Assembly: GCA_934157035.1 (NCBI GenBank) | Contig: CAKPHG010000004.1 | Location: forward strand, 53,594-117,593 | Length of the DNA stretch: 64,000 bases | Direction: 5' to 3' | Source of the DNA: an uncultured Clostridia bacterium | GTDB lineage: Bacteria; Bacillota; Clostridia; TANB77; CAG-508 | In this document: positions 1 through 64,000 of the stretch, in pieces | How the letters are laid out: each line of letters starts with the position of its first letter | Numbering within the stretch: position 1 is the first letter of the stretch | Program-made: the position numbers and the translations under genes | The notes under the pieces: model-generated | Told to the model about the DNA's origin: nothing | Databases searched by the model: none | Seen by the model: the letters and a program-made list of their open reading frames with translations, nothing else

Positions 1-1014
1 TTTAACAACAACTTCTGAGATTCCTACTGGTCCCATAAATTGATCTATTTTTACTTTTCCTGTAAATAACATTTTTAAATTATCAAATATTGAAAATAAA
101 AAGTCTTTTGTTTCAAAAAAAGCATAATATAAATTATTAGAGAAATTATTTTCAGCCTGTTTAAAATATATACCCAAATAATAATTATATTTCTTATCTG
201 GCTCAACCTTTATATTTATTTCTTCATTTCCTCTTTTTAAAGTAAAATCTAATGTTTCATTTTCTTCTTTATTAATTTCTTCTATAATTTCATTTTGATT
301 TTTTACTTCTTTTTGGTTTATTTTTAAAATCTCATCATTTGCTTTTATTCCTTGCTTTTCTGCATTACTTCCTAGCTCTATAGTTATTATTTTTGTGCTT
401 TCACCTGATGATTTTAAATATATTCCTGTACTTTTATATTCTTGTTTCGTTGGTGTTAATAATACATTTATTTCATTATTGTTTCTTTTTACTGTAAGCT
501 CTAATTCTTCTTTATTATAATTTTGCATTATTTTGTCTATATCTTTTTTTGTGTGGACTCTTTTATTATTAATTTTTATTATTTCATCTTCAGCTTGTAT
601 ACCTGCATTTTGAGCTGCATAATCATTTATTGTTTCTTTTACAATTAAAGATGTATTATTTCCTGTACACAATGTTAGCGTAAAATATATAATTATTGCA
701 AAAATAATATTTACTGAGGCTCCTGCTACTATTATCGCTATTCTTTTTGGAATGCTTGCCTCACTAAAAGAACCCTCTTTAGTTGAGTGTTCTTCTTCTC
801 CCTCTAAATTAACAAAACCTCCCAAAGGAATTAATCTTATTGAATATTTTGTTTGTTTTCCTTGCTTTTTCCATATAACCGGTCCAAAACCAATAGAAAA
901 TTCATTTACTGTTACTTTACATAGCCTTGCCACAAAAAAATGACCTGCCTCATGTATTAATACTAAAAAACCTAAAACAAATATTATTTTTAAAGCATTT
1001 ATAATAAAAATCAA
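1..1014 (-). CDS. rseP: RIP metalloprotease RseP (site-2 protease), partial; TTG start at 1014, 3' end beyond window
   Basis: Reverse-strand translation gives HEAGHF (HExxH in TM helix), PDZ-like middle, LIPLGGFV motif. AAGGAG RBS 7 nt upstream of TTG at 1014-1012. Position after cdsA is as expected, but the usual intervening dxr is missing (see findings). ORF track omits it because it runs off the edge. Confidence 0.8.
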   Translation of the reverse strand, partial: MIFIINALKIIFVLGFLVLIHEAGHFFVARLCKVTVNEFSIGFGPVIWKKQGKQTKYSIRLIPLGGFVNLEGEEEHSTKEGSFSEASIPKRIAIIVAGASVNIIFAIIIYFTLTLCTGNNTSLIVKETINDYAAQNAGIQAEDEIIKINNKRVHTKKDIDKIMQNYNKEELELTVKRNNNEINVLLTPTKQEYKSTGIYLKSSGESTKIITIELGSNAEKQGIKANDEILKINQKEVKNQNEIIEEINKEENETLDFTLKRGNEEINIKVEPDKKYNYYLGIYFKQAENNFSNNLYYAFFETKDFLFSIFDNLKMLFTGKVKIDQFMGPVGISEVVVK

Positions 1015-1029
1015 TTTAAAATCTCCTTT

Positions 1030-1839
1030 TTACAATAACATAAGCAAAAAGTATGCAAATGGAGCAATAAATATAACACTATCTATACGATCTAACATTC
1101 CTCCGTGACCAGGAATTAGATTACTAAAATCTTTTATTCCTGTATATCTTTTTATACTAGAAGCTGCTAAATCTCCCATTTGTCCTACTAAACTTAAAAC
1201 AATTCCTATTAATATTATATATAAATAATTAAAATTCATTCCTAGATATGTATTGCATATAAATGTATATATTAGCATTATAATAACTGCACCTATTGTT
1301 CCTGCTATACTACCTTCTATACTTTTATTTGGACTTATTTGTGTAAATTTGTGTTTTCCAAATTTCTTGCCTATTAAATATGCAAAAATATCTGTACCCC
1401 AAGCTGCAAAAAACACATACCAAATTAAAATTCTACCGTTTTGCATTTCGCGAATTACTGGAATATACATTAAAAATACTACAATATAGCATATTCCAAA
1501 GCAAGTAATTGCTATATCTTTTATGTTATATTTCATATTACTTGCTATTACTTGTGCAAACAATACCAAAATAGAAATTGGTATTAATGCTGCAATTACT
1601 TTTAGTACATATTCAGATGGAATTATATGTATACACGCTATTGATAATGCACATATATATGCCATCCATCTTAAATCTTTATTTTTATTTTGTTCCTTAA
1701 AACTATGAAAATATTCATGTAATGCCATAATAGCAATTAAGCTGACTACTATATCTACTAAATATTTATTTCCAAATATCAAAATTATTGCTACTAATGG
1801 AAATCCAATTAATGCTGATGCTAATCTTTTAAAATCCAT
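1030..1839 (-). CDS. cdsA: phosphatidate cytidylyltransferase
   Basis: 269 aa polytopic protein with the CdsA C-terminal signature (GHGGMLDRIDS); conserved uppS-cdsA synteny. Confidence 0.88.
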   Translation of the reverse strand: MDFKRLASALIGFPLVAIILIFGNKYLVDIVVSLIAIMALHEYFHSFKEQNKNKDLRWMAYICALSIACIHIIPSEYVLKVIAALIPISILVLFAQVIASNMKYNIKDIAITCFGICYIVVFLMYIPVIREMQNGRILIWYVFFAAWGTDIFAYLIGKKFGKHKFTQISPNKSIEGSIAGTIGAVIIMLIYTFICNTYLGMNFNYLYIILIGIVLSLVGQMGDLAASSIKRYTGIKDFSNLIPGHGGMLDRIDSVIFIAPFAYFLLMLL

Positions 1840-1851
1840 AAATAATCCTTT

Positions 1852-2559
1852 CTATTGTGCTCCAAATTTTCTATTTCTCTTTTGATAAATTTCTATTGCT
1901 TCGTCTAAGTCTTTTTCTTCAAAGTCTGGCCAGTTCTTTTCTACAAATACAAATTCTGAATATACTATTTGCCATGGTAAGAAGTTACTTATTCTTAATT
2001 CTCCGCTTGTTCTAATTAGTAAGTCTGGATCTGGTTGACCTGCTGTATATAAATTGTCTGATATTAGTTGTTCGTTAATATCTTCTACTTTTATTTTTCC
2101 TTCTTTTACTTGCTCTGATATTATCTTTACCGCTTTTACAATTTCGTCTCTTCCACCGTAATTTAATGCAATATTAAATGTTACTCCCGTATTATTTTTG
2201 GTTCGTTCCATACATTTATTAATACTTTTTTGCATTCCTTCTGGTAGTGCTGAAATATCTCCTAGCACTTTTACTTTTATGTTTTCTGTATCTGCACGTT
2301 TACTATACTCATCTAAGTAATTTTGAAGTAATAGCATAAGTGCTCCTACCTCATCTGAAGTTCTTTTCCAATTTTCTGTTGAAAATGCATACACTGTGAT
2401 ATAACCTAATCCTATTTTATTTGCATAACGTACAATTTTTTCTAAAGTTTTTGCCCCTTCTTTATGTCCTAACTTAGGGTCTAAACCTTTTTTCTTCGCC
2501 CATCTTCTATTTCCATCCATTATAATTGCAATATGCTTTGGCATTTTTTCTTTTTCCAT
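1852..2559 (-). CDS. uppS: undecaprenyl diphosphate synthase
   Basis: HIAIIMDGNRRWA and NIALNYGGR motifs typical of cis-prenyltransferase UppS. Confidence 0.9.
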   Translation of the reverse strand: MEKEKMPKHIAIIMDGNRRWAKKKGLDPKLGHKEGAKTLEKIVRYANKIGLGYITVYAFSTENWKRTSDEVGALMLLLQNYLDEYSKRADTENIKVKVLGDISALPEGMQKSINKCMERTKNNTGVTFNIALNYGGRDEIVKAVKIISEQVKEGKIKVEDINEQLISDNLYTAGQPDPDLLIRTSGELRISNFLPWQIVYSEFVFVEKNWPDFEEKDLDEAIEIYQKRNRKFGAQ

Positions 2560-2671
2560 CTTTTTTCACCTATCTTATTTATCTTGTTTTAATTTTTGTC
2601 GGGGACGCATCTTTTTCTGTGGTAAATTCTTTAATGCTAAGATACTTTCCACGCTGGGTGTTTCTATTATT

Positions 2672-3220
2672 TTATATTGTCATTATTTCTTTTTCTTTTG
2701 AGTCTGTTAATTTGTCTATTTCTTCTACATATTTGTCTGTTAATTTTTGAATTTGGTCTTCTGCTTGTTTTAAATCGTCTTCTGTTATTAATGAATCTTT
2801 TTGTTGCTTCTTAAATTCGTCTAGTCCATCTCTTCTTACTTGTCTTACTGCGACTTTTGCTTCTTCTCCCATTTTCTTTATGTCTTTTACTAAATCTCTT
2901 CTTCTTTCTTCATTTAGTTCTGGAAAATTTAATCTTATTACTTTACCATCATTGTTTGGTGTTATTCCTATATCTGAAGCTAATATTGCTCTTTCTATTT
3001 CTTTTAATACACTTATATCCCATGGTTGAATAACAATTAATCTAGCTTCTGGAACTGATATTCCTGCTACTTGGTTAATTGGTGTTGCTGTTCCATAATA
3101 TTCAACACTAATTTTATTTAATATTGCAGGGTTTGCTCTACCTGCTCTTATTTCTGATAAACTTTCTTCATAAACACTTATTGTTTTTTTCATTCTTTCT
3201 TCAATATTTGTATAATCCAT
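2672..3220 (-). CDS. frr: ribosome recycling factor
   Basis: 182 aa, RRF-like sequence throughout; synteny with pyrH/uppS. Confidence 0.9.
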   Translation of the reverse strand: MDYTNIEERMKKTISVYEESLSEIRAGRANPAILNKISVEYYGTATPINQVAGISVPEARLIVIQPWDISVLKEIERAILASDIGITPNNDGKVIRLNFPELNEERRRDLVKDIKKMGEEAKVAVRQVRRDGLDEFKKQQKDSLITEDDLKQAEDQIQKLTDKYVEEIDKLTDSKEKEIMTI

Positions 3221-3240
3221 TTTTCTTTTCTCCTTTTAAT

Positions 3241-4260
3241 TTATTTTTTATTTTTATATAATAATGTTATATCTGCCACACAAGCTGTTGCTATAGCCAC
3301 AATTGAATATACCATTATTTTTGCATTTTTTGACAGTCCCATCATTATTGTAAGTAATACTACTATGACTGAGACAAATATAATGAAACCTACTAAAAAA
3401 TTTCTAATTACTTTTTTTATTAATTCTTTATTGTTTTTTGATATTTCATTATTTATAAATGTTTCTTTTGCTAAAGTATTTATATGTAATGCCATAGAAT
3501 TAGCAAATTCTTTATTTAAGACTACTTCTTTCATTGAATTTTTAGTAGTTAAATATTCTTTATTTTCAATTTTCATTTTATATTTTTCAATGTTATATTT
3601 TAATATTCTTCCTTTATATGTATAACAATTTGCATTTATTAATAATGTACACAATGTTACTTTTTCTAATATATAAATTAGAACATATATTGGCGAAATA
3701 TCTAGAATTGCTGGTGCTCCTAATATGCTTATTAATAATACTAAAATGCAAGATATTATTATACATAATTTGGTTTCCTTTTGTAATTTGTTTTGTTTTG
3801 TTAAATCTATTATATCTTCTTCTGCAAGTTTTTCATTTAAAACTTTTTCTATTTCATTATTTTGAACATTGTAAACTTGAAATGTATTATTAATTTTTTC
3901 TTCTAATTCTTTTTTGGTAATCTCTTGTTTATTTGAAAATAAAAATTTCAATACTATTACTTCATATTTTTTTAATTCTTTTAAACCCTTTTCAATGTTT
4001 TGCTTAATAACATAATCGTATTTTTCTATATTTTCTTTATTATACTCTATTGTAATATATCCTTTTATGTTTAATTCTATAATTTCTGATAGAATTAAAT
4101 CAAAACTGCTACTAAGTCCTACATCATTTATATATCCTATAACCATTGAATCTTGTTCTTCTATACTCTTTATTTCACCAGTTATATTTTTAGGTTCTTT
4201 GTAATACTTTAAATACACATATACTATTATTAATATGTTTATTAATATTAAAACTATCAT
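3241..4260 (-). CDS. hypothetical Lys/Glu-rich membrane protein (3 predicted TM segments) inserted between pyrH and frr
   Basis: 339-aa ORF with N-terminal, central and C-terminal hydrophobic segments; no recognisable family; tightly packed between pyrH stop and frr start. Confidence 0.5.
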   Translation of the reverse strand: MIVLILINILIIVYVYLKYYKEPKNITGEIKSIEEQDSMVIGYINDVGLSSSFDLILSEIIELNIKGYITIEYNKENIEKYDYVIKQNIEKGLKELKKYEVIVLKFLFSNKQEITKKELEEKINNTFQVYNVQNNEIEKVLNEKLAEEDIIDLTKQNKLQKETKLCIIISCILVLLISILGAPAILDISPIYVLIYILEKVTLCTLLINANCYTYKGRILKYNIEKYKMKIENKEYLTTKNSMKEVVLNKEFANSMALHINTLAKETFINNEISKNNKELIKKVIRNFLVGFIIFVSVIVVLLTIMMGLSKNAKIMVYSIVAIATACVADITLLYKNKK

Positions 4261-4269
4261 CTTTCTTCC

Positions 4270-4977
4270 TTATTTTACTACTGTTCCTATTTTTTCACCC
4301 TTTACAATTCTAACCATGTTTTCTGGTTCATCTATTCCAAATACTATTAATGGTATTTGATTATCCTTGCAAAGTGATGTAGCTGTAGAATCCATAACTT
4401 TTAAATCTTTGTTTAATATATCTAAGTATGTTATTTCATCATATTTAGTTGCATTTTTATCAACTTTTGGATCTGCAGAATATACTCCGTCTATTGTTTT
4501 AGCAAGAAGTATTACTTCTGCTTCTATTTCTGCTGAACGAAGTGCTGCTGCTGTATCTGTTGTAAAGAATGGGTTTCCTGTTCCACAAGAGAATATAACA
4601 ACTCTTCCTTTTTCTAAATGTGTAGTTGCTCTTCTTCTAATGTATGGTTCTGCAATTTGTCTCATTTCTATTGCCGTTTGAAGTCTCGTTTTTAAGCCTC
4701 TTGCTTCTAATGAGTCCTGAAGTGCTAATCCATTCATTGTTGTTGCAAGCATTCCCATATAGTCTGATGTTGTTCTTTCCATTTGATGTCCATATCTTCC
4801 TCTCCAAAAGTTTCCGCCACCTACAACTATTGCAACTTCTACTCCTAAGTCTACCATTTCTTTAATATTATCACATATTCTTCCTAAAGTAATGGCATCT
4901 ACTCCTCTTCCTTCTTTACCTCCGATTGCTTCTCCACTAAGTTTTAATAGTACCCTTTTATACTTTGTTTCAGGCAT
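4270..4977 (-). CDS. pyrH: UMP kinase
   Basis: [12 protein letters not shown]-terminus and aspartokinase-fold UMPK motifs. Confidence 0.92.
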
Positions 4978-5080
4978 ATATTAAATCCTCCTTTATGCAT
5001 TTTATCTCGTAACACATTCTATCATAAGGTACTAAAAAAAAGAAGTATTTTTACTAATTTTTTTAATTTTTTTGCTACTA

Positions 5081-5131
5081 AAAATCCAGGTTATAATAAG
5101 TATTATTTTTTCTTATTATAATCTGGATTTT
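5081..5131. terminator. long near-perfect hairpin (20-bp stem, one G.U) downstream of the pilin-like gene
   Basis: AAAATCCAGGTTATAATAAG-tattatttttt-CTTATTATAATCTGGATTTT seen directly; no clean U-tract, so the terminator role is inferred. Confidence 0.45.
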
Positions 5132-5138
5132 ATAATTA

Positions 5139-5879
5139 TTATTCAACTCCACATATTGCTAAAAAAGTATAACATTCATAATATGATTTTCCTTCTTCTG
5201 AACCTACTCTTGTCATTGTTGATGTTATAACATCTTCTTCTTTAAGTTCTACTAATGACCCACTTGTTATGGTTTCTCCATTTAAGGTTAGAGTATATGT
5301 GTTTTTTCCTCCATTACTTGATTCTGTATGGTTATATGTTGTTTTTCCATAATAGTATGCATATACATACGCAGGTCCAGTGTATGTGCTTTCATAAGTT
5401 AATGTAGCTGTTGTTTTTGTTCCTGAATAACTTTCTTTTCTATTATAATTACAAAATAGCATGGCTGGGTTAGTTCCTGTTCCTCCACCTGAACTACCAC
5501 CACTTGAACTGCCTGTTTTTATTTTTCTTATGTTGTCTGCCATAGTTTTAGTTGTATCCGTTTCTTGTGTTGGAACTCCTTTTTCTGTAATAGCTGTTGC
5601 TATTGCTTTTTTATGTGCTTGTAATTCTTCTTTCAACTCGCGTATTTTATCGTAAGCTAGTCCACCATTTACAGTATTTCCACCCATAAAATCATATAGT
5701 TCATTTATATCTTGTTCTTCGCCTTCCATAAAGTTTTCTGTGTTTTTCTTTGTATCTTTAGCTTTATTAAGTATTCCATTTTCTCCAACTGTCATATTAA
5801 TAGTAATTCCCGCAATAATTATTAACACAATTATTGTTATTACTAAACTTACAAGAGTTATACCACTTTCTCTTTTCAT
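5139..5879 (-). CDS. prepilin-type (class III signal) N-terminal domain protein, pilin/pseudopilin-like; Gly/Ser/Thr/Tyr-rich C-terminus
   Basis: N-terminus MKRESG|ITLVSLVITIIVLIIIAG resembles type IV pilin leader + hydrophobic helix, but lacks the conserved Glu+5. Confidence 0.4.
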   Translation of the reverse strand: MKRESGITLVSLVITIIVLIIIAGITINMTVGENGILNKAKDTKKNTENFMEGEEQDINELYDFMGGNTVNGGLAYDKIRELKEELQAHKKAIATAITEKGVPTQETDTTKTMADNIRKIKTGSSSGGSSGGGTGTNPAMLFCNYNRKESYSGTKTTATLTYESTYTGPAYVYAYYYGKTTYNHTESSNGGKNTYTLTLNGETITSGSLVELKEEDVITSTMTRVGSEEGKSYYECYTFLAICGVE

Positions 5880-5951
5880 ACACTTATCTCCTTATTCTTT
5901 TGTTTTTATAATTTTACCAACACTATTTTTAAAAGTCAATATTTTTTAAAG

Positions 5952-6977
5952 TTATTGAATAAACATTGCATCTCCAAAACTAAAGAAATGATATCTTTCT
6001 TCTACTGCATGTTTATAAGCACTCATTATATATTCTTTTCCTGCTAACGCTGAAACTAACATTATTAATGTTGATTCTGGTAAATGAAAATTAGTAATTA
6101 AGCAATCTATACATTTAAATTTATAGCCTGGATATATAAATATGCTAGTGTCTCCCTCTGTTTCTTTTACAAAACCATTCTCATCTGCTACTGATTCTAG
6201 TACCCTACAAGATGTTGTTCCTACTGCTATTATTCTTCCTCCATTTTTCTTTGTATTGTTTATTTTTTCTGCATCTTCGTGTTTTATATAATAATGTTCA
6301 CTATGCATATCATGTTCTTCTATATTTTCTACTTTTACTGGTCTAAATGTTCCTATTCCAACATGAAGTGTTACATTAGCAATCTCAACACCTTTTTCTT
6401 TTATTTTTTCCAATAGTTCTTCTGTAAAATGAAGTCCTGCTGTAGGTGCTGCTGCTGAACCTTCATATTTAGCATATACTGTTTGATATCTAGATTTATC
6501 TTCTAGCTTTTCTTTTATATATGGTGGAAGTGGCATTAAACCAATTTGATCTAATATTTCATTAAATATTCCATCGTACTCAAATTTTACCTTTCTATTT
6601 CCGCCTTCCATCATTTCTAAAATTTCTGCTTTAAGTAATCCATCACCAAAAATGACTTTTGTTCCTATTTTTAGTCTTCTTCCTGGATGTACCATTACCT
6701 CCCATATATCTCCTTCTATTCTTTTTAATAATAGAAATTCTATATGTACTCCAGTTTCTTCTTTTATTCCATATAATCTTGCTGGTATTACTTTAGTGTT
6801 ATTTCTAACTAAGCAATCTCCAGGTTGTAAGTAATCTAATATATCTTTAAATATTTTATCTTCTATTGTTTTATTTTTTCTATCTAATACCATTAATCTT
6901 GCTGCACTTCTATCTTTTATTGGTACTTGTGCAATTAACTCTTGTGGTAATTCATAATCAAAGTCTGATACTTTCAT
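5952..6977 (-). CDS. queA: S-adenosylmethionine:tRNA ribosyltransferase-isomerase
   Basis: [18 protein letters not shown]-terminus and full-length QueA-like sequence. Confidence 0.92.
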
Positions 6978-6990
6978 TTTTTTCTCCTTT

Positions 6991-8337
6991 TTATACTTTT
7001 ATATTTTCTTTATTTTCAAAAATTCTTTTAAATCTATTTATTATAATATTTATTTCTTCTATTATATTTTGTGGTTCTTGGAATGAATTTAATTTATGTG
7101 AATAACTAAAATTAGTTGTCTTAACTGGTTTTTCTTCAAATATTTCTTCTGGAAGTCCGATTTTTCCTGATTCAGTATTTATATTTTTATTCATATAATC
7201 TTCATACCACTCTTTTAAACCTATTAGTCTCTTATTTTCATATCCGTATTTTTCATTATCATGTAGTTCTGGTCGTTCATATTGATATTCTAATGCATTT
7301 CTTTCCAATGTATGTAAAAACTCATGAACAAATACCTCTTCCGGAAATGTATTTATTCTTGTATCATATTTATATACATAAGTATGGTCATCATCTGGAA
7401 GTCTTATGTTAGAAAGTCCTATGCCTCTATATTCCATAGACCCAAGACCTATCCAATCATTTATTTGTATTGCTCCTTTTTGATTTAAGTCACCCGTTCT
7501 AAATGCTATAAATATGTGATCATATTTTCCTTGTTTTATATATGTATCTAATACATACCTTACATTATATCCAGAAACATAATATCCATTTTCTTCATCG
7601 TATGTAAAATTTTGTATTGGCTCTTTTGTTTCTATTATATCATATTCTATTTTAATTTTTCCTTTACTCATTTCTTGCATCGAAGATTTAAATCTTCTCA
7701 TACATGTAGCAATATCATCTTTATCTATTGATGTTAATTGTAATTTAATATTTTTTCCATCAATATTTGTGTCTACATTATCAAATAAAACACATAGTAC
7801 TTTCCATTCATTCGAGTTTTCTGCAAGTCCTGATTCTATTGTAAAGTCTGAAAACCACGCTGTACCTATACAATTATCTTCATATCCTCCTAGTCTAAAT
7901 CCTAAATCTATTTTACTTTTATTTTTAGAATTAAAGTAAAATTCCACTTGTGTCCAATCTGTTGTACCAGTTACATTATCTGATTTTTCTAATCCGTCTT
8001 TTATGCATATATGTGCACCTGCATCTGTTTCTTCTTTTAAAGTTTTTACATCTTTTGTCTTTATTTTGCAAGTTACTTTGTATGGAGTGTTTGGAATGAC
8101 ATCAATTGTTTTGTAAAACATAGCATCATTGTAATTTTTGTTTTCTATCTTATAGCTATTATACTCTGAGCACTTTTCTTGACTATCTCTTTCGAAATTT
8201 GACAATCCTAGTTTATATTCTGCCTTTATATAATCGTTAAAATTATTTTTTTGATATATTTTAGTTCCAACTACTATTAATATTATTATAAAAATTGTTG
8301 ATATTATGTTTTTTATAAAATTGTTTTTCTTTTGCAT
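6991..8337 (-). CDS. secreted/anchored protein with C-terminal HExxH (HEFLH) zinc-metallopeptidase-like motif
   Basis: N-terminal signal-anchor, beta-rich middle, [12 protein letters not shown] motif; family not recognised. Confidence 0.5.
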
Positions 8338-8479
8338 TTTTTCCTCCGTTTATTTTTAAATCTTTATTATTATACCATGATACAATTCTTAAAACAATAT
8401 CTCTTTTAAAAAGAGAGTTCCTTATTTTTTATACTATAAGATTTTCGGACTATACCAACAGAATTTTCATATACATTAG

Positions 8480-8529
8480 CTAAAAAATAGGATAATTTAA
8501 CTTAGTATTGCTACTACCTAAATTATCCT
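8480..8529 (-). terminator. rho-independent terminator of ileS
   Basis: Hairpin AGGATAATTTA-19 nt-TAAATTATCCT followed (on minus strand) by a U-run. Confidence 0.65.
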
Positions 8530-8536
8530 TATTATT

Positions 8537-11500
8537 TTATACTTTTTCTACTTCTATTTGAAGCTTTTCACCATTTATTGATGTTTCTGTGTAATTATTT
8601 CTTTCTGCATTGTATATAATTTCGTTTGCTAAAGTATCTCTTTGAATTTGCTCTGCAAATTTTTTGATTACATTTTCTAACATTTCGTTTCCAGTAACAT
8701 AAAGGTTAATTCTATCTAGTACTTCAAATCCACTATCTTTTCTTATGTTTTGTACTTTAGATAAAATCTCTCTTACATAACCTTCTTCTTTAAGTTCTTC
8801 AGTAATTGTAGTTTCTAATACAACACCAATTTCACCTTCACCTGCAAATGCAAATCCTTCTTTACCTTGCATTGTAATTAAAAGATTTTCGCTATTTAAT
8901 GTTATTGTCTCTTCTCCTACTTTTATTACTTCTTCTTCACCTTTTTGAATTTTTAATGCAAGTTCCATTTGATTATGTTTTGCAATTTCTTCCTTAATTT
9001 GTGGTATTAGTTTTCCATAAGTTCTTCCTAATACTGGTAGATTTGGCTTAATTTCAAAATTAACATACTCTGACATTTGAGCTCCAAACTCTACTTTCTT
9101 AATATTCAACTCATCTTTTACTATATCTGCGTAATATTTTGGAAGAGTACTTACTGAAATTAACATTTCTGAAAGTGGTTGTCTATTTTTAATATTTGCA
9201 CTATTTCTTGCACTTCTTCCTAGTTTTACTATTGTATAAGCTAAATCCATTTCTTTTTCTAATTCTTTATCTATAGTACTTTCATCTACTTCTGGCCAAG
9301 TACATAGATGTATACTTTCTGGAGCATTTTTATCTAAGTTTACTACTAAGTTTTGATAAATTTCTTCTGTAATAAATGGTACAAATGGTGCACAAACTTT
9401 GGCTAAAGTAGTTAATACTTTATATAGTGTTATATATGCGCCTATTTTATCGTCTGTTAAAGTTTCACTCCAATATCTTTCTCTGTTTCTTCTTACATAC
9501 CAGTTAGATAAGTTGTCTGTAAATTCTTCTATTTCTATTGCAGCATTTGTTATATCATATTTATCTAATTTTTCTTCTATATCTCTTATTAATGTATTTA
9601 ATTTAGAAATTATCCATTTATCCATAACATTTTCTGATTTGAAATTTGCATATTCTAATGGATTGAATTTGTCTATTTCTGCATAAAGTACATAGAATGA
9701 ATAAACATTCCATAATGTAGATAAGAATTTTCTTTGTGTTTCTTCTACATCTTTTATAGAAAATCTTGTTGGTAGCCATGGTGCTGAAGATGTATAGAAA
9801 TGCCATCTTGTAGCATCTGCTCCTACTGAATTTAATACTTCAAATGGGTCTACAACATTTCCTAAATGTTTAGACATTTTTAAACCTTTGCTATCTAAAA
9901 CATGTCCTAATACTATACAATTTTCAAATGGGTTTGTGTCAAATATACATGTTGAAATTGCTAAAAGTGTATAGAACCATCCTCTAGTTTGGTCAACAGC
10001 CTCTGATATGAATTGAGCTGGGAAGTTTTTATCAAATAGTTCTTTATTTTCAAATGGGTAATGTAATTGTGCAAAAGGCATAGAGCCTGAATCAAACCAG
10101 CAATCTATAACTTCTTTTTCTCTTACCATTTCTCCACCACAATCTGGACATTTTAAGTGAATTGGATCTAAGTATGGTTTGTGTAATTCTACATTTTCTG
10201 GTACATTTATACCTTTTTCTTCTAATTCTTTTCTAGAACCTATACATTCCATGTGACCACATTCACAACGCCATACTGGTAGTGGTGTTCCCCAATATCT
10301 ATCTCTTGAAATACCCCAGTCTATAACATTCTCTAAGAATTTTCCAAAACGACCTGTTCTAATTGTATCTGGCATCCAGTTAATTTTGTTATTGTTTTCT
10401 AATAACTTGTCTCTAACTGCTGTCATTTTTACAAACCAGCTCTCTTTTGGATAATATAGAAGTGGTGTATCACATCTCCAACAATGTGGATAGCTATGTG
10501 TATGTTTAGCAGAGCTAAATAATTTATTTTGTTTAGCAAGCCAAATACATACATCTTTATCACAAGTTTTAACAAATCTCCCTGCCCATGGTTCAACCTC
10601 TGGTACGAATTTTCCTTCTTTATCTACTAAGTTTACAAAGGCAATACCATTTTGTTTTGAAACAAAGCTATCGTCTTCACCATAAGCTGGTGCAATATGA
10701 ACTATACCAGTACCATCTGTTAATGTTACATAGTCACCATGAATTACAACAAATGCTTTTCCTTCTGGTTTTGCAAATGGCATTAATTGTTCATATTTCA
10801 TTCCTAATAATTCAGAACCTTTTACTTCTTTTACTATTTCGTATGGAATATCTTTTAAAACTGCTCCGATTAAGTCTTTAGCTAAAATGTAAATTTCTTC
10901 TGTTCCTTCTTCTTGCATTTTTCCATCTATAACTGGTCTTTCAACTTTTACATAAGCATAAGTATATGCTTTATTTACGCAAAGTGCTAAGTTAGAAGGT
11001 AATGTCCATGGAGTTGTTGTCCATGCTAAGAAATAAACATTTTCCTCACCTACTACTTTAAATTTACATGTACATGTTAAATCTTGTACATCTTTGTAAC
11101 CTTGTGCAACTTCGTGTGAAGAAAGTGCTGTTCCACATCTTGGGCAATATGGCATAACTTTATGTCCTTGATATAAAAGACCTTTATCCCACATTTGTTT
11201 TAAAGCCCACCATTCAGATTCTATATAGTCATCATGATATGTAACGTATGGATGTTCCATGTCTACCCAATAACCAATTTGGTTTGTCATATCTTCCCAC
11301 ATAGAAACATATTTAAATACGCTGTCTTTACATTCACCTATGAATTTTTCAACACCATAATCTTCAATTTGTTGTTTTCCTGAAATACCAAGTTTTTTCT
11401 CCACTTCAAGTTCAACTGGAAGACCATGAGTATCCCAACCTGCTTTACGAATTACATTGTAACCCTTCATAACTTTATACCTTGGGATAATATCTTTCAT

Positions 11501-11716
11501 AACCCTTGTTAAAATATGACCAACGTGTGGCTTTCCATTAGCTGTTGGAGGTCCATCATAAAAAGTAAAATATCTTTTACCTTCGTTAATTGCAAAATTT
11601 TTATGGATAATATCTTTTTTATCCCATAAATCTTTTACTTCATGTTCCATTCCAACAAATCCATTTTCTTTAAGTTCAACTTTCTTGTACATCTTTCTTT
11701 TCTCCTTTCCGAACAC
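8537..11716 (-). CDS. ileS: isoleucyl-tRNA synthetase, type 2 (long, eukaryote-like form)
   Basis: 1059 aa; HIGH motif (PHVGHILT), KMSKS motif (KMSKHLGN), zinc-binding Cys clusters, class I editing domain. Confidence 0.95.
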
Positions 11717-11822
11717 CAGGGACGGTCCTTTTCGTTCCGTTTTCGGAACACATGGGACATTCCTTTATTTTTATTACATTAGTAATGTTTTCTTTTGGTG
11801 TTTTTATCACTTTTTTATACAT

Positions 11823-12089
11823 TTATTTTTTAAAATTTCCTGCTACGCTTTTTATATCTTGTAATTCGAATCTGTATTTTTGTGTAACATTTGGATATTT
11901 TTCGTGATCAACTTCTGATAAAAACATTTCTTTTTGTCTTACCCATAGGCTATTATCTTCGTATAGTCTTCTATATACAACCATTTCTTCTTTTGTTTCA
12001 GAATCTTTTGCAATGTCTTCTACTAAATAATAGTCTCCTTTAAAATGTTTGTATATTCCTTTTATTTTTAGTTCTTGCATTTTTCTCAC
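11823..12089 (-). CDS. DUF1653-family small protein
   Basis: 88 aa with [13 protein letters not shown]-like core typical of DUF1653; sits between the T-box leader and ileS. Confidence 0.65.
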
Positions 12090-12100
12090 CTCTCTTTATG

Positions 12101-12214
12101 TGAGCCGAAGGGGACGTTTCTTTTCGGTTCATCTGTCCCTTTTGGTTCACTTCTATCGATTTTTTTGAACCGTTTGTACCAGATGAACCGAAAAGAAACG
12201 TCCCCTTCGGCTCA
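12101..12214. repeat. 35-bp perfect inverted repeat (arms 12101..12135 and 12180..12214, 44-nt spacer with its own GGTTC/GAACC hairpin)
   Basis: Seen directly: TGAGCCGAAGGGGACGTTTCTTTTCGGTTCATCTG and its exact reverse complement. A related CCGAA..GGGACGG..TTCGG hairpin lies at 11703..11760. Confidence 0.85.
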
Positions 12215-12225
12215 CAGGTCACACA

Positions 12226-12460
12226 AAAAACTCTATTTCATCCTACATAGGACGAAATAGAGTTTGAACTTTCCGTGATACCACCTAAATTGAAAATAAT
12301 TTGATTTTTATTTTCCACTTATTTTCCTTTAACGCAGAGAATTACGTTTAAACTTAATCTTTTTTCAAATTTCAGTTTAAAAACTAAAAGGTGATAACAA
12401 ATAAAATAGTTCCTACTAGAATTTCACCAAGTATCTAGCTCTCTTAAGGCTTTTTTTATT
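12226..12460 (-). ncRNA. T-box riboswitch leader (probably Ile-specific) with intrinsic terminator
   Basis: Minus strand carries AGAGAG, GGUGAA and AGUAG stem-I-like motifs, then the T-box sequence AAUUUAGGUGGUAUCACGG (plus 12273..12291). Terminator hairpin (plus 12229..12266) followed by UUUUUU. Candidate specifier AUC-A at plus 12393..12395. Confidence 0.55.
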
Positions 12461-12570
12461 TGTGTTGTCCTTATTATTGTTTTTATTCATTATTTAACTG
12501 TTGTATTATATATTAACATCTTTTATACTTTTTTTCAATAGTTTAAATAGAAATATTTTTATTTTTATAT

Positions 12571-13527
12571 CTAAAAACTTCTTGAGCTTCCTCCACCGCC
12601 AGAAGAACCTCCTCCACCAGAGGATCCTCCGCCGCCACTAGAAAATCCTCCAGAAGAGCCACCATAATAGCCACCTCCACCGTAGCCTCGCTTTCCAGAA
12701 AGCCATGACATACCTGAAATAAGCCAAATTGAGTTAAATATTGTAAAGAAACCTGTAGTCATAAGTTGTTTTGATATAAATGATTCAACACCTACCACTT
12801 TTGTTTCTTTAAAAATTAAACTACATGCTATTGCAATAAGTACTATATAGATAATTGCAATTAATCTTATTTTTTTCTTTTCTACTCTTTTTGTTTTCTC
12901 TAAAATGCCTAATATTATTCCAAATGTTAATGATACAAAAGGTGTTCCCATAATTCCTAGAAAAGGCATATTTGAATTACTATCACTTGCTTCTGCTTTT
13001 TCCGCACCCACATCAACATTATATTCGTCAGCAACTATTTGTAATATTGCACTAAACCCATTTCTTATTCCATCATTCCAATTGTTTTGTTTTAAATAAG
13101 GTATAATGTATTCGTCTTGTATTCTTCCTGTTTTTCCATCTGGTAATATTCCTTCTAAACCATAACCTACTTCTACTCTAAATTGTCTCTCTTCTAATGC
13201 AAGTAATAAAAGTACACCATTATTTTTTGTTTTGTCTCCTATTCCAAAATTTCTAAATAATTGTGTTGCATAATCTTCTAATGAACTACCACCTAAACTA
13301 GGAATAGTAACAACTACTATTTGCGCTCCTGTTTGACTATATAAGCTCTTATTAGCATTTATAATATAGTTTTTCGTTTCTGTATTAAGTAATCCTGCAT
13401 AATCATTAACATAGAAATCTGTTGTTGGTTTAACAATAGCAAATACTTTCACATTAAAAACATTTATTAATATAAAAAACATTATTAGTATCTTAACTAA
13501 AACATTTTTTTTATTCGAAACTAACAC
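12571..13527 (-). CDS. TPM-domain (TLP18.3/YgcG-like phosphatase) membrane protein with Gly/Ser-rich C-terminal tail
   Basis: Signal peptide, TPM-like core (YVNDYAGLL...QIVVVT...ALEERQFRVEVGYGLEG), C-terminal TM and GGGGSS repeats. Start uncertain (GTG 13527 after a GGGGG RBS, or ATG 13482); classic partner of LemA. Confidence 0.7.
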   Translation of the reverse strand: MLVSNKKNVLVKILIMFFILINVFNVKVFAIVKPTTDFYVNDYAGLLNTETKNYIINANKSLYSQTGAQIVVVTIPSLGGSSLEDYATQLFRNFGIGDKTKNNGVLLLLALEERQFRVEVGYGLEGILPDGKTGRIQDEYIIPYLKQNNWNDGIRNGFSAILQIVADEYNVDVGAEKAEASDSNSNMPFLGIMGTPFVSLTFGIILGILEKTKRVEKKKIRLIAIIYIVLIAIACSLIFKETKVVGVESFISKQLMTTGFFTIFNSIWLISGMSWLSGKRGYGGGGYYGGSSGGFSSGGGGSSGGGGSSGGGGSSRSF

Positions 13528-14077
13528 TAGGCACCCCCGAACTTTTCTCATCTGCTGCAAAATATGTTGCTTGTTCAAATCCAAACATTCCAGCTAATAC
13601 ATTATTAGGAAATTTTTTTATTGATGTATTTAATGCTTTTACAGAATTATTATAATCTTTTCTTGCAACTGCAATACGATTTTCTGTTCCTGCTAATTCA
13701 TCAGATAATTGTTTAAAATTTTCTGATGACTTTAAATCTGGATAATTTTCTACAACTACCATTAAGGCATCTATTGAGCTAGATAACTCATCGTTAGCAC
13801 TAGATTTTTCTTCTACACTACTTGCATTTACTAATTTTGCTCTTGCTTGTGTTACTTTTTCTATAATTTCATTTTCATGATTTGTATATCCTTTAACCGT
13901 ACTAACTAAATTGGGTATTAAATCTGCTCTTCTTTGTAACATTACATCTAAATCAGCCAAAGAACTTTCTACTGCTTCTTTTTTTGATACCATACCATTA
14001 TAGCTACTTATCATTGTTATACCAATTATTGCTATAACCACTATAACACATATTATTCCAATACTTGATTTTTTCAT
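13511..14077 (-). CDS. lemA: LemA-family protein
   Basis: 188 aa; N-terminal TM, LemA-like sequence throughout. Confidence 0.85.
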   Translation of the reverse strand: MKKSSIGIICVIVVIAIIGITMISSYNGMVSKKEAVESSLADLDVMLQRRADLIPNLVSTVKGYTNHENEIIEKVTQARAKLVNASSVEEKSSANDELSSSIDALMVVVENYPDLKSSENFKQLSDELAGTENRIAVARKDYNNSVKALNTSIKKFPNNVLAGMFGFEQATYFAADEKSSGVPSVSFE

Positions 14078-14123
14078 AATCTTTTTACTCCTTTTCTTTT
14101 ATCTCTTTTGTTTTTCTTCTTGC

Positions 14124-14152
14124 ATTATACTTTTATATTTTTAGACTGTCAA
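14124..14152 (-). promoter_or_regulatory. sigma-A type promoter of lemA operon (TTGACA-17-TATAAT)
   Basis: Minus-strand TTGACA (plus 14147..14152) and TATAAT (plus 14124..14129), 17-nt spacer. Confidence 0.5.
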
Positions 14153-14186
14153 CATTTCTTTTTAAAAACATTAACTTAAAATTTTT

Positions 14187-14957
14187 CTATTTTCCTATGA
14201 ACATCTGAACATAAATTTTACCATACTTAGATCCATTAACTACTCCTATTCCAGTATAGTTAAAGCTACTATTTAGTATATTTGCTTTATGTCCTGAAGA
14301 GTTCATCCATGCTGTTACCGCTGCCGAATTGCTTGAGTTTCCTGCAATATTTTCTCCTGCTGTTTTATATGATACTTTAAAACTATTTAACATATCAAAT
14401 GGAGAACCATAGGTTGGCGATGTATGTGAAAAATAATTATTTTTTACCATATCTTGTGCTTTTATTCTAGCAACATTTTGAACCTCTGAGTTTATTTTCA
14501 AAGCAGATAATCCATTTTTAGTTCTTTGTTCATTTATTAAATTAAACACCTCTAATTCATCTTTGGTTAATCCTGATGTATTTGTCGTTGTATTACTACT
14601 ACCACCAGTTGAGTTTCCACTGCTTGAGCTTCCTCCACTATTTGGATAAACTGCTTTTACATATTGTTTGCTTACTGCTCCTACATAATCTCCTTCTACT
14701 TGTACAATGTACCAATTTCCAACGCCTGCAAAAACTCGTATGTATTCGTTTTTATTTACTTTTGCCACGACCGGATAACTGGTTCCTGGTCCACTTCTAA
14801 CATTTAAACTGCTTGCTGTAACTATTCCAGTAGAAAAGTCTAATTTATAGTAATGTTGCATTCCAAATGAAATTGTGACTTTCGTAATTGTAAAAGTAAA
14901 AACAAACAATAATAGTATTTTTAAAATTGTACTTTTCTTTATTTTAACAACTTTCAT
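14187..14957 (-). CDS. secreted SH3b-domain + CAP/SCP (PR-1-like) domain protein
   Basis: Signal peptide; SH3b-like segment (NVRSGPGTSYPVV...NWYIV); Ser/Gly/Thr linker; C-terminal CAP domain (YkwD-like). Confidence 0.75.
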   Translation of the reverse strand: MKVVKIKKSTILKILLLFVFTFTITKVTISFGMQHYYKLDFSTGIVTASSLNVRSGPGTSYPVVAKVNKNEYIRVFAGVGNWYIVQVEGDYVGAVSKQYVKAVYPNSGGSSSSGNSTGGSSNTTTNTSGLTKDELEVFNLINEQRTKNGLSALKINSEVQNVARIKAQDMVKNNYFSHTSPTYGSPFDMLNSFKVSYKTAGENIAGNSSNSAAVTAWMNSSGHKANILNSSFNYTGIGVVNGSKYGKIYVQMFIGK

Positions 14958-15036
14958 AAAACCTCCTAAACATTTTTATTTAATTTTATTATGCTTAGAA
15001 TGTCCTTTATTACTATAAATACCACATTTTGATATA

Positions 15037-15069
15037 CTAAACTAATAGGGACTGTCCCTATTAGTTTAG
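15037..15069. repeat. 33-nt perfect palindrome, collapsed copy of the GGGAC-core inverted-repeat element
   Basis: CTAAACTAATAGGGAC-T-GTCCCTATTAGTTTAG; halves match the terminal repeats at 35332..35364 and 35412..35444. Confidence 0.8.
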
Positions 15070-15111
15070 CAGTATTATGTAAAGAACAAGAATGACCTAT
15101 TTAAAAATGTC

Positions 15112-15143
15112 CTAAACTAAAACGGCCCGTCCCTATTAGTTTA
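15112..15143. repeat. solo copy of the GGGAC-core element; its end overlaps the stop codon of ABC gene 15141..17609
   Basis: CTAAACTAAAACGGCCCGTCCCTATTAGTTTA, one substitution relative to 35412..35444. Confidence 0.8.
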
Positions 15144-17609
15144 CTCTAAATCGTGTCTTGATAATATTTGTGCTGGCGTTTTTCTTAATACTCTGAATAG
15201 TGGCAATAATCCCACTATAATATTAAATGCATATATTAACAATATACTTAGTCCTATTACTTGGAAGTTTATTATAAACATTTTTGATAATTGTCTTATT
15301 TGAATTAGACAATTTAGTATATAACTCATAAATATTATTCCAAGCATACTAACAGATATTGTTATTGCTATAGTTTCTCCTACAAACATTTTGTAAATGT
15401 CGCTTTTCTTTACTCCTATTGCTCTCAAAATTCCAACTTCTTTTATTCTAGATAAGAATGATGATCTCATCATTAAATATATTTCTACTAATGATATTAC
15501 AAGTATTATTCCTGCAAATATAATTGCACTTTTTCTTGAAGAACTTTGTTCTTTTAAATATGCTTTTTTATCATTTTGATATGTATTTTCTACAAACAAA
15601 TTATATTTTTCGTCAAATTCACTAATTACTTTTTCTTCATCTTTTGGATAAATAACAAGGTTTTGACTTTCTGTTATTAATTTGTATTTAGCAGTGTTTT
15701 CATTTACTAAGTAGCTATTATCATTTGTTTCTGAGTCATAATATCCTACAACTGTGAGTTCTGTTCCATTTATTGTTGTCTTTATTTTTTTGTTTAATTT
15801 CATACTATATTGATTGCTTATATTTACAATTACTTCATAGTCGTTTTCTGGTAGTCTTCCCTTTTTTAGCGTAATTGTGTCTAATTTTAGCTCATAATTT
15901 ACTATATTTTCTTGTGATTTTTCCTGCTCACTATTATCTATTACTATTCCTGTCATATTATCAGATTTGTTGGTATTGCATAATATGTTGTTAAAAATAG
16001 TCTCCTTTGTATATATAGATGGGCTCTTTAAGTCTACTATTCCTACTATTTCAAAATTTTTCATATTTGGAATTGATACTTTTTTGCCTAATAGTTGACT
16101 TGCATTTTTTATTCCAGCATGTGATATTCCACTATTTGAATTTATCATTTTATCAACTGTCATTTTATCTATTACTATTTCGTATTCATTTTTTGGAAGT
16201 CTTCCTTCTGTAATGTCACTTTCGCTTAACATATTTACTGTTGAAAGTGATCCTGCAAGTTCTCCATCTAGTTTGCTTGTTTGATAATATTCATCAAATT
16301 TTATTGCAAATGAGACACTACTATTTCCTGGTAAAATATAATTTACATTTTCGTTTTGCTCATATTCTAAGAATTGGTCTACATTTAATCTTGGAAGTTT
16401 TACTTCTAAATAATTTTTGTTTCTGCTAATAAAATCTTCATCTTTTGTATTTAATGTTCCTGCAATATTACTAATTGCATATAGAACAAACATTGCAGAT
16501 ACAAAAAATCCTATTAATAAAATCTTCTTTAATACTGAATAACTTAATATCTTTTTAAATCCATTTACTATTGACCTTGGTATACTGTAAATAGAGCTAT
16601 ATTTAGGTTTTATACTTTTATCTGTTATTTTATCTAAGTTATAATTATATTGTTCAAATATTGTCTTATCTATTTTTTTATAATGGTCATCTACTAGTTC
16701 TACAACTGAACTTTCATCTATAACTTCTACTTTTTTATCATTTGATTTAATATATATATTTCCGTTTTTTATTACAATTTGTATATTTAAAGAATCTTCA
16801 TTTTCTTTATATATATTTAAATTTATGTTGTCTTTTTTAATTTCTTCAATTTTCTCAAAATCTTTTAAATATATTTTATTATCTAGTCTGTAGTCTAAGT
16901 CTTTTTCTTCTGTATTTTCGTAGTCTTTTTCTACTTTTCCGTCTACTATTTCTATTATTCTTGAAGCATAAAATTTAGCAAGTTCAACCTCATGTGTTAC
17001 TAAAATGACTAGTTTATCTTTTGAAATTGCTTTTATTATATTCATTATTTCTAATGAATTTTTACTGTCTAAGTTTCCTGTTGGCTCATCTGCTATAATA
17101 ATATTTGGATTTTTTACTATTGCTCTTGCTATACCAACTCTTTGTCTTTCTCCTCCTGAAAGCATACTTGCAAGTCTATTTCTATAACGATACATATTTA
17201 CACTTTCTAATACATAGTCTACTCTCTTTTTTATTTCGTTTTTATCTTTTATTCCTATCATTTTTAGTGTAATTGCAATATTTTCGAAAACTGTCATATT
17301 ATCTAGTAATTTGTAATCTTGAAATATATAACCTATATTTAAGTTTCTTATTTTATCAACTTTGTGGCTTGTTCTTCTAGTTATTTTTTGCCCATTAATA
17401 TAGATTTTGCCTTTATTTATTTTATCTAATCCGCCTATACTATTTAAAAGTGTAGTCTTTCCGCTTCCAGAATGTCCAAGTAAGGCAACTAATCCAGTTT
17501 TACCAAATTCAAGTGTTGTGTTATTTATAACATGAATTTGATTTTTCTTTCCTTTATTAAAATATTTATTTGCTTTTTCTATTTTTATCATTGCCTTACA
17601 CCTCCTCAT
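15141..17609 (-). CDS. ABC transporter, fused ATP-binding domain + FtsX/MacB-type permease
   Basis: Walker A GHSGSGKTT, signature LSGGERQRVGIARA, large extracytoplasmic domain, C-terminal FtsX-like 4-TM bundle. Confidence 0.85.
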   Translation of the reverse strand: MRRCKAMIKIEKANKYFNKGKKNQIHVINNTTLEFGKTGLVALLGHSGSGKTTLLNSIGGLDKINKGKIYINGQKITRRTSHKVDKIRNLNIGYIFQDYKLLDNMTVFENIAITLKMIGIKDKNEIKKRVDYVLESVNMYRYRNRLASMLSGGERQRVGIARAIVKNPNIIIADEPTGNLDSKNSLEIMNIIKAISKDKLVILVTHEVELAKFYASRIIEIVDGKVEKDYENTEEKDLDYRLDNKIYLKDFEKIEEIKKDNINLNIYKENEDSLNIQIVIKNGNIYIKSNDKKVEVIDESSVVELVDDHYKKIDKTIFEQYNYNLDKITDKSIKPKYSSIYSIPRSIVNGFKKILSYSVLKKILLIGFFVSAMFVLYAISNIAGTLNTKDEDFISRNKNYLEVKLPRLNVDQFLEYEQNENVNYILPGNSSVSFAIKFDEYYQTSKLDGELAGSLSTVNMLSESDITEGRLPKNEYEIVIDKMTVDKMINSNSGISHAGIKNASQLLGKKVSIPNMKNFEIVGIVDLKSPSIYTKETIFNNILCNTNKSDNMTGIVIDNSEQEKSQENIVNYELKLDTITLKKGRLPENDYEVIVNISNQYSMKLNKKIKTTINGTELTVVGYYDSETNDNSYLVNENTAKYKLITESQNLVIYPKDEEKVISEFDEKYNLFVENTYQNDKKAYLKEQSSSRKSAIIFAGIILVISLVEIYLMMRSSFLSRIKEVGILRAIGVKKSDIYKMFVGETIAITISVSMLGIIFMSYILNCLIQIRQLSKMFIINFQVIGLSILLIYAFNIIVGLLPLFRVLRKTPAQILSRHDLE

Positions 17610-19833
17610 TATATGTCTTTATTGCAGATTTTTTGAAGATTTTTCTAGAAACTCTTCTTGATATTAATATAGACATTATAATTAAAATAGCGTACATAAC
17701 AATGTATTCTCTTAAGCTTAAAAATTCTATTAATTCTTGTACAAATGCTACATTTACAATTTTATATTGGTTAAGTAATATGAATACTATACAAGTTAGA
17801 TATGCTAAGCTTGAATTTATAAATAATTCTATATCTAGTATTTTTTTAACATTTTTTGTAGTTGCTCCAAGCATTCTTAATGTTGTAAAGTATACATTTC
17901 TAGATTTTAATATAATTCTTATAATAAAGTAAGAAATAAAGAATAGTGCAAAAATTAATACACTTGTTATTACTACTTTAAATATTTTTATAACTTGCAA
18001 CATTTCTTGTCCTTCAAGTATTTTGAATTCTTTTATTGGTTTTCCTATTACTCCTATTTTTTGTAAATTGTTTATTGTTTCTTGCATCTTTTCATTATCT
18101 GCATCTTTTACAAAAATTGATGATTGATAAGGCTCTTTGTTAAATAGACTTATATACTCATCTTCATTCACAAACACAGCACCTTTATATTGTTCATATT
18201 CTTTATAACCTGTTAACCTTGTAAATGAATTTTTAGTATATGTACTAGATACTTTTAAATTTAATTCATCACTATAATAGATATTTTCTACTTCTATTTT
18301 TAAATCTTTGCCTCTTGCTCTATTATTTGAACATAAATAATTTACTTCGTCACTAACTACAGCGTTTCCTTTACTTACTCTATTACTTGGCATAATCCTA
18401 AAGTATGAATTCCATTGTTCAGATTTATAATATTTTCCTTCAAATAAAGTTTTTATATTGCTATAATTTTGATTTACATCTTTTCTTAAATTATTTAGTA
18501 CTGTATTGCTTGCATAAAATGTTGTATCCATTCCATAATAAAACATGTTGTTTTGCTTATATACTTCTACTCCAACTATCCTTAATTTAAAGTCTTTTTC
18601 TCCATTTCCATAATTATCTCTTATTGTGAAATCTTTTTCTAGTATACTATCTGCTCCATCCCTTATATAGTAATAGTCATCTGGAATTTTTATAATAATT
18701 TCATAATCCTCTTCTGGCATTCTTCCTGCTGTTAATGTACCTTTAAATCTTTCATAACTAGTCACTTTTCCATAAAAATACATATCATCACATTGCATGT
18801 TTATGGTAGTATCTAAAAGTAAGTCATCTTTTTCTATGTAGTCTACATTTTCTATTTTTCGTATATTTTCGTAATCTTCTTGTGTAAAATACATATTATC
18901 TGCCTTTTTTAATATTATTCTATTTTCTGATAAATCTCTAAAATAATAGTTATAACCTGCTTTTCCTGCCTCATATTCTGTTTGTTTAAAACTTGCATAT
19001 TCGCTAAGTAGTGCTGCTGTTATAAATAAAAATACAGCAAATAAAAGTAAGAATTTAGGAAGTATGTTAAAAGTATTTCTTATTCCTAGTCTTAACCTAT
19101 TACCAACAGTTATTTTTGTATATTTACTTTCTTCTACTTTTTCTGGTTCTTCAATATGTTTTATTTCTTTATTTTCTATAATTTTACCATCATGCATTTT
19201 TATAATTCTTGTAGCATAATCTTGTATTTGTTCTATGTTGTGAGTTACAACTATTACAAGTCTGTCTTTTGCAACTTTTTTAAGAAGTTCTATTACATCT
19301 TTAGCTGAATTTGCATCTAAATTTCCTGTTGGTTCATCTGCTACAATAATTGGTGTTTCTTTTACCATTGCTCTTGCTATCGCTACTCTTTGCTTTTGAC
19401 CACCTGATAATTTAGAAACTTTTGTATTTTTAAATTCAGTAAGACCAACTTTTTCTATCATATCTAATACTTTTTGCTTTACTTGTTTCTTTTTATAACC
19501 ATTTAGTAAAAGCACTAATTCTACATTTTGATATACAGTATAACTATTTATTAAATTAAAACTTTGAAAAATGTTTGCTATGTATTTTCTTCTATAGTCT
19601 TCAAAATCTTTTTCTGTATAATGGCTAGTCTCTTTGCCATTTATATACATTTCGCCTTCTTCATAGCTATCTAAACCTGAAAGTACATTTAAAAGAGTAC
19701 TTTTTCCACTACCAGACTCTCCAGTAATAGCAACAAATTCTCCTATTTTTAATTCTAGGTTTATTTTTGTAAAACCTGTTGAAATCATACCCTTGTTATA
19801 GTAAAACTTCGATACATCTTTTAACTTTAACAT
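17596..19833 (-). CDS. ABC transporter, fused ATP-binding domain + FtsX/MacB-type permease (tandem paralog)
   Basis: Walker A GESGSGKST, LSGGQKQRVAIARA, FtsX-like C-terminus; overlaps downstream gene by 14 nt (operon). Confidence 0.85.
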   Translation of the reverse strand: MLKLKDVSKFYYNKGMISTGFTKINLELKIGEFVAITGESGSGKSTLLNVLSGLDSYEEGEMYINGKETSHYTEKDFEDYRRKYIANIFQSFNLINSYTVYQNVELVLLLNGYKKKQVKQKVLDMIEKVGLTEFKNTKVSKLSGGQKQRVAIARAMVKETPIIVADEPTGNLDANSAKDVIELLKKVAKDRLVIVVTHNIEQIQDYATRIIKMHDGKIIENKEIKHIEEPEKVEESKYTKITVGNRLRLGIRNTFNILPKFLLLFAVFLFITAALLSEYASFKQTEYEAGKAGYNYYFRDLSENRIILKKADNMYFTQEDYENIRKIENVDYIEKDDLLLDTTINMQCDDMYFYGKVTSYERFKGTLTAGRMPEEDYEIIIKIPDDYYYIRDGADSILEKDFTIRDNYGNGEKDFKLRIVGVEVYKQNNMFYYGMDTTFYASNTVLNNLRKDVNQNYSNIKTLFEGKYYKSEQWNSYFRIMPSNRVSKGNAVVSDEVNYLCSNNRARGKDLKIEVENIYYSDELNLKVSSTYTKNSFTRLTGYKEYEQYKGAVFVNEDEYISLFNKEPYQSSIFVKDADNEKMQETINNLQKIGVIGKPIKEFKILEGQEMLQVIKIFKVVITSVLIFALFFISYFIIRIILKSRNVYFTTLRMLGATTKNVKKILDIELFINSSLAYLTCIVFILLNQYKIVNVAFVQELIEFLSLREYIVMYAILIIMSILISRRVSRKIFKKSAIKTYNEEV

Positions 19834-19851
19834 ATTTTCCTCCTTTGTTTC

Positions 19852-20187
19852 TTACATTCTTTTATATTTTTCACATTCTAATCTTTCATAGAATATATCT
19901 TCTAAATTTATTTGTTTTTGTATTAACTTTTCCTTTTGTTCTTTTTTTAGAGTTTTTATTGCATATTCAAGTTTAGATGCCAATTTTTTATCTTCAGTTT
20001 GCCATGATGCTTCAAGCTTTTTTGCCTTATGACTTTTTGTATATTTAGCACACTTTTCATCTTTAGAGAAATGCTCATTCATTCTTTTTTCTAAATCTTT
20101 GGCTATTCCAGTATATATTGAATTATCCTCACATCTTAACATATACACGTAATACATAGATTTTTCCTCCGTGACCATTTGAACCAT
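19852..20187 (-). CDS. GIY-YIG nuclease-family small protein (UPF0213-like)
   Basis: MYYVYMLRCEDNSIYTGIAKDLEKR = GIY-YIG motif. Confidence 0.8.
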   Translation of the reverse strand: MVQMVTEEKSMYYVYMLRCEDNSIYTGIAKDLEKRMNEHFSKDEKCAKYTKSHKAKKLEASWQTEDKKLASKLEYAIKTLKKEQKEKLIQKQINLEDIFYERLECEKYKRM

Positions 20188-20190
20188 TTT

Positions 20191-21021
20191 TTATTTTCCT
20201 ATGAAATTGATTTTAATATTTCCGACTCCTCCGTCTATATTTATTTTATTTTCTCCATTTCCCACTACTTTGTTATCTGAAATTTTCTCTTTATCTATAG
20301 TAACTTTTCCTAAACCTTTATTTATCTTTGTTGTGTATTCTTCTTTAATTCCAACTACATCTAATTTTAAGTTTCCTACTCCTGTGCCAATTCTAGTATT
20401 TCCTATTAATTTAGCTGAAATTTCAGTAGCTCCTATACCTAAATCACATTTTAGGTCAGTTATTTTTGAAGAATCTATTATAACTTTTCCTGCACCAGTA
20501 TCTATTTTGGCACTTTCAGTAATATTAATGTTTTTCATAGAAGTTTCACCAGCTCCTAAATCCATTTTTAATACTTTAGTGTTTAAAATTTCTATGTTTA
20601 CTTTTCCTGCTCCTGTATTAATATTTACACTGTCAAATTGTAAATTTTCTGGAACATATACAATCAATTCTTCTTTTTTATTATTGTTAAAAAACCAATT
20701 GTTGTCCTTTTCTTTTATTTGAATTTTTTTCTTATCTTGTTTACATTGAATATCCTTATTGCTTGATTCTACTTTTAAATGTTCTCCTTTTCTTATTGTT
20801 AAATTAGAATAAGCTATGTCTATATCTAAGAATGCTATGTTATCGTTTTCAATATTTGATGAAGTTTCAATTACATTATTACTATCACTGTTATTTTTTC
20901 CTATTTTTAATGTTAATGGTATGCTACTTACAACTCTTACTATTGTTGCAATAATTCCTACTATTAACGCTATTGCAAGTGCTATAGCTAAATATTTTAT
21001 TATTTTTTGTACTATTGACAT
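20191..21021 (-). CDS. DUF4097-family putative adhesin-like beta-repeat protein (LiaF-partner type)
   Basis: N-terminal TM then repeated TGAGKV/GVGN beta-strand repeats. Start placed at the internal ATG (21021) preceded by a GGGGGTG RBS. Confidence 0.6.
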   Translation of the reverse strand: MSIVQKIIKYLAIALAIALIVGIIATIVRVVSSIPLTLKIGKNNSDSNNVIETSSNIENDNIAFLDIDIAYSNLTIRKGEHLKVESSNKDIQCKQDKKKIQIKEKDNNWFFNNNKKEELIVYVPENLQFDSVNINTGAGKVNIEILNTKVLKMDLGAGETSMKNINITESAKIDTGAGKVIIDSSKITDLKCDLGIGATEISAKLIGNTRIGTGVGNLKLDVVGIKEEYTTKINKGLGKVTIDKEKISDNKVVGNGENKINIDGGVGNIKINFIGK

Positions 21022-21701
21022 TTTATATCTACACCCCCGAATATACATGTTGCATTTATATATATAATATGTCCTTCTGGATTTTCTTTATAGTTTTTCT
21101 TATCTGTTACTCCTCCAAATATTGAAGATGATTTGATTTTTACATTGCAGTTTTCTGGTACATATATTTCAACTCCACCAAATATTCCTGTTGCATTAAT
21201 TACTACATCTTGATTTATTATTGCATTTTTTATATCACATTTAACTCCTCCAAATACAGCCGTTAAATCTGCTCCTTTAAATTCTTGGTTTTCAAACTTA
21301 ACATCTTGTCCTGAAAAAGTTGCACAATATTCGTTATCTTTTGTCATATTCTTATTTAATTTTTTGATTTCACTATTTATTTTACTATTAAATGTATCTT
21401 TAAAAATAAGTGATAGTCCAATTACTACTAATATTACTGGAAGTGCTAATTTCCAGATTGTATCAAAATTTAATACATCTTGGCATCCTAATAGTAAAGC
21501 AATTCCTATTAATAGGCCTATTATATTTCCTGTTTTTTCTCTTTCTTTAAATAATCCTATAAAACATGGAATAATTATAAATAAAGTCCACCATCCGTCA
21601 AAAAATATATTTATATTTGTTATTCCTAAAGCGTTTCCTCCTATAATTAATCCTATTCCTATTAATACTATTCCCCATAGTATATTTCCAAAATTTTTCA
21701 T
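21012..21701 (-). CDS. LiaF-like cell-wall-active antibiotic response protein (DUF2154)
   Basis: N-terminal TM helices, C-terminal FGGV repeats characteristic of LiaF-type proteins. Confidence 0.7.
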   Translation of the reverse strand: MKNFGNILWGIVLIGIGLIIGGNALGITNINIFFDGWWTLFIIIPCFIGLFKEREKTGNIIGLLIGIALLLGCQDVLNFDTIWKLALPVILVVIGLSLIFKDTFNSKINSEIKKLNKNMTKDNEYCATFSGQDVKFENQEFKGADLTAVFGGVKCDIKNAIINQDVVINATGIFGGVEIYVPENCNVKIKSSSIFGGVTDKKNYKENPEGHIIYINATCIFGGVDIKCQ

Positions 21702-21843
21702 TTTTTCTTTCCCCTTTTACTCTTTTTATTATTATATTAGCTATTCTTATAAATAGTAATTAATTATTTTATAACATAAAAGCAGATAATTATCAATTAT
21801 CTGCTCTTATATTTTTTCTTTTTTTTTATAATTCAAAACATTT

Positions 21844-22641
21844 TTATCCTAATGCAACATCTAGTACCATCATTAATACAAATCCACCTATTAGTCCTAT
21901 CGTAGCTAAGTTTTTGTAATCTTTTACTGACTCAGGAAGTAATTCTCTTGCAACTACTATTATCATTGCACCTGCTGCAAAAGCTAATAAGAATGGCAAC
22001 ATACTTCTTATATATAAAACAAGTACTGCTCCTATTACAGCTGCTACAGGTTCAACTAATGCAGACGCCTGACCTATCATAAAGCTTTTAAATCTTGAAT
22101 ATCCTTCACTTCTAAGAGGAAGAGACACTGCTGCTCCTTCTGGAAAGTTTTGTATTCCTATTCCGAGTGCCAACATAACTGCTCCTACTAAAGTCATTCC
22201 TGGTACACCACTTGCTATTCCTCCAAAAGCTACACCTACTGCCATTCCTTCTGGTATGTTGTGTATAGTTATAGCTGATATTAAAAGAATACATCTTTTT
22301 AAAGACGATTTACTTCTTAAACTATCTTTACTTTTTAGAGCTTTATCCAAGAATTTATCAGAAAATAATACAAATAATCCTCCTATAATAAAACCTACTG
22401 CAGGTAAAATCCACTCTATGTATCCTAATTCTGCAGATAATTCAATTGAAGGTGCAATTAATGACCAAAAAGCTGCTGCAATCATAACTCCTGCACTAAA
22501 ACCTAAAATTGTATTTAATACTTTTTTATTCATTTCTTTAAAAAAGCAAACAACCAAGGCTCCTAATGCTGTTACTCCCCAAGTAAACATACAAGCAAGT
22601 AATGCCTGAATTACTGGATTTAAATTTTCAAACCAACCCAC
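21844..22641 (-). CDS. zupT: ZIP-family zinc/metal transporter
   Basis: 265 aa, 8 TM, His-rich loop and ZupT-like sequence. Confidence 0.85.
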   Translation of the reverse strand: MGWFENLNPVIQALLACMFTWGVTALGALVVCFFKEMNKKVLNTILGFSAGVMIAAAFWSLIAPSIELSAELGYIEWILPAVGFIIGGLFVLFSDKFLDKALKSKDSLRSKSSLKRCILLISAITIHNIPEGMAVGVAFGGIASGVPGMTLVGAVMLALGIGIQNFPEGAAVSLPLRSEGYSRFKSFMIGQASALVEPVAAVIGAVLVLYIRSMLPFLLAFAAGAMIIVVARELLPESVKDYKNLATIGLIGGFVLMMVLDVALG

Positions 22642-22892
22642 TTTTATTCACCTCACACTACATAATATGATTTTGTTTTACATAATGTGACAGTGTATAT
22701 TTTAATTAATTGATGTACCATTTACATATAATTTATAACCATTAAAGTTAATGTTACTATATGATGTATCTTCATCTGTTAAACTTGTTACATAACAGTC
22801 TCCTGTTAGTGTTAATGTAGATGTATAAATTGCTTTTAAACTGCATTTAATCATACAACTTGCATTTACTTTACAGAATTGCATTTAGTTTT

Positions 22893-23318
22893 TTACTTCA
22901 CCGTATCTAAATTTAATGTTAAATCTCCAAACTCTAATTTATTTATACTATCAACATCATTTGTTCTTTTTAAAATATTTTTTATTCTAGCTAAAAGCTC
23001 TCTTGTATGAAATGGCTTTGTTATATAGTCGTCTGCTCCATTTTCTAACCCTTGTAATTTGTCGTTTATTTGAGATTTCGCAGTAAGCATAATTACAGGT
23101 GTTTTTATTTTTTCTTGTTTTATAGATTGTAAAATTTCAAATCCATCTTTACCGGGAAGCATTATATCTAATAATATTAAATCATATATTCCTGTTAAAG
23201 CCTCATTTTCTCCATCTATTCCATCTGTTACTATATCTACATTAAAGTTTTCTTTTTTTAAAGTCTCTGAAATTGCATCAGCTAGTGGATATTCATCTTC
23301 TATAATTAAAATGCGCAT
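22893..23318 (-). pseudogene. truncated OmpR-family response regulator (receiver domain intact, DNA-binding domain lost); orphan
   Basis: MRILIIEDE...DLILLDIMLPGKDG...TAKS receiver motifs; ORF stops after LEFGDLTLNLDTVK, about 90 aa short of a full winged-helix domain. AGGAGG RBS before ATG 23318. No histidine kinase nearby. Confidence 0.65.
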
Positions 23319-23455
23319 ACATATACCTCCTGTATTTTTATAAAAGTATACCAAACTTTTATTGAAGTATTATTGAAACTTATTATATCAGAAAATGTAT
23401 TTTTTTACAAAATTTATACATACTATAATAAAATAATTTTATGGAGGATTTTACA

Positions 23456-23893
23456 ATGAAAAATGAAAATTTAAATATTCTAGATGAAGTAAACAAAGGT
23501 GCAACTATGGGAATGGATGCAATTTCTTATATTAGCGAAAAAGTAAAAGATGATACTTTTAAAAAGGTGTTAGATGGTGAGTACAATAAATATAAAGATA
23601 TTTCAAGAAGAGTAAATAATATTTATTCAAATTACACAGATGAAAAAGAACCTCATGAGACAAATGGAATGACAAAAATGATGACATGGTATGGCATACA
23701 AATGAAAACTATGACTGACGATACTACTTCTAAATTATCTGAACTTTTAATGCAAGGAACTAATATGGGAATTATTGAAGGAAGACGTTTAATAAATCAA
23801 AATCCTGATGCTGATAAAGATGTAAAAGGTATTTTAGATGATTTTGTTACTATGCAAGAAGATAGCGTTGAAACTTTAAAAAAATATTTGTAA
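23456..23893 (+). CDS. hypothetical helical protein (possible four-helix-bundle/ferritin-like family)
   Basis: GGAGG RBS 9 nt before ATG 23456; 145 aa predicted all-alpha protein; family not confidently recognised. Confidence 0.5.
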   Translation: MKNENLNILDEVNKGATMGMDAISYISEKVKDDTFKKVLDGEYNKYKDISRRVNNIYSNYTDEKEPHETNGMTKMMTWYGIQMKTMTDDTTSKLSELLMQGTNMGIIEGRRLINQNPDADKDVKGILDDFVTMQEDSVETLKKYL

Positions 23894-23965
23894 TTTCTTA
23901 TTTTACTTGCACTTTTTAATGTTTATTATTATAATAAATTGTAATTAATAGTTAGGAGTTTTATT

Positions 23966-24322
23966 ATGGAGCATTGGAGTGTAGAAGATTACAAAAATTA
24001 TACTGATGGTAGTAAAAAGAAAAAAAGTAAATATAGATCAAATAAAGTCTCTGTTGATGGACATACTTTCGATAGTCAAAAGGAAGCTACTTATTATAAT
24101 GAATTAAAATTACGTTTGCAAGCTAAAGAAATAAATGGTTTTTGCCTTCAACCTACTTTTATGTTAGCACCTAGTCTAAAATATAAAGCTGACTTTATTG
24201 TTTTTCATAAAGATGGTTCTAGTGAAGTTATAGATGTAAAAGGCTTTAAAACTAAAGAATATATTGCAAAGAAAAAAGTGTTTGAAGATAAATTTAATTT
24301 GAAAATAACAGAAATAGAATAA
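23966..24322 (+). CDS. DUF1064-family protein (phage-associated)
   Basis: VDGHTFDSQKEATYYNELKL...ADFIVF..DG...IDVKG motif pattern typical of DUF1064. Confidence 0.65.
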   Translation: MEHWSVEDYKNYTDGSKKKKSKYRSNKVSVDGHTFDSQKEATYYNELKLRLQAKEINGFCLQPTFMLAPSLKYKADFIVFHKDGSSEVIDVKGFKTKEYIAKKKVFEDKFNLKITEIE

Positions 24323-24417
24323 ATTGCTTTTTTAAATAAAAAAGTTCAAATTAAGATCCCTCATATTAGATATTTTCTCTAATTATGAGGGATTATTTTA
24401 TATTTCTTATATTTTAA

Positions 24418-24705
24418 TTATAAATCAAATATATTTGCTTTTAATACTATTTTTGAAATTTTAGTTTTTTCGCTTAATGGAATATTCCAATTACTAGCTA
24501 AAATAGATTTGCCTTTTTTATACTCTTTTGAAGGCTCACCTGCTATTTTATTTAATTGCCTTTGAAGTTCTACTTTATTTGTATATATGCTTAAAACATT
24601 TTCTTCATATAGTACATTTATTGTTGTTTCTTCTTCGGCTTTATTAGGCTCTTTGTATATTTTAACCTCTTTTACTTTCTTTTCTTTTTTTTTCATTTTC
24701 AACAT
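24418..24705 (-). CDS. hypothetical Lys-rich small protein
   Basis: 95-aa ORF convergent with the DUF1064 gene, separated by a bidirectional hairpin terminator (24340..24395). Confidence 0.4.
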   Translation of the reverse strand: MLKMKKKEKKVKEVKIYKEPNKAEEETTINVLYEENVLSIYTNKVELQRQLNKIAGEPSKEYKKGKSILASNWNIPLSEKTKISKIVLKANIFDL

Positions 24706-24812
24706 CCTTTTTTACTTTGTAGCTATATAATATCATAAAACAAAATATTTTTCCACTCATTTTTCTAAACATTGTACCGAATTGAGAAAAAGTATCAGTT
24801 GAGGACTATCCC

Positions 24813-25733
24813 CTAATTGTGATTTTTTCTTATTTTTGCTATAAAGAAGCCTTCATAAAGCTCGGTTGGCATTACACAAAGTGTTCCATCTATTTTGGTT
24901 GGTAATAATGGTAATTCTTCTTTTCCTTTAAATTCTATTGGTACTATTTCTACTTTATTGTTTTTTAATATTTTACTTACTATCTCCTCGTTTTCTTTGT
25001 TTAAAATAGAGCATGTTGAATATACCATTTCTTGACCTTGTTTTAATATTTTTACTGCTTTGTTTAACAATTCTAATTGCGCTTTTTGTGATTTTTCTAT
25101 TAGTTTTTCTGTAAATGTTTTTTCTAAATTTACATCTTCAACATTTAAAGTTCCACTACCACTACATGGTGCATCTAAAAGTATGTTATCAAATGAGAAA
25201 AAATCATTTATTCTTCTGCTATCTTCTTGCATTATATATACAGATGTTGCTCCCTGTTTTTCTATGTTGTATTTTAGCTTTTCTATTCTTATTTTATTTA
25301 ACTCACATGCTGTTATATTTGCATTATTGTTTGTTAAACTTGCAAGCTCTGTAGTTTTTCCACCTGGTGCTGCACACATATCTAAAATGTCTGTATTTTC
25401 TTTTGGCTCTAGTACTATAGGTGGTAACATTGAAGATAAACTTTGAAGATAAATTTCGCCATTTTTATAAATTTCTAATTCTTTTAAAGTATCTTCTCTT
25501 ACATTTTTTACTATATATGCAACATCACTCCAAGAAACTTTTTCAAATTCTATATTATTATTTTTTAGTACTTCTTCTACTTTTTCTATACTCATTTTTA
25601 AAGTATTTATTCTAAAAGTTACCATTCTCTTTTGAGAATATCCTTCTAATATTTTACTTGTTATTCCTTCCCCATATTGCTTATTTAACATTTCTATTAA
25701 AAATTCTGGTACAATTTTTTCGTTATTTTTCAT
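24813..25733 (-). CDS. RsmB/RsmF (NOL1/NOP2/Sun) family RNA cytosine-C5 methyltransferase
   Basis: SAM-binding DMCAAPGGKT and catalytic LLDAPCSGSG motifs. Confidence 0.85.
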   Translation of the reverse strand: MKNNEKIVPEFLIEMLNKQYGEGITSKILEGYSQKRMVTFRINTLKMSIEKVEEVLKNNNIEFEKVSWSDVAYIVKNVREDTLKELEIYKNGEIYLQSLSSMLPPIVLEPKENTDILDMCAAPGGKTTELASLTNNNANITACELNKIRIEKLKYNIEKQGATSVYIMQEDSRRINDFFSFDNILLDAPCSGSGTLNVEDVNLEKTFTEKLIEKSQKAQLELLNKAVKILKQGQEMVYSTCSILNKENEEIVSKILKNNKVEIVPIEFKGKEELPLLPTKIDGTLCVMPTELYEGFFIAKIRKNHN

Positions 25734-25777
25734 TATTTTTAATATCTCCTTTTTATAAATTGTATCTATTATGCTTT

Positions 25778-27100
25778 TTAGCCTTTCTCTAATATTCTTT
25801 TTTCCTTTTGTGTTTCCGTAACACTATTACTTAATACTATAGTTCCAACAATAGATATAATTATAAATATAAAAATTATTTTCAAATTATTCAAATTGTG
25901 TGAAAATCCAACAAATATTAATAACAAAGTATAACCTAATATTCTTCCAATATTTAAAAATAATTCTCTATATAAAAAATACTCTGTATTGTATTTATCT
26001 TTATATTCCTTCTTATTAGAATAATTAAATAAATTGACTTCTGTAATTTTTAATATAATATTCATAAAAATGTAATAACTGATATTGTATAAAATAATAG
26101 AATTCATATTTATATTGTTCATTACTAAAGCAAAAGTAATAAAAAGAAATCCTAAAGAAAAACCTAATATAATCTTTTTATGTTTTTCCTTATAAAATTT
26201 AGCAAATATATACATTGTTAAAATAGAGCATAATGAAAGTAATGATGATATCCAACCTAATTCAAATTCATTCTTTGTATTATATATAATTAATAACGAT
26301 ACAACTAAACTCATAACTCCATATCTATTTATGCCTTTTAAAAATTCAATAGCATACAATTTTTTTAATGTTTTATCCTCTTTCAATTTATTAGCAAATT
26401 CTTTTACTTTTATATTTGATGTTTGTATATTTTTATTTTTTATATTAAAAGTATTTAAAATTTTAATAATTGAAAATATTAATATTAAAATTGCAGCTAC
26501 TTGATATGATTTTAAAGTTATATAAGCACCTAATATTATAGGAACAACAAAACTTATTATTTCTGTAAAAACAGAAACTAATCCTATGTATTTTGTTCTT
26601 TCTTTTTGCAGAATACTTTCTGACTCCATCATATTTAATGGAAATCCTGTAGTCGCTGTAGAAATACCATACATTATCCCAATTATATATACAAAATTAA
26701 TTATTTTATCTCCCATTACAATTATCATAAAAATATATAAAGCTTTTATAATAGTTCCAAATCTATATAATTTAATTTTATCTTTCTTTTTTATATAGTT
26801 AGCAACAATAAATGCACCTATTGTTGCTACTATCCATCCAACTATATTATAAATTGATAAATATAAAATATTTTGTTCCGTAATTTTATAAAAGTATGCT
26901 GCTAAAAATACATCTAAAAATATACTTATAACTTTTCCTATTGTTTGATCTACAATGAGTGTTTTAGCAGGTTTAGAAAGTCTATTACTTTGTTTTTTAT
27001 TAATATTACCTGTGTTTTTTAATTCTTTATCGTGTTCTACATATTCTTTCAATAATTCTTCATTAAAATTTGATGTTACATTATCTATTCCCATTTTCAT
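25778..27100 (-). CDS. MFS-type transporter whose first ~35 codons derive from a 5'(3')-deoxyribonucleotidase gene
   Basis: 12-TM MFS-like body. N-terminus MKMGIDNVTSNFNEELLKEYVEHDKELKNTG matches N-termini of dNT genes at 54834..56264 and 32049..32636. AAGGAG RBS before ATG 27100. Confidence 0.75.
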   Translation of the reverse strand: MKMGIDNVTSNFNEELLKEYVEHDKELKNTGNINKKQSNRLSKPAKTLIVDQTIGKVISIFLDVFLAAYFYKITEQNILYLSIYNIVGWIVATIGAFIVANYIKKKDKIKLYRFGTIIKALYIFMIIVMGDKIINFVYIIGIMYGISTATTGFPLNMMESESILQKERTKYIGLVSVFTEIISFVVPIILGAYITLKSYQVAAILILIFSIIKILNTFNIKNKNIQTSNIKVKEFANKLKEDKTLKKLYAIEFLKGINRYGVMSLVVSLLIIYNTKNEFELGWISSLLSLCSILTMYIFAKFYKEKHKKIILGFSLGFLFITFALVMNNINMNSIILYNISYYIFMNIILKITEVNLFNYSNKKEYKDKYNTEYFLYRELFLNIGRILGYTLLLIFVGFSHNLNNLKIIFIFIIISIVGTIVLSNSVTETQKEKRILEKG

Positions 27101-27168
27101 TAATTGCTCCTTATTATTCACCATTTATATCTACTATCATATCATATTAATATAAATAAGAAAAGAAG

Positions 27169-27210
27169 AATAAGGACATTTGGGGACGGGGCTCTTTTGT
27201 TCTTTACATA
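27169..27210. repeat. degenerate copy of the GGGAC-core/AATGTCCTT repeat family, abutting the stop of MFS gene 27214..28419
   Basis: Reverse complement TTATGTAAAGAACAAAAGAGCCCCGTCCCCAAATGTCCTTATT is ~85 % identical to 33447..33490. Confidence 0.7.
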
Positions 27211-27213
27211 ACT

Positions 27214-28419
27214 TCATTCTTTTTTACTTACAAAATAAATTCCTAGTGTTATATATGATAATATTGCTAAACCAAAAGTAATTTTTATAACATTATCATT
27301 TTCAGACAAAACTGTATATGATAGTATTGGCAAAATCGCTGTTACAATTCCTTCTATAAATCTTTCAAAAGTAACATATGATGTCTGTAATTTATCTTTT
27401 GAAGCCTCATATATAGCAACATTATCAAATATTTCATAAGCTCCATTCCCCATTCCTAGTAATAAATAAATTATTGGTAATATATATATTAATATTTCAT
27501 TTGATGCAATAAATAAACTTGAAAAAGCAAATATAAATATCATACACATTGGTAAAATAACCTTTTTCCAATTCCTACTATTTGCTTTTCTTGACCAAAA
27601 CTTACTTGATACTGCTTCAGATAAATTTATTATGATATTTAACAAACTATAATAAATATAATTTATATTTAAATATCTAAGTAAGAAAACATTTAAATAC
27701 ATTATACCTATTCCATTTGCAAATCTATTTATTCCACATGTTATAATTATCTTTCTAAATTTTTTATCTGTTGCTGGAATTTTTATTGTATCCTTTATGG
27801 TTATTTTATCTTCTTTTATAGGTGGTTTGTATGTATTAATTCTTATTGTTATATCTATAAATGCAATTAAAAATACAATTGAAAATAAAATCATAAATCC
27901 GTATAACTCATACCCATTTTGTGTGAATCTATCAAGAGTAATTCCCATAATTAAGCTAAATAATAAAACTATGGTATTTTTATACATATTTTTCGTTGCT
28001 GCAAACTTAGTTCTGTCTTCTTTTTTTAATAAAGACATTCTCCAATTAACAAAAGTTATATATCCCATCTCTCCTGTAATTGCATATATTGAAGCAAATA
28101 TAAAGAACAATATAGTTCGTATGTTTACATCTCTTGATATAAACGGAATAATTGCGAAGCATACTGATGCCAGTCTGTATATTGAATAATTTGTTAATAC
28201 AACTTTTTTTGATTGTCCTATTCGTGAAAACAATGGTGCTGCAAATATTTGTAAAACATTCGTTATTGTATCTAAAACAGCATAAATTCCAATTGCCAAG
28301 TCTGATAAACCTAAATATACAGCAAAAGCTGATATAAACGATGTGCTAGCTATTTTATTGTTTGCATTATCTAGTACTGATGAAGTTAAGTATTTTTGGT
28401 ATTCCTTTTTATAGTTCAT
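27214..28419 (-). CDS. MFS transporter
   Basis: 401 aa, 12 predicted TM helices, MFS-like organisation. Confidence 0.8.
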   Translation of the reverse strand: MNYKKEYQKYLTSSVLDNANNKIASTSFISAFAVYLGLSDLAIGIYAVLDTITNVLQIFAAPLFSRIGQSKKVVLTNYSIYRLASVCFAIIPFISRDVNIRTILFFIFASIYAITGEMGYITFVNWRMSLLKKEDRTKFAATKNMYKNTIVLLFSLIMGITLDRFTQNGYELYGFMILFSIVFLIAFIDITIRINTYKPPIKEDKITIKDTIKIPATDKKFRKIIITCGINRFANGIGIMYLNVFLLRYLNINYIYYSLLNIIINLSEAVSSKFWSRKANSRNWKKVILPMCMIFIFAFSSLFIASNEILIYILPIIYLLLGMGNGAYEIFDNVAIYEASKDKLQTSYVTFERFIEGIVTAILPILSYTVLSENDNVIKITFGLAILSYITLGIYFVSKKE

Positions 28420-28427
28420 TTTTTCTC

Positions 28428-29240
28428 CTATTCTATTTCTAACTTTTCATTGCAAAAATGTAATTTATCTATAATATCTTGTCCTATATGTTTATTTGCA
28501 ATTTCTACAGCTTTTTCACAGTTCATAATTTGATATTTAAAGTGAGCATCTACTCCATATAATACCTTTAAATTTTTATACTCTGAAGCTATTTTCCAAA
28601 ATTCTTTACAAGGATACACTATACTTTCTCTTTTTCCTATTATACATTCATTAGGATGAGATAAATTAATTTCTATTGGTATTCCATATTTTTCTGCTGT
28701 ACTACAAATTATGTGTGCAACTTTTTCATCTACTTTTCTAAAATTTTGTCTACTTAGCATATATATATCAGGATGTGCTATTATATCTGGTATGTTTTTT
28801 TCAATCGCTATTTTTACATATTCCGCATATTTTAAAGCATCATCATCAGTAAATTCTTGTCTTCTTAAAATTTTAATATCATTATTTTCATCATATATAA
28901 AATGCTGTCCCAGAATTATCTTATCTGATTCATTTTTTATTTCAAATAAGTTTTCCTCTTGTCCTGGTAAATATTCAACTTCAAAACCAGTCTCTATTTC
29001 TATTTTATCTTTATACTTTTCTTTTAAAGATTTTATACTATTTAAATATTCATTTTTTTCACTATATTTCATTCTCATATTTTTTCTATAATCTATTTCT
29101 TCTTTTTCAGGGCAATGGTCCGTAAATGCTATCTTTGTAAAACCCTTTTGAATAAATAGTTTTACAAAATCTTCATCTGTCATATTATTATCAGCATGTC
29201 CACATCTTCTTGTATGTGTATGGTAGTTAAATTTTTGCAC
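28428..29240 (-). CDS. PHP-domain phosphoesterase, histidinol-phosphatase (HisJ) family
   Basis: NYHTHTRRCGHA N-terminal metal-binding motif and further PHP His/Asp motifs. Confidence 0.75.
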   Translation of the reverse strand: MQKFNYHTHTRRCGHADNNMTDEDFVKLFIQKGFTKIAFTDHCPEKEEIDYRKNMRMKYSEKNEYLNSIKSLKEKYKDKIEIETGFEVEYLPGQEENLFEIKNESDKIILGQHFIYDENNDIKILRRQEFTDDDALKYAEYVKIAIEKNIPDIIAHPDIYMLSRQNFRKVDEKVAHIICSTAEKYGIPIEINLSHPNECIIGKRESIVYPCKEFWKIASEYKNLKVLYGVDAHFKYQIMNCEKAVEIANKHIGQDIIDKLHFCNEKLEIE

Positions 29241-29254
29241 AATTTCTCTCCTTT

Positions 29255-29857
29255 CTACAATTTCTTTTCATATATAAACGCTTTTTCAGTATATCCGTTT
29301 CCAAGTTGTCCTATTTCTTTGTTTTCAACTATTGTTTCATATACTTTTTTACATCCTAAATTTTCATAAAATTTATAATTACATGATTCATCTGTCATTA
29401 TTTGAAGATTTTTCATATTATCTTTTTTTGCAAGTTCAAATACTTCTAATAATAATTTTTTACCTATTTTCTTACCTCTATAATCTTCATCCACTATTAG
29501 TATAGAAACCTCTCCATCAAAATAATTTTTTAATTTCTCTGGAATGTAATTATAATTATTTTCATATTCTTTAAATGCTTCTAAATTTTTTATACTTTTG
29601 CTTTTGTACAATTTATTTTTTACAAGTTCATAAAACTTTTTAGATGCTACATGTTTACTTGAATTTTCTTTTGAATAACCACAAAATCCTATAAGTTTGT
29701 TTCCTTCTTTATATTTTATTATCTTTTCACTTTCTTGTAAAATATCTAATAAATATATCCAAGCACAAATATCATTATCTGCTCCTGCTTCTTTTTTTCC
29801 TAAATTCCATTCTTTACTCAGTATTTTTACAGCTTGTTTCATTTCATTGTAATTCAT
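29255..29857 (-). CDS. GNAT-family N-acetyltransferase
   Basis: Acetyl-CoA binding motif ILIVDEDYRGKKIGKKLL. Confidence 0.75.
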   Translation of the reverse strand: MNYNEMKQAVKILSKEWNLGKKEAGADNDICAWIYLLDILQESEKIIKYKEGNKLIGFCGYSKENSSKHVASKKFYELVKNKLYKSKSIKNLEAFKEYENNYNYIPEKLKNYFDGEVSILIVDEDYRGKKIGKKLLLEVFELAKKDNMKNLQIMTDESCNYKFYENLGCKKVYETIVENKEIGQLGNGYTEKAFIYEKKL

Positions 29858-29958
29858 CTATTTTTCCCTTCTCTCATGAAAATATGATTCATTTTGCCAA
29901 AAATAATTATTTTTTGAAATTTTTATTATTTTTCCTTTCTATATTTCTTAATAAAAAA

Positions 29959-30873
29959 CTACTTCAAAAACTCATCATCTATTATTACTTTACTATTTTC
30001 TATTTTTACATTTACTCCAATTGGAATTATACTATTAACAATTTTATGACCAAAATCATTACATTTAATAATTGGAAAACTATATTCTTTAGTATATTCA
30101 AGCAATATATCTTCCATTTGTGGATATATATTGCCATCTTTTTTTAAATCATAATTATATCCAATTACAATACCGTTTATTTTATCAAATATACCATATT
30201 GTTTTAAATGAGCAAATCTTCTTTGACACTCATTTGGTGATGTTTCATAACTCTCGATAAATAAAATATTATGGTCAATACTTGGTAAATATTCTGTTCC
30301 AAGTAGGTACATCATACAACCTAAATTTGTTCCAATAATTTTTCCTGAAGAAATGCCATTTCTTATAACTTCTTTATTTTCATTATTAAATTTATCTAAC
30401 TTTTTATTTATAAAAGCATCTTCAAATACTTTATACTGTTCTTTAGAATTTGTGTCTCCAAATGATATAAAATTTGGTCCACTAAATGTAATTAATCCTG
30501 TTTTTTTATAAATCGTTTGAAGTAATACTGTTATATCGCTATACCCAACTAATATTTTAGGATGCTTTTTTATTTCTTCATAATCTAATAAATCTATAAA
30601 TGTATTGCATGTTTGTCCACCTTCTAAACATATTATTGCTTTTACTTCGTCATCTAAGAACATATTCATAAGATCTTCTGCTTTTTGTTTTCTTGTTCCA
30701 CAAGAGCCATAGTAATCTTCTTCTACATATTTTCCAAATTTGATTTTAAAATTTTTGCTTTCCAAAAATTGCTTTGCATTAGCAAAGTCATTATACCTAT
30801 TATTTAAAGCTAAACTATTTGATACCCCTACTATTCCAATAGTATCTCCATAATTTAATTTATCCGCTAACAT
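29959..30873 (-). CDS. LD-carboxypeptidase (peptidase S66; LdcA/MccF-like)
   Basis: GYSDITVL nucleophile-elbow motif and S66-like architecture. Confidence 0.8.
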   Translation of the reverse strand: MLADKLNYGDTIGIVGVSNSLALNNRYNDFANAKQFLESKNFKIKFGKYVEEDYYGSCGTRKQKAEDLMNMFLDDEVKAIICLEGGQTCNTFIDLLDYEEIKKHPKILVGYSDITVLLQTIYKKTGLITFSGPNFISFGDTNSKEQYKVFEDAFINKKLDKFNNENKEVIRNGISSGKIIGTNLGCMMYLLGTEYLPSIDHNILFIESYETSPNECQRRFAHLKQYGIFDKINGIVIGYNYDLKKDGNIYPQMEDILLEYTKEYSFPIIKCNDFGHKIVNSIIPIGVNVKIENSKVIIDDEFLK

Positions 30874-32045
30874 AGTTTCTCCCTTTTTCTTAAATATATC
30901 ATATAATAAGCTAAACTTATTTGGAATATCATAAATAAAGCAGATAAGCCAAACATATATCGTAATCCTTTTTCATACATTAGACCACACAAAAATACTC
31001 CTATTGCCTCTCCTAAAAATCTAATTATATGACATACATTTGAAAAACTTAATTGATATTTATTTTCTAATCTATTAATGTATACAGCATCACAAATATT
31101 TTCGTATGCTGTTGAAATAAATATTGACCAGGTAATTGCAATTAATGTAATTGCTATATTATTTGATACAAATGCTACTATATATCCTAAAAATCTTATT
31201 CCAAATTTTATAGTTACTGTTAGATAATCATTTTTAGGTGTTAAATATTTTAATGCTATAATTCCAAATATGTCTGCTAAAAGACCAATTACTAATAAAT
31301 AATTTGTTGCTACATTATCGCTAAAATTAAAATAATTTGTTAATGTTAGCATTTTTAATCCAAGTGCTGTTGACATTGCAATAGTTCCTATTAAAGTATA
31401 AAACAAATATAATATTAAAATTTTATCTTTAAAAATATATTTTGAAGATATTTCTTTATGTTCATTATTATTTTCTAAGTTATTTACTTTTATATTAAGC
31501 AATATAAATAGTGAAAACATTAAGAATAAATTTGCTATAAATAAGCAAACATTATAATTTATAAGCAATCCTGCAATACTTTTGCCTATAAATACTCCAC
31601 CAAATAAAATTCCAACATCTCTAAATAAATACTCTGTTAATCTTCTTTTGCTATAGATTGTTCCAGTTTTTACTATTGTAGTTATTAATGGATATATACT
31701 TGTGATTATTATGTATTCTGTTACAATATCTATTATTATCGATAATTTAATTTTTCCTACATAGCTTGTACTATTTAAGAAACATAACCAAAACATATTT
31801 ATAAATTTTATTAATATAACTATAACTAATACACTCTTTAGTCTATCTATCTTTACATATTTTCCAATCAATCCAATAATTACAACGCTTATTAAAGTTC
31901 CTATACTTAATATACTACTTATATTTGTAACAGCAAAATTATTATCTTGTAACCATAGTTGTCTAAAGTTTCCCCATAATCCAACTGATATGCTGAAAAA
32001 TGCTAACATTATTAGTATTTGATTTTCATTTTTTATTTTTTTCAT
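30867..32045 (-). CDS. MFS transporter
   Basis: 392 aa, 12 TM; overlaps upstream gene by 7 nt. Confidence 0.8.
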   Translation of the reverse strand: MKKIKNENQILIMLAFFSISVGLWGNFRQLWLQDNNFAVTNISSILSIGTLISVVIIGLIGKYVKIDRLKSVLVIVILIKFINMFWLCFLNSTSYVGKIKLSIIIDIVTEYIIITSIYPLITTIVKTGTIYSKRRLTEYLFRDVGILFGGVFIGKSIAGLLINYNVCLFIANLFLMFSLFILLNIKVNNLENNNEHKEISSKYIFKDKILILYLFYTLIGTIAMSTALGLKMLTLTNYFNFSDNVATNYLLVIGLLADIFGIIALKYLTPKNDYLTVTIKFGIRFLGYIVAFVSNNIAITLIAITWSIFISTAYENICDAVYINRLENKYQLSFSNVCHIIRFLGEAIGVFLCGLMYEKGLRYMFGLSALFMIFQISLAYYMIYLRKREKLC

Positions 32046-32048
32046 TTG

Positions 32049-32636
32049 TTACTCCATTTCATTTATGTAACTATATATTTCATTCCAATTTTTTAATTGT
32101 TTAATTTTATCATAATTATAAATTTCGTTAGTTATCATAATTGTTTGTATTCCAACATTTTGAACACCTAGACAATTATTAAGTTGGTCATCTATAAATA
32201 AATCAATTTTTTCATTTTTACATACAGATGATTTTTCTCTAGCGTTTACTATTAATTTATCATAATAAATTTCATTTTTATCCAGCCAATCTTTACTTAA
32301 TTTATATGGATCGTCATGAAATTCTGAATCTCTGGCTGTAATAATATATATTTCATGTCCCTCTTTTTTTAATTTATCTATTACTTCTTTTGCGTTTTCT
32401 CTTGGAGTTGCATTATTAGTAATATTTTCTTGAATATTTTTTAAGAAATATTTTAATTCCTCATATTCAAATTGAAACTTTTTTCTATATGTATCTCCAT
32501 TGTTTTTTATATCTTCCATTGGATTATCATAATTATCAATTTTCTTTCCTAAACTAATTGCATATTCAAATGCTGCTTTATTTAGTTCTTCTTGCACTTC
32601 AGTTAATGTATTGTCTATATCAATTCCTATTCTCAT
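32049..32636 (-). CDS. HAD-superfamily 5'(3')-deoxyribonucleotidase (NT5C-like), standalone copy
   Basis: MRIGIDIDNTL (DxD HAD motif I) and NT5C-like motifs; GGAGG RBS before ATG 32636. Confidence 0.8.
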   Translation of the reverse strand: MRIGIDIDNTLTEVQEELNKAAFEYAISLGKKIDNYDNPMEDIKNNGDTYRKKFQFEYEELKYFLKNIQENITNNATPRENAKEVIDKLKKEGHEIYIITARDSEFHDDPYKLSKDWLDKNEIYYDKLIVNAREKSSVCKNEKIDLFIDDQLNNCLGVQNVGIQTIMITNEIYNYDKIKQLKNWNEIYSYINEME

Positions 32637-33327
32637 TTTTTCCTCCATATTCATCATATATTTTTCCATCAGTAATTAAAAAATTTTCAACTGTATTTTT
32701 TATCTTTTCAATTTCATATCCATCTGCATTACAAATATTCCAGCCTCTTTTTTGTGCTGGAATCAAATTTTCCATTACATCATCTATAAATAAAATATTT
32801 GTTGGTTCAATTTTACAATCATTTTCTACTTTAATGTATATTTCTTCTTTTGGCTTTTTACATTCCATTTCAAAAGATAGCCAAACATAATCAAATTTTG
32901 ATAAATTGTAATGTTTATCTATTCTGTTTTTATCTAAAATGGATAAATTAGATAAAATTCCTATTTTGCATTTATCTTTTAAACTATGTGCAAATTTAAC
33001 AACATCTTTATAGTATTCAATTTTATCAAATTTTTCTTGATACATAGCATAAAATTCATCATAATTACATTGTATTCCAAATGATTTTTTTATTCGTTCA
33101 AACCATTTTTGTATATCTTCTTTTTTATATATTTCTGAAATACATTTATTATTTTCATCATGATTGCATTCATTCCATTTTTTTGTTATTGCATTTTCAC
33201 TTAATTTATTCTCAATCAAACTCTTTATTATATCTGTTCTTGCATTAAAAACGTTATATTCTCCTTCTCTGTGACTTTCTACTACTCCACCCCAGTCAAA
33301 AATTACTATCTTATTTTTATCTCTCAT
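32620..33327 (-). CDS. HAD-family hydrolase
   Basis: IVIFDWGGVV motif I; HAD-like sequence; GAGGAG RBS before ATG 33327. Confidence 0.65.
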   Translation of the reverse strand: MRDKNKIVIFDWGGVVESHREGEYNVFNARTDIIKSLIENKLSENAITKKWNECNHDENNKCISEIYKKEDIQKWFERIKKSFGIQCNYDEFYAMYQEKFDKIEYYKDVVKFAHSLKDKCKIGILSNLSILDKNRIDKHYNLSKFDYVWLSFEMECKKPKEEIYIKVENDCKIEPTNILFIDDVMENLIPAQKRGWNICNADGYEIEKIKNTVENFLITDGKIYDEYGGKNENRN

Positions 33328-33446
33328 TATTTTCTCCTCTTTTACAATTTTCATTGATTTTATCATATAAAGTATTTTAAATGCAACAAAAAAATATCTA
33401 ACAAAGTATAATTCTATTAGATATTTTTTATTATATTAAATTCAAT

Positions 33447-33490
33447 TATGTAAAGGGCAAAAGTGAGTAAGTCCCAAAATGTCCTTTATT
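33447..33490. repeat. copy of the GGGAC-core/AATGTCCTTTATT repeat family overlapping the stop codon of ABC gene 33486..35303
   Basis: TTATGTAAAGGGCAAAAGTGAGTAAGTCCCAAAATGTCCTTTATT; complement of the TAA stop lies inside CCTTTATT. Confidence 0.7.
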
Positions 33491-35303
33491 CTTCTACCTC
33501 TTCAAATTGGCTATTGTATAGGTCTGCATAGAATCCGCCTTTTGCTAAAAGCTCTTCGTGTGTTCCTTGCTCTACTATATCTCCATGATTCATAACTAAA
33601 ATTAGATCCGCATTTTTTATTGTTGATAGTCTATGTGCAATTATGAAGCTTGTTCTTCCTTTCATCAGGTTATCCATTGCTGCTTGAATTTGTAATTCCG
33701 TTCTTGTGTCTATTGAACTTGTTGCTTCGTCTAATATTAATATTTTTGGATCTGCTAAAATTACTCTTGCTATTGTTAATAATTGTTTTTGACCTGCAGA
33801 TACATTGCTTGATTCTTCATTTAGTACCATGTCATAACTACTTGGAAGTGTTTTTATAAAATGATGTACATGTGCTGCTTTTGCTGCTTCTATTACTTCT
33901 GCATCTGTTGCATCTGGCTTACTATAACGAATATTGTCTTTTATAGTTCCACCAAATAGCCATGTGTCTTGAAGTACCATTCCAAACATTTTTCTTAAAT
34001 CTTCACGTTTGAAATCTTTTATATTTATTCCATCTAACAAAATTGCACCACTATTTACATCATAAAATCTCATAAGCAATTTTACCATTGTTGTTTTTCC
34101 TGCGCCTGTTGGTCCTACTATTGCAATCTTTTGACCATCTTCAACTTTTGCACTAAAATCATTTATTATTATTCTATCTTCATCATATCCAAATTTTACA
34201 TGGTCAAATGTGATATTTCCTTTTAGACCTTCTGTAGATTTTGGATTTTCTACATCTTCTACTTCTTCTGGTTCTTCTAAAAATTCAAATACTCTTTCTG
34301 CAGCTGCTACCATTGCTTGTAACATTGAAGATACTTGTGCTATTTGGTTTATTGGCTGTGTAAATTGTTTGTTATATTGTATAAATGATTGTATATTTCC
34401 TACTGTAATTTTTCCTTGAATTGCTAAATATCCACCTAAAATTGCAACTGCTACATATCCTATATTTCCTATAAAGTTCATTATTGGAAATATTAAACCT
34501 GATAAGAATTGAGACTTCCATGCTGATTGATACAATTCTTTGTTGGCTTTGCTAAATTCTTTTATTGCTTCATTTTCGCCATTAAATGCTTTTACTATTG
34601 TGTGTCCGCCATATATTTCTTCTACTTGACCATTTACATGACCTAAATAATCTTGTTGTTTCTTAAAGTATTTTTGTGATTTTCCTACTACATTTTTTAC
34701 TATAAATACAGTAACTGGTAAAATTAATAGTGAAACAAGTGTCATTTCCCAGCTTATTGAAAACATCATTATTACCACACCAATTAGCGTACATATTGAA
34801 GTTATAATTTGTGTAATACTTTGATTTAAGTTTTGAGAAAGTGTATCTATGTCGTTTGTTATTATAGATAATACTTCACCTTTTGTTTTTTTATCAAAAT
34901 AATGCATAGGTAATTTGTTTATTTTTTTAGCTAAATCATTACGCATTTTATATGTTAGTTTTTGTGCAACACCTGTCATTGTGAACCCTTGGATAAGTGA
35001 AAATAATGCACTTAATCCATATAATGCAAGTAATGTAAGTAAAATTTGTCCTATTTTTCCAAAGTCTATTCCGCTTCCACCAGATAATTTGCTAACTAAT
35101 CCATTAAATATTTCTGTTGTAGCATTTCCTAATATTTTAGGTCCTACTATTGAAAATATTGTACTTCCAATAGCAAATATTATTACTATTACTAATGCTA
35201 ATCTATATTTTGATAAATAATTGTTTAATAGTTTTTTAGTTGTTCCTTTAAAATCTTTTGCTTTTTCTACTGTTTTACCAGGTCCTCTGCCTGGTCCTCC
35301 CAT
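33486..35303 (-). CDS. ABC exporter, TMD-NBD half transporter (heterodimeric ABC-exporter half)
   Basis: Walker A GPTGAGKTT, signature VSAGQKQLL, six-TM exporter fold, N-terminal MGGPGRGPGKTVEKAKDFKGT leader. Confidence 0.85.
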   Translation of the reverse strand: MGGPGRGPGKTVEKAKDFKGTTKKLLNNYLSKYRLALVIVIIFAIGSTIFSIVGPKILGNATTEIFNGLVSKLSGGSGIDFGKIGQILLTLLALYGLSALFSLIQGFTMTGVAQKLTYKMRNDLAKKINKLPMHYFDKKTKGEVLSIITNDIDTLSQNLNQSITQIITSICTLIGVVIMMFSISWEMTLVSLLILPVTVFIVKNVVGKSQKYFKKQQDYLGHVNGQVEEIYGGHTIVKAFNGENEAIKEFSKANKELYQSAWKSQFLSGLIFPIMNFIGNIGYVAVAILGGYLAIQGKITVGNIQSFIQYNKQFTQPINQIAQVSSMLQAMVAAAERVFEFLEEPEEVEDVENPKSTEGLKGNITFDHVKFGYDEDRIIINDFSAKVEDGQKIAIVGPTGAGKTTMVKLLMRFYDVNSGAILLDGINIKDFKREDLRKMFGMVLQDTWLFGGTIKDNIRYSKPDATDAEVIEAAKAAHVHHFIKTLPSSYDMVLNEESSNVSAGQKQLLTIARVILADPKILILDEATSSIDTRTELQIQAAMDNLMKGRTSFIIAHRLSTIKNADLILVMNHGDIVEQGTHEELLAKGGFYADLYNSQFEEVEE

Positions 35304-35331
35304 TGGTCCGTGGCATGTTTTCTCTCCTTTC

Positions 35332-35444
35332 CTAAACTAATAGGGACGGGCCTTTTTAGTTTAGTTAAATTAATTGATTTCAATCAATTTTATAGATTAA
35401 TAATTATTCTACTAAACTAAAAAGGCCCGTCCCTATTAGTTTAG
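35332..35444. mobile_element. 113-bp MITE-like element: 33-nt terminal inverted repeats around a 47-nt AT-rich core, in the intergenic spacer of the ABC exporter operon
   Basis: 35332..35364 is the exact reverse complement of 35412..35444; the right TIR contains the TAA stop of the upstream ABC gene. Confidence 0.6.
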
Positions 35445-37745
35445 TTCTTCTTCAGATAATTGAGAAAGTGCTATTTGTTTGTATGTTTCGCAGTTTTTCA
35501 TAAGCTCTTCATGTGTGCCCTTTCCTACAATTTTTCCTTCTTCTAATACTATTATTTGCTCTGCATTCATTATTGTACTAATTCTTTGTGCTACTATTAT
35601 AACTGTTTTTCCTTTAGTTTCTTTTGCTAATGCTTCTCTTAATTCGCTATCTGTTTTTAAGTCTAATGCTGAAAAACTATCGTCAAATACTAATATTTCT
35701 GGATCTATTGCAATTGCTCTTGCTATAGATAAACGTTGTTTTTGTCCACCAGATACATTGTTTCCTCCTTGTGCTATTTCAGACTTATATTTATCCTCTT
35801 TTGCAATAATAAATTCTTCCGCTTGTGCTATTTTAGCTGCTTTTATCATTTCTTCGTCACTCATATCTGGATTTCCATATTTTATATTGCTTTCTATTGT
35901 TCCAGAGAATAACACACCTTTTTGAGGAACAAACCCTACTTTTTTTCTTAATTCTTTTAAGTCTACATCTTTAATATTAACACCATCTATTACAAGTTCT
36001 CCTCTTGTTACGTCATAGAAACGAGGTATTAAGTTTACAACTGTAGATTTTCCACTTCCTGTGCTTCCTATAATCGCTGTTGTCTCTCCTGGTTTTGCTG
36101 TAAAGTCTATGTCTGTTAATATTTCTTCGTCTGCATCTGGATATCTGAAACTTACATTTTTAAATTCTACTAATCCTTTTTTATCTTGTTTAAATTGTTT
36201 TAGTTCTTTTTTATTTTTGATACTTGGGTTAGTTTCTAATACTTCATTTATACGTTTTGCTGAAACTGCTGCACGTGGAAGCATTATAGATATCATAGAT
36301 ATCATTAAGAAACTCATTACTATTTGCATTGTGTATTGTATAAATGCCATCATGTCTCCAACTTGCATTACACCTTCATCTACTTTATGACCTCCAACCC
36401 ATACGATAAGTAGCATAATAGAATTCATAATAAAACTAAGTGCTGGCATCATTATACTCATTGCGCGGTTTACGAAAATATTTGCTTTCATTAAATCTTT
36501 GTTGCTATTATCAAAACGTTCTTCTTCACGTTTATGTGTGTTAAATGCTCTTATAACTGGAAGACCTGTTAATATTTCTCTTGACACTAAGTTTAGTCTA
36601 TCTATTAAATCTTGCAATTTTTTAAATTTTGGCATTGCAACTGAAAATAATGCTAATACAATAACTATAATTGCTCCAACTGCTAATGCAATAATCCATG
36701 CCATAGAGTTATCGCTACTCTTCATTACATGAAGTACACCACCTATTCCTATAATTGGTGCATATACAACTACTCTAAATAGCATTGTTATTAAGTTTTG
36801 AATTTGAGCTATATCGTTTGTACTTCTTGTTATTAAAGATGCTGTTGAATACTCTCTAAATTCTTTTGTAGAAAATTCCATCACTTTTTTAAATACTTTA
36901 TCTCTTAATGTTCTTCCTAATTCTGCTGCTACTTTTGCAGATAAAAGCATAACTATAATTGCACTTGACATACTAACAAATGCTACTCCTAACATTTGAA
37001 GCCCTGCCATAAAAATATAGTCATTTTGTATTTTCTCTGTATCTATTCCTATTTGTTTATATTCATTTTTTACTTGAACTATTGCTGCTTGACTTATTAT
37101 TGAGTCACTCATTTTGTCTACTTGTTCTTGAGCATTTTTTACCATATTATCTAGTTGTTCTTCTGGCATAACTTTTAATATTTCTATTAAACTCATTTGT
37201 TCTAATATTTCTGGTGATATACCTGAAGTTGAAGGATATCCTGGTAAAGCATAATCTCCTTCTTTTATAGACTTAGCACTACTTTCTTGCATAGAACTTA
37301 TTATTTGCATTTTAATTTGTTTAGCTGTTTCTTCATTGCTTAAGTTTGAAAGCATTAATAACGGTTTTGCAATTTGATTATTCAATGTTTCTTGCTCTTC
37401 TTTTGAAAGATTATTTATAATATATAACTCTTCATTTTCTAATGCAGGATATTTTTCCACATACTTTTCGTATTTCTTTTTTTCTAAGGAATTTTTCGAA
37501 ATTAATGTATATTTACTTATAATACTCTCCTCTTCTTTTGTAAATAATAAAAGATTATCCATTTGGCTCTTTCTTATAACTTCTGGAGATGGATTTTCTA
37601 TTCCTCCTGCTTGAATTCCTGTATTTACAATTTTAGATGTGTAATCTGGAAGTGTTAAATCTGCCCATGCTTGCACACATAATAGTAATACAATTATTAC
37701 AACATATAATATAGATGACTTTAAATTTTTTAACAATTTAAACAT
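35436..37745 (-). CDS. ABC exporter, TMD-NBD half transporter with enlarged extracytoplasmic loop (partner of 33486..35303)
   Basis: Walker A GSTGSGKST, signature VSGGQKQRLSIARA; 769 aa with ~200-aa insertion after TM1. Confidence 0.85.
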   Translation of the reverse strand: MFKLLKNLKSSILYVVIIVLLLCVQAWADLTLPDYTSKIVNTGIQAGGIENPSPEVIRKSQMDNLLLFTKEEESIISKYTLISKNSLEKKKYEKYVEKYPALENEELYIINNLSKEEQETLNNQIAKPLLMLSNLSNEETAKQIKMQIISSMQESSAKSIKEGDYALPGYPSTSGISPEILEQMSLIEILKVMPEEQLDNMVKNAQEQVDKMSDSIISQAAIVQVKNEYKQIGIDTEKIQNDYIFMAGLQMLGVAFVSMSSAIIVMLLSAKVAAELGRTLRDKVFKKVMEFSTKEFREYSTASLITRSTNDIAQIQNLITMLFRVVVYAPIIGIGGVLHVMKSSDNSMAWIIALAVGAIIVIVLALFSVAMPKFKKLQDLIDRLNLVSREILTGLPVIRAFNTHKREEERFDNSNKDLMKANIFVNRAMSIMMPALSFIMNSIMLLIVWVGGHKVDEGVMQVGDMMAFIQYTMQIVMSFLMISMISIMLPRAAVSAKRINEVLETNPSIKNKKELKQFKQDKKGLVEFKNVSFRYPDADEEILTDIDFTAKPGETTAIIGSTGSGKSTVVNLIPRFYDVTRGELVIDGVNIKDVDLKELRKKVGFVPQKGVLFSGTIESNIKYGNPDMSDEEMIKAAKIAQAEEFIIAKEDKYKSEIAQGGNNVSGGQKQRLSIARAIAIDPEILVFDDSFSALDLKTDSELREALAKETKGKTVIIVAQRISTIMNAEQIIVLEEGKIVGKGTHEELMKNCETYKQIALSQLSEEELN

Positions 37746-37793
37746 TTTTATTCTCCTTTTTTATATATACAATTACATTTTATTAACTTAAGA

Positions 37794-37823
37794 ATTATAT
37801 GTGATAAACCAATATTTGTCAAT
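37794..37823 (-). promoter_or_regulatory. sigma-A type promoter of ABC exporter operon (TTGACA-17/18-TATAAT)
   Basis: Minus strand TTGACA (plus 37818..37823) and TATAAT (plus 37794..37799). Confidence 0.5.
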
Positions 37824-37939
37824 TACTGTAATGTAAATTTTATGTGAATTACTTTTTGCTAAATTTCTAAAAAAAATGGATACTATTTTTAGTATCCACT
37901 TTTTTGAAACTTAAGTTTTGATTAATTGCAAGATGTTAC

Positions 37940-38131
37940 TTAGCTTTTACAACAGCTACAATCAAAATCGTTTGCAATCTCTTCATCTTCGTAGTCAAAA
38001 CACTCATCATCTTCCCAATCTATTTTTTTAAGTTCGGGACAAATGTAGTAAAGCACTATTACTGCTATACCTCCAAGCGCAACTACTACTGCAATAGTTT
38101 TTGCAATACCTTTTAAAACCTTCCGCTTCAT
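37940..38131 (-). CDS. small membrane protein with acidic, Cys-rich C-terminus (…DFDCSCCKS)
   Basis: 63 aa; AAGGAGG RBS 5 nt upstream; one TM helix; followed by a perfect hairpin terminator 37880..37915. Confidence 0.55.
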   Translation of the reverse strand: MKRKVLKGIAKTIAVVVALGGIAVIVLYYICPELKKIDWEDDECFDYEDEEIANDFDCSCCKS

Positions 38132-38244
38132 ATTTTCCTCCTTTTAGGTGGTGATAGTAACAATGCCTACTATCTATTTTTACAGAAACATATTGTTATT
38201 ATAACATATAATTTCTATTTTTTCAACTTTTACTTATCTATACT

Positions 38245-39189
38245 TTAGTAAAATGATACTTTATTATTATTTCCATCACTTTCTATTAATATGTTTCCTT
38301 TATCTTTAGTCGTATAAATTACTGCTCCTATTTTGTTTAATCTATCTAATATTACTTGTTTTGGATGTCCATAGCTATTATCTTTTCCTACACTTATTAT
38401 TGCTATTTGTGGTAATACTTGGTTTAAAAATTCCTTTGAAGAGCTTGTATTTGAACCATGATGTCCTACTTTTAGTACATTAACTTTTGGCCAAGTTCTA
38501 GATTGTTCATTTTCCTTTTCGCTATCTCCCATAAATAAATAACTTTGTTTTCCGTATGTTAATTTGATTACTATTGAAGATAAATTCAAATTTTCTTTTT
38601 CTTCTTTTTTTCCAGTTCCGCAAAGCATTATTTCACATTCTGCTTTTCCTAATTTAAATTTATCCCCTTCTTTTGGAGTAGTAACAGTCAAGTTCTTTTC
38701 TGTTATTGCATCTAGTACATCTTCAAAAGTTTTTGTGTTTGTTTGTATTTTAGGCATATATATTGTTCCTATTTCAAAACTTTTAATCACATCATCTAAT
38801 CCACCAATATGGTCTTCATGTGGATGAGTTCCTACAAGATAGTCTATTTTTTCTATTCCTAGTTTTTTTATATTTGCTACTACCTTTGGTCCCATTTCAT
38901 TAGTTCCAGCATCTATTAGCATAGTTTTGTTGTTACTTATTATTAAAGTGCTATCTGCTTGTCCTACATCAAAGAAGTGTATTTTTAATATATCTTCTCC
39001 TTCTAATATTACATTTTCACTTTCTTCTGCTGTAACTCTTTTTGAAATTTCGTTGCTGTCTGAAACTTCACTATTTAAAAATTCTCCTACTGTTATAACT
39101 CCACTTTCACTTAATATTCCAATTAATATTAATATAATAAGCCCAATTATAAATTCTATTCTTCTAGTTTTTTTGTTCTTATTTGCCAC
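38245..39189 (-). CDS. MBL-fold metallo-hydrolase, ComEC/Rec2-related standalone lactamase_B domain protein
   Basis: N-terminal anchor; HFFDVGQADSTLI and HPHEDHIGG motifs. Confidence 0.8.
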   Translation of the reverse strand: MANKNKKTRRIEFIIGLIILILIGILSESGVITVGEFLNSEVSDSNEISKRVTAEESENVILEGEDILKIHFFDVGQADSTLIISNNKTMLIDAGTNEMGPKVVANIKKLGIEKIDYLVGTHPHEDHIGGLDDVIKSFEIGTIYMPKIQTNTKTFEDVLDAITEKNLTVTTPKEGDKFKLGKAECEIMLCGTGKKEEKENLNLSSIVIKLTYGKQSYLFMGDSEKENEQSRTWPKVNVLKVGHHGSNTSSSKEFLNQVLPQIAIISVGKDNSYGHPKQVILDRLNKIGAVIYTTKDKGNILIESDGNNNKVSFY

Positions 39190-39259
39190 TTGTTTTCCCC
39201 CTATTACAAGTTTTTATTAATCTTCTTACTTTTTAATTTAACTCATGTATTTTTTACAT

Positions 39260-39577
39260 TTAGTCTTTCCATATTTTATTCATCTTGTCTTCTATCTCTT
39301 TCTCTATTTCTTCTTGTCTTTCTATATCTTTTTTGTAAATTCCTTCTACTTGTTTTATTACGTCTCCTTCTTTTACATTTTCTTGAATTTTTTCTATTGG
39401 AATTTCTATTATTTTTCCTGTTTTTCTATCTTCACAAACAGCAATATTTTCCTCAAATCTATCTATTACTAATTCTTCTTCCATTTTTTCTAGCCTTTCT
39501 ATAACTTCATTTATGAAGTCACTAATATTTATCTTTCTTATTTCATTTACTATATTTTGAAATAAACCTAATTGCAT
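39260..39577 (-). CDS. DUF3006-family protein
   Basis: 105 aa with AVCEDRKTGKIIEIP...EGDVI core; this family commonly neighbours ComEC-like MBL hydrolases. Confidence 0.65.
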   Translation of the reverse strand: MQLGLFQNIVNEIRKINISDFINEVIERLEKMEEELVIDRFEENIAVCEDRKTGKIIEIPIEKIQENVKEGDVIKQVEGIYKKDIERQEEIEKEIEDKMNKIWKD

Positions 39578-39919
39578 TTTAACCTCCTTTATTATAGCAA
39601 TATATTTTATAAATTGCTATTGTTTTTTATTTTTTTAGATAAATCTGTATTATTATTTATTACATCAATATCTTTTTTATTTAAATATAACAAAAAATAT
39701 AGAGCCTATAAAAAATTATAAGCCCTATATTTTTATTACTAATTTTTCTATTGTCTGTCTACAATAAGCACATTCGTCTTACAAGTGTTTCGGATTTTTA
39801 AAGATGTTAGCACATCTATTATAGTTTAAATTACTATCTCTATTAGTATATTCATCATTATACACTCTTTTTATAAGCAATGTCAATAATTAATTTACAT
39901 ATTTTGTAAATTGTTTGTT

Positions 39920-40696
39920 CTATTTTATAACTTGTTTCATACATCCATAAACTAAACCTACCCATGTTGAAGAGTTTGGACAAAATCTCTTTTGCACTCC
40001 TGATAATGTCTTACCAGAATAATAAGATCCTCCCTCTGTTAAGTATCTATTGTGTAATAATTTAGCTGCAGCTTCTAAACCTTCTGCTGGTGTTGAATAT
40101 CTAATTAATTTTCCTCCAGACATCATACTAATATAATTACAAGTATTTCTATGGTTAGATGCTATACTCCATCCTGATTCAGCTGCAATTAATCCACAAA
40201 AGAATATTTCGTTTATTTCATATTCTTCACATATATCATATATTGCTTCAGCATTTTCTGCAAAAAATCCTGAATAGTCTACTTTCATATTAGCCATTAA
40301 ATTTATAAAGTCTTCTTTTGATATTCCGCATCTTTTACTTAAATCCATGTCTCTTGAAATTGTTATTTCTTCTATAGATATATACTTTGGTTGTTCCTCT
40401 TGTATAGTTTCTTTTGTTGTTCTTTCTTCTGAAAATCTTGTTGTAGTTTCTACATTTCTTTCTTGAGTAATAGTTTGTACACTTTGAGCAACAACTAACT
40501 GTTCTTCTACTCCATTATTATCTTCTTTCGTATCTACTTTTGCTAATTTTACATTGTTTAATGTAAATAATTGAATATTAGCTCCTAATGTTACTAGTAT
40601 TAAAAATATTGCTATAAAATTTTTTACTTTCAGGGAACTTTCTCCATTATTTTTCATTTTTTCAACATCCTTTCTTAGTGACTTTTTTTCAGCCAC
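39920..40696 (-). CDS. membrane-anchored glucosaminidase-like (GH73/FlgJ-type) domain protein
   Basis: N-terminal TM; C-terminal GLIAAESGWS...N motif resembling GH73 N-acetylglucosaminidases. Confidence 0.55.
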   Translation of the reverse strand: MAEKKSLRKDVEKMKNNGESSLKVKNFIAIFLILVTLGANIQLFTLNNVKLAKVDTKEDNNGVEEQLVVAQSVQTITQERNVETTTRFSEERTTKETIQEEQPKYISIEEITISRDMDLSKRCGISKEDFINLMANMKVDYSGFFAENAEAIYDICEEYEINEIFFCGLIAAESGWSIASNHRNTCNYISMMSGGKLIRYSTPAEGLEAAAKLLHNRYLTEGGSYYSGKTLSGVQKRFCPNSSTWVGLVYGCMKQVIK

Positions 40697-40834
40697 CTCT
40701 TTATTATACCACCTTTTAGCATATTCGTCAAATTTTGTATATTTTTATTCTACTTAATCCTATATTTTAGTTTAAAAAAAGAACATAAATTATAATTATA
40801 ATTTATGTTCTTTTTCATTTCTTATTCCATCTTA

Positions 40835-41545
40835 TTAATCTTCAGGAATAATTTTAATTTTTTTAACACCAAGAATTTTTTCCCATCTTCTAGCGTTTTC
40901 TCCTCCTTTTCCTATGACGAGTCCCAATATTCCTTTTGGTACAATCAAATACAAGTAACCTTCTTTAGCAACTTTGTTCATATCAACAACAACTGAATAT
41001 CCAGTAATAAATCCACTGGCATAATAACAAACTAAAACTTTAAAATGATCTTTGTTCATTTCAATGTCTTCGTTTCCATTGATTGTTTCTGCTGTAATTC
41101 TAAAATCTGAAACTATTTTGATTACTCCTCCATTCAAAGTTTCTTTCAAACTTCTGTACCTTCCTACTTCTTTTAAAATAGCTTTGTATTTTCTTATTTC
41201 CTCGTTTACAAAACCTCTTGTCTTATTTGCCATACTTATTGAATCTTTCGTAGGAATTTTTACGGTATATTCTTTTACATACCGATATTCTCCCTGCATA
41301 AAAGCATAAAATGGCAATGTAACCTCGGTTTCTTCATAAGTAGACGGATTCCAAAATTTGCATTGGTCTTCTACTATTGAGTAAGGTATTTTATTGTTTC
41401 TTAATATTCCTTCATACTCAATAGGTACCTTAGGCAACACTGGATTATAATCATCCATTATTATTTTGCACCGTCTATTTTCAAAGACAACGCATTTGTT
41501 GGGTAATTCCCCTATACATGTAGTTCTCATTTTAACTGTTTGCAT
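40835..41545 (-). CDS. hypothetical protein with C-terminal KH-like domain
   Basis: GGAGG RBS before ATG 41545; C-terminal VPKGILGLVIGKGGENARRWEKILGV resembles a KH (GXXG) motif. Confidence 0.5.
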   Translation of the reverse strand: MQTVKMRTTCIGELPNKCVVFENRRCKIIMDDYNPVLPKVPIEYEGILRNNKIPYSIVEDQCKFWNPSTYEETEVTLPFYAFMQGEYRYVKEYTVKIPTKDSISMANKTRGFVNEEIRKYKAILKEVGRYRSLKETLNGGVIKIVSDFRITAETINGNEDIEMNKDHFKVLVCYYASGFITGYSVVVDMNKVAKEGYLYLIVPKGILGLVIGKGGENARRWEKILGVKKIKIIPED

Positions 41546-41681
41546 ATTCTTCCTCCTTTTACATGTAGATGTTAAATTTTTCAATGTGCTTTATAATACT
41601 TCCTATTTTATCACATTATGTTCACTTTTGCAACAAAAAGAAAGAAAAGCACTAAAAATAGTTGCTCTTCTTTCTTTAATT

Positions 41682-44414
41682 TTATTCGTCTTTTGTTGTA
41701 TTTATTCTTAATAATTTAAATATTTCTACTATAACAAGTGGAGCAAATACAAGTGCTATTGTTTCAATTATATTAGCTGTTGGTAAAACTGGTATACTAA
41801 ATACTTCTCTTAAGAATGGTACAAATAGTATTACCAACATAAGTGCTGCTGACACTGCAATAGCTAATAATAAATATTTATTAGTTAAAGCTTTTGTTTT
41901 AAATATTGATTTTTTGTTATTTCTTACGTTAAATACATGAACAAGTTCTGATAGTGCTAAAACTGTAAATGCCATTGTTTGGCCTATTTCTACTTTTATT
42001 TCTTGCACACTTAATCCTTCTATTTGTGGAAGTTCAGCTTCTGGTGTAGCTAATCCTATAATAAATGCTGCAAGTGTTAATAATCCTATCATTACTCCTT
42101 GGTATATTACTCTCCATGTCATTCCTTTTGTAAATATTCCTTTTCCGCTTTTTAAAGGCTTTCTTTCCATTATATCTTCTTCTGCTGGATCTACTGCTAG
42201 TGCTAAAGCTGGAAGTGAATCTGTTACTAAGTTTATCCATAATATATGAATTGGAAGTAATGGAACTATTAGGCTAACATCTATTCCAAATTTGCTTGAA
42301 AGCCATGGTGTAATTAATATTGCTACAAATAGAATAATAATTTCTCCTACGTTGCTAGATAATAAATATTGTATTGCTTTTAATATATTGTCATATATAC
42401 GTCTTCCTTCTTCTACTGCTGACACTACTGTTGCAAAGTTATCGTCTGTTAGTATTACATCTGAAGCTTCTTTTGCAACATCTGTTCCTACCATTCCCAT
42501 ACTACAGCCAATATCTGCTGTTTTTAGTGCTGGTGCATCATTTACACCATCACCTGTCATTGCAACTATTTCTCCATTTTTTTGCCATGCTTTTACTATT
42601 CTTACTTTATGCTCTGGTGATACTCTTGCATATACACTATATTTTCTAACATTTTGCTCTAATTCTTCTTGACTCATTTCTTCAAGTTCTGCACCTGTTA
42701 TTGCTTCTTCATCATTTTCCAAAATGCCTAATTGTCTTGCTATTGCTATTGCTGTTATTTTATGATCTCCTGTAATCATAACTGTTTTTATTCCTGCAGT
42801 TTTACATTTTTCTACCGCTTTTCTTGCTTCTTCTCTTGGTGGATCTATCATTCCAACCATTCCAACAAATATCAAATCATTTTCTATATTTTTCATCTCT
42901 TCTTTTGTTGGCATATGATCCATTTCTTTATAAGCCATTCCAAGTACTCTTAAAGCATCTTGTGCCATCGCTTCGTTATTTCTTGCTATTGTTTCTTTAT
43001 ATTCTTCTAGGTTGTTTTCTATTTTTCCATCTAAAATGTAAGCTTTACATCTTGCAAGTACTTCGTCTATTCCACCTTTTGTATAAATAAAATATGTTTT
43101 TCCAGCTTTATGAACTGTTGTCATTAATTTTCTATCTGAATCAAATGGAATTTCCTCTACTCTTGGATATTCTTCATATAAAGCTGGTGGAAAATCTAAC
43201 TCAAATCCCATATCTACTAATGCTGTTTCTGTTGGATCTCCCGTTAAAGTGTTGTCTGAAGCTACTTTTGTATCATTGCAAAGCATGCTTATATATACTA
43301 ATTTTTTTAATTCTTCATTGTTATTGTTTACTTTTGCATTTTCTACATTTTGTAAAATATCATCGTAAAATACTTTTTGTACTGTCATTTTGTTTTGTGT
43401 TAATGTTCCTGTTTTGTCTGAACATATAACTGTTGCACTACCCAAAGTTTCTACTGCAGGAAGTTTTTTTACAATAGCGTTTTTCTTTACCATTCTTTGA
43501 ACACCTATTGCTAAAACTATTGTTGAAACTGCTGCTAAGCCTTCTGGTATAGCTGCTACCGCCAAACTTACAGCTGTCATAAACATTTCTAATGCATCTT
43601 TTCCTATAGCTATTCCTATAATAAAAATAACTATACATATAAGAACTGCTGCTATTCCTAATGTTTTTCCTAATTTATTTAATTTTTCTTGAAGTGGTGT
43701 ATCTGTGCTTTCTACACCAGTTATTATTTCTGCTATTTTACCTACTTCTGTATTCATTCCTGTTGCTACTACTATTGCTTTTCCTCTACCATAAGTAATT
43801 AAACTAGATGAAAATAACATATTACTTCTATCGCCAATACCTATTTTTTCTTCTTCAATGGTATCTGTATTTTTTTCTACTGGAACAGATTCTCCTGTTA
43901 ATGAAGATTCTTGAGCTTTTAAATTTGCTCCTTCACAAATTCTTAAATCTGCTGGTACATAGTCTCCTGTATCTAGTACAACTATATCTCCTGGCACTAA
44001 TTCCTTTGAAGGTAATACTTCCATTTTTCCATTTCTTATTACTTTCGCTGCATGAGAACTTAATTTTTGCAAAGCCTCTAAAGACTTTTCTGCCTTGTTT
44101 TCTTGTGCTACACCTATTATTGCATTTACTATTACAACTATTAAAATTATAATTGTATCTGTAATTCCTTCTCCTTGTGCAATTCCTACAGCACCTGAAA
44201 TTATTGCTGCAATAATTAAAATTATAATCATGAAATCTTTAAATTGTTCTAGAAATTTAATTATTAAACTTTTCTTTTTCTTAGCTTTTAATTCATTTAA
44301 ACCATATTTTTCTCTTGCTTTTTCTACTTGTTCTTTGTTTAATCCATTTTCGATATTTGTTTCTAATTCTTTTTCTGTTTGTTCAATACTTTTGTTAAAC
44401 CAATTTTCTTCCAA
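41682..44414 (-). CDS. P-type cation-transporting ATPase (type IIA/IIB-like; substrate Ca2+ or Mn2+)
   Basis: 910 aa; CSDKTGTLTQN phosphorylation motif, TGDGVNDAPALK hinge, 10 TM helices; TTG start after AAGGAG RBS. Confidence 0.9.
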   Translation of the reverse strand: MEENWFNKSIEQTEKELETNIENGLNKEQVEKAREKYGLNELKAKKKKSLIIKFLEQFKDFMIIILIIAAIISGAVGIAQGEGITDTIIILIVVIVNAIIGVAQENKAEKSLEALQKLSSHAAKVIRNGKMEVLPSKELVPGDIVVLDTGDYVPADLRICEGANLKAQESSLTGESVPVEKNTDTIEEEKIGIGDRSNMLFSSSLITYGRGKAIVVATGMNTEVGKIAEIITGVESTDTPLQEKLNKLGKTLGIAAVLICIVIFIIGIAIGKDALEMFMTAVSLAVAAIPEGLAAVSTIVLAIGVQRMVKKNAIVKKLPAVETLGSATVICSDKTGTLTQNKMTVQKVFYDDILQNVENAKVNNNNEELKKLVYISMLCNDTKVASDNTLTGDPTETALVDMGFELDFPPALYEEYPRVEEIPFDSDRKLMTTVHKAGKTYFIYTKGGIDEVLARCKAYILDGKIENNLEEYKETIARNNEAMAQDALRVLGMAYKEMDHMPTKEEMKNIENDLIFVGMVGMIDPPREEARKAVEKCKTAGIKTVMITGDHKITAIAIARQLGILENDEEAITGAELEEMSQEELEQNVRKYSVYARVSPEHKVRIVKAWQKNGEIVAMTGDGVNDAPALKTADIGCSMGMVGTDVAKEASDVILTDDNFATVVSAVEEGRRIYDNILKAIQYLLSSNVGEIIILFVAILITPWLSSKFGIDVSLIVPLLPIHILWINLVTDSLPALALAVDPAEEDIMERKPLKSGKGIFTKGMTWRVIYQGVMIGLLTLAAFIIGLATPEAELPQIEGLSVQEIKVEIGQTMAFTVLALSELVHVFNVRNNKKSIFKTKALTNKYLLLAIAVSAALMLVILFVPFLREVFSIPVLPTANIIETIALVFAPLVIVEIFKLLRINTTKDE

Positions 44415-44544
44415 TTTTCATTTCTCCTTTTTATTATTTTTTCCATTTTTTTGTTTAATAGTCCATTTTTTCTAAACTTTCTTCATCTCCTTTTAACATT
44501 TTTCTCAAAAGTACATTATACTTTTTCGAATAATTACCTTTTAG

Positions 44545-44690
44545 TAAAATAAAAAATAAGACTCCTAAAGAAAACACTACATTTACATGTACTCCTTTCT
44601 TTAAAAGTCTTGCTTACCTTAAAGGTTACTAACCATGCATTTTCTGCCGAGATGTTGATTAGTAGTTTATAAGCTACTCCCCTTTAAATT
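44545..44690 (-). ncRNA. candidate yybP-ykoY (Mn2+) riboswitch with terminator-type expression platform in the P-type ATPase leader
   Basis: Minus strand: AAAGGGGAGUAGC followed by hairpin AGUAGCUUAUAAACUACU, then GCAAGAC shared with a terminator hairpin (plus 44558..44611) and a U-run. Assignment from memory of the GGGGAGUAG consensus; not verified. Confidence 0.35.
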
Positions 44691-44747
44691 TTTTATTATT
44701 TTACCATTTGTTTTTTATTTTGGCAAGTCATTTTTACTTTTTTTACT

Positions 44748-44775
44748 TGAAAGTATTTTTTATATGTTATATAAT
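44748..44775 (+). promoter_or_regulatory. promoter (TTGAAA-16-TATAAT) for the tRNA-Gly-like gene
   Basis: TTGAAA 44748..44753, TATAAT 44770..44775, about 16 nt before the tRNA 5' end. Confidence 0.45.
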
Positions 44776-44791
44776 ATGTTTAGTTTCATTT

Positions 44792-44865
<74 letters not shown>

Positions 44866-44985
44866 TTTAAAATCAACTTACGGACTTAATTGTTCGTAAG
44901 TTTTTTTATAATAGATAATATCAAAAAAGAGGAAAAAATTATAAAAACGATAAAGACAATATCATCTAAACGTTGTCTTTATCAT

Positions 44986-46397
44986 TTAATTATTATCTGT
45001 TAATTTATTAAACAAATCCTTAAATATTTCGTTTGCATTTAAATAATTAACAAATTTAATTCTATGCCTGTTTTCGGTTAGTTTAAAAGTATTATCAGTA
45101 TTTATAAGTGGACAACTAACATCCATTGTATTAAACCAATTTTTATTTATCATATATGCTATTACACTAATATCCCATAGTGGCCATCTTTTAGTAGGAC
45201 CATAGGCTCTATTATAAAATCTATAGCATAAATAATCACATAATTCGTTTTTGCCTTTTAATTCACTTTCTAATTCGTATATTGATGTCATTAGATTCGA
45301 TGTTATAGGAGAACAAGGCATAACAGTAAGTTTAACTTTCGATTCAAAAACTACTTTTACCGCTTCTACATCTTGATCAAAATTGAAATCTTTATTAGGT
45401 CCAAATAAAAAATTACTTCCTAACCATATAATTTCTATCTTATCAACAATATCTGGGTTAGATTTTAATGCTAATGCTATATTTGTTAAACACCCTATTG
45501 CTAATATATATGTTTTTTTATTTTTGTTAGCAATTTCAATTATTTTATTAATGGCTGAATTTTTTTCATTATATCCATTTTTTAAATAATCACGGGAACC
45601 TTTATATATAAGTGATTTATCCTTTAATCCTAATAAATCAAATACTTTACATGCTTCATTGTAACTGGCATCTATAGAATCAGAAACTGTTCCTTGCCAT
45701 TTTTCATGTCTAAAAGGTGCTATTGTTATAGCGTCAATGTTGAATATTTCTTTGCTTTTTAGTAAATAAGATAATGCGAATTGGTCATCTGCTTCATTAT
45801 ATGTATCTGTATTCAAAATTACATTATATTTTTTTCACAGATTAAACTATATATTTCTTTCCATCCGTTTACTATTGGAATATTTAAATTATATTTCTCA
45901 TTATATCTTGTTTTCATTAAAAAACATTCTATTCCTGCGTTTAATATGTATTTACATTTATCTGCTTCATCATCAAACATAATATCAATACTATTTTCAA
46001 TACATTCTGGACTTTTATCTCTGCTTTTTGTAAATACTAATTTATCATATTTTATACCTTTTTCATTTAACCAATTTATAGTTACTAATTCATGGTTTTT
46101 AAAAAAATAATTTGATCTGTGTGTTATTAAAAATATCTCATTTTCTTCATATAATTTATTAATATATTTCTTAGCTCCTTCTATTAAATCAAATTTTTCA
46201 GCCATTCTATCCATATTATTGCGGATAAAATCTTCTATTTCCTCTGGGCTCCAATCAAACATTCCTTCAGTAATGTGTTTAGCTTTTTTGTTTATAATTC
46301 CTTTATTTCTTTTATTTTTATCTTCTTTTTCAAATTCTTCTAAAAATGTTTTATCTAAATCTGCTATTACATTATCAATATCTATTCCAATTCTCAT
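44986..46397 (-). pseudogene. 5'(3')-deoxyribonucleotidase-nucleoside hydrolase fusion gene interrupted by a -1/+1 frameshift in an A7 tract (ORFs 45819..46397 and 44986..45816)
   Basis: Upstream ORF = HAD dNT (MRIGIDIDNV...). Downstream ORF = IU-nucleoside hydrolase starting in mid-motif (NTDTYNEADDQFAL). The intact paralog 54834..56264 reads through the same junction (…KNYKKEKFNVILDTDTYNECDD). The shifted frame across plus 45829..45835 (T7) reconstructs KKYNVILNTDTYNE. Confidence 0.7.
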
Positions 46398-46579
46398 ATA
46401 ACAACCTCCAGTATAAAATTAAGTTTTAATCTATAAAAATTATACATTATATTACAATTTTTTTCCACACTTCCTTGAAAAAATCAGCATGAGTATTTCT
46501 ATATAGGTAATTTAGCAAATAAAATACCACTCCTAATACTTCAAACACATAATACAACTTATTTTAAACCTCTTTTTTA

Positions 46580-46608
46580 TTTACATAATAGCCAAAATGT
46601 GGTATAAT
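46580..46608 (+). promoter_or_regulatory. promoter TTTACA-17-TGgTATAAT (extended -10) for the GC-rich orphan gene
   Basis: TTTACA 46580..46585, TATAAT 46603..46608, TG at -15/-14. Shares AAAATGTGGTAyAAT with promoters at 61191..61219 and 60742..60770. Confidence 0.5.
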
Positions 46609-46695
46609 ATTTTTGGTTGATTTCTCAGAAAATGAGGAAAAATTTCTTAGTTAGTATTTGTTGCATTATAATTAAAGCATAAGGAGGAAAACAAT

Positions 46696-47748
46696 ATGCA
46701 ATATCAAGAAAGCGTCAGAATTCAAAGATGTGGTAACCGTGCAGGAGATACCTATGGACTGATTGAACTTCAACATATGGCAGATCCTAAATCAGTAATT
46801 GTGTCTCTTTGTGGGCAAAGGCTTTATCCGAAAAAATTCAATATCTTCGGTTGGCCGATATTTACAAAGGAAATCTGTGACCTTTTTGACTGGAAAGAGA
46901 ACTCTCTTGAAAGAATATATGGAAAAGATTACAGACTTACAGCATTAGTTACGTATGATAGTGCAAATGTCCACATCGACCCGCATGCAGTTAATTCTTT
47001 GGATGGAATTAAAAACGGAATCAAAGACCTTGAGTCTTTGAATAGATTACTCAGAGATAGAGTGATTTATGATAAGCTTTTAGGTAGGGGCAAACTCAAC
47101 AAGTATGTTATTTTTGGTAGATATAGCCTTGATGAATTTGCCCAGGTATGGACACTGGGTGAGCAATATGAAATCCCTGAAATGCCTATCGTTTGTACTC
47201 AAATCGGGTTCTATAGAGCTTACAATAAAGTAAAGCCTGATGCACTTGTATCTTGGGAAGGCAGATGCACTATTCCTTCTGAAGATGATAGTTGTCCTTG
47301 GTGTACCAAAAAATTTACTATTGAAGATGTAAGAAAAGGAAGATTTGACACTATCAATGGTAAAGTCGCCCATAGCGAATGTGCAAAGCAGTATGAACAT
47401 GAAAGGGAGATTAACAAAATTATTCATCGAATTATGGAATTTATCTATGAAGATGGATTAACCTTTGAACTTCTTCCTAATGGCTATTGTAGTCAACCGT
47501 GTTATGCTCATAAGCCTTGGTTTTTGTGTCATACTCCTGATGGTGACATCGAAATCGGCTGGAGAAAAAGAGTTATTTCTATTGAATGGAAAGATAATTT
47601 CAAACCTTTCGATATGAGTATTTTTGACAGCGAAGATGTTACTAAATGGGAGCGTGGCATTCACGCGTGGGGAAATGACAAAGCATATGAGTATATTAAA
47701 AAGGTAAAGGAATTTGTTAATCCTAAACCTGAAGAGAAAAAATCGTAA
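46696..47748 (+). CDS. hypothetical 350-aa protein, compositionally foreign (~40 % GC), with CxxC...HxxC putative zinc-binding element
   Basis: Strong AAGGAGG RBS; GC visibly higher than flanks; CPWC(x29)HSEC and further conserved Cys/His; no family recognised; own GC-rich hairpin terminator. Confidence 0.6.
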   Translation: MQYQESVRIQRCGNRAGDTYGLIELQHMADPKSVIVSLCGQRLYPKKFNIFGWPIFTKEICDLFDWKENSLERIYGKDYRLTALVTYDSANVHIDPHAVNSLDGIKNGIKDLESLNRLLRDRVIYDKLLGRGKLNKYVIFGRYSLDEFAQVWTLGEQYEIPEMPIVCTQIGFYRAYNKVKPDALVSWEGRCTIPSEDDSCPWCTKKFTIEDVRKGRFDTINGKVAHSECAKQYEHEREINKIIHRIMEFIYEDGLTFELLPNGYCSQPCYAHKPWFLCHTPDGDIEIGWRKRVISIEWKDNFKPFDMSIFDSEDVTKWERGIHAWGNDKAYEYIKKVKEFVNPKPEEKKS

Positions 47749-47775
47749 AAGCAACATTACTAAGAAATTCAGCTG

Positions 47776-47820
47776 AAAAAGGCCACTAGATAATTCTAGT
47801 GGCCTTGACCTTTGGTTTTA
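47776..47820 (+). terminator. GC-rich hairpin terminator (GGCCACTAGA-taat-TCTAGTGGCC)
   Basis: Perfect 10-bp GC-rich stem at 47781..47804 directly after the stop of 46696..47748. Confidence 0.55.
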
Positions 47821-47868
47821 TAATGTTATACCATTTAAATATAATATATTTTTATATTTTCTATTTTT

Positions 47869-48420
47869 TCACCTATTTTCATAATTTCGAATGCTAATTT
47901 CTTTTATCATTTCTCCTGGATAATCATATAATGCTAATCTATCAAATTCTAAATAGAATGGCTTAAAACTATCCTTAATTGTGTTTTTCAATTCTAAAAT
48001 CTTATCATAATCTTTATCTATATGTAGAGTTAAATGAAACGTAAATTTCTCTGGATTATATTTTTCTTTTGGAAATTTATTAAAAAAGATTCTTTGTAAT
48101 TCTTTTATTTTCTCATTATCTTCTATTGCTAAATATAAAACAAAACTCTCATTTCTACATTTCATTATCTTAACATCATTTACTTTAACCTTTATCTTAC
48201 CCATCTCTATTTTTTGAGCTATATTTATTATTTCATTTTCATTTTCTTTGTTAGTTGCAAAAATAGTAAAGTGATATGGTAAATTATCAATATTGTATCT
48301 ATTCTCATCAATACCATAAGGAACTTTGCAAGTCTTTATTTGTATATTGTTCATTAACTTTTCTATCTTATTTAATTCTGTTTTATTCATAAAACTTATC
48401 ATCGTAATTCTCTTACTCAT
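47869..48420 (-). CDS. 2H phosphoesterase superfamily protein (LigT/ThpR-like 2'-5' RNA ligase / cyclic phosphodiesterase)
   Basis: Two HxT/S motifs: PYHFTIFAT and FHLTLHID, spaced ~80 aa apart in a ~180-aa protein. Confidence 0.65.
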   Translation of the reverse strand: MSKRITMISFMNKTELNKIEKLMNNIQIKTCKVPYGIDENRYNIDNLPYHFTIFATNKENENEIINIAQKIEMGKIKVKVNDVKIMKCRNESFVLYLAIEDNEKIKELQRIFFNKFPKEKYNPEKFTFHLTLHIDKDYDKILELKNTIKDSFKPFYLEFDRLALYDYPGEMIKEISIRNYENR

Positions 48421-48795
48421 TTAACACCACTACTTTCACCAACTTTATTTATATTAGTTTCTTTCTATATTTTTAATAAAAAAATCATCTTCTTCATTAA
48501 AGTGTATATCTATATCAAGACTCTTTTCATGCTTAGATGCAGCACTAGTTAGTTTATCTTTTATATTTTAAAGTATCGTCTATATATTCCTATCTTTATG
48601 TATATTATCCAAACTTTTACTAATTGTCAATAGTTTTAGTATTGCTCTTTTATGAAAAATGTTTATCATATAAATGAAATACATTATTTCCTATATTTAC
48701 TAATTAGTGAAGGAATTATCCTCTCACTTTTGGTTTTAACATATATAACAAGAAAACATAAAAAACGACAATGCCGATTAAGCATTGTCGTTTTT

Positions 48796-49996
48796 TTATG
48801 GTTTTTCTAGTTTATACATTATTCTAGCATATATAGGTATAGAAATAGTAACTATCAATAATAATAATTTAAAGTATATAACATTATTCAACAAGCCTAC
48901 CAATAGCATTAGTATAAATCCTATTATTCTTCCTATTTCCATAAAACCTTCTGTGAAAGTATGATATTCTACTAACCATTTTTCTATATTATTTTCTTTA
49001 ACTGCATCATCTGATTTAATTTTAAACATAACTTCTAAAATATATACAGTTATGCTATATGTAAAATTATAAATTATTAATGTTGTTTTGCTTATATTTA
49101 ATATTAATCCTAATACACCTAACACTACTAATGTAGCACAAAAAATCAATAATCTTTTTGCATATTTTTTTTTGATATAATTTATTAAATAAATATAGTG
49201 ATATCATAGAAAATATAGAGAATATAGTTGTTAATATTCCAAAATTAAATGATGTTTTAAAAGTCATAATTGTTATTATAACTACTAATACTCGTATTGT
49301 ATCCATCATAATTCCATATAAAAAGGCTAATTTATAAACTTTATTTATATTCTCTTTTTGTTTGCTAGATAAACTGGTTGTATATTTTTTTAAACTATAT
49401 TTTTGAATTTTATCGTCAATAACAAATTTGTTAGTATCTATTTGTAATGACATTATTATTTGGAATAAAGTTAATACAAATATATATATTGCTATGTTTC
49501 CAAAAGATGTTAATTCTATAGAGGTTCCTAATATTATAGGAACTAATATATTGATAAATTTACTTAAAATTCTTTTTGTTGTCATATATTTTTTTCGGTT
49601 TTCATTATCGACTATTTGTGTATTCATTACATCATGTGTTGACTAGTATAAAGCTTCTGCAATGCCATAAAAGATTGCAAAAATTATAAAATATTGACTT
49701 ATTTTATCTTTGAACAATACTATTAATAATATATAAATCGATTTGATTATAATACCAAATCGATAAATTGAAACTTTTTTTTTAGGTTTGCTTTTGATTA
49801 TATTACCTAATAAAATACTTCCTACACCTAATAGTAAATATAAAATTATATAAAATGTTGAAACTTGTATTATATTTTCATTAGAAATTTGTAAAAAATA
49901 TGCTACTAAAAAAGTTTCGCCAAATAAATTTATAATACCGTTGGTTAGGTCACATGCCATTAATGACTTTGCACTTCTATCTAATTTAGTTTTCAT
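48796..49996 (-). pseudogene. MFS transporter pseudogene broken into three frames (49643..49996, 49067..49627, 48796..49149); paralog of 25778..27100
   Basis: Fragments align consecutively to the intact MFS (e.g. KKVSIYRFGIIIKSIYILLIVLFKDKI vs KIKLYRFGTIIKALYIFMIIVMGDKI); frames switch and overlap. Confidence 0.7.
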
Positions 49997-50093
49997 TTTT
50001 ATTTTCCTTTCAAATAAAATTCCATTTTATTATACATTATATTACAAATTTCTTCCATTCCCTTTTGAAAATATATAGGAATGAGAATTATTA

Positions 50094-51350
50094 TTACTTA
50101 TATTCTTTTAATTGTATTTCAGTTATTTTTTTATTTAACAACATGTTCATTATAAAATCCGAGATAATATAACATATCCAAACTCCATATATACCGCAGA
50201 CTTTACTTAACAAATATGCTAAAATTAGTCTTAATCCTCCGCTTATAAATAAACTTAATTTTGAAATATATTTAAATTCTTTCATTGCTCGTAATATACT
50301 AGTATAATAATGATAAAATCCCATTAAAATACAATCTAATATAACAAATAATAATAGTTTATAACCTATTATTAAACTTTCTTTTTCAATTAAAAAAAAT
50401 GGTAAAGAAATTAACATTGCAACCCCAACGATTGAAGTAGTTATATATACTATTTTTTTATTTATATTATTTATAACTTTAGTTGTCTCGTTAACTTTTT
50501 CATTATCATTACTTCCAATTGATGTTGCAACCATAGTTTGTGTACCTATACCTGTTCCATGTAAGAAATTATTCATTAAATCTAAAAATTGCATTACAAT
50601 TATATGTGCAGCATATTGAAGCGTACCAATCCTAGACATAATAACATTTAAAATAAAATTACTTCCTCTTTTAAAGATTCTTTCATAAATATTATATCGT
50701 ATTAAATCAAATTCCTCTTTTGCTATACTTTTTACAAATTTAATTTTTACTAATCTTTTTGAATAATAAATCAATACTACCATATTTATTATTTCTACCA
50801 ATACAGTTGAAATCGCTACACCTGTAATTCCAAAACCAAGTTTAACAAAAATAAAATCAAGAATGACATTAATAAAAAAACAAAGCATTCTGATATTAAA
50901 CATTCTTTTACTATTTCCTAATGTTCTTTGATACCCACCTAATATTGTTAGAATTGTATTAGGCATAACTCCAATCAGTCTTATATATAAATATACTAAA
51001 CCAATTTCATTAACTAGGAACATTTTTGGAATAAATTTACTTATACTTAATGTTAAAATTATACAAATTAAACTACAAATTACAGCAATTATTAAAGCTG
51101 TTCCTACAGCATTTTTTGCCTGGTCTTTATCGTTTTTTCCTAATAACCTAGCCACTATGACATTATTAGAAACATTTATTGATTGTAATACCAAATACAT
51201 AAAATCTATAACTGTTCCCATTGCTCCAACAGATGCTATTATTTCAGAACCAAACTGTGATATCATAAATGTATCTGTCATAGTAATTAAAACACCAACT
51301 ATACATTCAAATCCAGATGGGAGTGCTAAATCTAAATACTCTTTTTTCAT
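50094..51350 (-). CDS. MATE-family efflux transporter
   Basis: 418 aa, 12 TM, MATE-like N-terminal motif (LALPSGFECIVGVLITMTDTFMISQFG). Confidence 0.85.
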   Translation of the reverse strand: MKKEYLDLALPSGFECIVGVLITMTDTFMISQFGSEIIASVGAMGTVIDFMYLVLQSINVSNNVIVARLLGKNDKDQAKNAVGTALIIAVICSLICIILTLSISKFIPKMFLVNEIGLVYLYIRLIGVMPNTILTILGGYQRTLGNSKRMFNIRMLCFFINVILDFIFVKLGFGITGVAISTVLVEIINMVVLIYYSKRLVKIKFVKSIAKEEFDLIRYNIYERIFKRGSNFILNVIMSRIGTLQYAAHIIVMQFLDLMNNFLHGTGIGTQTMVATSIGSNDNEKVNETTKVINNINKKIVYITTSIVGVAMLISLPFFLIEKESLIIGYKLLLFVILDCILMGFYHYYTSILRAMKEFKYISKLSLFISGGLRLILAYLLSKVCGIYGVWICYIISDFIMNMLLNKKITEIQLKEYK

Positions 51351-51633
51351 TAATTGTTTCTCCTTAATTATTATGAATTGTTGTTTTGCTAAATTGTACT
51401 ATATTTAGACATTTTTTTCTATATTTCTTAAAAATATTTTAAAAAATTATATATAGAGTAAATTTAAAAATTGTTGTTTAACTTGACCGTTTCCACTAAG
51501 GAATCGGCTCTTTTCCTATGTATACGAAAAGTTGGATAGATAACTAATTTTGATAAAAATGTAATAATGTTAACAATTAAAATAAAACAAGTGGATGCAT
51601 TCTACGTTTGCCATCCACTTGTTTTTTATCTAA

Positions 51634-52839
51634 TTATTTATTTGCTTCTATTTTTTTCTTTGCCTCTACTTTTTTAGCCAATTCTAACTTTTTAGCTTCA
51701 TCAATTTGTTTTAGTCCTAGATTTATGAAATATATTATTACAATCCAAGCAATAATAGTCATTGCAATTTGTACTAAATAATATGGAAGTTCAATAGGCA
51801 TATCCCAAATTCCATGTAGTACTACTGGTATTAAACAAATTAGTAAAAATCTTTTATCATTTATATGTTTTTTATCTAATTTATCAAAGCCCTTAACATA
51901 CATTAATGCTGCTCCTTCTATTGCTGCCCAAGCAACGTGTCCACCTGGTGCTAAAAATCCACGTAGTTTAATAATTTCTAGCATCGTTTGTAAACCACCA
52001 CTCATTCCATATCTTAAAATGTATCCTGCTGTTTCAAATGCTGCAAATCCTGCTCCAACTGCTGCACCTACTAATAAACCATTTAGTATATATTTGCTCT
52101 TTTTGCTTTTAAATAAGAAAATTGCAACAATAACAGCTTTAGCAGCTTCCTCAACTAATCCTATTAACAATGCCCCTGTAAAAGTTTGAGTTGTAGCATT
52201 TGTCTCAAAGTATGGTAATGAGAAATATAAAATTGCTAAAATTAGTGATAATGAACCACCCAATACGAAATATTTTATTACTTTATAAAATGGTATATTT
52301 CTGAACAAGTTAATTTCAAAGAAAAATATAAGTATTGTTACTGGTACTGCAAATGCTGCTAACATAACCATAATAGGTAAAAAGTTTGTATTTCCATAAG
52401 TTATAAATCCTATACGCGTTGGAATATATGCAATTAAGAAAAATAATAATATTTTAAAATATACCCATGCACTTGCTTGTTTTGGATTTATATCTTCTAC
52501 TTTTGGAGTTGTTTTTTCTGAACCACAAACAAATACTTCATCTAGTTCTTCTTCTGTATGTTTTTTGAAAGTATTTTTAAATAAATCTTTAAATTTTACA
52601 TAGCTTTCAGATTTAGCACCTGTTATTTTGTCTAAATTTTCAGTTATTATATTTGTTGCGTTCTTTTTATTAATTGGATAACCACATTCAGGACAGTTAA
52701 TTTCATCACCTTTTAATTTTGCACCACATTCAGGGCATGTTTGTAAATTAATTTTTACACCACAATGTGGGCATGTTTTAGCACTTGATGATATACTTTC
52801 TCCACATTCACTACATTTTATTAATGCCATATTATGCAC
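51634..52839 (-). CDS. triple zinc-ribbon N-terminal domain fused to PrsW-family intramembrane glutamic-type protease
   Basis: Three CxxC-x(n)-CxxC ribbons (CSECG...CPHCG; CPECG...CPECG). Membrane domain with EExxK (GLVEEAAKA), FxxxE (FAAFETAGY) and HxxxW/A motifs of PrsW. Confidence 0.7.
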
Positions 52840-53548
52840 CCCTTTCTGTTAAAGTAGATAAAATATGTTCTACTACATTATTTATTTCAGTTGTATTTGT
52901 ATTTTCTTCTTTAGATCCTACCATATATACTTTATTATTTATAACAACGGCGTATCTATTATCTACTATCAAGTGATTATTTACATTATAATTATATGCA
53001 AGTCCATATACTGTTCTGTTTCCAATAACTCCAGAAAGCAAATCAATTGTAATTTTAAGGTCACTATATTGTTTTCTCATGTAATCTGTAAAATTATTTA
53101 AGAACTGTACTCCGTTATTATATTTATCATATCTTCCAATAATTATATATGGAATTAGTGCTCCTTTGCTATCTATATTTTTACCTACATATATATATCC
53201 TTCTTTATCTGTAGTTACTTTATAGTTACTTGGTACTTCAAAAGATATGTCAAGATAAGCATCATTATAAATTGAATATCCTGTATTTGTTGATGGAGTA
53301 GTTGGTTGTTCTGTTCCAGTACCAGTTCCTGTATTATTATTAGGTTGTTGGAAAAACAAAAATGCACCTACAATTATTACTAATACTATTATTAAATATT
53401 TTAAGTTACCCTTTTTTATAAATGATTTACTTTCTTCTTTGTTTTCTGTCTCTTTTGCCTTCTTTTTTAGTTCATATCCACATTTTGGACAACTATCTGC
53501 TTGATCACTTATTTGATTATTACATTCTGGACATTTTATTAATGCCAT
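52832..53548 (-). CDS. zinc-ribbon + single-TM protein with extracytoplasmic beta-rich domain (possible PrsW substrate/anti-sigma-like)
   Basis: N-terminus [12 protein letters not shown]...CPKCG nearly identical to N-terminus of downstream PrsW fusion; TM; TGTGTGT linker; stop overlaps ATG of next gene (ATGGCATTAA). Confidence 0.6.
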
Positions 53549-53689
53549 AATATTCCCCTCCTTTTTCTTATAATGATATATTCATCATTTCTATTTAAAG
53601 TATAGTATAATTGGCATTTAATTAAAAGAAAAATTACCAAATAATCACTGACAATTTGGTAATTTGTGTAAGTATTTTAATTTTAAATT

Positions 53690-54298
53690 TTACAAGTTTT
53701 CTTTTATTTCTGGAAATAAATCATATAAATTATATCCTAATAAATTATCAAAGTATTCTTTTAATTTATATGTTTCCTTTACATGATATTGTGTATTTGA
53801 ATATGCACCTCTTCTAATGATAATATCAATTAATCTTTTATCTATTGTATATACCTTTTGACCTTGAGGACACATTAAGTCACATAAGTTTATTATTTTT
53901 TCTTCTATTGTATATTTATGATTTTTTATAAAGTCTGTCAAAAATGGATTATCTTCTGGTTTTGGACCTCCCCCTGCAGTGCAAGTAATATCATTATTTA
54001 AATATGAATGTGTTAGGCATATATTACAATATTCCTCATCATACCCTTTGTCTTTTAAATAATTATATCCTCTCATAACATGTCCTTGTGATTCCCCATT
54101 ATATTTTCCTATATCGTGCACATAACCTAAAGCTATTGTTTTATCAACATCTACTTTATATCCTTTTTCTTCTAACGCTTTAGCAATTCTTCCAGCACTA
54201 TTTCCAACATATAAACAATGTTCTATCCATCTATCGTCTTTTGTATATTTTCTTTCCTCTTCTAATAAATTTCTTGCTCCTTCACTTGTTAATTTCAT
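53690..54298 (-). CDS. HD-domain phosphohydrolase
   Basis: H...HD metal-binding pattern (IEHCLYV...YVHDIGK); 4-nt overlap with upstream gene. Confidence 0.7.
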   Translation of the reverse strand: MKLTSEGARNLLEEERKYTKDDRWIEHCLYVGNSAGRIAKALEEKGYKVDVDKTIALGYVHDIGKYNGESQGHVMRGYNYLKDKGYDEEYCNICLTHSYLNNDITCTAGGGPKPEDNPFLTDFIKNHKYTIEEKIINLCDLMCPQGQKVYTIDKRLIDIIIRRGAYSNTQYHVKETYKLKEYFDNLLGYNLYDLFPEIKENL

Positions 54299-54831
54299 AG
54301 TTCATACTCCTTTATTTCACAATTTTCTTGACCGCTCACATTTAGTAACATCCCATCTTCTGGCATTTTTTCAAAATAAAATTGCATAGCCCTTGCTACT
54401 GCTCCATGAGTAACTAGTAAAATATTTTTATTATAATATTTTTCTTTTATATCATTTAAAAACGAATGAGTCCTTTTAAATAAATCTGGCAATGTCTCCA
54501 AACCTTCAACAATGTTTTTTGAATAATAGTTATAATACTCTTTAAAATAATAATCATCAATAATTGTATTAGTCAATATTCCTCCATCTCTTTCGATAAG
54601 CCTGTCATCATAAATTACTGGAATATTGTTTGCATTTATTATTTTACATGTATGCTTTGTTCTTTTCATTGGTGAACATATAATTAAATCTATATTCAAT
54701 TCCTTAATTTTTCCTCTTATATTTTCAGCTTGTTTTATTCCAATCTCATTTATATCTTCATTATATCTACAATTATATTTATTTTCTTTATTGCAATTCG
54801 TTTGTCCGTGTCTTACTATATATATCTTCAT
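54295..54831 (-). CDS. histidine phosphatase family (PGAM/CobC-like) protein
   Basis: MKIYIVRHGQTNCN = RHG catalytic motif; second His region VTHGAVARA. Confidence 0.75.
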   Translation of the reverse strand: MKIYIVRHGQTNCNKENKYNCRYNEDINEIGIKQAENIRGKIKELNIDLIICSPMKRTKHTCKIINANNIPVIYDDRLIERDGGILTNTIIDDYYFKEYYNYYSKNIVEGLETLPDLFKRTHSFLNDIKEKYYNKNILLVTHGAVARAMQFYFEKMPEDGMLLNVSGQENCEIKEYEL

Positions 54832-54833
54832 AC

Positions 54834-56264
54834 TTACTCTCCTAATTTTTCAAATAAATCATTATAAACACTATTTGCATCTATATAAGTTACCATTGTT
54901 ATATTATGCCTATTAGTTGTTATTTTATATGATGTATCTTCTTTTATATTTGGACAATTTATATCTTTACTTGTAAACCATTTTTTATTTATCATATAAG
55001 CAATTACAGAAATATCCCATATAATTCTTCTTTCTTGATTTCCATGATAGCTATCGTTATAAAATCTACTTATTAAATAGTTGCATAGTTCACTTTTATC
55101 TTTCAAGTGATGATTTAATTCATATATTGATGTTCGTAAATTAGATGCTACATTTTTGCAAGGTATTACTGTTAATTTTACTTTAGACTCAAATACTGTT
55201 CTTACTGCTTCAACATCTTGTCTAAAATTGAATTCTCTATTATTATCTTGTAATAAGCTATGTCCGCCTAGCCAAATTACTTCTATTTTTTCAATTATTT
55301 TAGGCTCTTTCTTTATTGCTAGCGCAATATTCGTAATTGCCCCAACTGCTAATATATATGTTTTTTCATTTTTTAATGCTATTTCAATTATTTTATTAAC
55401 CGCTTCATTTTCTTCATTATATCCATTTTGCAAATAATCTGTTGAACCTTTAAATACTTTATCTGTTGTATCAAAATTTAACCAATTACATATTTTTAAT
55501 ATTTCATTATAGCTTAATTCTTGGCTTTCCTCAGTAGTCACATTTTTTACTTTATGCGAAAATGGTGCAACTGTAATTGCTTCTATATTAAATACATCTT
55601 GTGATTTTAACATATATGAAAGTGCAAATTGATCGTCACATTCGTTATATGTATCTGTATCTAAAATTACATTGAACTTTTCTTTTTTATAATTTTTAAT
55701 GTACTCATATATTTCTTTCCAATCTTTAACTCTAGTTAAGTTTTCTTCTTCTCTATTGTAAGGCTTGTCCTTTATAAGTGTAGTTATTCCGCTTTCTACA
55801 CAATTTTTACAAATGCTAATTGAATCATCTATCATTACTTCTATATTATTTTCAATACATTTTTTAGATTTTTGCATTTTGTCACGAGCATCTGTAAAAA
55901 TTAGTTTATCATAATATATATTATTTTCTTGTAGCCATTCTTTTGTCATATTATAAGGATCTGAATAATCTCCATTATCTCTTCCAGTAATTATATATAT
56001 GTTATGACCATCTTCTTTTAGTTTATCTATATATTCTTTTGCTCCTTCAATTACTTTTAAGTTTTTAACGATTCTTTCTATATTTTCTTTATAAAATGTT
56101 TCATCTTCCTCTTTGCTCCAGTCAAACATACCATTTCTGATATATTTAGCATTTGGATTTATTATTCCACTATTTCTTAATTCTTTATCATGTTCTATAT
56201 ATTCCTTTAATAGTTCTTCATCAAAATTTGAAATAACGTTATCTATATCTATTCCTATGTTCAT
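54834..56264 (-). CDS. intact fusion: N-terminal HAD 5'(3')-deoxyribonucleotidase + C-terminal inosine-uridine-type nucleoside hydrolase
   Basis: N-term MNIGIDIDNV (HAD motif I), NT5C-like body; C-term ILDTDTYNECDDQFAL (nucleoside hydrolase DxDxxxDD Ca2+ motif) and IUNH-like remainder. 3 nt from next gene (operon). Confidence 0.8.
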   Translation of the reverse strand: MNIGIDIDNVISNFDEELLKEYIEHDKELRNSGIINPNAKYIRNGMFDWSKEEDETFYKENIERIVKNLKVIEGAKEYIDKLKEDGHNIYIITGRDNGDYSDPYNMTKEWLQENNIYYDKLIFTDARDKMQKSKKCIENNIEVMIDDSISICKNCVESGITTLIKDKPYNREEENLTRVKDWKEIYEYIKNYKKEKFNVILDTDTYNECDDQFALSYMLKSQDVFNIEAITVAPFSHKVKNVTTEESQELSYNEILKICNWLNFDTTDKVFKGSTDYLQNGYNEENEAVNKIIEIALKNEKTYILAVGAITNIALAIKKEPKIIEKIEVIWLGGHSLLQDNNREFNFRQDVEAVRTVFESKVKLTVIPCKNVASNLRTSIYELNHHLKDKSELCNYLISRFYNDSYHGNQERRIIWDISVIAYMINKKWFTSKDINCPNIKEDTSYKITTNRHNITMVTYIDANSVYNDLFEKLGE

Positions 56265-56331
56265 ATTTCTTCTCCTATTTTATTTTTCTAATCCTTTATA
56301 CTTCTTCTTAAACAGAAGTAGCATAGTATAA

Positions 56332-57132
56332 TTATTTTTGGTGAATATCTACTTGTGTGTATGGTATTGTAATATTATTTTCATCTAATGTCACTTTTAC
56401 AGTTCTTAGGGCATATCTTTTTACTGGTAATCTTACTTCTGGAGAGCACCATATAATTATTCTGTAATTTACTGCTGAATCTGCAAATTGATTTATTCCT
56501 ACATATTTAACTTTTTTTACATTTTCATTTTCTTTTATTTTTTCAACAATTACATCAATAATCTTTTCAATTTTTTCTGTTTTTTCTTCATATTGAGCTG
56601 GTACATCTATTATCAATTCATCTGATGATTTTAGTGCCTGTCCAATGTTTCTGTTCGCAATAATTAATACATTTTCATTATTAACATCTTGCAATTTTGT
56701 TGTTTTTACACCTAATTCAATTACTTTTCCTTCAAAATCTCCTATTTTTATTACATCTCCGACTGAATAATAGTTATCTACTATTATATTAAATCCCATT
56801 ATAATGTCTTTCAATGCATCTTGAAGTGCTAAACCTGCTATTACAGAGGCTACTCCTAATCCTGCTATAATTGAACTTACATTAACTCCGAATAGTTGTA
56901 ATATAAATAAAATTGCAATTATTATTATTAAATAGTTTATTATATTTTTGGTAAGTTTTATGTATGTTATTTCTTTTTTATTATGTACTTTCTGATTTGT
57001 TTCTATCTTTTTTATTGCTTTATTAAAGATTTTGTCTTTTATTTTTAGTATTATTACTGCTATAACTATTGTTAATATCATAACTAATATATGTTCTTGC
57101 ATTAAAAATTCTTTTATTTTTTCTATATCCAT
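56332..57132 (-). CDS. mscS: small-conductance mechanosensitive channel (MscS family)
   Basis: 3 TM + MscS beta-domain signature. Confidence 0.85.
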   Translation of the reverse strand: MDIEKIKEFLMQEHILVMILTIVIAVIILKIKDKIFNKAIKKIETNQKVHNKKEITYIKLTKNIINYLIIIIAILFILQLFGVNVSSIIAGLGVASVIAGLALQDALKDIIMGFNIIVDNYYSVGDVIKIGDFEGKVIELGVKTTKLQDVNNENVLIIANRNIGQALKSSDELIIDVPAQYEEKTEKIEKIIDVIVEKIKENENVKKVKYVGINQFADSAVNYRIIIWCSPEVRLPVKRYALRTVKVTLDENNITIPYTQVDIHQK

Positions 57133-57258
57133 ATTTCACCTCTTAAAATATTTGTTAATAGTATATCAATATTGTTTTGTTTTTTCAATGATTTCCATAA
57201 ATAAAAAATCTTACACCAAATAGTGTAAGATTTTATTCAAATAATATTTTGAGATAAT

Positions 57259-57285
57259 AAAAAAAGTCGAGTTATTCGACTTTTT
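57259..57285 (-). terminator. terminator hairpin after tRNA-Gly (AAAAAGTCGA-gtta-TCGACTTTTT)
   Basis: Perfect stem flanked by A/T runs immediately 3' of the tRNA. Confidence 0.7.
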
Positions 57286-57286
57286 A

Positions 57287-57360
<74 letters not shown>

Positions 57361-57399
57361 ATCTGTATAATATTTTTTGTTCTCTCTCGAACGATTTTT

Positions 57400-57428
57400 A
57401 TTATACATACTTTTTTATTTTTTGTCAA
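57400..57428 (-). promoter_or_regulatory. sigma-A promoter TTGACA-17-TATAAT for tRNA-Gly
   Basis: Minus strand TTGACA (plus 57423..57428), TATAAT (plus 57400..57405). Confidence 0.55.
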
Positions 57429-57515
57429 CAATTTTTTTAAAATTTTTTAATTTTTTATTAAATTTTTTTATAAATTACTTTTTATTCAAAAATAGTACTA
57501 GTTCATATCCTATTT

Positions 57516-57818
57516 TCATTTCAAAAATCTCATTAATTCTTCTTTGCTTTGCATTCCTATTGTTTGTTTTTCTACTTTTCCATTTTTGAAAAGTAAAAAT
57601 GCAGGTATACTCATAATATTATATTTTATTGCTAAATCTCTTTCATCGTCTACATTTAGTTTAAATACTTTTATCTTTCCCTCTAATTCTTTTGCAACTT
57701 CTTCTACAACTGGTCCCATCATCTTGCAAGGATTACACCAACTTGCCCAAAAATCTACTAGTACTGGTACGTCTGAATTTAGTACCTCTTTTTCAAAATT
57801 TTCACTTGTTATTTCCAT
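57516..57818 (-). CDS. trxA: thioredoxin with atypical WCNPC active site
   Basis: 100 aa thioredoxin fold; active site WASWCNPCKMM (CNPC instead of CGPC). Confidence 0.8.
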   Translation of the reverse strand: MEITSENFEKEVLNSDVPVLVDFWASWCNPCKMMGPVVEEVAKELEGKIKVFKLNVDDERDLAIKYNIMSIPAFLLFKNGKVEKQTIGMQSKEELMRFLK

Positions 57819-57909
57819 ATTAATTTCATTCCTTTTATAATTTATTTAGGTTTTTAAATGAGGATTTAACCTATAACCCTAGTTTTTTAGTATTATAAAT
57901 TTAAGCTTT

Positions 57910-58776
57910 TTATTCTTTTGTACTTTTTAATAATTGTATTACAGACATTCCCGCAGTCATTCCCTCATATACAGCTTTTGATATCTGAAGGATTCCTCCT
58001 GTACAATCTCCACAAGCATATACGCCTTTTATATTAGTTTCCATTTTGCTATCTACCTTTATGTTATTTTCTTCATCTAATATAATTCCTAGTTTTCTTG
58101 CTAAATCACTGCTAGATGCGGTTCCAAGTGCTACAAATAATCCATCTATTTTCTTAGTAGTATTATCTTCAAATTCTATCTCTTCTATACTATTTGTTCC
58201 TCTGAATTCTCGTATTTTATTTTCTTCTACATCTATACCTTCTGTTCTTTTTTCCACAGGCTGTTCACCATTTGTTAACATTGTTACAGATTTAGCTATT
58301 GGTAATAAATTTTGCGCTTCATGTAAAGCATATTCTTTGCTTCCTAGTACTGCAACATCTTTACCTTTGTAAAAAAATCCATCACATGTAGCACAATAAC
58401 TTACTCCTTTTCCCTCGAATTCTTTTATTCCTTTTATATTTGCTACTTTTCTATTACTTCCTGTTGCTATAATAATTGCTTTAGTTTCATATTCATGATT
58501 TAGTGTTTTTACAATAAAATTTTTGCCATAATCTATTTGCATTACTTCTTCATTTTTTATTTCTATATTTAAGCTTTTTGCTTGTTTTTCTCCTATTTTC
58601 TGAATTTCTTTTCCACTTATATTTGGTGTTCCATAATAGTTTTCGATTTTTTCAACCTTATTTAACGTTCCAATTCCTTTTGAAACAATAAGAGTTTCTA
58701 AACCTGCCCTTTTTGTGTACAAACTTGCTGATATTCCTGCTGGTCCACTTCCTATTATAATTACATCATATAACAT
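57910..58776 (-). CDS. trxB: thioredoxin reductase-like FAD/NAD(P)H disulfide oxidoreductase (short form)
   Basis: GSGPAG FAD motif, CATCDG redox-active disulfide. Confidence 0.8.
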   Translation of the reverse strand: MLYDVIIIGSGPAGISASLYTKRAGLETLIVSKGIGTLNKVEKIENYYGTPNISGKEIQKIGEKQAKSLNIEIKNEEVMQIDYGKNFIVKTLNHEYETKAIIIATGSNRKVANIKGIKEFEGKGVSYCATCDGFFYKGKDVAVLGSKEYALHEAQNLLPIAKSVTMLTNGEQPVEKRTEGIDVEENKIREFRGTNSIEEIEFEDNTTKKIDGLFVALGTASSSDLARKLGIILDEENNIKVDSKMETNIKGVYACGDCTGGILQISKAVYEGMTAGMSVIQLLKSTKE

Positions 58777-58785
58777 TTTTTCCTC

Positions 58786-59691
58786 CTATAATATGTCATA
58801 AATATTCTTAAATTCATAGCCATTATCTCTATAGTATTTTATAACATCTGGTAATATTTCATACGTTAGTATTTTATCTGCTGCATCATGCATTAAAAGA
58901 ACTACACTTTGTTTGTTTCCAGTTGTATCTATGACATTTTGTAATAAATCTTCTTTTGTTTTTGCTCCTTCTGCATCTTTTGATAAAGCATTCCAATCTA
59001 AATATACTATTCCTTGTTCTTTAAGGAAAGATTTCGTTTGTTTTTTTATACTATGATAATATCCTCCCACTGAGCCACCTGGGAATCTAAATATTCTAGA
59101 ATGATAATTCGGATTTTCTAATGCTTCTTGTATGCAATTTTCTGTATAATTATATTCATCTAGCACAGTCTGAGAATTTTGGTAAATTTGACTGTATTTG
59201 TGAGTATATCCATGATTTGCTATGTAATGACCTTCTTCAAATTCTCTTTTTATTAGTTCTGGATTTGCTTTTACTCTATTACCTAACACAAAAAATGTAG
59301 CTTTTATATTTTCTTGTTTTAGTAAATCTAATATGAAAGGTGTAACACTTTGTGTTGGGCCATCATCAAATGTTAAAAATACTCTTTTTCCATTTTCTTT
59401 ACTATATATATTCTCAATAGACTCAATTTGTTCTTCTGTTAGTGGATTTGCATTTTTATTTTTTTCCTGTTCTTTTCTTTTTTCTTCCTCTATTTCTTCA
59501 TTTTTTATTTTTTCTTCTTCCATTATTTCTTTTTGCTGTTTTATACTTTCATTATGTTTTATTAATTTTATTGTTCCAAAAACAGATAATGTTATGATAA
59601 CAATTACTAAAAATATAATTAAAATAATTTTCTTTATGTTAAATTTCTTTTTTACTTCTATTATTTCATATTGACACATCATTTTTTTCAC
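58786..59691 (-). CDS. polysaccharide deacetylase (NodB-homology, CE4) with N-terminal TM and Glu/Lys-rich coiled segment
   Basis: RVFLTFDDGP motif 1 and HGYTH motif of CE4; N-terminal anchor. Confidence 0.8.
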   Translation of the reverse strand: MKKMMCQYEIIEVKKKFNIKKIILIIFLVIVIITLSVFGTIKLIKHNESIKQQKEIMEEEKIKNEEIEEEKRKEQEKNKNANPLTEEQIESIENIYSKENGKRVFLTFDDGPTQSVTPFILDLLKQENIKATFFVLGNRVKANPELIKREFEEGHYIANHGYTHKYSQIYQNSQTVLDEYNYTENCIQEALENPNYHSRIFRFPGGSVGGYYHSIKKQTKSFLKEQGIVYLDWNALSKDAEGAKTKEDLLQNVIDTTGNKQSVVLLMHDAADKILTYEILPDVIKYYRDNGYEFKNIYDIL

Positions 59692-59882
59692 CTATTCGAC
59701 ATTTTTTATATTATTATATACATTTTTTTATCTTTTAACAAGATATTGTATATATATATTATTTTAATTTTAGCAAAATAAATTGACAATATAGTTTTTA
59801 TAAATTATTTTAATTTTTTTATTGATATTTTTTATATTTTCTGCTATTATATTATACATACTTATATAAATATACTATATAT

Positions 59883-59965
59883 GCTGATGTGGCGGAACTG
59901 GCAGACGCACTGGACTCAAAATCCAGCGGGAAACCATGTGGGTTCGAGTCCCACCATCAGCACCA
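59883..59965 (+). tRNA. tRNA-Leu (anticodon CAA)
   Basis: GCTGATG acceptor, GGCGGAACTGGCAGACGC D-arm, anticodon loop CUCAAAA, long variable arm, TTCGAGT T-loop, CCA encoded; terminator hairpin at 59998..60030. Confidence 0.85.
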
Positions 59966-60168
59966 ATGACATTTTTGTTCGAACTACATATACAAAAATC
60001 AATCATTAAAATGGTTGATTTTTTTGTTTTTAAAAAATTATATGTTTTGTCAGTGTGTATTGCCTTGTAGCGCCCATAAGTTATGATAGTATGTCATACT
60101 TAAACAAATAGAGTGTCCTAAAATTGGACACTCTATTTACCTCTGGCTTATTGCTAGAGATGAAACGA

Positions 60169-60678
60169 TTACTGAAATAACTCTTTAAACTCTTCTTCTG
60201 TCATTCCGACAGGTAATTTTGAATCGCTCGTCGGGTACTCTGTGATTGGCTGTGCTACCCCATTTGTATCATCTTTTGCTTGGTATAAGCGAACGATAGA
60301 TACATGGAATCCCGCGTTGAATTCAGCGTTGAATGTGCTGTTCATTGCTATGGCTCCATCAATGATTTCAAAGGCCACAACCTTCTTAAGATGCTCTTTC
60401 GGAATCTGCCGAATCACTTCGCCTACGCTAGGCTTAAAGAAACCATAGTATCCATAACCATGAAGCATTTTTCTGTCTTCTAATACTGACAGCTTGGAAA
60501 AATCAACTTTGTCTGCATAATCTGAGGGCTCATTAAGCCATGTATATGCACTACCAGTTAATTCATCAGCGGACAATCCTCTGAGATAGGTATCATGTCC
60601 GACGATGGGTTTGATGGTTGCGTACCAGCGAGCGATTTCCTCATTGCTCATTTTAGGAATTTCAAATTTCCGTTCCAT
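60169..60678 (-). CDS. hypothetical 169-aa protein, compositionally foreign (~42 % GC)
   Basis: AAGGAGG RBS; GC-rich relative to flanks; own promoter (60742..60770, TTGAAA-17-TATACT) and hairpin terminator (60107..60140); no family recognised. Confidence 0.55.
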   Translation of the reverse strand: MERKFEIPKMSNEEIARWYATIKPIVGHDTYLRGLSADELTGSAYTWLNEPSDYADKVDFSKLSVLEDRKMLHGYGYYGFFKPSVGEVIRQIPKEHLKKVVAFEIIDGAIAMNSTFNAEFNAGFHVSIVRLYQAKDDTNGVAQPITEYPTSDSKLPVGMTEEEFKELFQ

Positions 60679-61190
60679 ATTTTACCTCCTTGCAATCGCA
60701 AATGTTAATTTACTACTGATATTCTTGTGAACATCAATAATAGTATACCTTATTTTACATAATATTTCAACTTATTTATAATATTTTCCAAATAGTATTA
60801 CATTATAATAAAAATATGTTATAATTTTATTAACTTGATCGATATTTGTATCAATAGTTATGAGAGACCAAAAGTTGTAGATAATTACTTCGACGGCACC
60901 AAAGGATAATATCGTCGCACCAGACGAGAAAAACGATTAAATCGACTGTAAAAGGTCGATTTTTTTCGTACCTAAGTATTAAAATTTTCGGAAAGATGTG
61001 ATATTATGTTAAACACAATCAAGAAACAAATCAATATTAGTAAAGAACTAAATTTTTAAATCTCCTTAACTATAAACATTTACTTATGACATCTGCACAA
61101 GTAATGGAACTAACTGAAAAAGAACAAAATATTTTTGTATTTGAAGTATTATATAATATTTACAATAGCATGAAAGAAATTTTTTGAAAG

Positions 61191-61219
61191 TTGCAATTTT
61201 ATGTAAAATGTGGTACAAT
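61191..61219 (+). promoter_or_regulatory. promoter TTGCAA-17-TGgTACAAT for 61366..61800
   Basis: TTGCAA 61191..61196, TACAAT 61214..61219, TG extension; shares ATGTAAAATGTGGTAyAAT core with the other GC-rich cassettes. Confidence 0.5.
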
Positions 61220-61365
61220 AAATATGTAAAAAGTTTTTCTTTTAAATTGAGAATATTTTCTCGATTTATTTGCTACATTATAGGTGGCAAGAAATCAAGA
61301 GTATCTCATTGAAGGGAAAATAGTAAAACAAAAACAATAAAAACAATTTACAGGAGGATTTTACT

Positions 61366-61800
61366 ATGAAAGCATTTGAAACACGGAAAGCATCTGTTAA
61401 GCCACAGTATGATTCAGCAATGAAAGAAATTAGCCAGGCAATGAATTGGGGATGGAAAAGTACCCATGTAGGTAATGGAACTCTGTACCCTGAAGTTGCA
61501 GAAATGATTGCTAAGGACGGTTTTGATATCAAAATTGTCAAAAGAGCTGATGACACTATGTCATATAATGAGATTTCTTGGGAAAATGCAGAAGAAGGTA
61601 AGGAGGGAACTATTACTTATGTAGATGAAACTCAGCTTAAGCTTGATCCTGCAGATATCCTTGATCCTGCAGATATCCTTGATCCTGCAGATATCTTTGT
61701 AAGAATTCTTGGACTCAAAAGAGAGGAAGCTACTGAGTCAAAAGAAGACGAACATCCAAACAATGAAGAAAATAAAACCGATTCTGAAGCCGAAGAATAA
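61366..61800 (+). CDS. hypothetical 144-aa acidic protein, compositionally foreign, containing a 3x DPADIL tandem repeat
   Basis: AGGAGG RBS; higher GC than flanks; internal 3 x 18-nt tandem repeat; strong hairpin terminator 61822..61860. Confidence 0.55.
   Translation: MKAFETRKASVKPQYDSAMKEISQAMNWGWKSTHVGNGTLYPEVAEMIAKDGFDIKIVKRADDTMSYNEISWENAEEGKEGTITYVDETQLKLDPADILDPADILDPADIFVRILGLKREEATESKEDEHPNNEENKTDSEAEE
61645..61698 (+). repeat. 3 x 18-nt tandem direct repeat (GATCCTGCAGATATCCTT) within CDS, encoding DPADIL x3
   Basis: Units at 61645..61662, 61663..61680, 61681..61698 (last with one substitution). Confidence 0.9.
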
Positions 61801-62109
61801 GGCGAACACAATGTGAAACTCTTGGAGAGAGCTAGTATCAAACTAGTTCTCTCTTTTTTTATCATTTTATTAAAAACACTTTTTTTAATTATATGTTAAA
61901 ATGTATATATAGTCGATAATCGTAAAGGTTTCAAGTGTGGAAGTTAGTAAATATCAAATTAATTAGCCTTGCAGAGCATACTAGTTATATAAAAACTTAA
62001 CCTGAAAAAGCGAAAAAAACTTGAAAAATCGTCAAACTTCTGATATCATTACAATGTTAACCAGTAAAATTAAAAAAGCAAAACTTTGAATAAGGAGGTG
62101 CTTAATCAA

Positions 62110-62418
62110 ATGTATGAAATTTGTAAGTACGAGAACATCAAACTGGAAGAAGCAATGACAATGGACCTCACTCAAAGAGTTCGGCTATGGGTTCTTCAAG
62201 GTTTCTCTGTTCAAGCTAATGACATTCCAAAGAAAGCTAATGTTCAAGCAACTTATGTCTATCAGTCCTCTGAAGGTCATATTTCTCTGATGATTAAGTG
62301 GACTATTGAGGGAGATTTTAGCCTCTATTTTGGTATTGTTGATGAATTCATCACTTTAGAGGAGCTAAAAGACAAATTTCCCAAACTTTTTGAGTTTGAA
62401 GGAAATTTGTATGCCTAA
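62110..62418 (+). CDS. hypothetical ~100-aa protein, compositionally foreign
   Basis: AAGGAGG at 62092..62098 with ATG 62110 (ORF track's 62086 is a TTG inside the RBS); higher GC than flanks; bidirectional hairpin terminator 62437..62466. Confidence 0.5.
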   Translation: MYEICKYENIKLEEAMTMDLTQRVRLWVLQGFSVQANDIPKKANVQATYVYQSSEGHISLMIKWTIEGDFSLYFGIVDEFITLEELKDKFPKLFEFEGNLYA

Positions 62419-62496
62419 TTGAACACAAAAAGTCTCTTTTTGAAAACACAGATAGAATATTTTCTATCTGTGTTTTTCATATTTAATATTCATTTT

Positions 62497-63810
62497 CTAT
62501 TTTTCATATCCAGGTTTTCCAAGTAGTTTAAACATATTTTTCTTATACTTTTCAACACCTGGTTGATTAAATGGGTTAACTCCTAAAATATTTCCACTCA
62601 TTGCACAAGCAAGTTCAAAGAAATAAATTAAGTGTCCTATTGCCTCTTCGTCTAATTTTTCTATATTTAATAAAATATTTGGTACATCTCCATCTACATG
62701 TGCATTTATTGTAGCTTCCATTGCTTTTTTGTTTACATAGTCTAGTGATTTTCCAGTTAAATAATTTATCTCATCTAAATTATCTTCATCTAAATTTACT
62801 TTTATATTTGATTCTTGTTTTTCTACATTTATTACTGTTTCAAATAAGTTTTTTCTTCCCTCTTGTATGTATTGTCCAAGTGAATGTAAATCTGTTGTAA
62901 ATTCTGCTCCTGATGGATATATTCCTTTTTTATCTTTTCCTTCACTTTCTCCAAATAATTGCTTCCACCATTCAATTATGTAATGCAACTTTGGTTCATA
63001 AGTTACTAATATTTCTATATTTTTTTCATTTTTATAAAGTATATTTCTTACAACTGCATATTTATAGCAATCATTATATTTTAAATTTGCATCATTGTAT
63101 TTTTCTCTTGCGAATCTTGCACCTTCCATTAACTTGTCTATATCTACTCCTGCTGTTGCTATTGGCAAAAGTCCTACTGCTGTTAATACAGAATATCTTC
63201 CTCCTATATTGTCTGGAATAACAAATGTTGTATATCCTTCTTTATCTGATAATTTTTTTAATGCTCCTTTTTCTTTGTCTGTTGTTACATATATTCTCTT
63301 TCTAGCTTCTTTTATTCCATATTTATTCTCCATAAATTCACGAAAGAATCTAAATGCTATTGCTGGCTCTGTAGTTGTACCAGATTTTGATATTACATTT
63401 ACAGATAAGTCTCTATTTCCTATTAATTCTACTAAATCGTTTAAATATGTTCCACTCATATTATTTCCGACATATAAAATTTGTGGAGTTTTTCTTTGTT
63501 CTTTTGCTAATAAGTTGTAAAATGTATGAGTTAAGCTCTCTATTACTGCTCTTGCACCTAAATATGATCCCCCTATACCTATTACTACTAATATTTCAGA
63601 GTCCTTTTGTATTTTTTTAGATGATTTCTTTATTTTCTCAAACTCTTTTTTATCATAGTTTACTGGTAAATTAATCCAACCTAAAAATTCATCTTCTTTA
63701 TCTGCTTTTTCGTGTAGTTCTTTATGAATTTCTTCTACTTTTTCTGCATATTTTAGTATTTGCTTATTGTCTATCTTTGTATTTTCTAATTCTAATTTTA
63801 TATTACTCAT
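62497..63810 (-). CDS. pgi: glucose-6-phosphate isomerase (short bacterial/archaeal type)
   Basis: 437 aa; [12 protein letters not shown] and further PGI-family motifs. Confidence 0.9.
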
Positions 63811-63933
63811 TTTACTCCTCCTTAGTATTCCATAAAATGATTTTATATCAATTAAATATTTTATGCAAGATATTTTTTTACTTTACTTGATTTTTATTTT
63901 CTTTTATTAGATAATATTTCTAGGTGATTTTAA

Positions 63934-64000
63934 TGACAAGTTTTATTTTAAAAATTATAGGTGTTATAACAATGTTGTTTGATCATGTTGGAGATGCTAT
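63934..64000 (+). CDS. TraX-family membrane protein, 5' fragment (continues beyond window)
   Basis: MTSFILKIIGVITMLFDHVGDA resembles TraX-family N-termini (…ML(I/F)DH(I/V)G…). Confidence 0.4.

Follow-up and report, generated by a model that had tools for sequence, protein, structure and literature searches.

Why does the gene for a two-domain enzyme appear at this locus as two closely spaced open reading frames, and is the run of seven A residues at the break the cause of the split? In the window, by which we mean the whole 64,000-nucleotide stretch of DNA analysed, the first-pass annotation had placed a homopolymer frameshift that would divide a fusion of a deoxynucleotidase (dNT) with a nucleoside hydrolase (NH), and it had offered recent pseudogenisation, a phase-variable switch and a sequencing error as explanations. 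When coordinates and translations were re-read, the ORF ends and starts and the position of the A7 run claimed there proved exact. The features at the break are these:

45819..46397, minus strand: upstream ORF, 192 aa, complete 5'(3')-deoxyribonucleotidase (NT5C/HAD) domain with two foreign end residues (..EKN-IM*)
44986..45816, minus strand: downstream ORF, 276 aa, TTG start, MNTDTYNEADD, nucleoside hydrolase IU_nuc_hydro
45829..45835, minus strand: A7 run (T7 on the plus strand), of the same length as in intact alleles
45827..45832, minus strand: deletion scar, one AAAT instead of the AAATAAAT of intact alleles (alignment of the window and the split copies L003-L009 against L001, L002 and L074)
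45811..45813, minus strand: AAT (Asn) in place of GAT (Asp197), the first Asp of the D-T-D-x5-D-D fingerprint

The 192-aa ORF ends in ...EIYSLICEKNIM* at a TAA stop (45819-45821), and the hydrolase ORF begins mid-motif, its TTG lying 2 nt past that stop. Pfam aligns residues 3-186 of the upstream ORF with positions 4-174 of the 180 in the NT5C profile (PF06941, E=4e-12), and it matches the downstream ORF to IU_nuc_hydro (PF01156, E=4.6e-25, gathering score 34.2), a profile entered at position 5. A HAD motif I of the DxDxV type (G-I-D-I-D-N-V) stands near the N-terminus of the 192-aa ORF, and D6 and D8 of the dNT motif are invariant in the family alignment. Adding one A to A7 yields a 470-aa product, ...ICEKKYNVILNTDTYNE..., which aligns end-to-end and colinearly over the junction with the intact paralog at 54834..56264(-) (53% identity, E=1e-171). 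As both Pfam domains are also found in that paralog, the earlier description of a split fusion copy, made whole by a frame shift at A7, is borne out. Fusions of NT5C with IU_nuc_hydro comprise more than 2000 database proteins at E<=1e-10; most of the matches listed are 470-480 aa long with both Pfam domains, and one source names a member 'inosine-uridine nucleoside N-ribohydrolase/uncharacterized HAD superfamily protein'. The restored window gene has the same architecture as these fusions of gut Firmicutes and differs from them in that its domains lie in separate frames and its fingerprint reads N-T-D rather than D-T-D. To our knowledge, the dNT-NH fusion family is widespread and biochemically uncharacterised.

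Is the homopolymer itself the mutated site? Comparison with other strains, which the first-pass annotation had proposed as a check, uncovered intact alleles, L074 and L075, at the same chromosomal locus. L074, located via the neighbouring gene orf350, encodes the intact 471-aa protein, has the same neighbours as in the window (ATPase, orf350, LigT and MatE) and matches window positions 43200..51248 over 8053 nt; the flanks are 100% identical, and all differences in these 8 kb, a 4-nt gap and five substitutions, fall inside the gene. Where L074 and about 10 intact relatives read GTGAAAAAAATAAATATAATG, A7 included, the window reads GTGAAAAAAAT----ATAATG; across the junction DNA alignment, intact copies have CTGTGAAAAAAATAAATATAATG against CTGTGAAAAAAAT----ATAATG in the window, and the gene measures 1416 nt in intact alleles and 1412 nt here. 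Because the intact same-locus allele L074 has A7 too, the mechanism in the title of the first-pass annotation, an A7 homopolymer frameshift, is wrong, and the true lesion is a loss of four nucleotides, AAAT, 3' of the run, which within the AAAT repeat is not placeable more exactly. As the alignments present it, the lesion is a short-repeat deletion directly 3' of an unchanged homopolymer. Tracts of this kind are commonplace, with 91 A or T runs of exactly seven in a window of 27% GC.

The repaired protein, used as a search query, leads to the same site. The search returned an intact 471-aa relative at 96% identity (...SLICEKNKYNVILDTDTYNEADD; cluster of 972 members), one residue longer than the 470-aa A8 repair, together with several shorter hydrolase-only proteins. 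Judged by this comparison, the ancestral protein is EKNKYNVIL (471 aa), not EKKYNVIL. The AAAT.AAAT direct repeat has thus been cut from two units to one, for which slipped-strand mispairing during replication is the most likely route; the repeat encodes the two-residue linker (Asn-Lys) that leads from the last nucleotidase helix to the first hydrolase strand. AF2 modelling of the intact protein at 96% identity (mean pLDDT 91) puts the last dNT helix at residues 179-189 and beta1 of the hydrolase at residues 192-198 (YNVILDT), with a two-residue linker before beta1; since the linker sits between these two elements, the deletion falls exactly within it.

How common is the split form? Among NCBI, ENA and Logan records, 17 contigs carry the exact 192-aa ORF and 20 the exact 276-aa ORF; the records derive from separate samples, Hadza and other gut metagenomes among them, and from more than one assembler (megahit k141, SPAdes NODE, Logan); the exact ORFs always stand in the ATPase/orf350/LigT context. 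P0123 and P0124, near-identical variants of the 192-aa ORF that share the EKNIM* end, account for 14 further contigs. Contigs with an identical orf350 carry the split form in about 16 cases and an intact form in 3 (L074; L075 and one similar place), therefore the two forms constitute a polymorphism within one species. L075, the third allele at the locus, is intact and has the linker ATATGTAGAAAATATAAGTATAATG with no A run. The split allele segregates within one species of uncultured low-GC gut Firmicutes beside intact alleles of the same locus. Around each of the close species-representative loci L010-L024, the DNA examined lacks the window's flanking genes, and a tblastx synteny survey found gene contexts that differ between species. 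The gene used to locate L074, orf350 (46696..47748, plus strand), encodes 350 aa, is divergent from the split gene and has no Pfam match; its protein is 98.6-100% identical across the same-species contigs compared.

The split copies are further united by private substitutions. At the junction, seven split copies were examined (L003-L007, L009 and the window); every one has the G->A change at 45813, which is confined to them, no intact copy compared carrying A. A second private base, C at column 668 of the alignment, marks the split copies compared there (window, L005, L006 and L009). No recombinant or revertant haplotype was seen among the split and intact copies aligned. This complete linkage of indel and SNPs therefore indicates a single origin of the split allele, not frequent reversible slippage. 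The affected residue is an Asp in all 60 motif-bearing loci of other species, and Asp197 is invariant in 30/30 aligned homologues. Across the 88 columns that are invariant in these 30 homologues, the window allele departs at just two, D197N and V284I; these lie in the hydrolase half, and V284I is also found in some intact relatives. The dNT half has zero differences from L074, and no invariant dNT column is altered.

We thus put at roughly 0.85 the probability that the window gene is a real, heritable, young frameshift allele of a bifunctional dNT-nucleoside hydrolase gene. Recent pseudogenisation, among the options of the first-pass annotation, is the one backed by the evidence. In kind, the split is an ordinary frameshift allele of an already known sort. 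Like other frameshift pseudogene or split-gene polymorphisms that arise through the loss of a short direct repeat, it combines a lost 4-nt unit and a premature stop with intact alleles in the same species, a downstream substitution of an invariant residue and independent lesions in relatives. There is no essential difference from such polymorphisms; the break falls exactly in the two-residue linker, and the upstream domain survives complete.

The five substitutions that separate the window from L074 lie within about 260 nt (gene positions 588-849). Because substitutions are confined to the gene, 6.6 kb of flank are identical and most of the variable sites are shared with other alleles, the pattern of variation indicates short recombination tracts with other alleles inside the gene; many of the variant bases in the junction SNP clusters are common to divergent, mobile alleles. 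Between L075 and window positions 45733..45909, a mosaic SNP tract is tight around the domain junction. DGR-like mutagenesis was considered as a source of the SNP cluster and rejected, as the changes are not adenine-specific.

What becomes of the two halves? The beta1 strand, whose position we took from the AF2 model and a review (PMC8910321), matters here, for it is in the beta1-alpha1 region that the Asp fingerprint of nucleoside hydrolases is found, where it forms the Ca2+ site (PMC8910321). The family fingerprint, D-T-D-T-Y-N-E-x-D-D, is two residues longer than the canonical DxDxxxDD type. The window hydrolase ORF starts at residue 196, so that Y192-I195 of beta1 are gone; held against the fingerprint, the window allele shows N-T-D for D-T-D in an ORF without Y192-I195. 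The top Foldseek matches of the hydrolase half are RihA, YeiK and IU-NH (target-normalised TM 0.70-0.77), and phmmer against PDB sequences aligned only the middle of the hydrolase, the N-terminal motif lying outside the alignment. The upstream ORF retains every dNT secondary-structure element of the AF2 model, and it is preceded by its own translation signal:

46405..46409, minus strand: GGAGG ribosome-binding site, 7 nt 5' of the dNT ATG (direct reading)

Direct reading 5' of the hydrolase TTG revealed no equivalent Shine-Dalgarno sequence. A stand-alone dNT is to be expected because the promoter region of its own, the Shine-Dalgarno sequence and a structurally complete domain are all retained, and the upstream ORF probably still yields a 192-aa deoxynucleotidase. 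The hydrolase half is most likely a non-functional pseudogene, because it has no Shine-Dalgarno sequence, begins at a TTG, is missing most of beta1 and carries Asp->Asn; from sequence and model, we infer a loss of hydrolase function.

Could both halves instead be active separately, in a functional gene fission where the hydrolase is reinitiated at the TTG by coupling and selection favours the uncoupling? With stop and TTG only 2 nt apart, some termination-reinitiation is conceivable, both ORFs are intact in every split copy, and a hydrolase-only gene has been kept in other lineages (P0009, P0010 and L024). Those hydrolase-only genes, however, all keep K-Y-N-V-I-L-D (beta1) and the Asp, neither of which is whole in the window ORF, and the window ORF has no Shine-Dalgarno sequence. 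No split copy has lost the open 276-codon hydrolase frame, but this says little about selection because the split copies have barely diverged (by 5 nt or fewer). We regard such a fission as very unlikely.

A phase-variable contingency switch, in which the hydrolase half would be toggled reversibly by slipped-strand events at the A run or the linker repeat, strikes us as no more credible than fission. A cytoplasmic metabolic enzyme is an atypical contingency gene. The idea draws on the A-richness of the linker, on true homopolymer frameshifts at the same spot elsewhere (A8->A7 in L080/L081; A6->A7 in L066) and on the coexistence of split and intact alleles within one species, and the locus resembles SSR phase variation in having a repeat-tract frameshift with on and off alleles in a population. 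Unlike the tracts of contingency loci, the one here is too short, was destroyed by the event and is linked to SNPs, in a gene for a housekeeping-type enzyme. A reduction of AAAT from two units to one leaves nothing to re-expand, and seven or eight A residues are few against the typical 9-nt onset of evident A/T slippage (PMC1088944). Moreover, the indel is wholly linked to private SNPs and the intact haplotypes L074 and L075 differ, which implies one old event. The switch proposed in the first-pass annotation is thus not supported, given the complete SNP linkage and the reduction of the repeat to one unit.

Might the split instead be bridged during expression? Programmed recoding, by -1 frameshifting on A_AAA_AAU or by A7->A8 transcriptional slippage, would give some full-length fusion. 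The two frames overlap only at 45822-45834, between the NH-frame TGA (45835-45837) and the zero-frame TAA (45819-45821), and because these stops bound the overlap A_AAA_AAU is the only possible slip site. This slippery heptamer lies at 45828-45834 in the zero frame, within or abutting the overlap; the sole window of frame overlap thus coincides with A7, and a -1 shift there would give ...EKKYNVIL..., with beta1 restored. The fit to the zero-frame pattern X_XXZ_ZZN is shared with the -1 frameshift heptamers of dnaX and IS3/IS911. Unlike those sites, the window has no hairpin, pseudoknot or upstream SD-like element, its final base is U and not G, and its two-ORF layout is unconserved across homologues. 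A search for a stimulatory RNA fold in 106 nt (the run and its 3' side) gave -11.6 kcal/mol, with z=-0.73 against shuffles, and direct reading upstream of the heptamer found no 5' SD-like (GGAGG-like) stimulator. Heptamers without a stimulator reach only 2-10 times the background of about 0.055% in E. coli (PMC4066793).

Transcriptional slippage invites comparison with the poly(A)-slippage 'pseudo-pseudogenes' (Baranov et al. 2005, PMC1088944; endosymbiont poly(A) tracts), where likewise an A run lies in the frame overlap and the ORF would be made whole by a single A added in the mRNA. In contrast to those, the run here is 7 nt rather than about 9 or more, its length has not been mutated and the arrangement is unconserved; selection against A/T slippage typically shows at a run length of nine (PMC1088944), and A7 falls below the typical slippage-prone length of 9 or more. 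About 55/60 related loci are in frame through the linker, the intact alleles keep A7 without need of it, and a rescued protein would retain D197N. Frameshifting, for which the first-pass annotation had suggested a reporter test, thus finds itself opposed, as a programmed process, by the unconserved split architecture, by same-locus L075 without an A run and by the lack of a predicted 3' structure, and we consider it exceedingly improbable. Any -1 slip on A7 would be incidental and at a sub-percent level, from which trace full-length enzyme could result.

A sequencing or assembly error in the homopolymer, with a true sequence of A8 (or A6 plus other changes) and an intact gene, agrees with the restoration of the full-length frame by one added A and with the fact that homopolymer miscalls are common on some platforms, but we give it next to no chance and take this option of the first-pass annotation to be excluded, since the same split was assembled independently on 17-20 or more contigs from various samples and assemblers, what sets the split allele apart from the intact one is a 4-nt block beside an A7 identical in both, and the A8 protein would fall one residue short of every close intact relative.

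With the young frameshift allele as the preferred reading, what kind of gene copy has been broken? The copy belongs to a compact unit that recurs in other species:

44860..46484, minus strand: module of about 1.6 kb (promoter region, gene, terminator), with blastn boundaries recurring at 46484 and 44859/44860
44875-44902: terminator-like hairpin between tRNA-Gly(TCC) and the hydrolase ORF
44792..44865, plus strand: tRNA-Gly(TCC) gene, convergent with the hydrolase ORF

Besides the gene, the module takes in about 90 nt on the upstream side and about 125 nt on the downstream side, and it is found at 88-96% identity in other species and contexts. Elsewhere (L001, L002, L082-L085), it is accompanied by a large serine recombinase with TnpV and a NikA-like gene, by a relaxase or by a DNA methylase, which suggests that the module is carried on mobile elements. 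Its downstream boundary lies about 6 nt inside the tRNA-Gly 3' end, and the L018 copy adjoins the same tRNA; this boundary may be a trace of tRNA-associated integration or capture.

Lesions have arisen independently in relatives of this gene. A genuine homopolymer frameshift, A8->A7, is present at the same linker in L080/L081, and L082 and 6 similar places have a 1-nt deletion in another A run. A nonsense codon interrupts the dNT-NH gene of L085, P0130 has a separate frameshift just past KYN, and L067-L070 are truncated gene copies. In another species, L066 (4560..4610) shows A6->A7 in the linker of the other paralog type (..AATTATAAAAAAAGATAAA..), a true homopolymer frameshift whose insertion separates the two domains, dNT and NH, at the corresponding point. 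Most of the nucleotidase domain is deleted in P0008-P0010, P0071, P0103 and L024, which keep beta1 and the Asp. Related lineages thus show repeated breaks in the lysine-coding, A-rich linker and in further A runs of the gene, and the window split is one case of the ongoing decay of a dispensable, horizontally mobile gene copy. By its distribution and lesions, the gene copy behaves as mobile and dispensable and decays often, preferentially at A runs.

Does the linker break more often than drift would explain? Because there is a stand-alone dNT here, NH-only genes elsewhere and A-run frameshifts in L080 and L066, one may read the A-rich two-residue dNT-NH linker as a recurrent break point at which selection, beyond drift, uncouples the two activities or sheds one. 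We think this unlikely, if somewhat less so than a functional fission or a switch; if true, these genes would form a natural series of ongoing gene fission in a mobile nucleotide-catabolism gene of gut Firmicutes.

The neighbourhood of the split gene shows other breaks. At window positions 48796..49996 (-), three ORFs (117, 186 and 117 aa, with a weak MFS_1 match) correspond to one 402-aa membrane protein in L013 (32..1240). Two lesions appear to break this membrane gene, an in-frame stop (49643-49645) and, close to an A9 run (49164-49172), a frameshift; independent contigs (L003, L073-L076) yield the same fragments. L077, from the same species, has neither the LigT-like gene nor the fragmented membrane gene, a loss of about 2 kb relative to window 47976..49981, and its first 117 nt do not align. 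The stretch from the Ca-ATPase to MatE seems to be variable and decaying.

How does the cell fare with a broken copy? The window holds a second fusion gene:

54834..56264, minus strand: paralogous dNT-NH fusion, 476 aa, intact, NT5C and IU_nuc_hydro (Pfam)

Lying 9 kb away, this paralog probably covers the function. A histidine-phosphatase (His_Phos_1) gene begins directly at its stop and runs into the first bases of an HD-domain gene. The set of paralog, His_Phos_1 and HD genes (window 53690..56264, minus strand) looks like a small nucleotide-dephosphorylation/catabolism operon, and L021 and L022 likewise have HD homologues 3' of their fusion genes.

Annotation should treat the pair of ORFs as one frameshifted fusion gene, its NH part being a pseudogene, and not as two genes; the split is not an assembly error to be 'polished', and the lesion is not attributable to the homopolymer. 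For the biology of these gut bacteria, the locus presents a mobile, duplicated nucleotide-catabolism gene that has been inactivated repeatedly and independently in related organisms, often at lysine-rich A runs. This repeated inactivation illustrates gene decay channelled by AT-rich coding sequence.

Follow-up and report, generated by a model that had tools for sequence, protein, structure and literature searches.

The described systems closest to the locus reported here are the autonomous cargo or 'moron' cassettes of prophages and integrative elements, and single-gene anti-phage or Abi-type genes such as the PDC-S entries of PADLOC. The locus, a 350-aa gene in a 64,000-nt stretch of DNA (the window, meaning the whole stretch; WIN denotes the window's own copy and L0xx the labeled family loci), shares with the former a self-contained promoter-ORF-terminator unit whose composition is unlike its surroundings, a single gene lying between unrelated genes and, at locus L020, cargo status on a recombinase/relaxase element. 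With the latter it shares being stand-alone, variably present and relocating between genomes, a PDC-S46 candidate adjoining its closest relative, and a constrained core combined with a fast-changing domain. The features of the locus, in window coordinates, are as follows.

46523 to 46579, + strand: left edge of the acquired DNA, homologous to L020 only
46580 to 46608, + strand: cassette promoter, with -35 box TTTACA at 46580-46585, a 17-nt spacer and extended -10 box TGnTATAAT at 46600-46608
46616 to 46695, + strand: conserved 5' UTR (~80 nt) that contains a small hairpin (CUCAgaaaaUGAG), the 11-nt element AATTTCTTAGT and the RBS
46696 to 47748, + strand: intact 350-aa ORF of an undescribed, phage-rooted superfamily (AF2 model pLDDT 92.8; overall dN/dS 0.13-0.40)
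47759 to 47769, + strand: 3' UTR element ACTAAGAAATT, exactly complementary to 46641-46651
47779 to 47806, + strand: terminator hairpin with a perfect 12-bp stem and a 4-nt loop (fold z -4.9)
47818 to 47856, - strand: remnant 3' end of a candidate defence gene, PDC-S46 (AAA_13), encoding YKNILYLNGITL followed by a stop
47869 to 48420, - strand: native LigT-like 2H phosphoesterase gene (22.6% GC), outside the acquired unit

The ORF lies where the initial annotation had placed it, and the compositional anomaly claimed for it (~40 versus ~25% GC) is real and smaller than stated. Windowed composition gave 36.7% GC for the ORF versus 26.9% for the window, the top of all 1,053-nt sliding windows (z 3.0), and a GC3 of 0.296 versus a native 0.139 ± 0.024 (z 6.5). 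The GC3 of the family gene exceeded that of its neighbors in 27 of 27 loci, long-resident copies included, so the GC anomaly alone is a weaker argument for horizontal transfer than had been assumed. The promoter and RBS had been called strong and native in style; the strength is borne out, the native origin is not. The promoter, which matches 11 of 12 consensus positions in addition to its extended -10, appears to be of sigma-A type, strong and constitutive, and it travels with the gene, being conserved with it between clade-A species. The RBS (AAGGAGG, 46681-46687) is present in every family member. The GC-rich hairpin terminator reported earlier was recovered as well; its stem carries a compensatory change at L023 (GGGC...GCCC), and because A/T runs flank both sides it may be bidirectional. 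A metagenome scan for the terminator signature found none.

The long upstream spacer was examined for a riboswitch or leader, and this possibility was rejected, as the 5' UTR had no Rfam match (in 44-50 kb only tRNA-Gly scored at E ≤ 1) and folded no better than shuffled sequence (z -0.27). The 11-nt element AATTTCTTAGT at 46641-46651 could pair with its complement in the 3' UTR; when sought across the whole family, this pairing proved limited to the window's clade.

The limits of the unit were set by comparison with its relatives. Homology to L020 spans 46523-47857 at 96.1% nucleotide identity (blastn, window versus L020), and matches to L020, L021, L022 and L023 (96, 88, 81 and 88% nt, respectively) are confined to 46523/46580-47807/47857, with unrelated flanks. 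In alignments of the four clade-A species, the -35 box marks the precise start of conservation, and the conserved stretch ends past the terminator hairpin. Ends of foreign genes are preserved on both sides. At 46529-46552 (+ strand) the window encodes TPNTSNT and a stop, against IPNTSNI and a stop at the end of the 103-aa ORF upstream of the L020 cassette, and on the other side the YKNILYLNGITL stub (last 12 codons) is identical to the C-terminus of L020's intact 749-aa PDC-S46 protein. The last acquired position is 47857, which leaves 11 nt before the LigT stop codon. These sharp homology boundaries and fossil ends argue that the 350-aa gene was horizontally acquired, and 46523-47857 is best read as a 1.33-kb single-gene cassette derived from the cargo region of an L020-type element. 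The earlier proposal of an acquired cassette therefore stands for the 350-aa gene and falls for its pairing with LigT, which is native and lies outside the acquired DNA.

L020 lies on contig CALXME010000022.1 (23.9 kb), and its gene order is tRNA-Thr, large serine recombinase, Mob_Pre relaxase, 103-aa ORF, cassette and convergent PDC-S46. Its neighbors matched Pfam Resolvase and Recombinase (E 1e-34 and 7e-22), Mob_Pre (9e-14) and AAA_13; the AAA_13 protein is a full-length match in PADLOC to PDC-S46 (E 6e-198), an entry that is a predicted candidate defence gene and not a validated system. L035, of clade B, has recombinase and Mob genes in common with L020. The L020 element is thus a putative integrative mobilizable element, whose boundaries could not be set because no att repeats were present in 11.5 kb. 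The window has neither a recombinase nor a relaxase gene, which makes its copy of the cassette a remnant rather than an element in its own right.

Around this remnant, two tRNA-Gly(tcc) genes (44792-44865, + strand; 57287-57360, - strand) had been thought to bracket a variable region. The tRNA genes are there, and no recognizable island is: no integrase was called in 36.7-57.7 kb, no att repeat was found, the two tRNA genes are in inverted orientation, and the composition of the region is native, the cassette excepted. On these grounds a tRNA-linked genomic island was rejected. A common tRNA attachment site for family genes was likewise ruled out, because nearby tRNAs vary between loci. The surrounding pseudogenes noted earlier were confirmed by strain comparison, with an MFS transporter broken into three ORFs here (48796-49996) and intact as a 399-aa gene in other strains, and NT5C and IU_nuc_hydro split here and fused as a 471-aa gene in other strains. 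Within the species, the gene is present, and collinear, on every one of the 23 contigs that have the exact LigT, none of which shows an empty site. The cassette copy is fixed at its present site in the species, intact and under purifying selection.

Since the gene relocates as a one-gene unit, we considered whether its protein might be a new homing endonuclease or transposase that moves its own cassette. Jumbo phages are a typical habitat of homing endonuclease genes, and the family occurs there as free-standing small ORFs; a zinc knuckle and a basic hairpin in the protein would also suit such a role, and an 11-nt inverted repeat (46641-46651 / 47759-47769) brackets the ORF in clade A. That repeat, however, lies inside the transcript and not at the cassette boundaries. 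The true boundaries have neither terminal repeats nor target duplications (transposon-type ends were rejected for want of terminal repeats), and no nuclease or transposase fold or motif was found in the protein (HNH, GIY-YIG, LAGLIDADG, PD-(D/E)XK, DDE, HUH, serine/tyrosine recombinases). The window holds a single copy, its site is fixed within the species, and the fossil neighbor ends show passive carriage of a larger fragment. We regard a self-mobilizing selfish gene as very unlikely.

The convergent neighbor had been named a 2H phosphoesterase, rightly so: its HFT and HLT motifs place it in that superfamily, and it exceeds the gathering scores of 2_5_RNA_ligase2 (PF13563; 34.1 bits versus 27) and LigT_PEase (PF02834; 33.4 versus 23.3). 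It scored 24.5 bits against the 65.7 cut-off of TIGR02258, the ThpR/LigT equivalog of NCBIfam, and is for that reason a divergent 2H superfamily member whose orthology to ThpR is not certified. The two genes lie side by side and converge, have a potentially bidirectional terminator in common and, the L006 variant excepted, are both present in all 23 contigs of the species, as would be expected of a two-gene acquired module in which, for example, one product makes and the other cleaves 2',3'-cyclic or cyclic-oligonucleotide phosphodiesters. Elsewhere the association dissolves. The co-occurrence in other genomes on which such a module depends was seen at 0 of 33 other loci, where the flanks of the family gene (±4-8 kb) lacked any LigT homolog, even in relatives with 93%, 83% and 77% identity. 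The LigT gene is native in composition, the acquired DNA stops before its stop codon, and the ancestral neighbor on that side is PDC-S46. The L006 strain variant keeps the 350-aa gene and has lost most of LigT through a 2-kb deletion; this variant was considered as a LigT-less context and turned out to be derived. The LigT gene is a native bystander, unrelated to the cassette, and a joint module is highly improbable.

The 350-aa protein itself can be divided as follows.

46696 to 46866, + strand: beta-rich N-terminal domain, residues 1-57, from secondary structure
46867 to 47265, + strand: alpha/beta middle domain, residues 58-190, the fastest-evolving part
47266 to 47445, + strand: zinc-knuckle-like element, residues 191-250, with C200, C203, H226 and C229, leading into a long helix (227-250)
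47446 to 47745, + strand: C-terminal alpha+beta module (C-module), residues 251-350, signature PNGY..PW..HT.DG.I.IGWRKRVISIEW..EDVTKW..IHAW..KAYEY

The CPWC and HSEC residues singled out in the initial annotation (C200, C203 and H226, C229) are present and all four invariant across 42 homologs, with zinc binding putative; zinc-finger profiles gave weak sub-threshold matches only. The C-module has a dN/dS of 0.02-0.08, an invariant basic beta-hairpin (W-R-K-R) and a cluster of invariant aromatic, His and acidic residues. In the middle domain, WIN and L020 differ by 15.5 nonsynonymous versus 1.5 synonymous changes (Fisher p 0.0016 versus the rest of the gene), a raised dN/dS that comes from one close pair with small counts and is 0.17-0.34 in more distant pairs. 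The gene is under purifying selection, with a fast-evolving middle domain.

No known family had been recognized for this protein, and profile searches agreed: Pfam, PHROGs, NCBIfam and PADLOC gave no match (PADLOC v2, 0 families at E ≤ 1), either for the whole protein or for the isolated C-module and the phage homologs. The family profile found nothing under E 0.078 among PDB sequences, Foldseek found nothing in BFVD at E ≤ 1e-3, and a motif search of the literature returned no match. A C-module profile search for domain fusions yielded 705 matches, essentially all without a Pfam domain. The family is nevertheless large, with at least 1,852 representatives (50%-identity clusters) at E ≤ 1e-3. 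In jumbo phages the C-module stands alone as ORFs of 109-136 aa, carriers including Caulobacter, Xanthomonas and Xylella phages and one 595-kb phage; gp445 of Caulobacter phage CcrBL9 is one such homolog. Two phage-like contigs (276 and 325 kb) and one 38-kb UViG carry further short forms, among PolA, methyltransferase and SNF2 genes, and the short phage forms are mostly found in jumbo phages, in early or replication-region gene blocks. These shorter forms match the profile from residue ~96 on, the N-terminal part up to residue ~95 being present in the Clostridial chromosomal branch only. The protein thus belongs to a large superfamily, so far undescribed, in which the short forms are phage genes; gut Clostridia have an enlarged chromosomal version, and it moves between genomes as a single gene. 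Taken jointly, the statements on the cassette, its horizontal transfer and the family are ones in which we have high confidence.

Flanking ORFs are shared only by family pairs at ≥97% identity, none being common to pairs at 60-93%. The 123 neighbors of family genes matched 147 Pfam families, none of them more than twice. A few of these neighbors had strong PADLOC matches (PDC-S05, PDC-S13, type I S subunit), which are single-model matches, of a kind that includes housekeeping look-alikes. Clade-B copies lie mostly among housekeeping genes, with no defence or mobile-element genes nearby.

Such surroundings invite the reading that the gene encodes a lineage-specific cellular protein of phage descent in low-GC gut Clostridia, for instance a regulator that binds nucleic acid or a factor associated with RNA or the nucleoid, which would have no part in conflict and would owe its scatter to genome scrambling and occasional transfer. 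It is widespread in one gut Clostridia MAG clade (29 species representatives), its neighbors are mostly housekeeping and often translation-related (aaRS, pseudouridine synthases, SpoU, EngB, tRNAs), every member has a strong RBS, and the GC3 excess at 27 of 27 loci could reflect selection for expression. Three clade-B loci each have one gene in common with the window neighborhood (NT5C-IUNH, MFS, P-type ATPase). Against this, the gene is dispensable, as seen from a decayed pseudogene (L048) and an N-terminally truncated copy (L023); synteny is gone even at 85-93% identity, two copies ride on a recombinase/relaxase element, and the middle domain shows a burst of nonsynonymous change. We consider a purely cellular role unlikely.

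The product is not a recognizable enzyme and looks like a highly expressed binding protein, yet an unrecognized catalytic site would account just as well for the large number of invariant polar residues (N, Y, H, T, K, E/D, RKR, H). A defence-type role in phage/mobile-element conflict is the most likely function, at somewhat below even odds; it is plausible because the closest relative adjoins a PADLOC candidate on a recombinase/relaxase element, an association that comes mainly from a single locus, L020. To that extent the initial suggestion of a defence or immunity module survives for the gene, and its LigT partnership does not. In such a role, the zinc knuckle and long helix would present the extremely conserved alpha+beta module, whose basic hairpin (W-R-K-R) and invariant aromatic/His/acidic cluster would bind a nucleic-acid or nucleotide ligand, a conserved protein partner being also possible, and the fast-evolving middle domain would set specificity. 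By sequestering a phage-associated target, or by blocking it, the domesticated phage protein might then shield its carrier, host or element, against phage infection, much as superinfection-exclusion and abortive-infection systems do.

In lytic jumbo phages, counter-defence or host-takeover genes are commoner than defence genes; originally, then, the C-module may have served a role opposite to defence. The gene may encode a counter-defence or establishment factor, a stoichiometric inhibitor or sponge acting against a host immune component or signaling nucleotide, which as cargo beside a relaxase would help an element or phage to gain a foothold in new hosts, which would make the window copy a leftover. 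The location of the short forms in early or replication gene blocks of lytic jumbo phages is consistent with this, as are the position of the L020 gene downstream of the Mob_Pre relaxase, the strong, constitutive-looking promoter, conserved aromatic and basic residues that would suit nucleotide binding, and weak fold neighbors that include AcrIIA11, PsiB and an immunity protein. The family is absent, however, from 72,556 plasmids. A host-beneficial function better fits a window copy that outlived its element and is fixed in the species under purifying selection, and also the clade-B copies long resident among housekeeping genes. Counter-defence as the present role is thus doubtful.

The boldest reading, to which we assign a probability of about 0.3, joins these strands. 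The gene would be a new single-protein phage-conflict system, for defence or counter-defence, built on an undescribed nucleic-acid- or nucleotide-binding fold, the 'GWRKRV' module common to jumbo phages and gut Clostridia. It would spread with nothing but its promoter-to-terminator cassette, carried along on small recombinase/relaxase elements, and would have unusually GC-rich synonymous sites in every AT-rich host. If a defence or counter-defence role is true, both a new fold and a new one-gene system would join the known repertoire of phage-bacteria conflict, and a recurrent unknown jumbo-phage gene would gain an annotation, including in phages of the genetically tractable Caulobacter; if a cellular nucleic-acid-binding role is true, it would be a clear case of phage-gene domestication in an uncultured gut lineage. 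The module common to these phage and gut-bacterial proteins, which make up at least 1,852 clusters, has neither a database name nor an explaining solved structure. The window contains a clean and minimal example of it, with expression signals of its own and a history that can be traced to mobile-element cargo next to a defence candidate. The locus is also a caution, in that LigT adjacency and the GC anomaly both misled as evidence of a functional pair.

Set against the known systems, the window copy differs from 'moron'-type cassettes in lying outside any element, alone with the stubs of its former neighbors, and in encoding a protein of no family known from such cassettes. Unlike single-gene anti-phage and Abi-type genes, it matches no PADLOC model and has no recognizable effector (nuclease, NTPase, TIR, SIR2, membrane-spanning), and most family copies lie outside obvious defence islands. 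AcrIIA11/PsiB/ArdA-type inhibitors resemble it in fold within the noise for the fold class, and it differs from them in lacking plasmid copies and in having chromosomal family copies that are three times larger and stably maintained. The LigT/ThpR RNA 2',3'-cyclic phosphodiesterases bear on the neighbor only, which has their two HxT motifs and Pfam scores above gathering, and differs from them in falling below the TIGR02258 cut-off and in being unlinked to the cassette. The best structural neighbors are the C-terminal 'double-wing' domain of T4 MotA and RWD/YjbR-like sandwiches, with which the modeled C-module shares the order of helix, 4-5-stranded antiparallel sheet and helix. MotA-CTD binds DNA via its sheet; the C-module has an invariant basic hairpin.

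The 350-aa ORF is the sole long plus-strand gene amid a long minus-strand run, and the promoter, ribosome binding site (RBS), and hairpin terminator described in the initial annotation were all found around it:

46580-46608, plus strand: promoter, TTTACA-17 nt-TGnTATAAT, 11 of 12 positions matched
8 nt 5' of the ATG: RBS, AAGGAGG
46696..47748, plus strand: 350-aa ORF
47779-47806: terminator, a perfect 12-bp hairpin (fold z -4.9)

The exact protein occurred on 22 contigs from human-gut metagenomes, every one collinear with the window, and a scan of species-representative genomes gave 29 further family loci, all of them uncultured gut "Clostridia bacterium" MAGs or CAG:921/CAG:575 genomes. DNA was compared with the four closest loci (L020, L021, L022, and L023; the window's clade is termed clade A below). 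Homology was confined to 46523/46580-47807/47857, at 96, 88, 81, and 88% nucleotide identity, respectively, with unrelated flanks. Conservation in the alignment begins right at the -35 box and ends just past the hairpin, which carries a compensatory change in L023. Homology between the window and L020 runs ~57 nt to the left of the promoter and ~50 nt to the right of the terminator, and each extension corresponds to the 3' end of one of the genes flanking the cassette in L020:

46529-46552: fossil end of the L020 103-aa ORF, encoding TPNTSNT and a stop (IPNTSNI and a stop in L020)
47818-47856, minus strand: fossil end of PDC-S46, encoding YKNILYLNGITL and a stop, exactly the PDC-S46 C terminus

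The L020 locus reads tRNA-Thr, large serine recombinase (Resolvase + Recombinase), Mob_Pre relaxase, 103-aa ORF, and cassette, with a convergent 749-aa AAA_13 protein on the other side that matches PDC-S46, a "phage defence candidate" in PADLOC, over its full length (E 6e-198); the PDC entries denote predicted rather than validated systems (PMC11514479). This arrangement of intact genes is ancestral. Because fossil 3' ends of both L020 neighbors persist in the window, its copy is a remnant cut from an L020-type cargo region, and the cassette thus came from mobile-element cargo, next to a defense candidate. A clade B member with only 41% identity, L035, also lies beside the recombinase and relaxase genes seen in L020, oriented the other way. 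Neither terminal repeats nor target duplications were found at the cassette, and a self-mobilizing selfish gene is very improbable.

The composition of the gene had been cited as a sign of foreign origin. At 36.7% GC versus 26.9% for the window, it ranks highest among sliding windows of 1,053 nt (z 3.0), an anomaly that is real and smaller than the 40 versus 25% first given; its GC3 is 0.296, against 0.139 ± 0.024 in 48 other ORFs (z 6.5). The family gene had a higher GC3 than its neighbors in 27/27 loci (mean +0.11; window, L011-L047) and surpassed every single neighbor in 17 of them, and the excess was also seen inside the L020 element, in vertically inherited pairs, and in long-resident copies. 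Clade A GC3 stays at 0.28-0.30 although dS between copies reaches ~1, with no amelioration seen. Since the excess recurs in all 27 loci, the GC anomaly is a property of the family and alone dates no transfer; a higher-GC reservoir or synonymous-site selection could account for it. Horizontal transfer into the window is instead read from the sequence of the boundaries and fossil gene ends. In addition, the 5' UTR (46641-46651, AATTTCTTAGT) and 3' UTR (47759-47769, ACTAAGAAATT) of the cassette share an exact 11-nt complementarity, and an added TGTTGC/GCAACA match stretches the duplex to ~17 nt. The predicted UTR-UTR duplex far exceeded that of shuffled sequence in 4/4 clade A members (z -3.8 to -5.6) and not in clade B, and L022 is altered on both arms (T>G, T>C), giving a longer duplex. 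This may reflect pairing between the mRNA ends or the vestige of an inverted repeat.

The initial annotation had paired the gene with its convergent neighbor at 47869..48420 (minus strand), which is indeed a 2H phosphoesterase (HFT and HLT motifs; two Pfam models above gathering thresholds), scoring far under the ThpR equivalog cut-off. The foreign origin proposed there stands, on the boundaries and fossil ends; the pairing does not. A LigT homolog was present in 0/33 other loci, LigT GC is native (22.6%), and the acquired DNA stops at 47857, 11 nt short of the LigT stop codon. In a strain variant, the Hadza contig L006, a 2,004-bp deletion (window 47977-49980) has taken out the MFS pseudogene and the greater part of LigT while leaving the cassette in place, although coverage there is only 4.5x and an assembly artifact is possible. 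The 350-aa gene is unrelated to LigT and the unit is one gene; a joint function of the pair, whatever their adjacency suggests, is extremely unlikely.

Strain comparison bore out the pseudogenes reported nearby. Other features around the cassette were as follows:

44792, plus strand: tRNA-Gly(tcc)
44986-46397, minus strand: NT5C (192 aa) and IU_nuc_hydro (276 aa) as separate ORFs, joined as one 471-aa gene in strains L002 and L060
48796-49996, minus strand: MFS transporter fragments, three overlapping or adjacent ORFs of 117, 186, and 117 aa
54834-56264, minus strand: fused 476-aa NT5C/IU_nuc_hydro paralog (46-59% identity, 8.5 kb away), adjoining HD and His_Phos genes
57287, minus strand: tRNA-Gly(tcc)
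60169-60678, minus strand: orphan ORF, 169 aa, 41.6% GC, GC3 0.40
61366-61800, plus strand: orphan ORF, 144 aa, PADIL x3 repeat
62086-62418, plus strand: orphan ORF, 110 aa

Strains L061-L064 of the species, as well as L025, L026, and L035, have the MFS gene intact (399 aa), so the window copy is a strain-specific pseudogene. At L024, the family gene adjoins an ortholog of the 476-aa paralog cluster. The three orphan ORFs, without Pfam matches, occupy a second GC-anomalous patch (~59970-62450), directly 3' of tRNA-Leu(caa) (59883-59965), where GC skew turns positive; the patch probably represents a further small islet of acquired DNA. A 40-nt perfect palindrome (40776-40815; blastn self-match) in the intergenic space separating ORFs 39920-40696 and 40835-41584 probably serves as a terminator in both directions.

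Across genomes, family pairs at 60-93% protein identity had zero common flanking ORFs within ±4 kb, common flanks being limited to pairs at ≥97% identity, and nearby tRNAs differed in identity. The 123 neighbors, mostly housekeeping genes, matched 147 Pfam families, each at most twice; a few neighbors had strong single-model PADLOC matches, which, lacking a background rate, are only suggestive. A decayed copy in L048 (5900-7200; two in-frame stops, a ~60-aa deletion across the putative zinc knuckle, and a frameshift) faces an intact gene at the same site in L029 (flanks 81-89% nucleotide identical), and the gene is therefore dispensable. The clade A copy of L023/L007 (JAFQSS010000004.1) lacks the promoter and first ~70-100 codons; the ORF called there is 249 aa long, starts at TTG, and lies downstream of a response-regulator gene, and the copy shares its downstream flank and nearby tRNA-Gly with L021. 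The cassette site is fixed within the window's species, and the gene is under purifying selection: dN/dS was 0.13-0.40 overall and 0.02-0.08 in the conserved C-terminal module. The middle domain evolves fastest, with 15.5 nonsynonymous versus 1.5 synonymous changes between the window and L020, the closest pair (Fisher p 0.0016 against the remaining gene), and dN/dS of 0.17-0.34 in more distant pairs.

The initial annotation recognized no family for the protein, and Pfam, PHROG, NCBIfam, and PADLOC searches likewise matched no model, and the best PDB sequence hit had an E of 0.078. There were 139 close homologs and 1,852 representatives (50%-identity level, E ≤ 1e-3). AlphaFold modeling was of high confidence (pLDDT 92.8 for the entire protein and 91.9 for residues 190-350), with the following architecture:

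Residues 1-57: N-terminal domain, beta-rich
Residues 58-190: middle domain, alpha/beta
Residues 191-250: CxxC...HxxC knuckle, then a long helix
Residues 251-342: C-terminal alpha+beta module, signature PNGY..PW..HT.DG.I.IGWRKRVISIEW..EDVTKW..IHAW..KAYEY

The knuckle comprises the CPWC and HSEC elements noted initially, with Cys and His residues that do not vary across the family. The C-terminal module holds another Cys/His cluster (residues 265-279; 47488-47532), which reads Y-C-x3-C-C-x-H...F-H in most members and Y-C-x3-C-Y-x-H...C-H in clade A, where one Cys appears shifted (C270Y with F278C); the cluster may represent an additional metal site that is not universal.

By itself, the C-terminal module forms "hypothetical" ORFs of 109-136 aa in jumbo phages of Caulobacter (CcrBL9-type) and Xanthomonas, in Xylella phage Salvo, and in a 595-kb phage, for a total of 19/50,697 records, 16 of them >200 kb. 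Forms of ~170 and ~250 aa were carried by phage-like contigs (276 and 325 kb) and by a 38-kb viral contig, where PolA, methyltransferases, an SNF2 helicase, and a PD-(D/E)XK nuclease are encoded nearby. Among 705 matches, none was found fused to a known domain, the full-length form was essentially absent from IMG/VR, and the family was absent from 72,556 plasmids searched. The gene belongs to an undescribed, phage-rooted superfamily. Separately, family member P0015 (L070) has a Bro-N gene 2.3 kb upstream and a diversity-generating retroelement signature (bAvd + reverse transcriptase; L070:17252-18410) 6 kb downstream, which suggests a mobile or phage-derived neighborhood.

The product would be a highly expressed binding protein rather than a known enzyme; an invariant basic hairpin and an aromatic/His/acidic cluster suggest that its ligand is a nucleic acid or nucleotide, and the variability of the middle domain suggests that its target is specific. 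We tentatively favor a defense-type conflict role (probability roughly 0.35-0.4). A counter-defense or establishment factor, which would also fit the phage and mobile-element associations, is rather unlikely, and a lineage-specific cellular nucleic-acid-binding protein is slightly less likely still. The gene makes a credible, as yet unproven, candidate for a new conflict system consisting of one gene and built on a new fold. Mobile cargo and conflict cassettes are a kind already known; the protein family itself is undescribed.

Follow-up and report, generated by a model that had tools for sequence, protein, structure and literature searches.

The locus studied here raises the question of what is gained when a HAD phosphatase and a nucleoside hydrolase (NH) are joined in one polypeptide, and of what the phosphohydrolase genes encoded behind them contribute. 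In the 64-kb window, by which we mean the whole stretch of DNA analysed, the open reading frames confirm three abutting or overlapping minus-strand genes, placed as in a preliminary description made from the sequence: a fusion of 476 residues (54834..56264), a PGAM-type phosphatase of the His_Phos_1 family with 178 residues (54295..54831), which begins 2 nt past the fusion stop codon, and an HDIG-type HD phosphohydrolase of 202 residues (53690..54298), whose gene overlaps that of the PGAM-type protein by 4 nt (ATGA). The fusion is preceded by a Shine–Dalgarno (SD) sequence, AGGAG, read from the sequence (56272..56276, minus strand), and, about 100 nt upstream of its start, by a promoter-like site detected in a consensus scan (GTGACA-17-TACAAT, 56366..56394, minus strand), which is weak as a promoter because the number of such sites is not above shuffle expectation. 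No terminator-like site was found on the minus strand from 57205 to 53300. A co-directional gene for an MscS-type mechanosensitive channel (56332..57132, minus strand; Pfam MS_channel domains) lies 67 nt upstream and is possibly co-transcribed with the fusion; this adjacency is confined to the same species and one relative (L001), and the channel gene is not a conserved neighbour.

The first 195 residues of the fusion (55680..56264, minus strand) form a HAD domain of the NT5C-like, or class B acid phosphatase-like, type. The Pfam NT5C profile matches residues 3–189 with 40.4 bits (cutoff 24.8), and the four HAD motifs (DxD, S/T, K and DD) are found as D6-x-D8 (motif I, 56241..56249, minus strand) within the segment MNIGIDIDNV, S/T93, K132 and D146-D147, as expected of the NT5C family. 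Motifs I–IV are invariant among fusions down to 29% identity, are kept in standalone modules and are shared with NT5C (cdN/mdN, PF06941) and AphA, enzymes of the ‘DDDD’ HAD group. NT5C/AphA-type enzymes dephosphorylate 5′, 3′ and 2′ mononucleotides; the module here differs from them in being N-terminal and promiscuous, fused to an NH, a GNAT or an MFS domain. A single-sequence search with the HAD module gave no close solved relative. When its profile was compared with solved structures, the class B acid phosphatase AphA ranked first (E = 3.5e-7), ahead of 3bwv, a putative 5′(3′)-deoxyribonucleotidase of the NT5C type that was matched over its full length (E = 1e-3). The ‘deoxyribonucleotidase’ of the preliminary description is a Pfam family name rather than evidence of substrate: AphA outranks the NT5C structure, and the characterised NHs are ribose-specific. 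The fusion has no signal peptide, its motif I begins at residue 6, and it may well be cytoplasmic.

Residues 196–476 (54837..55679, minus strand) constitute the NH domain, which contains the motif DTDTYNECDDQFAL and is matched by the Pfam IU_nuc_hydro profile at residues 199–465 with 99 bits (cutoff 34.2), spanning model positions 1–294 of 297. Profile score and fold both assign it to the IU-NH family (PF01156): the AlphaFold2 model of the fusion has a pLDDT of 90.2, and Foldseek gives the NH domain TM scores of 0.7–0.77 to RihA, YeiK, ZmNRh and CfIU-NH. With the IU-NH N-ribohydrolases (RihA/RihB/RihC, C. fasciculata IU-NH and T. vivax IAG-NH) the domain has in common the fold, the Ca2+-binding Asp residues, TNIA, E-x-N and the final Asp, although identity is about 19% and those enzymes lack both an N-terminal HAD phosphatase and the two-residue insertion seen here. 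This insertion falls within the fingerprint, D202-x-D204-x-x-N207-E208-x-D210-D211 (55632..55661, minus strand), which reads DxDxxNExDD against DxDxxxDD, the stretch from which the family draws its Ca2+/ribose-binding Asp residues and general base; all four Asp residues (D202, D204, D210 and D211) are present and invariant, as are the inserted N207-E208. The downstream Ca2+/ribose ligands of the family (the Thr/Ile carbonyl of TNIA, E166/N168 of E-x-N and the last Asp, some 230 residues further on) are also present, in that T311-N312, E344-F-N346 and D417 align with the ligand positions of 1mas and 5tsq. N312, N346 and D417 are invariant family-wide; E344 is invariant in alignment A1, and in alignment A2 both E344 and T311 reach at least 90% conservation. 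The preliminary description was therefore right to place an NT5C and an IU-NH domain in one polypeptide, as both Pfam profiles score above cutoff and the catalytic residues are intact.

The residue in front of the last Ca2+-binding Asp is W416 (W416-D417, 55014..55019, minus strand), which replaces His241 of CfIU-NH and is F or Y in a divergent branch of the fusion family. Membership of group I (IU-NH/CU-NH: RihA, RihB, RihC) was rejected because this residue is Trp, not His. The NCBIfam equivalogs RihA, RihC and UriH give the NH domain only 32–60 bits, against cutoffs of 382–459, and all NCBIfam equivalog matches are far under cutoff. A Trp before the last Asp, found also in IAG-NH, defines group II (PMC8910321); group II enzymes carry another Trp in the β3–α3 loop, whereas this loop (about residues 270–285, where the alignment is unreliable) contains none here. 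The position of W416 suggests that the base might be held by stacking, as in the purine-specific group II enzymes.

A literature search found no paper or review describing the fusion or a characterised example of it, and a HAD–NH fusion is mentioned in neither of two NH reviews. The claim that the fusion was previously unseen holds in that sense, but not for sequence databases: there are 4558 matches to it, the best 120 of which are all full-length, and an intact fused ORF is present in 57 of 80 species-level genomes, which are MAGs of uncultured gut Clostridia/Bacilli. Its automatic annotation is ‘nucleoside hydrolase’. The fusion is uncharacterised but common in public data, and it combines known enzyme types. 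At least one host genome apparently belongs to the order RF39, and the hosts include reduced-genome auxotrophs of the RF39 type; RF39 is auxotrophic and lacks several vitamin pathways (PMC6784871). The small genomes hold several paralogs of the module.

The conserved partner of the fusion is the HD gene, not the PGAM-type gene. The HD gene follows the fusion in 36 of the 49 loci with enough flanking sequence and lies downstream on the same strand in 55/80 loci overall; it is adjacent to the fusion in genomes found in hundreds of samples. Its product is better conserved than the fusion (median identity 73% versus 64%) and is 81–100% identical among the best 120 clusters. By contrast, the PGAM-type gene occurs in 19 of the 49 loci and is missing both from a 93%-identical relative (L001) and from a strain whose fusion protein is 100% identical (L102); where present, it is placed precisely at the junction of the fusion and HD genes, each end of the insert bearing GTATGAA, and is an optional, strain-variable cassette. 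An operon of three phosphohydrolases therefore does not stand as a conserved unit: it is the HD gene that regularly accompanies the fusion, and the PGAM-type gene does so only in some strains.

The family assignments of the two downstream proteins were upheld. The PGAM-type protein is a member of the PF00300 superfamily (117.6 bits), with its RHG motif at residues 7–9; its best NCBIfam match, the alpha-ribazole phosphatase CobC (TIGR03162), was rejected at 93.4 bits against a cutoff of 162.9. The HD protein scores 42.6 bits with PF01966 (cutoff 22) and 32.2 bits with TIGR00277 (cutoff 27.6), which makes it a member of the HDIG group, and fits no specific subfamily (TIGR00295, 53 against 172 bits). 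Its putative metal ligands are H27, H61-D62, H97 and D140, of which H27, H97 and D140 are invariant in alignment A4 and H61-D62 at least 90% conserved, the sole exception being a gapped partial sequence. In structure, its nearest counterparts are the c-di-AMP phosphodiesterase PgpH and HD-GYP (c-di-GMP) domains, with pyrophosphohydrolase and nucleotidase HD proteins scoring only slightly below. No significant match to PgpH or HD-GYP was found at the sequence level, and the partner is, in contrast to these, a soluble single domain without 7TM or GYP.

The fusion is not fixed in form. HAD and NH are separate, overlapping genes in two loci (L069 and L071), the fusion is split, with an internal SD-ATG, in three others (L055, L056 and L059), and the order of the two domains is reversed in another (L066). 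This coexistence of fused and split states is a Rosetta-stone pattern, indicating that the two domains are probably coupled in function. The partner can also be replaced: in the divergent branch (L083-L085), a gene for an MBL-fold protein resembling RNase Z and cyclic-nucleotide phosphodiesterases overlaps the 3′ end of the fusion in place of the HD gene and is followed in L083 by a NUDIX gene. Elsewhere, the same cassette slot holds a LigT-like 2H phosphoesterase, a LOG-family protein, PHP or small HAD proteins, and the NH subfamily includes a fusion of HD to NH (P0134).

The reading that we favour, with a probability of roughly one half, is a cascade of phosphohydrolase, nucleotidase and N-ribohydrolase for the recycling or disposal of nucleotides. 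The fusion would be a bifunctional enzyme that breaks down ribonucleoside monophosphates in two steps: the N-terminal Asp-nucleophile HAD domain would take the phosphate off a 5′-, 3′- or 2′-NMP, and the C-terminal Ca2+-dependent N-ribohydrolase would split the resulting nucleoside into free base and ribose. The translationally coupled HDIG protein would most likely act before the fusion, supplying it with NMP from a phosphodiester or polyphosphate nucleotide, for which cyclic or linear di-/oligonucleotides, 2′,3′- or 3′,5′-cyclic NMPs and NTP/NDP are candidates, and the His_Phos_1 protein would be an accessory phosphatase cassette of some strains only. The stepwise logic from nucleotide through nucleoside to base in the preliminary description is plausible. 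A ribonucleotide route appears more likely than a deoxy route because the characterised NHs are all strictly ribose-specific (PMC8910321) and the ribose-binding residues are kept; a deoxy preference of the HAD domain is argued against by its fusion to a domain of such a family. Substrates, order of steps and role are what we infer for the module, and its physiological task might be to convert the products of RNA turnover or signalling nucleotides into base and ribose within auxotrophic gut Bacilli that have small genomes.

The proposed order of reactions is that of known two-enzyme routes. In yeast, the HAD nucleotidases Isn1/Sdt1 and then the NH Urh1 yield base and ribose. In plants, a HAD-type XMP phosphatase and the nucleoside hydrolases NSH1/NSH2 serve nucleotide catabolism (PMC8616923, PMC9464200). 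These plant and yeast enzymes are separate, unlinked and eukaryotic, whereas here both domains lie in one bacterial polypeptide that has a conserved HD partner gene. The outcome proposed for the fusion, free base from NMP, is also similar to that of PpnN and the LOG family, a cassette of which sometimes occurs within the same arrays. LOG enzymes, which have an unrelated fold, convert NMP to base and ribose-5-phosphate in one step; the fusion, by contrast, would release phosphate and ribose separately. Two points count against the favoured reading: neither a ribokinase nor a phosphoribosyltransferase nor a nucleoside transporter was a conserved neighbour, and the destruction of NMP in the cytoplasm seems wasteful if the organism depends on salvage.

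A less probable reading, although the strongest of the rivals, retains the two-step chemistry and directs it at nucleotides that are toxic or non-canonical, examples being damaged or modified nucleotides and the activated forms of nucleoside-analogue antibiotics from competitors. The HD protein would first strip triphosphate or diphosphate forms, dephosphorylation by the HAD domain would reverse activation, and the product would be destroyed by the NH, acetylated by a GNAT or exported by an MFS transporter. Such a scheme would accommodate the alternative fusions of the NT5C-like module: besides NH, it is joined to GNAT, in the 352-aa proteins of L089-L093, and to MFS_1, in P0159, of which a decayed counterpart lies in the window. 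It would also suit the make-up of the arrays, where GNATs, MFS/MatE transporters, a class A β-lactamase-like protein, an S66 (MccF/LdcA-like) peptidase and P-loop kinase-like genes are prominent. The strain-level turnover of cassettes, the decay of one paralogous array and the presence of several paralogs per small genome point the same way, and salvage-dependent organisms may be especially exposed to nucleoside analogues, RF39 being auxotrophic (PMC6784871). Against it, the 81–100% identity of the HD protein suggests a universal substrate rather than an arms race, no gene matches a resistance-family equivalog in NCBIfam, and the accessory genes are loosely associated, each being present in at most 11/80 loci. 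We regard it as tentative that the NT5C-like HAD supplies the shared opening step of a modular toolkit, ‘dephosphorylate, then dispose’, in salvage-dependent gut Bacilli with reduced genomes, and equally tentative that, with the highly conserved HDIG gene in same-strand arrays whose gene-sized cassettes come and go between strains, HAD plus NH destroys, HAD plus GNAT inactivates and HAD plus MFS exports. If this were true, abundant uncultured human gut bacteria would possess an unrecognised resistance or housecleaning system. The detoxification-like neighbours and the HAD–GNAT and HAD–MFS fusions fit disposal at least as well as nutrition.

It is improbable that the NH domain is a non-catalytic riboside binder that helps the HAD domain to recognise its substrate or regulates it. 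Sde_0182 and XopQ, which combine the NH fold with extra domains, are monomeric and inactive while still binding Ca2+ and ribose, a competent NH active site requiring oligomerisation (PMC8910321); the NH domain here is matched weakly, below threshold, by the Pfam model Sde182_NH-like, its fingerprint carries an insertion, and SLH, glycosidase-like and DUF4185 domains are further fusion partners of this NH subfamily. However, the general base D204, the Ca2+ ligands, E-x-N and the aromatic activator are invariant or conserved at 29% identity, and many NH homologs, of about 300 aa, stand alone. That HAD and NH also exist as separate genes argues for a function of the NH half on its own.

Slightly more improbable still is the salvage of cofactor ribosides, in which NMN would be taken through nicotinamide riboside to nicotinamide, or alpha-ribazole phosphate through alpha-ribazole to the base. 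In yeast, NMN is converted through nicotinamide riboside to nicotinamide by HAD nucleotidases and the NH Urh1. The NH family accepts a variety of ribosides (PMC8910321), the vitamin pathways missing in RF39 (PMC6784871) would give such salvage a purpose, and among NCBIfam models CobC scores best with the His_Phos_1 protein. Yet that match is under cutoff (93 versus 163 bits) and the His_Phos_1 gene is optional, the conserved neighbours include no NAD or cobamide genes, and the MBL RNase Z-like, LigT-like, LOG and NUDIX partners point to nucleotides.

The 2H fold occurs in the anti-CBASS protein Acb1 as well, and the alternative MBL partner matches the Pfam family Anti-Pycsar_Apyc1. In the PUA-Calcineurin-HAD system, a phosphoesterase and a HAD deplete dNTPs on phage infection (bioRxiv 10.64898/2026.01.15.699771), a conceptual precedent that likewise pairs a metallophosphoesterase with a HAD phosphatase acting on nucleotides but has a PUA sensor, a calcineurin-like fold and a separate HAD, none of which is present here, and has no NH. 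Despite this and a variable cassette content, anti-phage defence by depletion of (d)NTP/(d)NMP or degradation of cyclic-nucleotide immune signals, the former of which the preliminary description had considered, is very improbable: PADLOC-DB has no match for the fusion or the His_Phos_1 protein and only a marginal Cas3-HD similarity for the HD protein (E about 1e-3), so that membership of a known defence system was rejected; there is no sensor or regulatory domain; the flanks are housekeeping genes in conserved order, both in the closest relative and in the window (MscS, thioredoxin system, PrsW); the NH is predicted to be ribose-specific; most genomes of the clade possess the fusion constitutively; and of 2.9 million viral contigs only 2 carry it, with none among GenBank phages.

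The window contains other copies of the module, beyond which a tblastn inventory found none there. The frameshifted paralog noted previously is real: its NT5C-like half (45819..46397, minus strand; 192 aa) is cut short where a frameshift in an A7 run (45829..45835) brings a stop codon into frame, and the frame of its NH half (44986..45834, minus strand) is open from 45834. The HAD and NH halves are 46% and 59% identical, respectively, to those of the main copy. The same split is seen in 19 contigs of independent samples and is therefore not an assembly artefact. Stops lie directly upstream of the NH half, and the one codon from which it could start, a TTG, would leave out strand β1, so that it is probably either a pseudogene or dependent on a −1 shift. 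Upstream of this paralog lies a gene for a LigT-like 2H phosphoesterase with two HxT motifs (47869..48420, minus strand; Pfam 2_5_RNA_ligase2/LigT_PEase), which matches the NCBIfam RNA 2′,3′-cyclic phosphodiesterase under cutoff and is homologous to the cassette between fusion and HD in L024. An NT5C-like HAD gene that stands alone was also correctly identified (32049..32669, minus strand; 206 aa, with the likely start at 32636); it is 41% identical to the main copy and keeps the catalytic motifs. Finally, an MFS transporter gene (25778..27124, minus strand; Pfam MFS_1) carries a genuine NT5C-like remnant of 32 aa (26999..27094, minus strand), with 75% amino acid identity over those 32 aa and about 85% DNA identity, in which a 6-nt deletion destroys the DxD motif. 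Rather than a captured 5′ end, as had been proposed, the gene is a decayed deletion derivative of an NT5C–MFS fusion, the intact form of which is P0159, a 591-aa NT5C+MFS_1 protein whose transporter sequence matches the MFS gene of the window.

The three minus-strand ORFs of the preliminary description lie exactly where it had placed them: the fusion gene (54834..56264, 476 aa), a PGAM-type phosphatase gene (His_Phos_1; 54295..54831, 178 aa) that starts 2 nt past the fusion stop codon, and an HDIG-type phosphohydrolase gene (HD; 53690..54298, 202 aa) that shares a 4-nt ATGA overlap with the gene before it. Pfam profile searches agreed with every domain call made for them, placing NT5C (residues 3–189; 40.4 bits, cutoff 24.8) and IU_nuc_hydro (residues 199–465; 99 bits, cutoff 34.2) in one polypeptide and assigning the second gene to His_Phos_1 (117.6 bits) and the third to HD (42.6 bits). 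The additional copies were likewise recovered by tblastn of the window: a frameshifted paralog (44986..46397; 46% and 59% identity to the fusion in its two halves), a standalone NT5C-like gene (32049..32669; 41% identity) and a 32-residue HAD remnant (26999..27094; 75% amino acid and ~85% DNA identity) at the 5′ end of an MFS gene. The G+C content of the window is ~26% throughout. Upstream of the operon, a search for riboswitches and leaders found tRNAs only, and a promoter scan returned no more sites than expected from shuffled sequence. No terminator-like site was found between the MscS gene and HD. Just upstream of the MscS–fusion–HD string sit a tRNA gene and, after it, two terminator-like hairpins (57205..57360, minus strand); a second tRNA gene (44792..44862, plus strand) occupies the space between the paralog and a P-type ATPase gene.

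The fusion had been regarded as previously unseen, which holds for the literature searched but not for public sequences, in which the architecture is widespread. Our literature search, dedicated nucleoside hydrolase (NH) reviews included (PMC8910321 among them), found no description of a fused or bifunctional NH–nucleotidase or of an NT5C–NH fusion, which leaves the architecture uncharacterised. It pairs two well-known enzyme types whose consecutive steps are carried out elsewhere by separate enzymes. Scanning a single genome for each species gave 80 loci, every one in an uncultured gut MAG of Clostridia, Bacilli or 'Tenericutes', sampled from humans (Hadza among them), rabbit, chicken, sheep and goat. 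In 57 of the loci the fusion is intact, defined as a fused ORF of at least 440 aa; the genomes include Clostridium sp. CAG:452, CAG:389 and CAG:433 and Ca. Scybalousia. A word-indexed search with the fusion gave 4,558 matches, the best 120 of which are all full-length (472–610 aa) and 71–99% identical, and the few of these 120 that are named are called 'nucleoside hydrolase'. Among 1.84 billion 50%-identity representatives scanned exhaustively with HMMER, ~10 clusters span both domains, down to 31% identity, and many standalone relatives of each half are present. The GTDB family CAG-433 is a member of the order RF39 (PMC8035907); because this family seems, by its label, to be named after the CAG:433 genome, that genome (L045) is probably a member of RF39. 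Contigs carrying HD span 1.08–1.43 Mb, consistent with small genomes. The carriers are prevalent gut bacteria of humans and animals, uncultured and very small in genome, RF39 among them; the metabolism of these lineages is known from annotation only, and the fusion is labelled just as a nucleoside hydrolase.

An HD homolog lies downstream of the fusion on the same strand in 55 of the 80 loci, and 26 carry His_Phos_1. Restricting the count to the 49 loci that have 5 kb or more of sequence downstream of the fusion gives 36 with HD and 19 with His_Phos_1. Compared with the window proteins, the homologs have a median identity of 73% (HD), 64% (fusion) and 46% (His_Phos_1). The HD family has 2,427 matches, of which the best 120 are 81–100% identical and 202–203 aa long; in those clusters that recur in hundreds of sample blocks, HD always starts 3 nt past a 471-aa NT5C+NH fusion. 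Searches of the PDB with HD gave nothing significant with the single sequence and only marginal matches with a profile. The closest relative (L001, 93% identity) has the same flanks (TrxR, Trx, MscS ... Zn-ribbon, PrsW), and in it the fusion is followed by HD without His_Phos_1; His_Phos_1 is also missing from L102, one of the contigs with a 100% identical fusion protein. DNA alignment showed His_Phos_1 to be a precise, seamless, gene-sized insertion (junctions at window 54829..54836 and 54295..54298; L102:5431-5436; L001:7428-7436). The empty site reads TAAGTAT followed directly by ATGAAATT, and the occupied site carries GTATGAA at both cassette ends, a microhomology in the SD/start region. 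The precise insertion and its presence or absence among strains with identical fusions indicate that His_Phos_1 is a strain-variable cassette and that the core consists of the fusion and HD. The proposed three-gene operon is real and contiguous as a set of genes, but His_Phos_1 is not part of its conserved core. Depending on the genome, zero to seven same-strand genes separate the fusion from HD, and these gap cassettes comprise His_Phos_1, a KTI12-like P-loop protein, a small HAD phosphatase, PHP, a LigT-like 2H phosphoesterase, a LOG-family protein, GNATs, and C15-peptidase-like, class A β-lactamase-like and Zn-dependent PLC-like proteins. The SD for the following gene is encoded in the last codons of each cassette.

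The partner of the fusion can itself be replaced. In a divergent fusion branch (28–32% identity), an MBL-fold gene encoding 237–240 aa overlaps the fusion 3′ end in place of HD in three loci (L083:7472-8185; L084:7445-8167; L085:7475-8188), and in L083 it is followed by a NUDIX gene (L083:8187-8732); L087 has HD. Precomputed Pfam labels of the MBL-fold partner are Anti-Pycsar_Apyc1 and Lactamase_B_2, and its NCBIfam matches, RNase Z and 'cyclic nucleotide-degrading phosphodiesterase', are all below cutoff. The 202-aa gene that follows the fusion in L081 (L081:7440-8048, plus strand) was considered as an HD homolog and ruled out, being unrelated and having no Pfam match; three tandem 160-aa paralogs, none with a Pfam match, lie upstream on the opposite strand (L081:4273-5872, minus strand). 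The two halves of the fusion also occur apart. The HAD and NH domains are separate genes with overlapping stop and start in L069 and L071, where the NH ORF begins MEKINVILDTD; the domains are split in L055, L056 and L059, with GGGAGG-N6-ATG within the end of the HAD ORF; and the gene order in L066 is NH, HAD, HD. Conversely, the protein P0134 (520 aa, on a 338-kb contig) joins an HD domain to an IU_nuc_hydro domain of the same NH subfamily, with an NE-containing NH fingerprint (NIILDTDMENEIDDKFAL). Membership of the P0134 HD domain in the window HD family was rejected (hhalign probability <1%). Four further members of this NH subfamily (P0216, P0232, P0263 and P0265) are fused to SLH, an apiosidase-like glycosidase plus collagen-binding domain, and DUF4185; these fusions suggest that some members are probably extracellular or cell-wall associated, and some may act on non-nucleoside substrates.

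The HAD half is joined to other domains as well. An NT5C+GNAT fusion of 352 aa directly follows HD in L089-L093 (L089:5618-6676; same position in L090-L093), showing the HAD to be a promiscuous N-terminal module, and in L088 it takes a split form (5618-6391 and 6372-6665). An intact 591-aa protein, P0159, combines NT5C with MFS_1, and because its transporter half matches the window protein encoded at 25778..27124, the latter is a derivative without the HAD domain: HAD residues ~35–195 have been lost by internal deletion and the transporter has been kept. A 6-nt deletion in the remnant (26999..27094) also removes half of the DxD motif. The HAD piece on this MFS gene, earlier described as a captured 5′ end, is genuine and is the remnant of an NT5C+MFS_1 fusion. 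The same gene belongs to a same-strand array (25778..33366) of MFS(ΔHAD), MFS, PHP (HisJ-like), GNAT, S66 peptidase (LdcA/MccF-like), an MFS-like 392-aa protein, the standalone NT5C-like gene and a HAD-IA gene; these gene types form one cluster with the fusion and HD in L092 and L093. The GNAT, S66 and MFS set is presumably reminiscent of microcin C-type immunity sets.

Given the observed domain identity, residue conservation, gene linkage, fusion and fission, and partner replacement, the mechanism with the best support is a three-step cascade, for which we infer the substrates, step order and physiology. A phosphodiesterase or pyrophosphohydrolase (HD here, the MBL protein elsewhere, at times 2H or NUDIX) would yield an NMP, the HAD domain would remove its phosphate and the NH domain would split the ribonucleoside into base and ribose. 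The fusion and fission pattern and the conserved HD tie three uncharacterised families into one candidate pathway, from phosphohydrolase to nucleotidase to N-ribohydrolase. The cascade may recycle nucleotides from RNA turnover or signalling in auxotrophs, a role that would fit the extreme conservation of HD and the phosphodiesterase type of its partners. Ordinary recycling would correct the annotation of thousands of proteins and add a bifunctional architecture missing from current nucleoside hydrolase reviews. A more tentative possibility is that the cascade belongs to a 'dephosphorylate-then-dispose' toolkit for toxic or non-canonical nucleotides. This possibility draws support from the cassette-like array, in which an NT5C-like module is fused to a hydrolase, an acetyltransferase or a transporter and bracketed by a highly conserved HD, and also from detoxification-like neighbours and cassette turnover between strains. 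The modular array is a more unusual observation than the fusion itself. Were disposal its role, it would bear on how obligate salvagers withstand nucleoside-analogue warfare in the gut and would provide new enzymes that inactivate nucleoside drugs.

Residue conservation was read from two alignments, one of fusions as little as 29% identical and one of 48 sequences, and the catalytic residues proved to be conserved in both halves. In the HAD half, neither alignment varies at D8, R95 or K132 (motif III); D6, which forms motif I with D8, and D147 (motif IV) do not vary in the former and are at least 90% conserved in the latter; and position 93 (motif II) is S or T. In the NH half, neither alignment varies at D202, D204, N207, E208, D210, D211, N312, N346 or D417, and the conservation of E344 is at least 90%. 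The resulting NH fingerprint, DxDxxNExDD with a two-residue insertion, is a subfamily signature. When aligned with IU-NH structures, the TNIA, E-F-N and final Asp of the fusion fall on their canonical counterparts, and W416 occupies the position of His241 in C. fasciculata IU-NH. In characterised NHs, which are ribose-specific, the Ca2+ ligands are three Asp residues and a Thr/Ile carbonyl, and ahead of the last Asp group I has His, purine-specific group II has Trp and group III has Cys (PMC8910321). Because of this ribose specificity and the retained ribose-hydroxyl ligands, the deoxynucleotide route first proposed is unlikely. NH-like domains carrying added domains can be inactive (PMC8910321), and a non-catalytic NH module is conceivable here on that ground, if quite improbable.

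An AlphaFold2 model of the fusion has a pLDDT of 90.2 and a pTM of 0.70, the latter giving only moderate confidence in the domain arrangement. In a Foldseek search with the whole model, the C-terminal half matched RihA, YeiK, plant NRh, RihC and IU-NH (TM 0.7–0.77, ~19% identity); these NH matches dominated, and no structural neighbours of the HAD half were returned. A single-sequence PDB search with the HAD half gave nothing significant. A profile built from 22 HAD modules, some fused and some standalone, matched AphA class B acid phosphatases (E=3.5e-7) and, over its full length, 3bwv, a putative 5′(3′)-deoxyribonucleotidase (E=1e-3); these matches support nucleotidase chemistry for the HAD half, not a deoxy preference. 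No specific NCBIfam equivalog fits the fusion, His_Phos_1, HD, the MBL partner, the transporters or the GNATs, and the scores of the fusion, far below cutoffs, mark both halves as divergent superfamily members.

The suggested phage-defence-like effector role is unsupported: PADLOC returned no match to the fusion or His_Phos_1 and only marginal Cas3-HD similarity for HD, just 2 of 2.9 million IMG/VR contigs and no phage in GenBank carry the fusion (one of the two contigs shows the usual bacterial arrangement of fusion followed by HD), no sensor domain is present, and the dNTP-depleting PUA-Cal-HAD system (bioRxiv 10.64898/2026.01.15.699771) is a conceptual precedent only. Standalone NT5C-like HAD genes, distant relatives of the fusion's module (24–34% identity) and none with an NH domain, are found on large phage-like IMG/VR contigs of 80–250 kb (L106-L131).

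The interdomain linker is Lys-rich and encoded by A-runs (A6–A8), at which frameshifts recur (window 45829..45835, A7, minus strand; L055:~3150; L056:~770; L059:~810). In the paralog, which is split within this A7 run, stop codons lie directly upstream in the NH frame, and the sole candidate start would remove strand β1. The identical split in 19 contigs of independent samples indicates that it is real and fixed in the species, and the paralog is either a pseudogene or dependent on a −1 shift at A_AAA_AAT. No ortholog above 61% identity was found among the fetched loci, and tblastn of the window found no HD partner for the paralog. Its neighbours include a LigT-like gene (47869..48420). Three consecutive ORFs of 117, 186 and 117 aa (48796..49996, minus strand) look like one broken MFS-like transporter gene, of the type that adjoins the fusion in other genomes; this fragmentation suggests decay of the 44.9–50 kb array, in which the paralog sits. 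A 350-aa ORF with several Cys pairs and no Pfam match (46696..47748, plus strand) breaks up the array of the LigT-like gene and paralog. Around it, the 46–48 kb stretch has a locally higher G+C content (~30%) and a reversed GC skew, and the ORF is kept at the same place in other samples of the species.

Follow-up and report, generated by a model that had tools for sequence, protein, structure and literature searches.

Orphan genes downstream of tRNA-Leu(CAA) in an uncultured Clostridia bacterium: probable leftover cargo of mobilizable elements that insert at tRNA CCA ends

Orphan cassettes between tRNA-Leu(CAA) and pgi

The window, a 64-kb stretch of DNA from an uncultured Clostridia bacterium, carries three self-contained orphan genes (A, B and C) between a tRNA-Leu(CAA) gene and pgi. 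An earlier note had picked them out by reading the letters alone, and the ORFs lie where it had placed them; the promoter, ribosome-binding site and hairpin terminator which it ascribed to each gene were all located, the Shine-Dalgarno sequences being of the AGGAGG type as read from the sequence.

59883–59965 (+), tRNA-Leu(CAA), ARAGORN (Rfam tRNA, 60.5 bits)
60106–60138 (−), gene A terminator, a hairpin with 13-bp arms that pair perfectly (repeat I24)
60169–60678 (−), gene A, 169 aa, putative cargo
60770–60742 (−), promoter of gene A, sigma-70-like, signature type, TTGAAAtattATGTAAAATAAGGTATACT
61191–61219 (+), promoter of gene B, sigma-70-like, TTGCAAttttATGTAAAATGTGGTACAAT, starting 4 bp past the stop of a p107 remnant
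61366–61800 (+), gene B, 144 aa, putative cargo
61824–61854 (+), terminator of gene B, hairpin and T-run
62021–62477 (+), cassette C, putative cargo: promoter, CDS (pI 4.7) and terminator
62021–62049 (+), promoter of gene C, sigma-70-like
62110–62418 (+), gene C, 102 aa, putative cargo; a longer ORF with a TTG start begins at 62086
62442–62477 (+), terminator of gene C, hairpin and T-run

Terminator-like sites number six within the interval against 0.8 expected. The GC content of A (0.42), B (0.38) and C (0.36) stands above the roughly 0.26 of the flanks, and the GC3 values (A 0.40, B 0.25, C 0.35, and 0.30 for a fourth orphan, D, at 46.7 kb) compare with a median of 0.135 over 59 window ORFs, among which the top value besides the orphans is 0.23. 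The per-gene statistics which the earlier note had proposed as a check thus bear out its impression that these genes are GC-richer than their surroundings.

Nor did A, B or C find a match in Pfam, PHROG, NCBIfam or PADLOC, in keeping with the claim that they belong to no recognized family. The PADLOC models gave no match at E ≤ 1, a result with which an undescribed defence system would be compatible, and at gathering or E-value thresholds the tRNA was all that Rfam returned over the interval. Each of the three proteins is acidic. That of gene A (pI 5.1) has a confidently predicted fold without a PDB match; that of gene B (pI 4.4) possesses a conserved N-terminal alpha/beta domain of about 90 aa followed by a disordered acidic tail, encoded in part by an 18-bp tandem repeat (61642–61699) whose copy number differs among strains. 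When profiles of the A family and the B family were searched against PDB sequences, the result was only noise, designed repeat proteins for instance. Gene C has only six homologue clusters, and 61950–62395 is the sole stretch diverged from the otherwise near-identical strain contig L027 (84–90% nucleotide identity), its dN/dS of about 1.3 being a diversifying-type pattern. As for the suggestion of an immunity-protein array, no toxin partners were found for the cassettes, nor any family match.

A 929-bp unit at the tRNA end

The segment 59967–60895 is missing from contigs L026 and L027, in spite of flanks which are 99.6–100% identical, and a GCACCA(A) direct repeat bounds the unit; B and C are present in both contigs. 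The empty site in L027 reads tRNA..GCACCAAaggataat. The CCA end of tRNA-Leu at 59965 (...GCACCA) is the attachment site, on the attB/attL side. No long repeat of the tRNA 3′ end that might serve as an att site occurs in the window, and the 6–7 bp repeat emerged only through the empty-site comparison.

59967–60895 (no strand assigned), backbone-less miniature IME (CIME-like), 929 bp, with A as putative cargo, from the empty-site comparison
59960–59966 (+), left GCACCA(A) direct repeat, the tRNA end (BLAST alignments against L026 and L027 overlap by 7 bp)
59966–60035 (+), IME left end ATGACATTTTTGTTCGAACTAC, then a terminator-like hairpin AAAAATCAATCA..TGGTTGATTTTTTT (inverted repeat I3)
60679–60770 (−), leader of gene A with its signature promoter
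60685–60701 (−), TTGC-N4-GCAA abutting GGAGG in this leader
60713–60737 (−), 5′ hairpin in this leader
60784–60902 (+), IME right-end module (alignments A2 and A3)
60797–60825 (+), outward promoter inside the right-end module

Besides its outward promoter the right-end module has an inverted repeat TTGATcGATAtttgTATCaA, a core that hardly varies, AAAGTTGTAGATAAtTAC, and, as its tail, TTCGACGGCACCA, the last of which copies the tRNA 3′ end and constitutes the attR side. With both att-bearing ends kept and A as its sole gene, the 929-bp unit has the make-up of a CIME. The region from the −35 box to the ATG of gene A is kept even between species whose proteins share only about 60% identity, and the terminator hairpin is conserved with compensatory changes in contigs L010–L013.

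Compared with its counterpart in a sister species the A unit is 96.2% identical, against 83% for the flanking genes; dS for gene A is 0.039, about 20-fold lower than the 0.87 and 1.08 of its neighbours. In this sister species (L010) A is accompanied by a duplicated piece of the tRNA-Leu 3′ end, and B and C give way to another orphan. The same mini-element, with the same ends, a 6-bp GCACCA direct repeat and an A protein that is 95% identical, is found behind tRNA-Leu(TAG) amid unrelated surroundings (L118), and gene A was found in at least 10 different genomic contexts overall. The presence of the mini-element at two independent tRNA-Leu sites (CAA and TAG) suggests either that the unit was mobile after miniaturization or that it was miniaturized twice. 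The earlier note had suggested an integration hotspot with foreign cassettes and had proposed to look for presence/absence polymorphism from tRNA-Leu to pgi; A does vary between near-identical strains, and together with the direct repeat this supports the hotspot.

Formally, the unit could also have been deleted between two copies of GCACCA in the lineage of L027; even then it would have to have been inserted at the CCA end at an earlier time.

The element family, its cargo promoter and older remnants

About 100 copies of the right-end module were found in metagenome contigs, and the left-end sequence recurs, nearly identical, after the CCA of tRNA-Gln, Tyr, Thr, Glu, Gly and Leu in at least 15 other loci. 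Where a same-strand tRNA is present 0.7–7 kb upstream of a module, the tail matches its 3′ end, the identity extending over 5–10 nt in 20 loci, and the conserved left end comes right behind this tRNA. The tails fall into classes (Leu/Tyr/Thr/Arg/Glu ..CACCA; Gly/Thr ..GCTCCA; Gln ..AGCCA) with which the region upstream of the core co-varies: GAGAGCC goes with GGCACCA, GAGAGGC with GGAGCCA and GAGAG with CGCTCCA. The hosts of these elements are uncultured gut Clostridia, and a full-text literature search found no published description of such a tRNA-CCA IME family.

Four genes recur between left end and module: p116, a recombinase of 610–642 aa (Resolvase, E = 7.5e-24; Recombinase, E = 1.2e-18), a Mob_Pre relaxase of about 475 aa (E = 7e-13, in 14 loci) and p107. 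A complete 6.9-kb copy lies at tRNA-Gln in L098, its recombinase measuring 642 aa; neither VirB4 nor a coupling protein was found inside it. The family therefore answers to the description of an IME, having its own recombinase, a relaxase without a conjugation pore, and a specific site with short direct repeats (seen in the window and in L118). The window copies have had the recombinase gene deleted, and tblastn detected no recombinase, relaxase or conjugative machinery in the 64 kb. ORFs in the cargo slot have a GC3 of 0.27–0.44 versus 0.11–0.22 for the backbone; the cargo of L098 is AT-rich, so that GC-rich cargo is not universal among complete copies. In four contigs (L011, L059, L064 and L115) a module runs into a left end, as it would in an excised circle, a junction indistinguishable from that of tandem copies.

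The earlier note had also reported that three of the four orphan promoters, those of A, B and D, share a core. This likeness is real and exceeds the expectation from shuffled sequence: at up to three mismatches the core ATGTAAAATNTGGTATAAT occurs four times in the window against 0.84 expected, and none of 100 shuffles reached four. Three occurrences are the orphan promoters of D (46590), A (60742, minus strand) and B (61201); the fourth, at 53593, is probably due to chance. The promoter of gene C lacks the core, as the note implied. For the core a sporulation-sigma promoter was considered and rejected, since spacing and consensus do not suit those of sigma-F/G/E/K.

One mobile-element family has the signature promoter as the conserved promoter of its cargo. 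In the 1.8 kb ahead of right-end modules this promoter shows an enrichment of about 11-fold, and it follows the p107 stop codon in the independent elements L096, L101, L149 and L173 as well. Since the cargo promoter follows p107 in independent elements, we attribute the likeness of the A, B and D promoters to common descent within this family; the shared core observed in the earlier note thus stands and its explanation changes, co-regulation of the cassettes through the shared promoter being possible.

Remnants of what appear to be further copies occur between the A unit and gene B, and at D.

60904–60966 (+), probable scar of earlier integrations: GGATAATATCGTCGCACCA, then GACGAG..., like the junctions in L100, L110, L131 and L152
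60939–60962 (+), terminator hairpin within the probable scar
61044–61187 (+), p107 pseudogene remnant, C-terminal part (tblastn of p107)
46523–47806 (+), cassette D: p107 stump, promoter, CDS and terminator
46523–46552 (+), last ~10 codons of p107
46580–46608 (+), promoter of D, TTTACA..AAAATGTGGTATAAT
46696–47748 (+), CDS of D, 350 aa
47776–47806 (+), terminator of D

In the scar GGATAATATCGTCGCACCA presumably represents a truncated module tail and GACGAG... a second type of left end. The p107 remnant was detected at 61044–61130 (E = 1.7e-4) and contains a 33-aa ORF (61086–61187); p107-related peptides also lie beside gene A in L010 and L012, intact p107 being cluster 0. Because both B and C follow the p107 remnant we would assign them to an older, decayed copy, an assignment to which the promoter and the framing seen in L030, where a copy of the module and a short module tail enclose a homologue of C, also point. 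No right-end module follows C or D.

Orphan D may be regarded as a third remnant of the same family, to judge from its p107 stump and promoter. It has 139 homologues, every one of them hypothetical. All contigs found via its neighbouring gene carry D. Only L182 differs upstream; here the D cassette is 99.7% identical from 46523 onward and is preceded by a p107 whose C-terminus is intact. Assembly of the metagenome across a D cassette that is repeated could have made L182 a chimera.

Origin of the cassettes, related systems and alternative readings

Very probably, then, the interval downstream of tRNA-Leu(CAA) is a site of repeated integration and subsequent decay of one IME family, with A, B and C as leftover cargo and D, at 46.7 kb, as that of a further remnant. 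The cassettes are the remains of serine-recombinase/MobV elements from which the backbone was deleted, and not units collected singly. A complete element is about 5–7 kb long and consists of the left end, p116, the large serine recombinase, the MobV relaxase, p107, the promoter, the cargo and the module. The cargo slot holds one or a few genes behind the strong conserved promoter, and the module of ~100 bp, at the right end, carries the outward-facing promoter and ends in a copy of the last 5–10 nt of the target tRNA. From what the gene content suggests, it is the serine recombinase that catalyses the insertions, placing a circular element exactly after the tRNA CCA, such that the tRNA would stay intact and a short direct repeat would form. 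The circle (attP-type) junction is expected to read ..TTCGACGGCACCA|ATGACATTT.., in the general form of the family ..GTAGATAACTAC-N7-NCCA|ATGACGTTTCTGTTCGAAC.

Gene A would be the cargo of a 929-bp derivative which kept both ends and lost recombinase, relaxase and p107, a cis-mobilizable mini-element that presumably moves in trans and would be a recent arrival, still polymorphic among strains. B and C would be the cargo of the older copy, which would otherwise be reduced to the p107 stump and the cargo promoter. The foreign GC content of the orphans would follow from their being cargo that travels with the elements.

The nearest parallel is with Tn4451/Tn4453 of C. perfringens and C. difficile (TnpX, TnpZ). 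Both are small elements of Clostridia which combine a large serine recombinase with a Mob_Pre relaxase, have very short repeats and excise and integrate by means of the recombinase, as we presume for the family described here. In circular Tn4451 the recombinase gene gains a promoter (Lyras and Rood 2000, as cited in PMC13023037), and the outward module promoter could by analogy have a comparable role in the circle. Here, however, the promoter in the module is complete, not a half, and the recombinase gene is separated from the junction by a terminator-like hairpin. Whereas target specificity is low in Tn4451 and its crossover spans 2 bp (PMC5704250), the tRNA-CCA elements insert precisely after the tRNA CCA with 5–10 nt of identity; their cargo consists of orphan genes behind a dedicated conserved promoter and that of Tn4451 is catP. 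The low-specificity GA-dinucleotide targets by which the Tn4451 family is defined, along with a TnpX-type large resolvase and a TnpZ Mob, do not agree with the tRNA-CCA specificity seen here; the domain architecture, on which the comparison was made, is common to both.

Since site-specific serine-recombinase IMEs usually integrate inside protein-coding genes, not at tRNA ends (PMC5704250), the tRNA targeting seen here is atypical. In other respects the orphans fit the known accretion of IMEs and CIMEs. Like CIMEs (ICESt1-related islands, IME_Sag2603_tRNAlys) the A element has lost the genes for integration and transfer and kept both att-bearing ends, and successive integrations at one tRNA end, for which a three-step scenario leading to composite remnant arrays has been described (PMC5704250), recall the tRNA-Leu interval. 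The described CIMEs, however, involve tyrosine integrases at tRNA ends, and the A unit, CIME-like by its sequence, is unusually small, with one gene in less than 1 kb.

As to what the cargo does, our best guess, made with low confidence, is that these small, acidic, fast-turning-over proteins, predicted to be strongly expressed, have no housekeeping role and serve in conflicts with phages, with restriction systems or with competitors. A bolder extension, which we consider rather doubtful, is that of an undescribed abundant family of mobilizable elements in gut Clostridia, whose large serine recombinases are retargeted among many different tRNA genes and whose cargo slot shuttles a large pool of GC-rich orphans with new folds. 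Retargeting would depend on a few nucleotides at the element right end that match the discriminator-CCA end of the tRNA, and the cargo pool could be a defence or anti-defence arsenal, able to persist as sub-kilobase single-gene mini-elements.

The IME reading brings four orphans into one account, which covers the sequences that moved, the position of their ends and the likeness of the promoters. Three markers, namely the cargo promoter, the left-end motif ATGACGTTTCTGTTCGAAC and, at the right end, the core AAAGTTGTAGATAAYTAC, may serve for finding such elements and their cargo in metagenomes of poorly known, AT-rich uncultured Clostridia. The cargo slot provides a list of candidates for anti-defence, defence or competition, horizontally traded proteins of which at least one has an unmatched predicted fold. 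Serine recombinases that land on tRNA CCA ends may also be of some interest as integration tools, especially if few element nucleotides set the specificity.

Might the cassettes instead be prophage remnants, or morons left by a phage integrated at tRNA-Leu? Phages classically attach at the 3′ ends of tRNA genes, true module copies are present in three IMG/VR contigs (L048, L049 and L051), and Bro-N proteins lie near some modules. The cassettes moreover share the anatomy of morons, autonomous promoter-gene-terminator units which have joined a mobile backbone and differ in composition from what surrounds them; here, though, the carrier is a mobilizable element with one fixed slot and a family-specific promoter. 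The A family has no relative in viral contigs, no PHROG match was found for A, B or C, and the recurrent backbone, a recombinase with a MobV relaxase, is devoid of capsid, tail and terminase genes, all of which makes a phage origin quite improbable.

It is equally a long shot that the units are non-autonomous IS200/IS605-like (HUH single-strand) transposons or an RNA-guided system in which the module acts as a guide-like RNA choosing the tRNA CCA. Insertion 3′ of a short specific sequence, an element 3′ end resembling its target, subterminal hairpins, an outward promoter whose transcript would cross the junction, and the co-variation of the upstream region with the tail class would all suit such a mechanism. 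An IS200-type Y1 transposase ORF does lie near the module in L019; it is not recurrent, and an IS200/IS605 PATE was rejected on this ground. The ends are linked consistently to the large serine recombinase, not to Y1 or TnpB, Rfam gave no match, and RNAalifold on 76 modules gave only an invariant 4-bp hairpin without compensatory pairs; shared ancestry of element lineages can account for the co-variation. On the absence of covariation and the recombinase linkage a tRNA-minihelix-like, guide or bridge-type RNA was likewise retained as no more than a minor rival. A match to a Cas12a repeat in the module (GTTGTAGAT) has its hairpin partner on the wrong side and was judged coincidental.

That A, B and C are ordinary resident genes, whose odd composition reflects protein constraint or high expression and whose promoter is what any strong sigma-A type looks like in an AT-rich genome, seems very improbable. 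In favour of it, the interval is syntenic in all of at least 20 contigs with the exact pgi or A protein, gene A is under purifying selection at larger distances (omega 0.08–0.2), and the promoters are of the canonical extended −10 type. Residents would not be expected to show the strain polymorphism, the diverse contexts and the low dS of A set out above, or a promoter core which is above chance and tracks a mobile-element gene. The resident reading stands only if the L026 and L027 contigs are misassemblies.

Finally, an integron- or CALIN-like array of promoterless-type cassettes at an attI/attC system beside the tRNA can hardly be entertained: integron cassettes too are single-gene units, mostly of unknown function, arrayed at a recombination site, and some loci (L030) have repeats of about 100 bp between cassettes, but we found no tyrosine recombinase such as IntI in the window or the element backbone nor any attC-like imperfect palindrome whose core is GTTRRRY, each of the cassettes brings a promoter and a terminator of its own, and what recurs between cassettes is the right end of the IME, which goes with a recombinase of another class, the serine recombinase.

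The orphan genes and their signals

Three orphan genes (A, B and C) lie between tRNA-Leu(CAA) and pgi, where ORF calling recovered them at exactly the coordinates that the earlier note had assigned to them. A fourth, D, is the orphan at 46.7 kb.

Features of the window
59883-59965, tRNA-Leu(CAA), upstream of A, B and C
59966-60035, left end of the element family described below
60169-60678, minus strand, gene A, 169 aa (ORF call)
61366-61800, plus strand, gene B, 144 aa (ORF call)
62110-62418, plus strand, gene C, 102 aa (ORF call)
46696-47748, orphan D

The GC content of the window is ~26% and the median GC3 of its 59 ORFs is 0.135. The orphans are, as had been claimed, richer in GC, with GC3 values of 0.40 (A), 0.25 (B), 0.35 (C) and 0.30 (D); every other ORF has a value of 0.23 or less. 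Each gene also possesses the signals attributed to it, that is, a sigma-70-like promoter, an AGGAGG-type ribosome-binding site and a hairpin terminator followed by a T-run, and the interval contains six terminator-like sites against 0.8 expected. The promoter core ATGTAAAATnTGGTATAAT, allowing up to three mismatches, has four matches in the window against an expected 0.84, three of them upstream of A, B and D, which bears out the core said to be common to three orphan promoters. The fourth (ATTTAAAGTATAGTATAAT, three mismatches; 53593-53611, plus strand) lies between minus-strand genes and is probably due to chance.

The earlier note recognised no family for A, B or C, and none of them matched Pfam, PHROG, NCBIfam or PADLOC models. 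The 192 homologues of gene A, extending to ~50% identity, are all unnamed or "hypothetical" and lack a Pfam domain, and the 139 homologues of D are likewise unnamed or "hypothetical." The B protein possesses a ~90-aa N-terminal domain that defines a family of 93 representative clusters, whereas for C the homologue clusters number only six. Among the genomes of a species-level collection, gene A was confined to MAGs of uncultured, AT-rich Clostridia (24-31% GC), in many different contexts; it was not found in viral contigs.

The leader of the A family contains a 5' hairpin and an invariant TTGC-N4-GCAA adjoining the ribosome-binding site, which may serve as a translational operator or mRNA-stability element. 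Among the window leader (60685-60737, minus strand) and loci L010-L020 the sequence of the 5'-proximal hairpin varies between species, and the invariant palindrome abuts GGAGG. A cargo gene unrelated to A, in locus L101, carries TTACAATTGTAAGGAGG.

Strain polymorphism and inter-species sharing of gene A

Gene A belongs to a unit that is discrete and was recently mobile. One strain, represented by contigs L026 and L027, lacks window positions 59967-60895; its left flank is 99.6% identical to the window and its right flank ~100% identical except for two local differences, one in the B repeat and one in the C cassette. Left and right alignments have seven bases in common, GCACCAA, corresponding to the tRNA end. 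The integration hotspot previously proposed for the tRNA-Leu to pgi interval is supported, and can be made specific as integration at the tRNA CCA.

In the sister species represented by L010 the A transcription unit (60098-60786) shares 96.2% nucleotide identity with that of the window, whereas the flanking pgi and deacetylase genes are just 83% identical; synonymous divergence is 0.039 for A versus 0.87 (pgi) and 1.08 (deacetylase). The position occupied by B and C in the window is taken in L010 by a different 112-aa orphan. In another genome (L118) the same A element follows tRNA-Leu(TAG), has the same first (ATGACG...) and last (...TTCGACGGCACCA) bases as in the window, and specifies an A protein 95% identical to that of the window. 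In L010 (6660-6910) part of the tRNA-Leu 3' end is present a second time (..ggtcccaccatcagcaccaa), ~140 bp from the intact tRNA-Leu and adjoining gene A and a 23-aa stump resembling p107, a small backbone protein discussed below; this copy is a sign of tandem integrations at one site.

An element family ending at tRNA CCA

The last ~100 bp of the A insertion (60784-60902) recur at other loci, sometimes twice per locus. Scanning metagenome contigs for the most conserved 18-mer of this right-end module gave more than 120 loci, ~100 of which are true copies. Every copy comprises a promoter (..TATGATATACT), an inverted repeat and a nearly invariant core, AAAGTTGTAGATAAYTAC, and then a 13-nt tail whose last bases are NCCA. 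If a tRNA gene is present on the same strand 0.7-7 kb upstream, the tail reproduces its last 5-10 nt, and the conserved left end (ATGACGTTTCTGTTCGAACTA..) directly follows the tRNA, succeeded by a terminator-like hairpin.

Module tails and the corresponding upstream tRNAs
..CACCA: tRNA Leu, Tyr, Thr, Arg, Glu
..GCTCCA: tRNA Gly, Thr
..AGCCA: tRNA Gln

Clustering of the ORFs between left end and module defined a backbone of p116, a ~610-642-aa protein containing the Resolvase and Recombinase domains of Pfam, a ~475-aa Mob_Pre relaxase and p107, which has no Pfam match. With its two ends, this backbone has the organisation of an integrative mobilizable element (IME). A complete copy of 6.9 kb resides at tRNA-Gln in L098. 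The 929-bp A unit is a copy which has kept both ends and its cargo and lost the backbone, for which the literature term is CIME, or cis-mobilizable element (PMC5704250).

Cargo is located between p107 and the module. GC3 of cargo ORFs is 0.27-0.44 (L048, L075, L101, L114, L126, L152 and others), and that of the recombinase, Mob and p107 genes in the elements of these loci is host-like (0.11-0.22); the complete L098 copy has AT-rich cargo, so GC-rich cargo is not universal. Three IMG/VR contigs classed as viral (L048, L049 and L051) contain true module copies, L048 also having p107, recombinase fragments and a GC-rich cargo ORF; these are either elements misclassified as viral or elements residing in prophage-containing contigs. 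A module copy and a truncated A gene in L019 adjoin an ORF (6506-7000) that resembles an IS200/IS605-type Y1 transposase, as judged by eye from its HTKWNCKYHIIF..HVHLL motif.

Based upon knowledge of large serine recombinases and MobV elements, we would suggest that attP consists of module tail and left end in the circular form, and that the recombinase joins it to the tRNA 3' end. The relaxase would permit transfer by a helper conjugative element, and copies lacking the backbone would need a full one to be resident. The module's outward promoter would read across the junction. In Tn4451, according to Lyras and Rood (2000), as cited in PMC13023037, the circle junction forms the recombinase promoter; such a role is uncertain here because the junction is separated from the recombinase gene by a terminator-like hairpin. 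RNAalifold revealed no covariation among 76 modules, and a structured module RNA is therefore not supported.

Older remnants, strain variation and known elements

A tblastn search of the window with p107 located a remnant at 61044-61130 (E = 1.7e-4), which extends, as an ORF of 33 aa, to 61187. Four bp past its stop the B promoter begins, and in the intact elements L096, L101, L149 and L173 the conserved cargo promoter likewise follows the p107 stop. Matches to a regular expression for this signature promoter have a ~11-fold higher density in the 1.8 kb preceding modules than in the rest of the retrieved loci. The sharing of a promoter among the orphans is explained by common origin. From 46523 onward the window and contig L182 are 99.7% identical, and upstream of this point L182 encodes an intact p107 C-terminus; the window thus retains just the last ~10 p107 codons before D. 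The metagenome contigs with the downstream neighbour of D (L178-L185; window 46.5-48.5 kb) are all under 10 kb and end near D, pointing to a D cassette that occurs repeatedly in those communities and interrupts assembly.

Gene C, downstream of B, is more tentatively assigned to the same remnant. In L030 a C homologue is framed by a full module copy, whose left end is degenerate, and a short module tail (ttcgacggcaccaat), after which come the signature promoter and another orphan. This 4.4-kb contig (1-4374) is densely packed with remnants of elements: besides the C homologue it has two full module copies and one short tail, along with several small ORFs and a 191-aa orphan preceded by a signature promoter. 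The segment of the window just after the right-hand repeat (60904-60928, GGATAATATCGTCGCACCA|GACGAG) resembles a truncated module tail fused to a left end of a second type, one that also occurs in L110, L131 and L152. We infer that it is probably a scar of events that are earlier still.

An 18-bp tandem repeat in B (61642-61699), encoding DPADIL, gives a strain-variable acidic tail, with three copies in the window, two in L001-type strains (138-aa product) and one in L027. The C cassette (61950-62395) is 84-90% identical between two strains which are otherwise ~100% identical over 3 kb. Divergence covers the promoter and coding sequence but not the terminator, with a dN/dS of ~1.3 and 76% protein identity, and could reflect diversifying selection, replacement by a divergent allele through recombination, or relaxed constraint. 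The products of A, B and C are acidic (pI 5.1, 4.4 and 4.7), and 43% of cargo-slot ORFs have a pI below 5.5 versus 23% of other ORFs. Cargo promoters are strong. Acidic, strongly promoted and strain-variable cargo would fit accessory conflict genes.

IMEs have been well characterised, as have their degeneration into CIMEs and their accretion in tandem at the 3' ends of tRNA genes (PMC5704250, PMC12084326). Among named elements those of the clostridial Tn4451 group come closest, sharing the large serine recombinase and Mob/Pre relaxase; unlike these, which have low target specificity, the present family has precise tRNA-CCA ends. Site-specific serine-recombinase IMEs usually reside inside protein-coding genes, tRNA ends being used by tyrosine integrases (PMC5704250). 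A full-text literature search returned no description of the family, its end motifs or its cargo promoter, and a large LSR survey preprint makes no mention of targets in tRNA genes. From these precedents the family is of a known mechanism class; its target class is atypical and its fixed cargo slot is notable. While the mechanism class is ordinary, the family and its precise targeting of tRNA CCA, presumably by the serine recombinase, are worth following up, as are the sub-kilobase single-gene derivatives and the pool of orphan cargo proteins.

Apart from these elements, adjacent ORFs of 276 aa (IU_nuc_hydro-like) and 192 aa (NT5C-like; Pfam labels) lie at 44986-46397, between tRNA-Gly and cassette D. 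Parallel to this split pair, a single fused NT5C + IU_nuc_hydro gene (476 aa) is found at 54834-56264; its counterpart in L026 is split.
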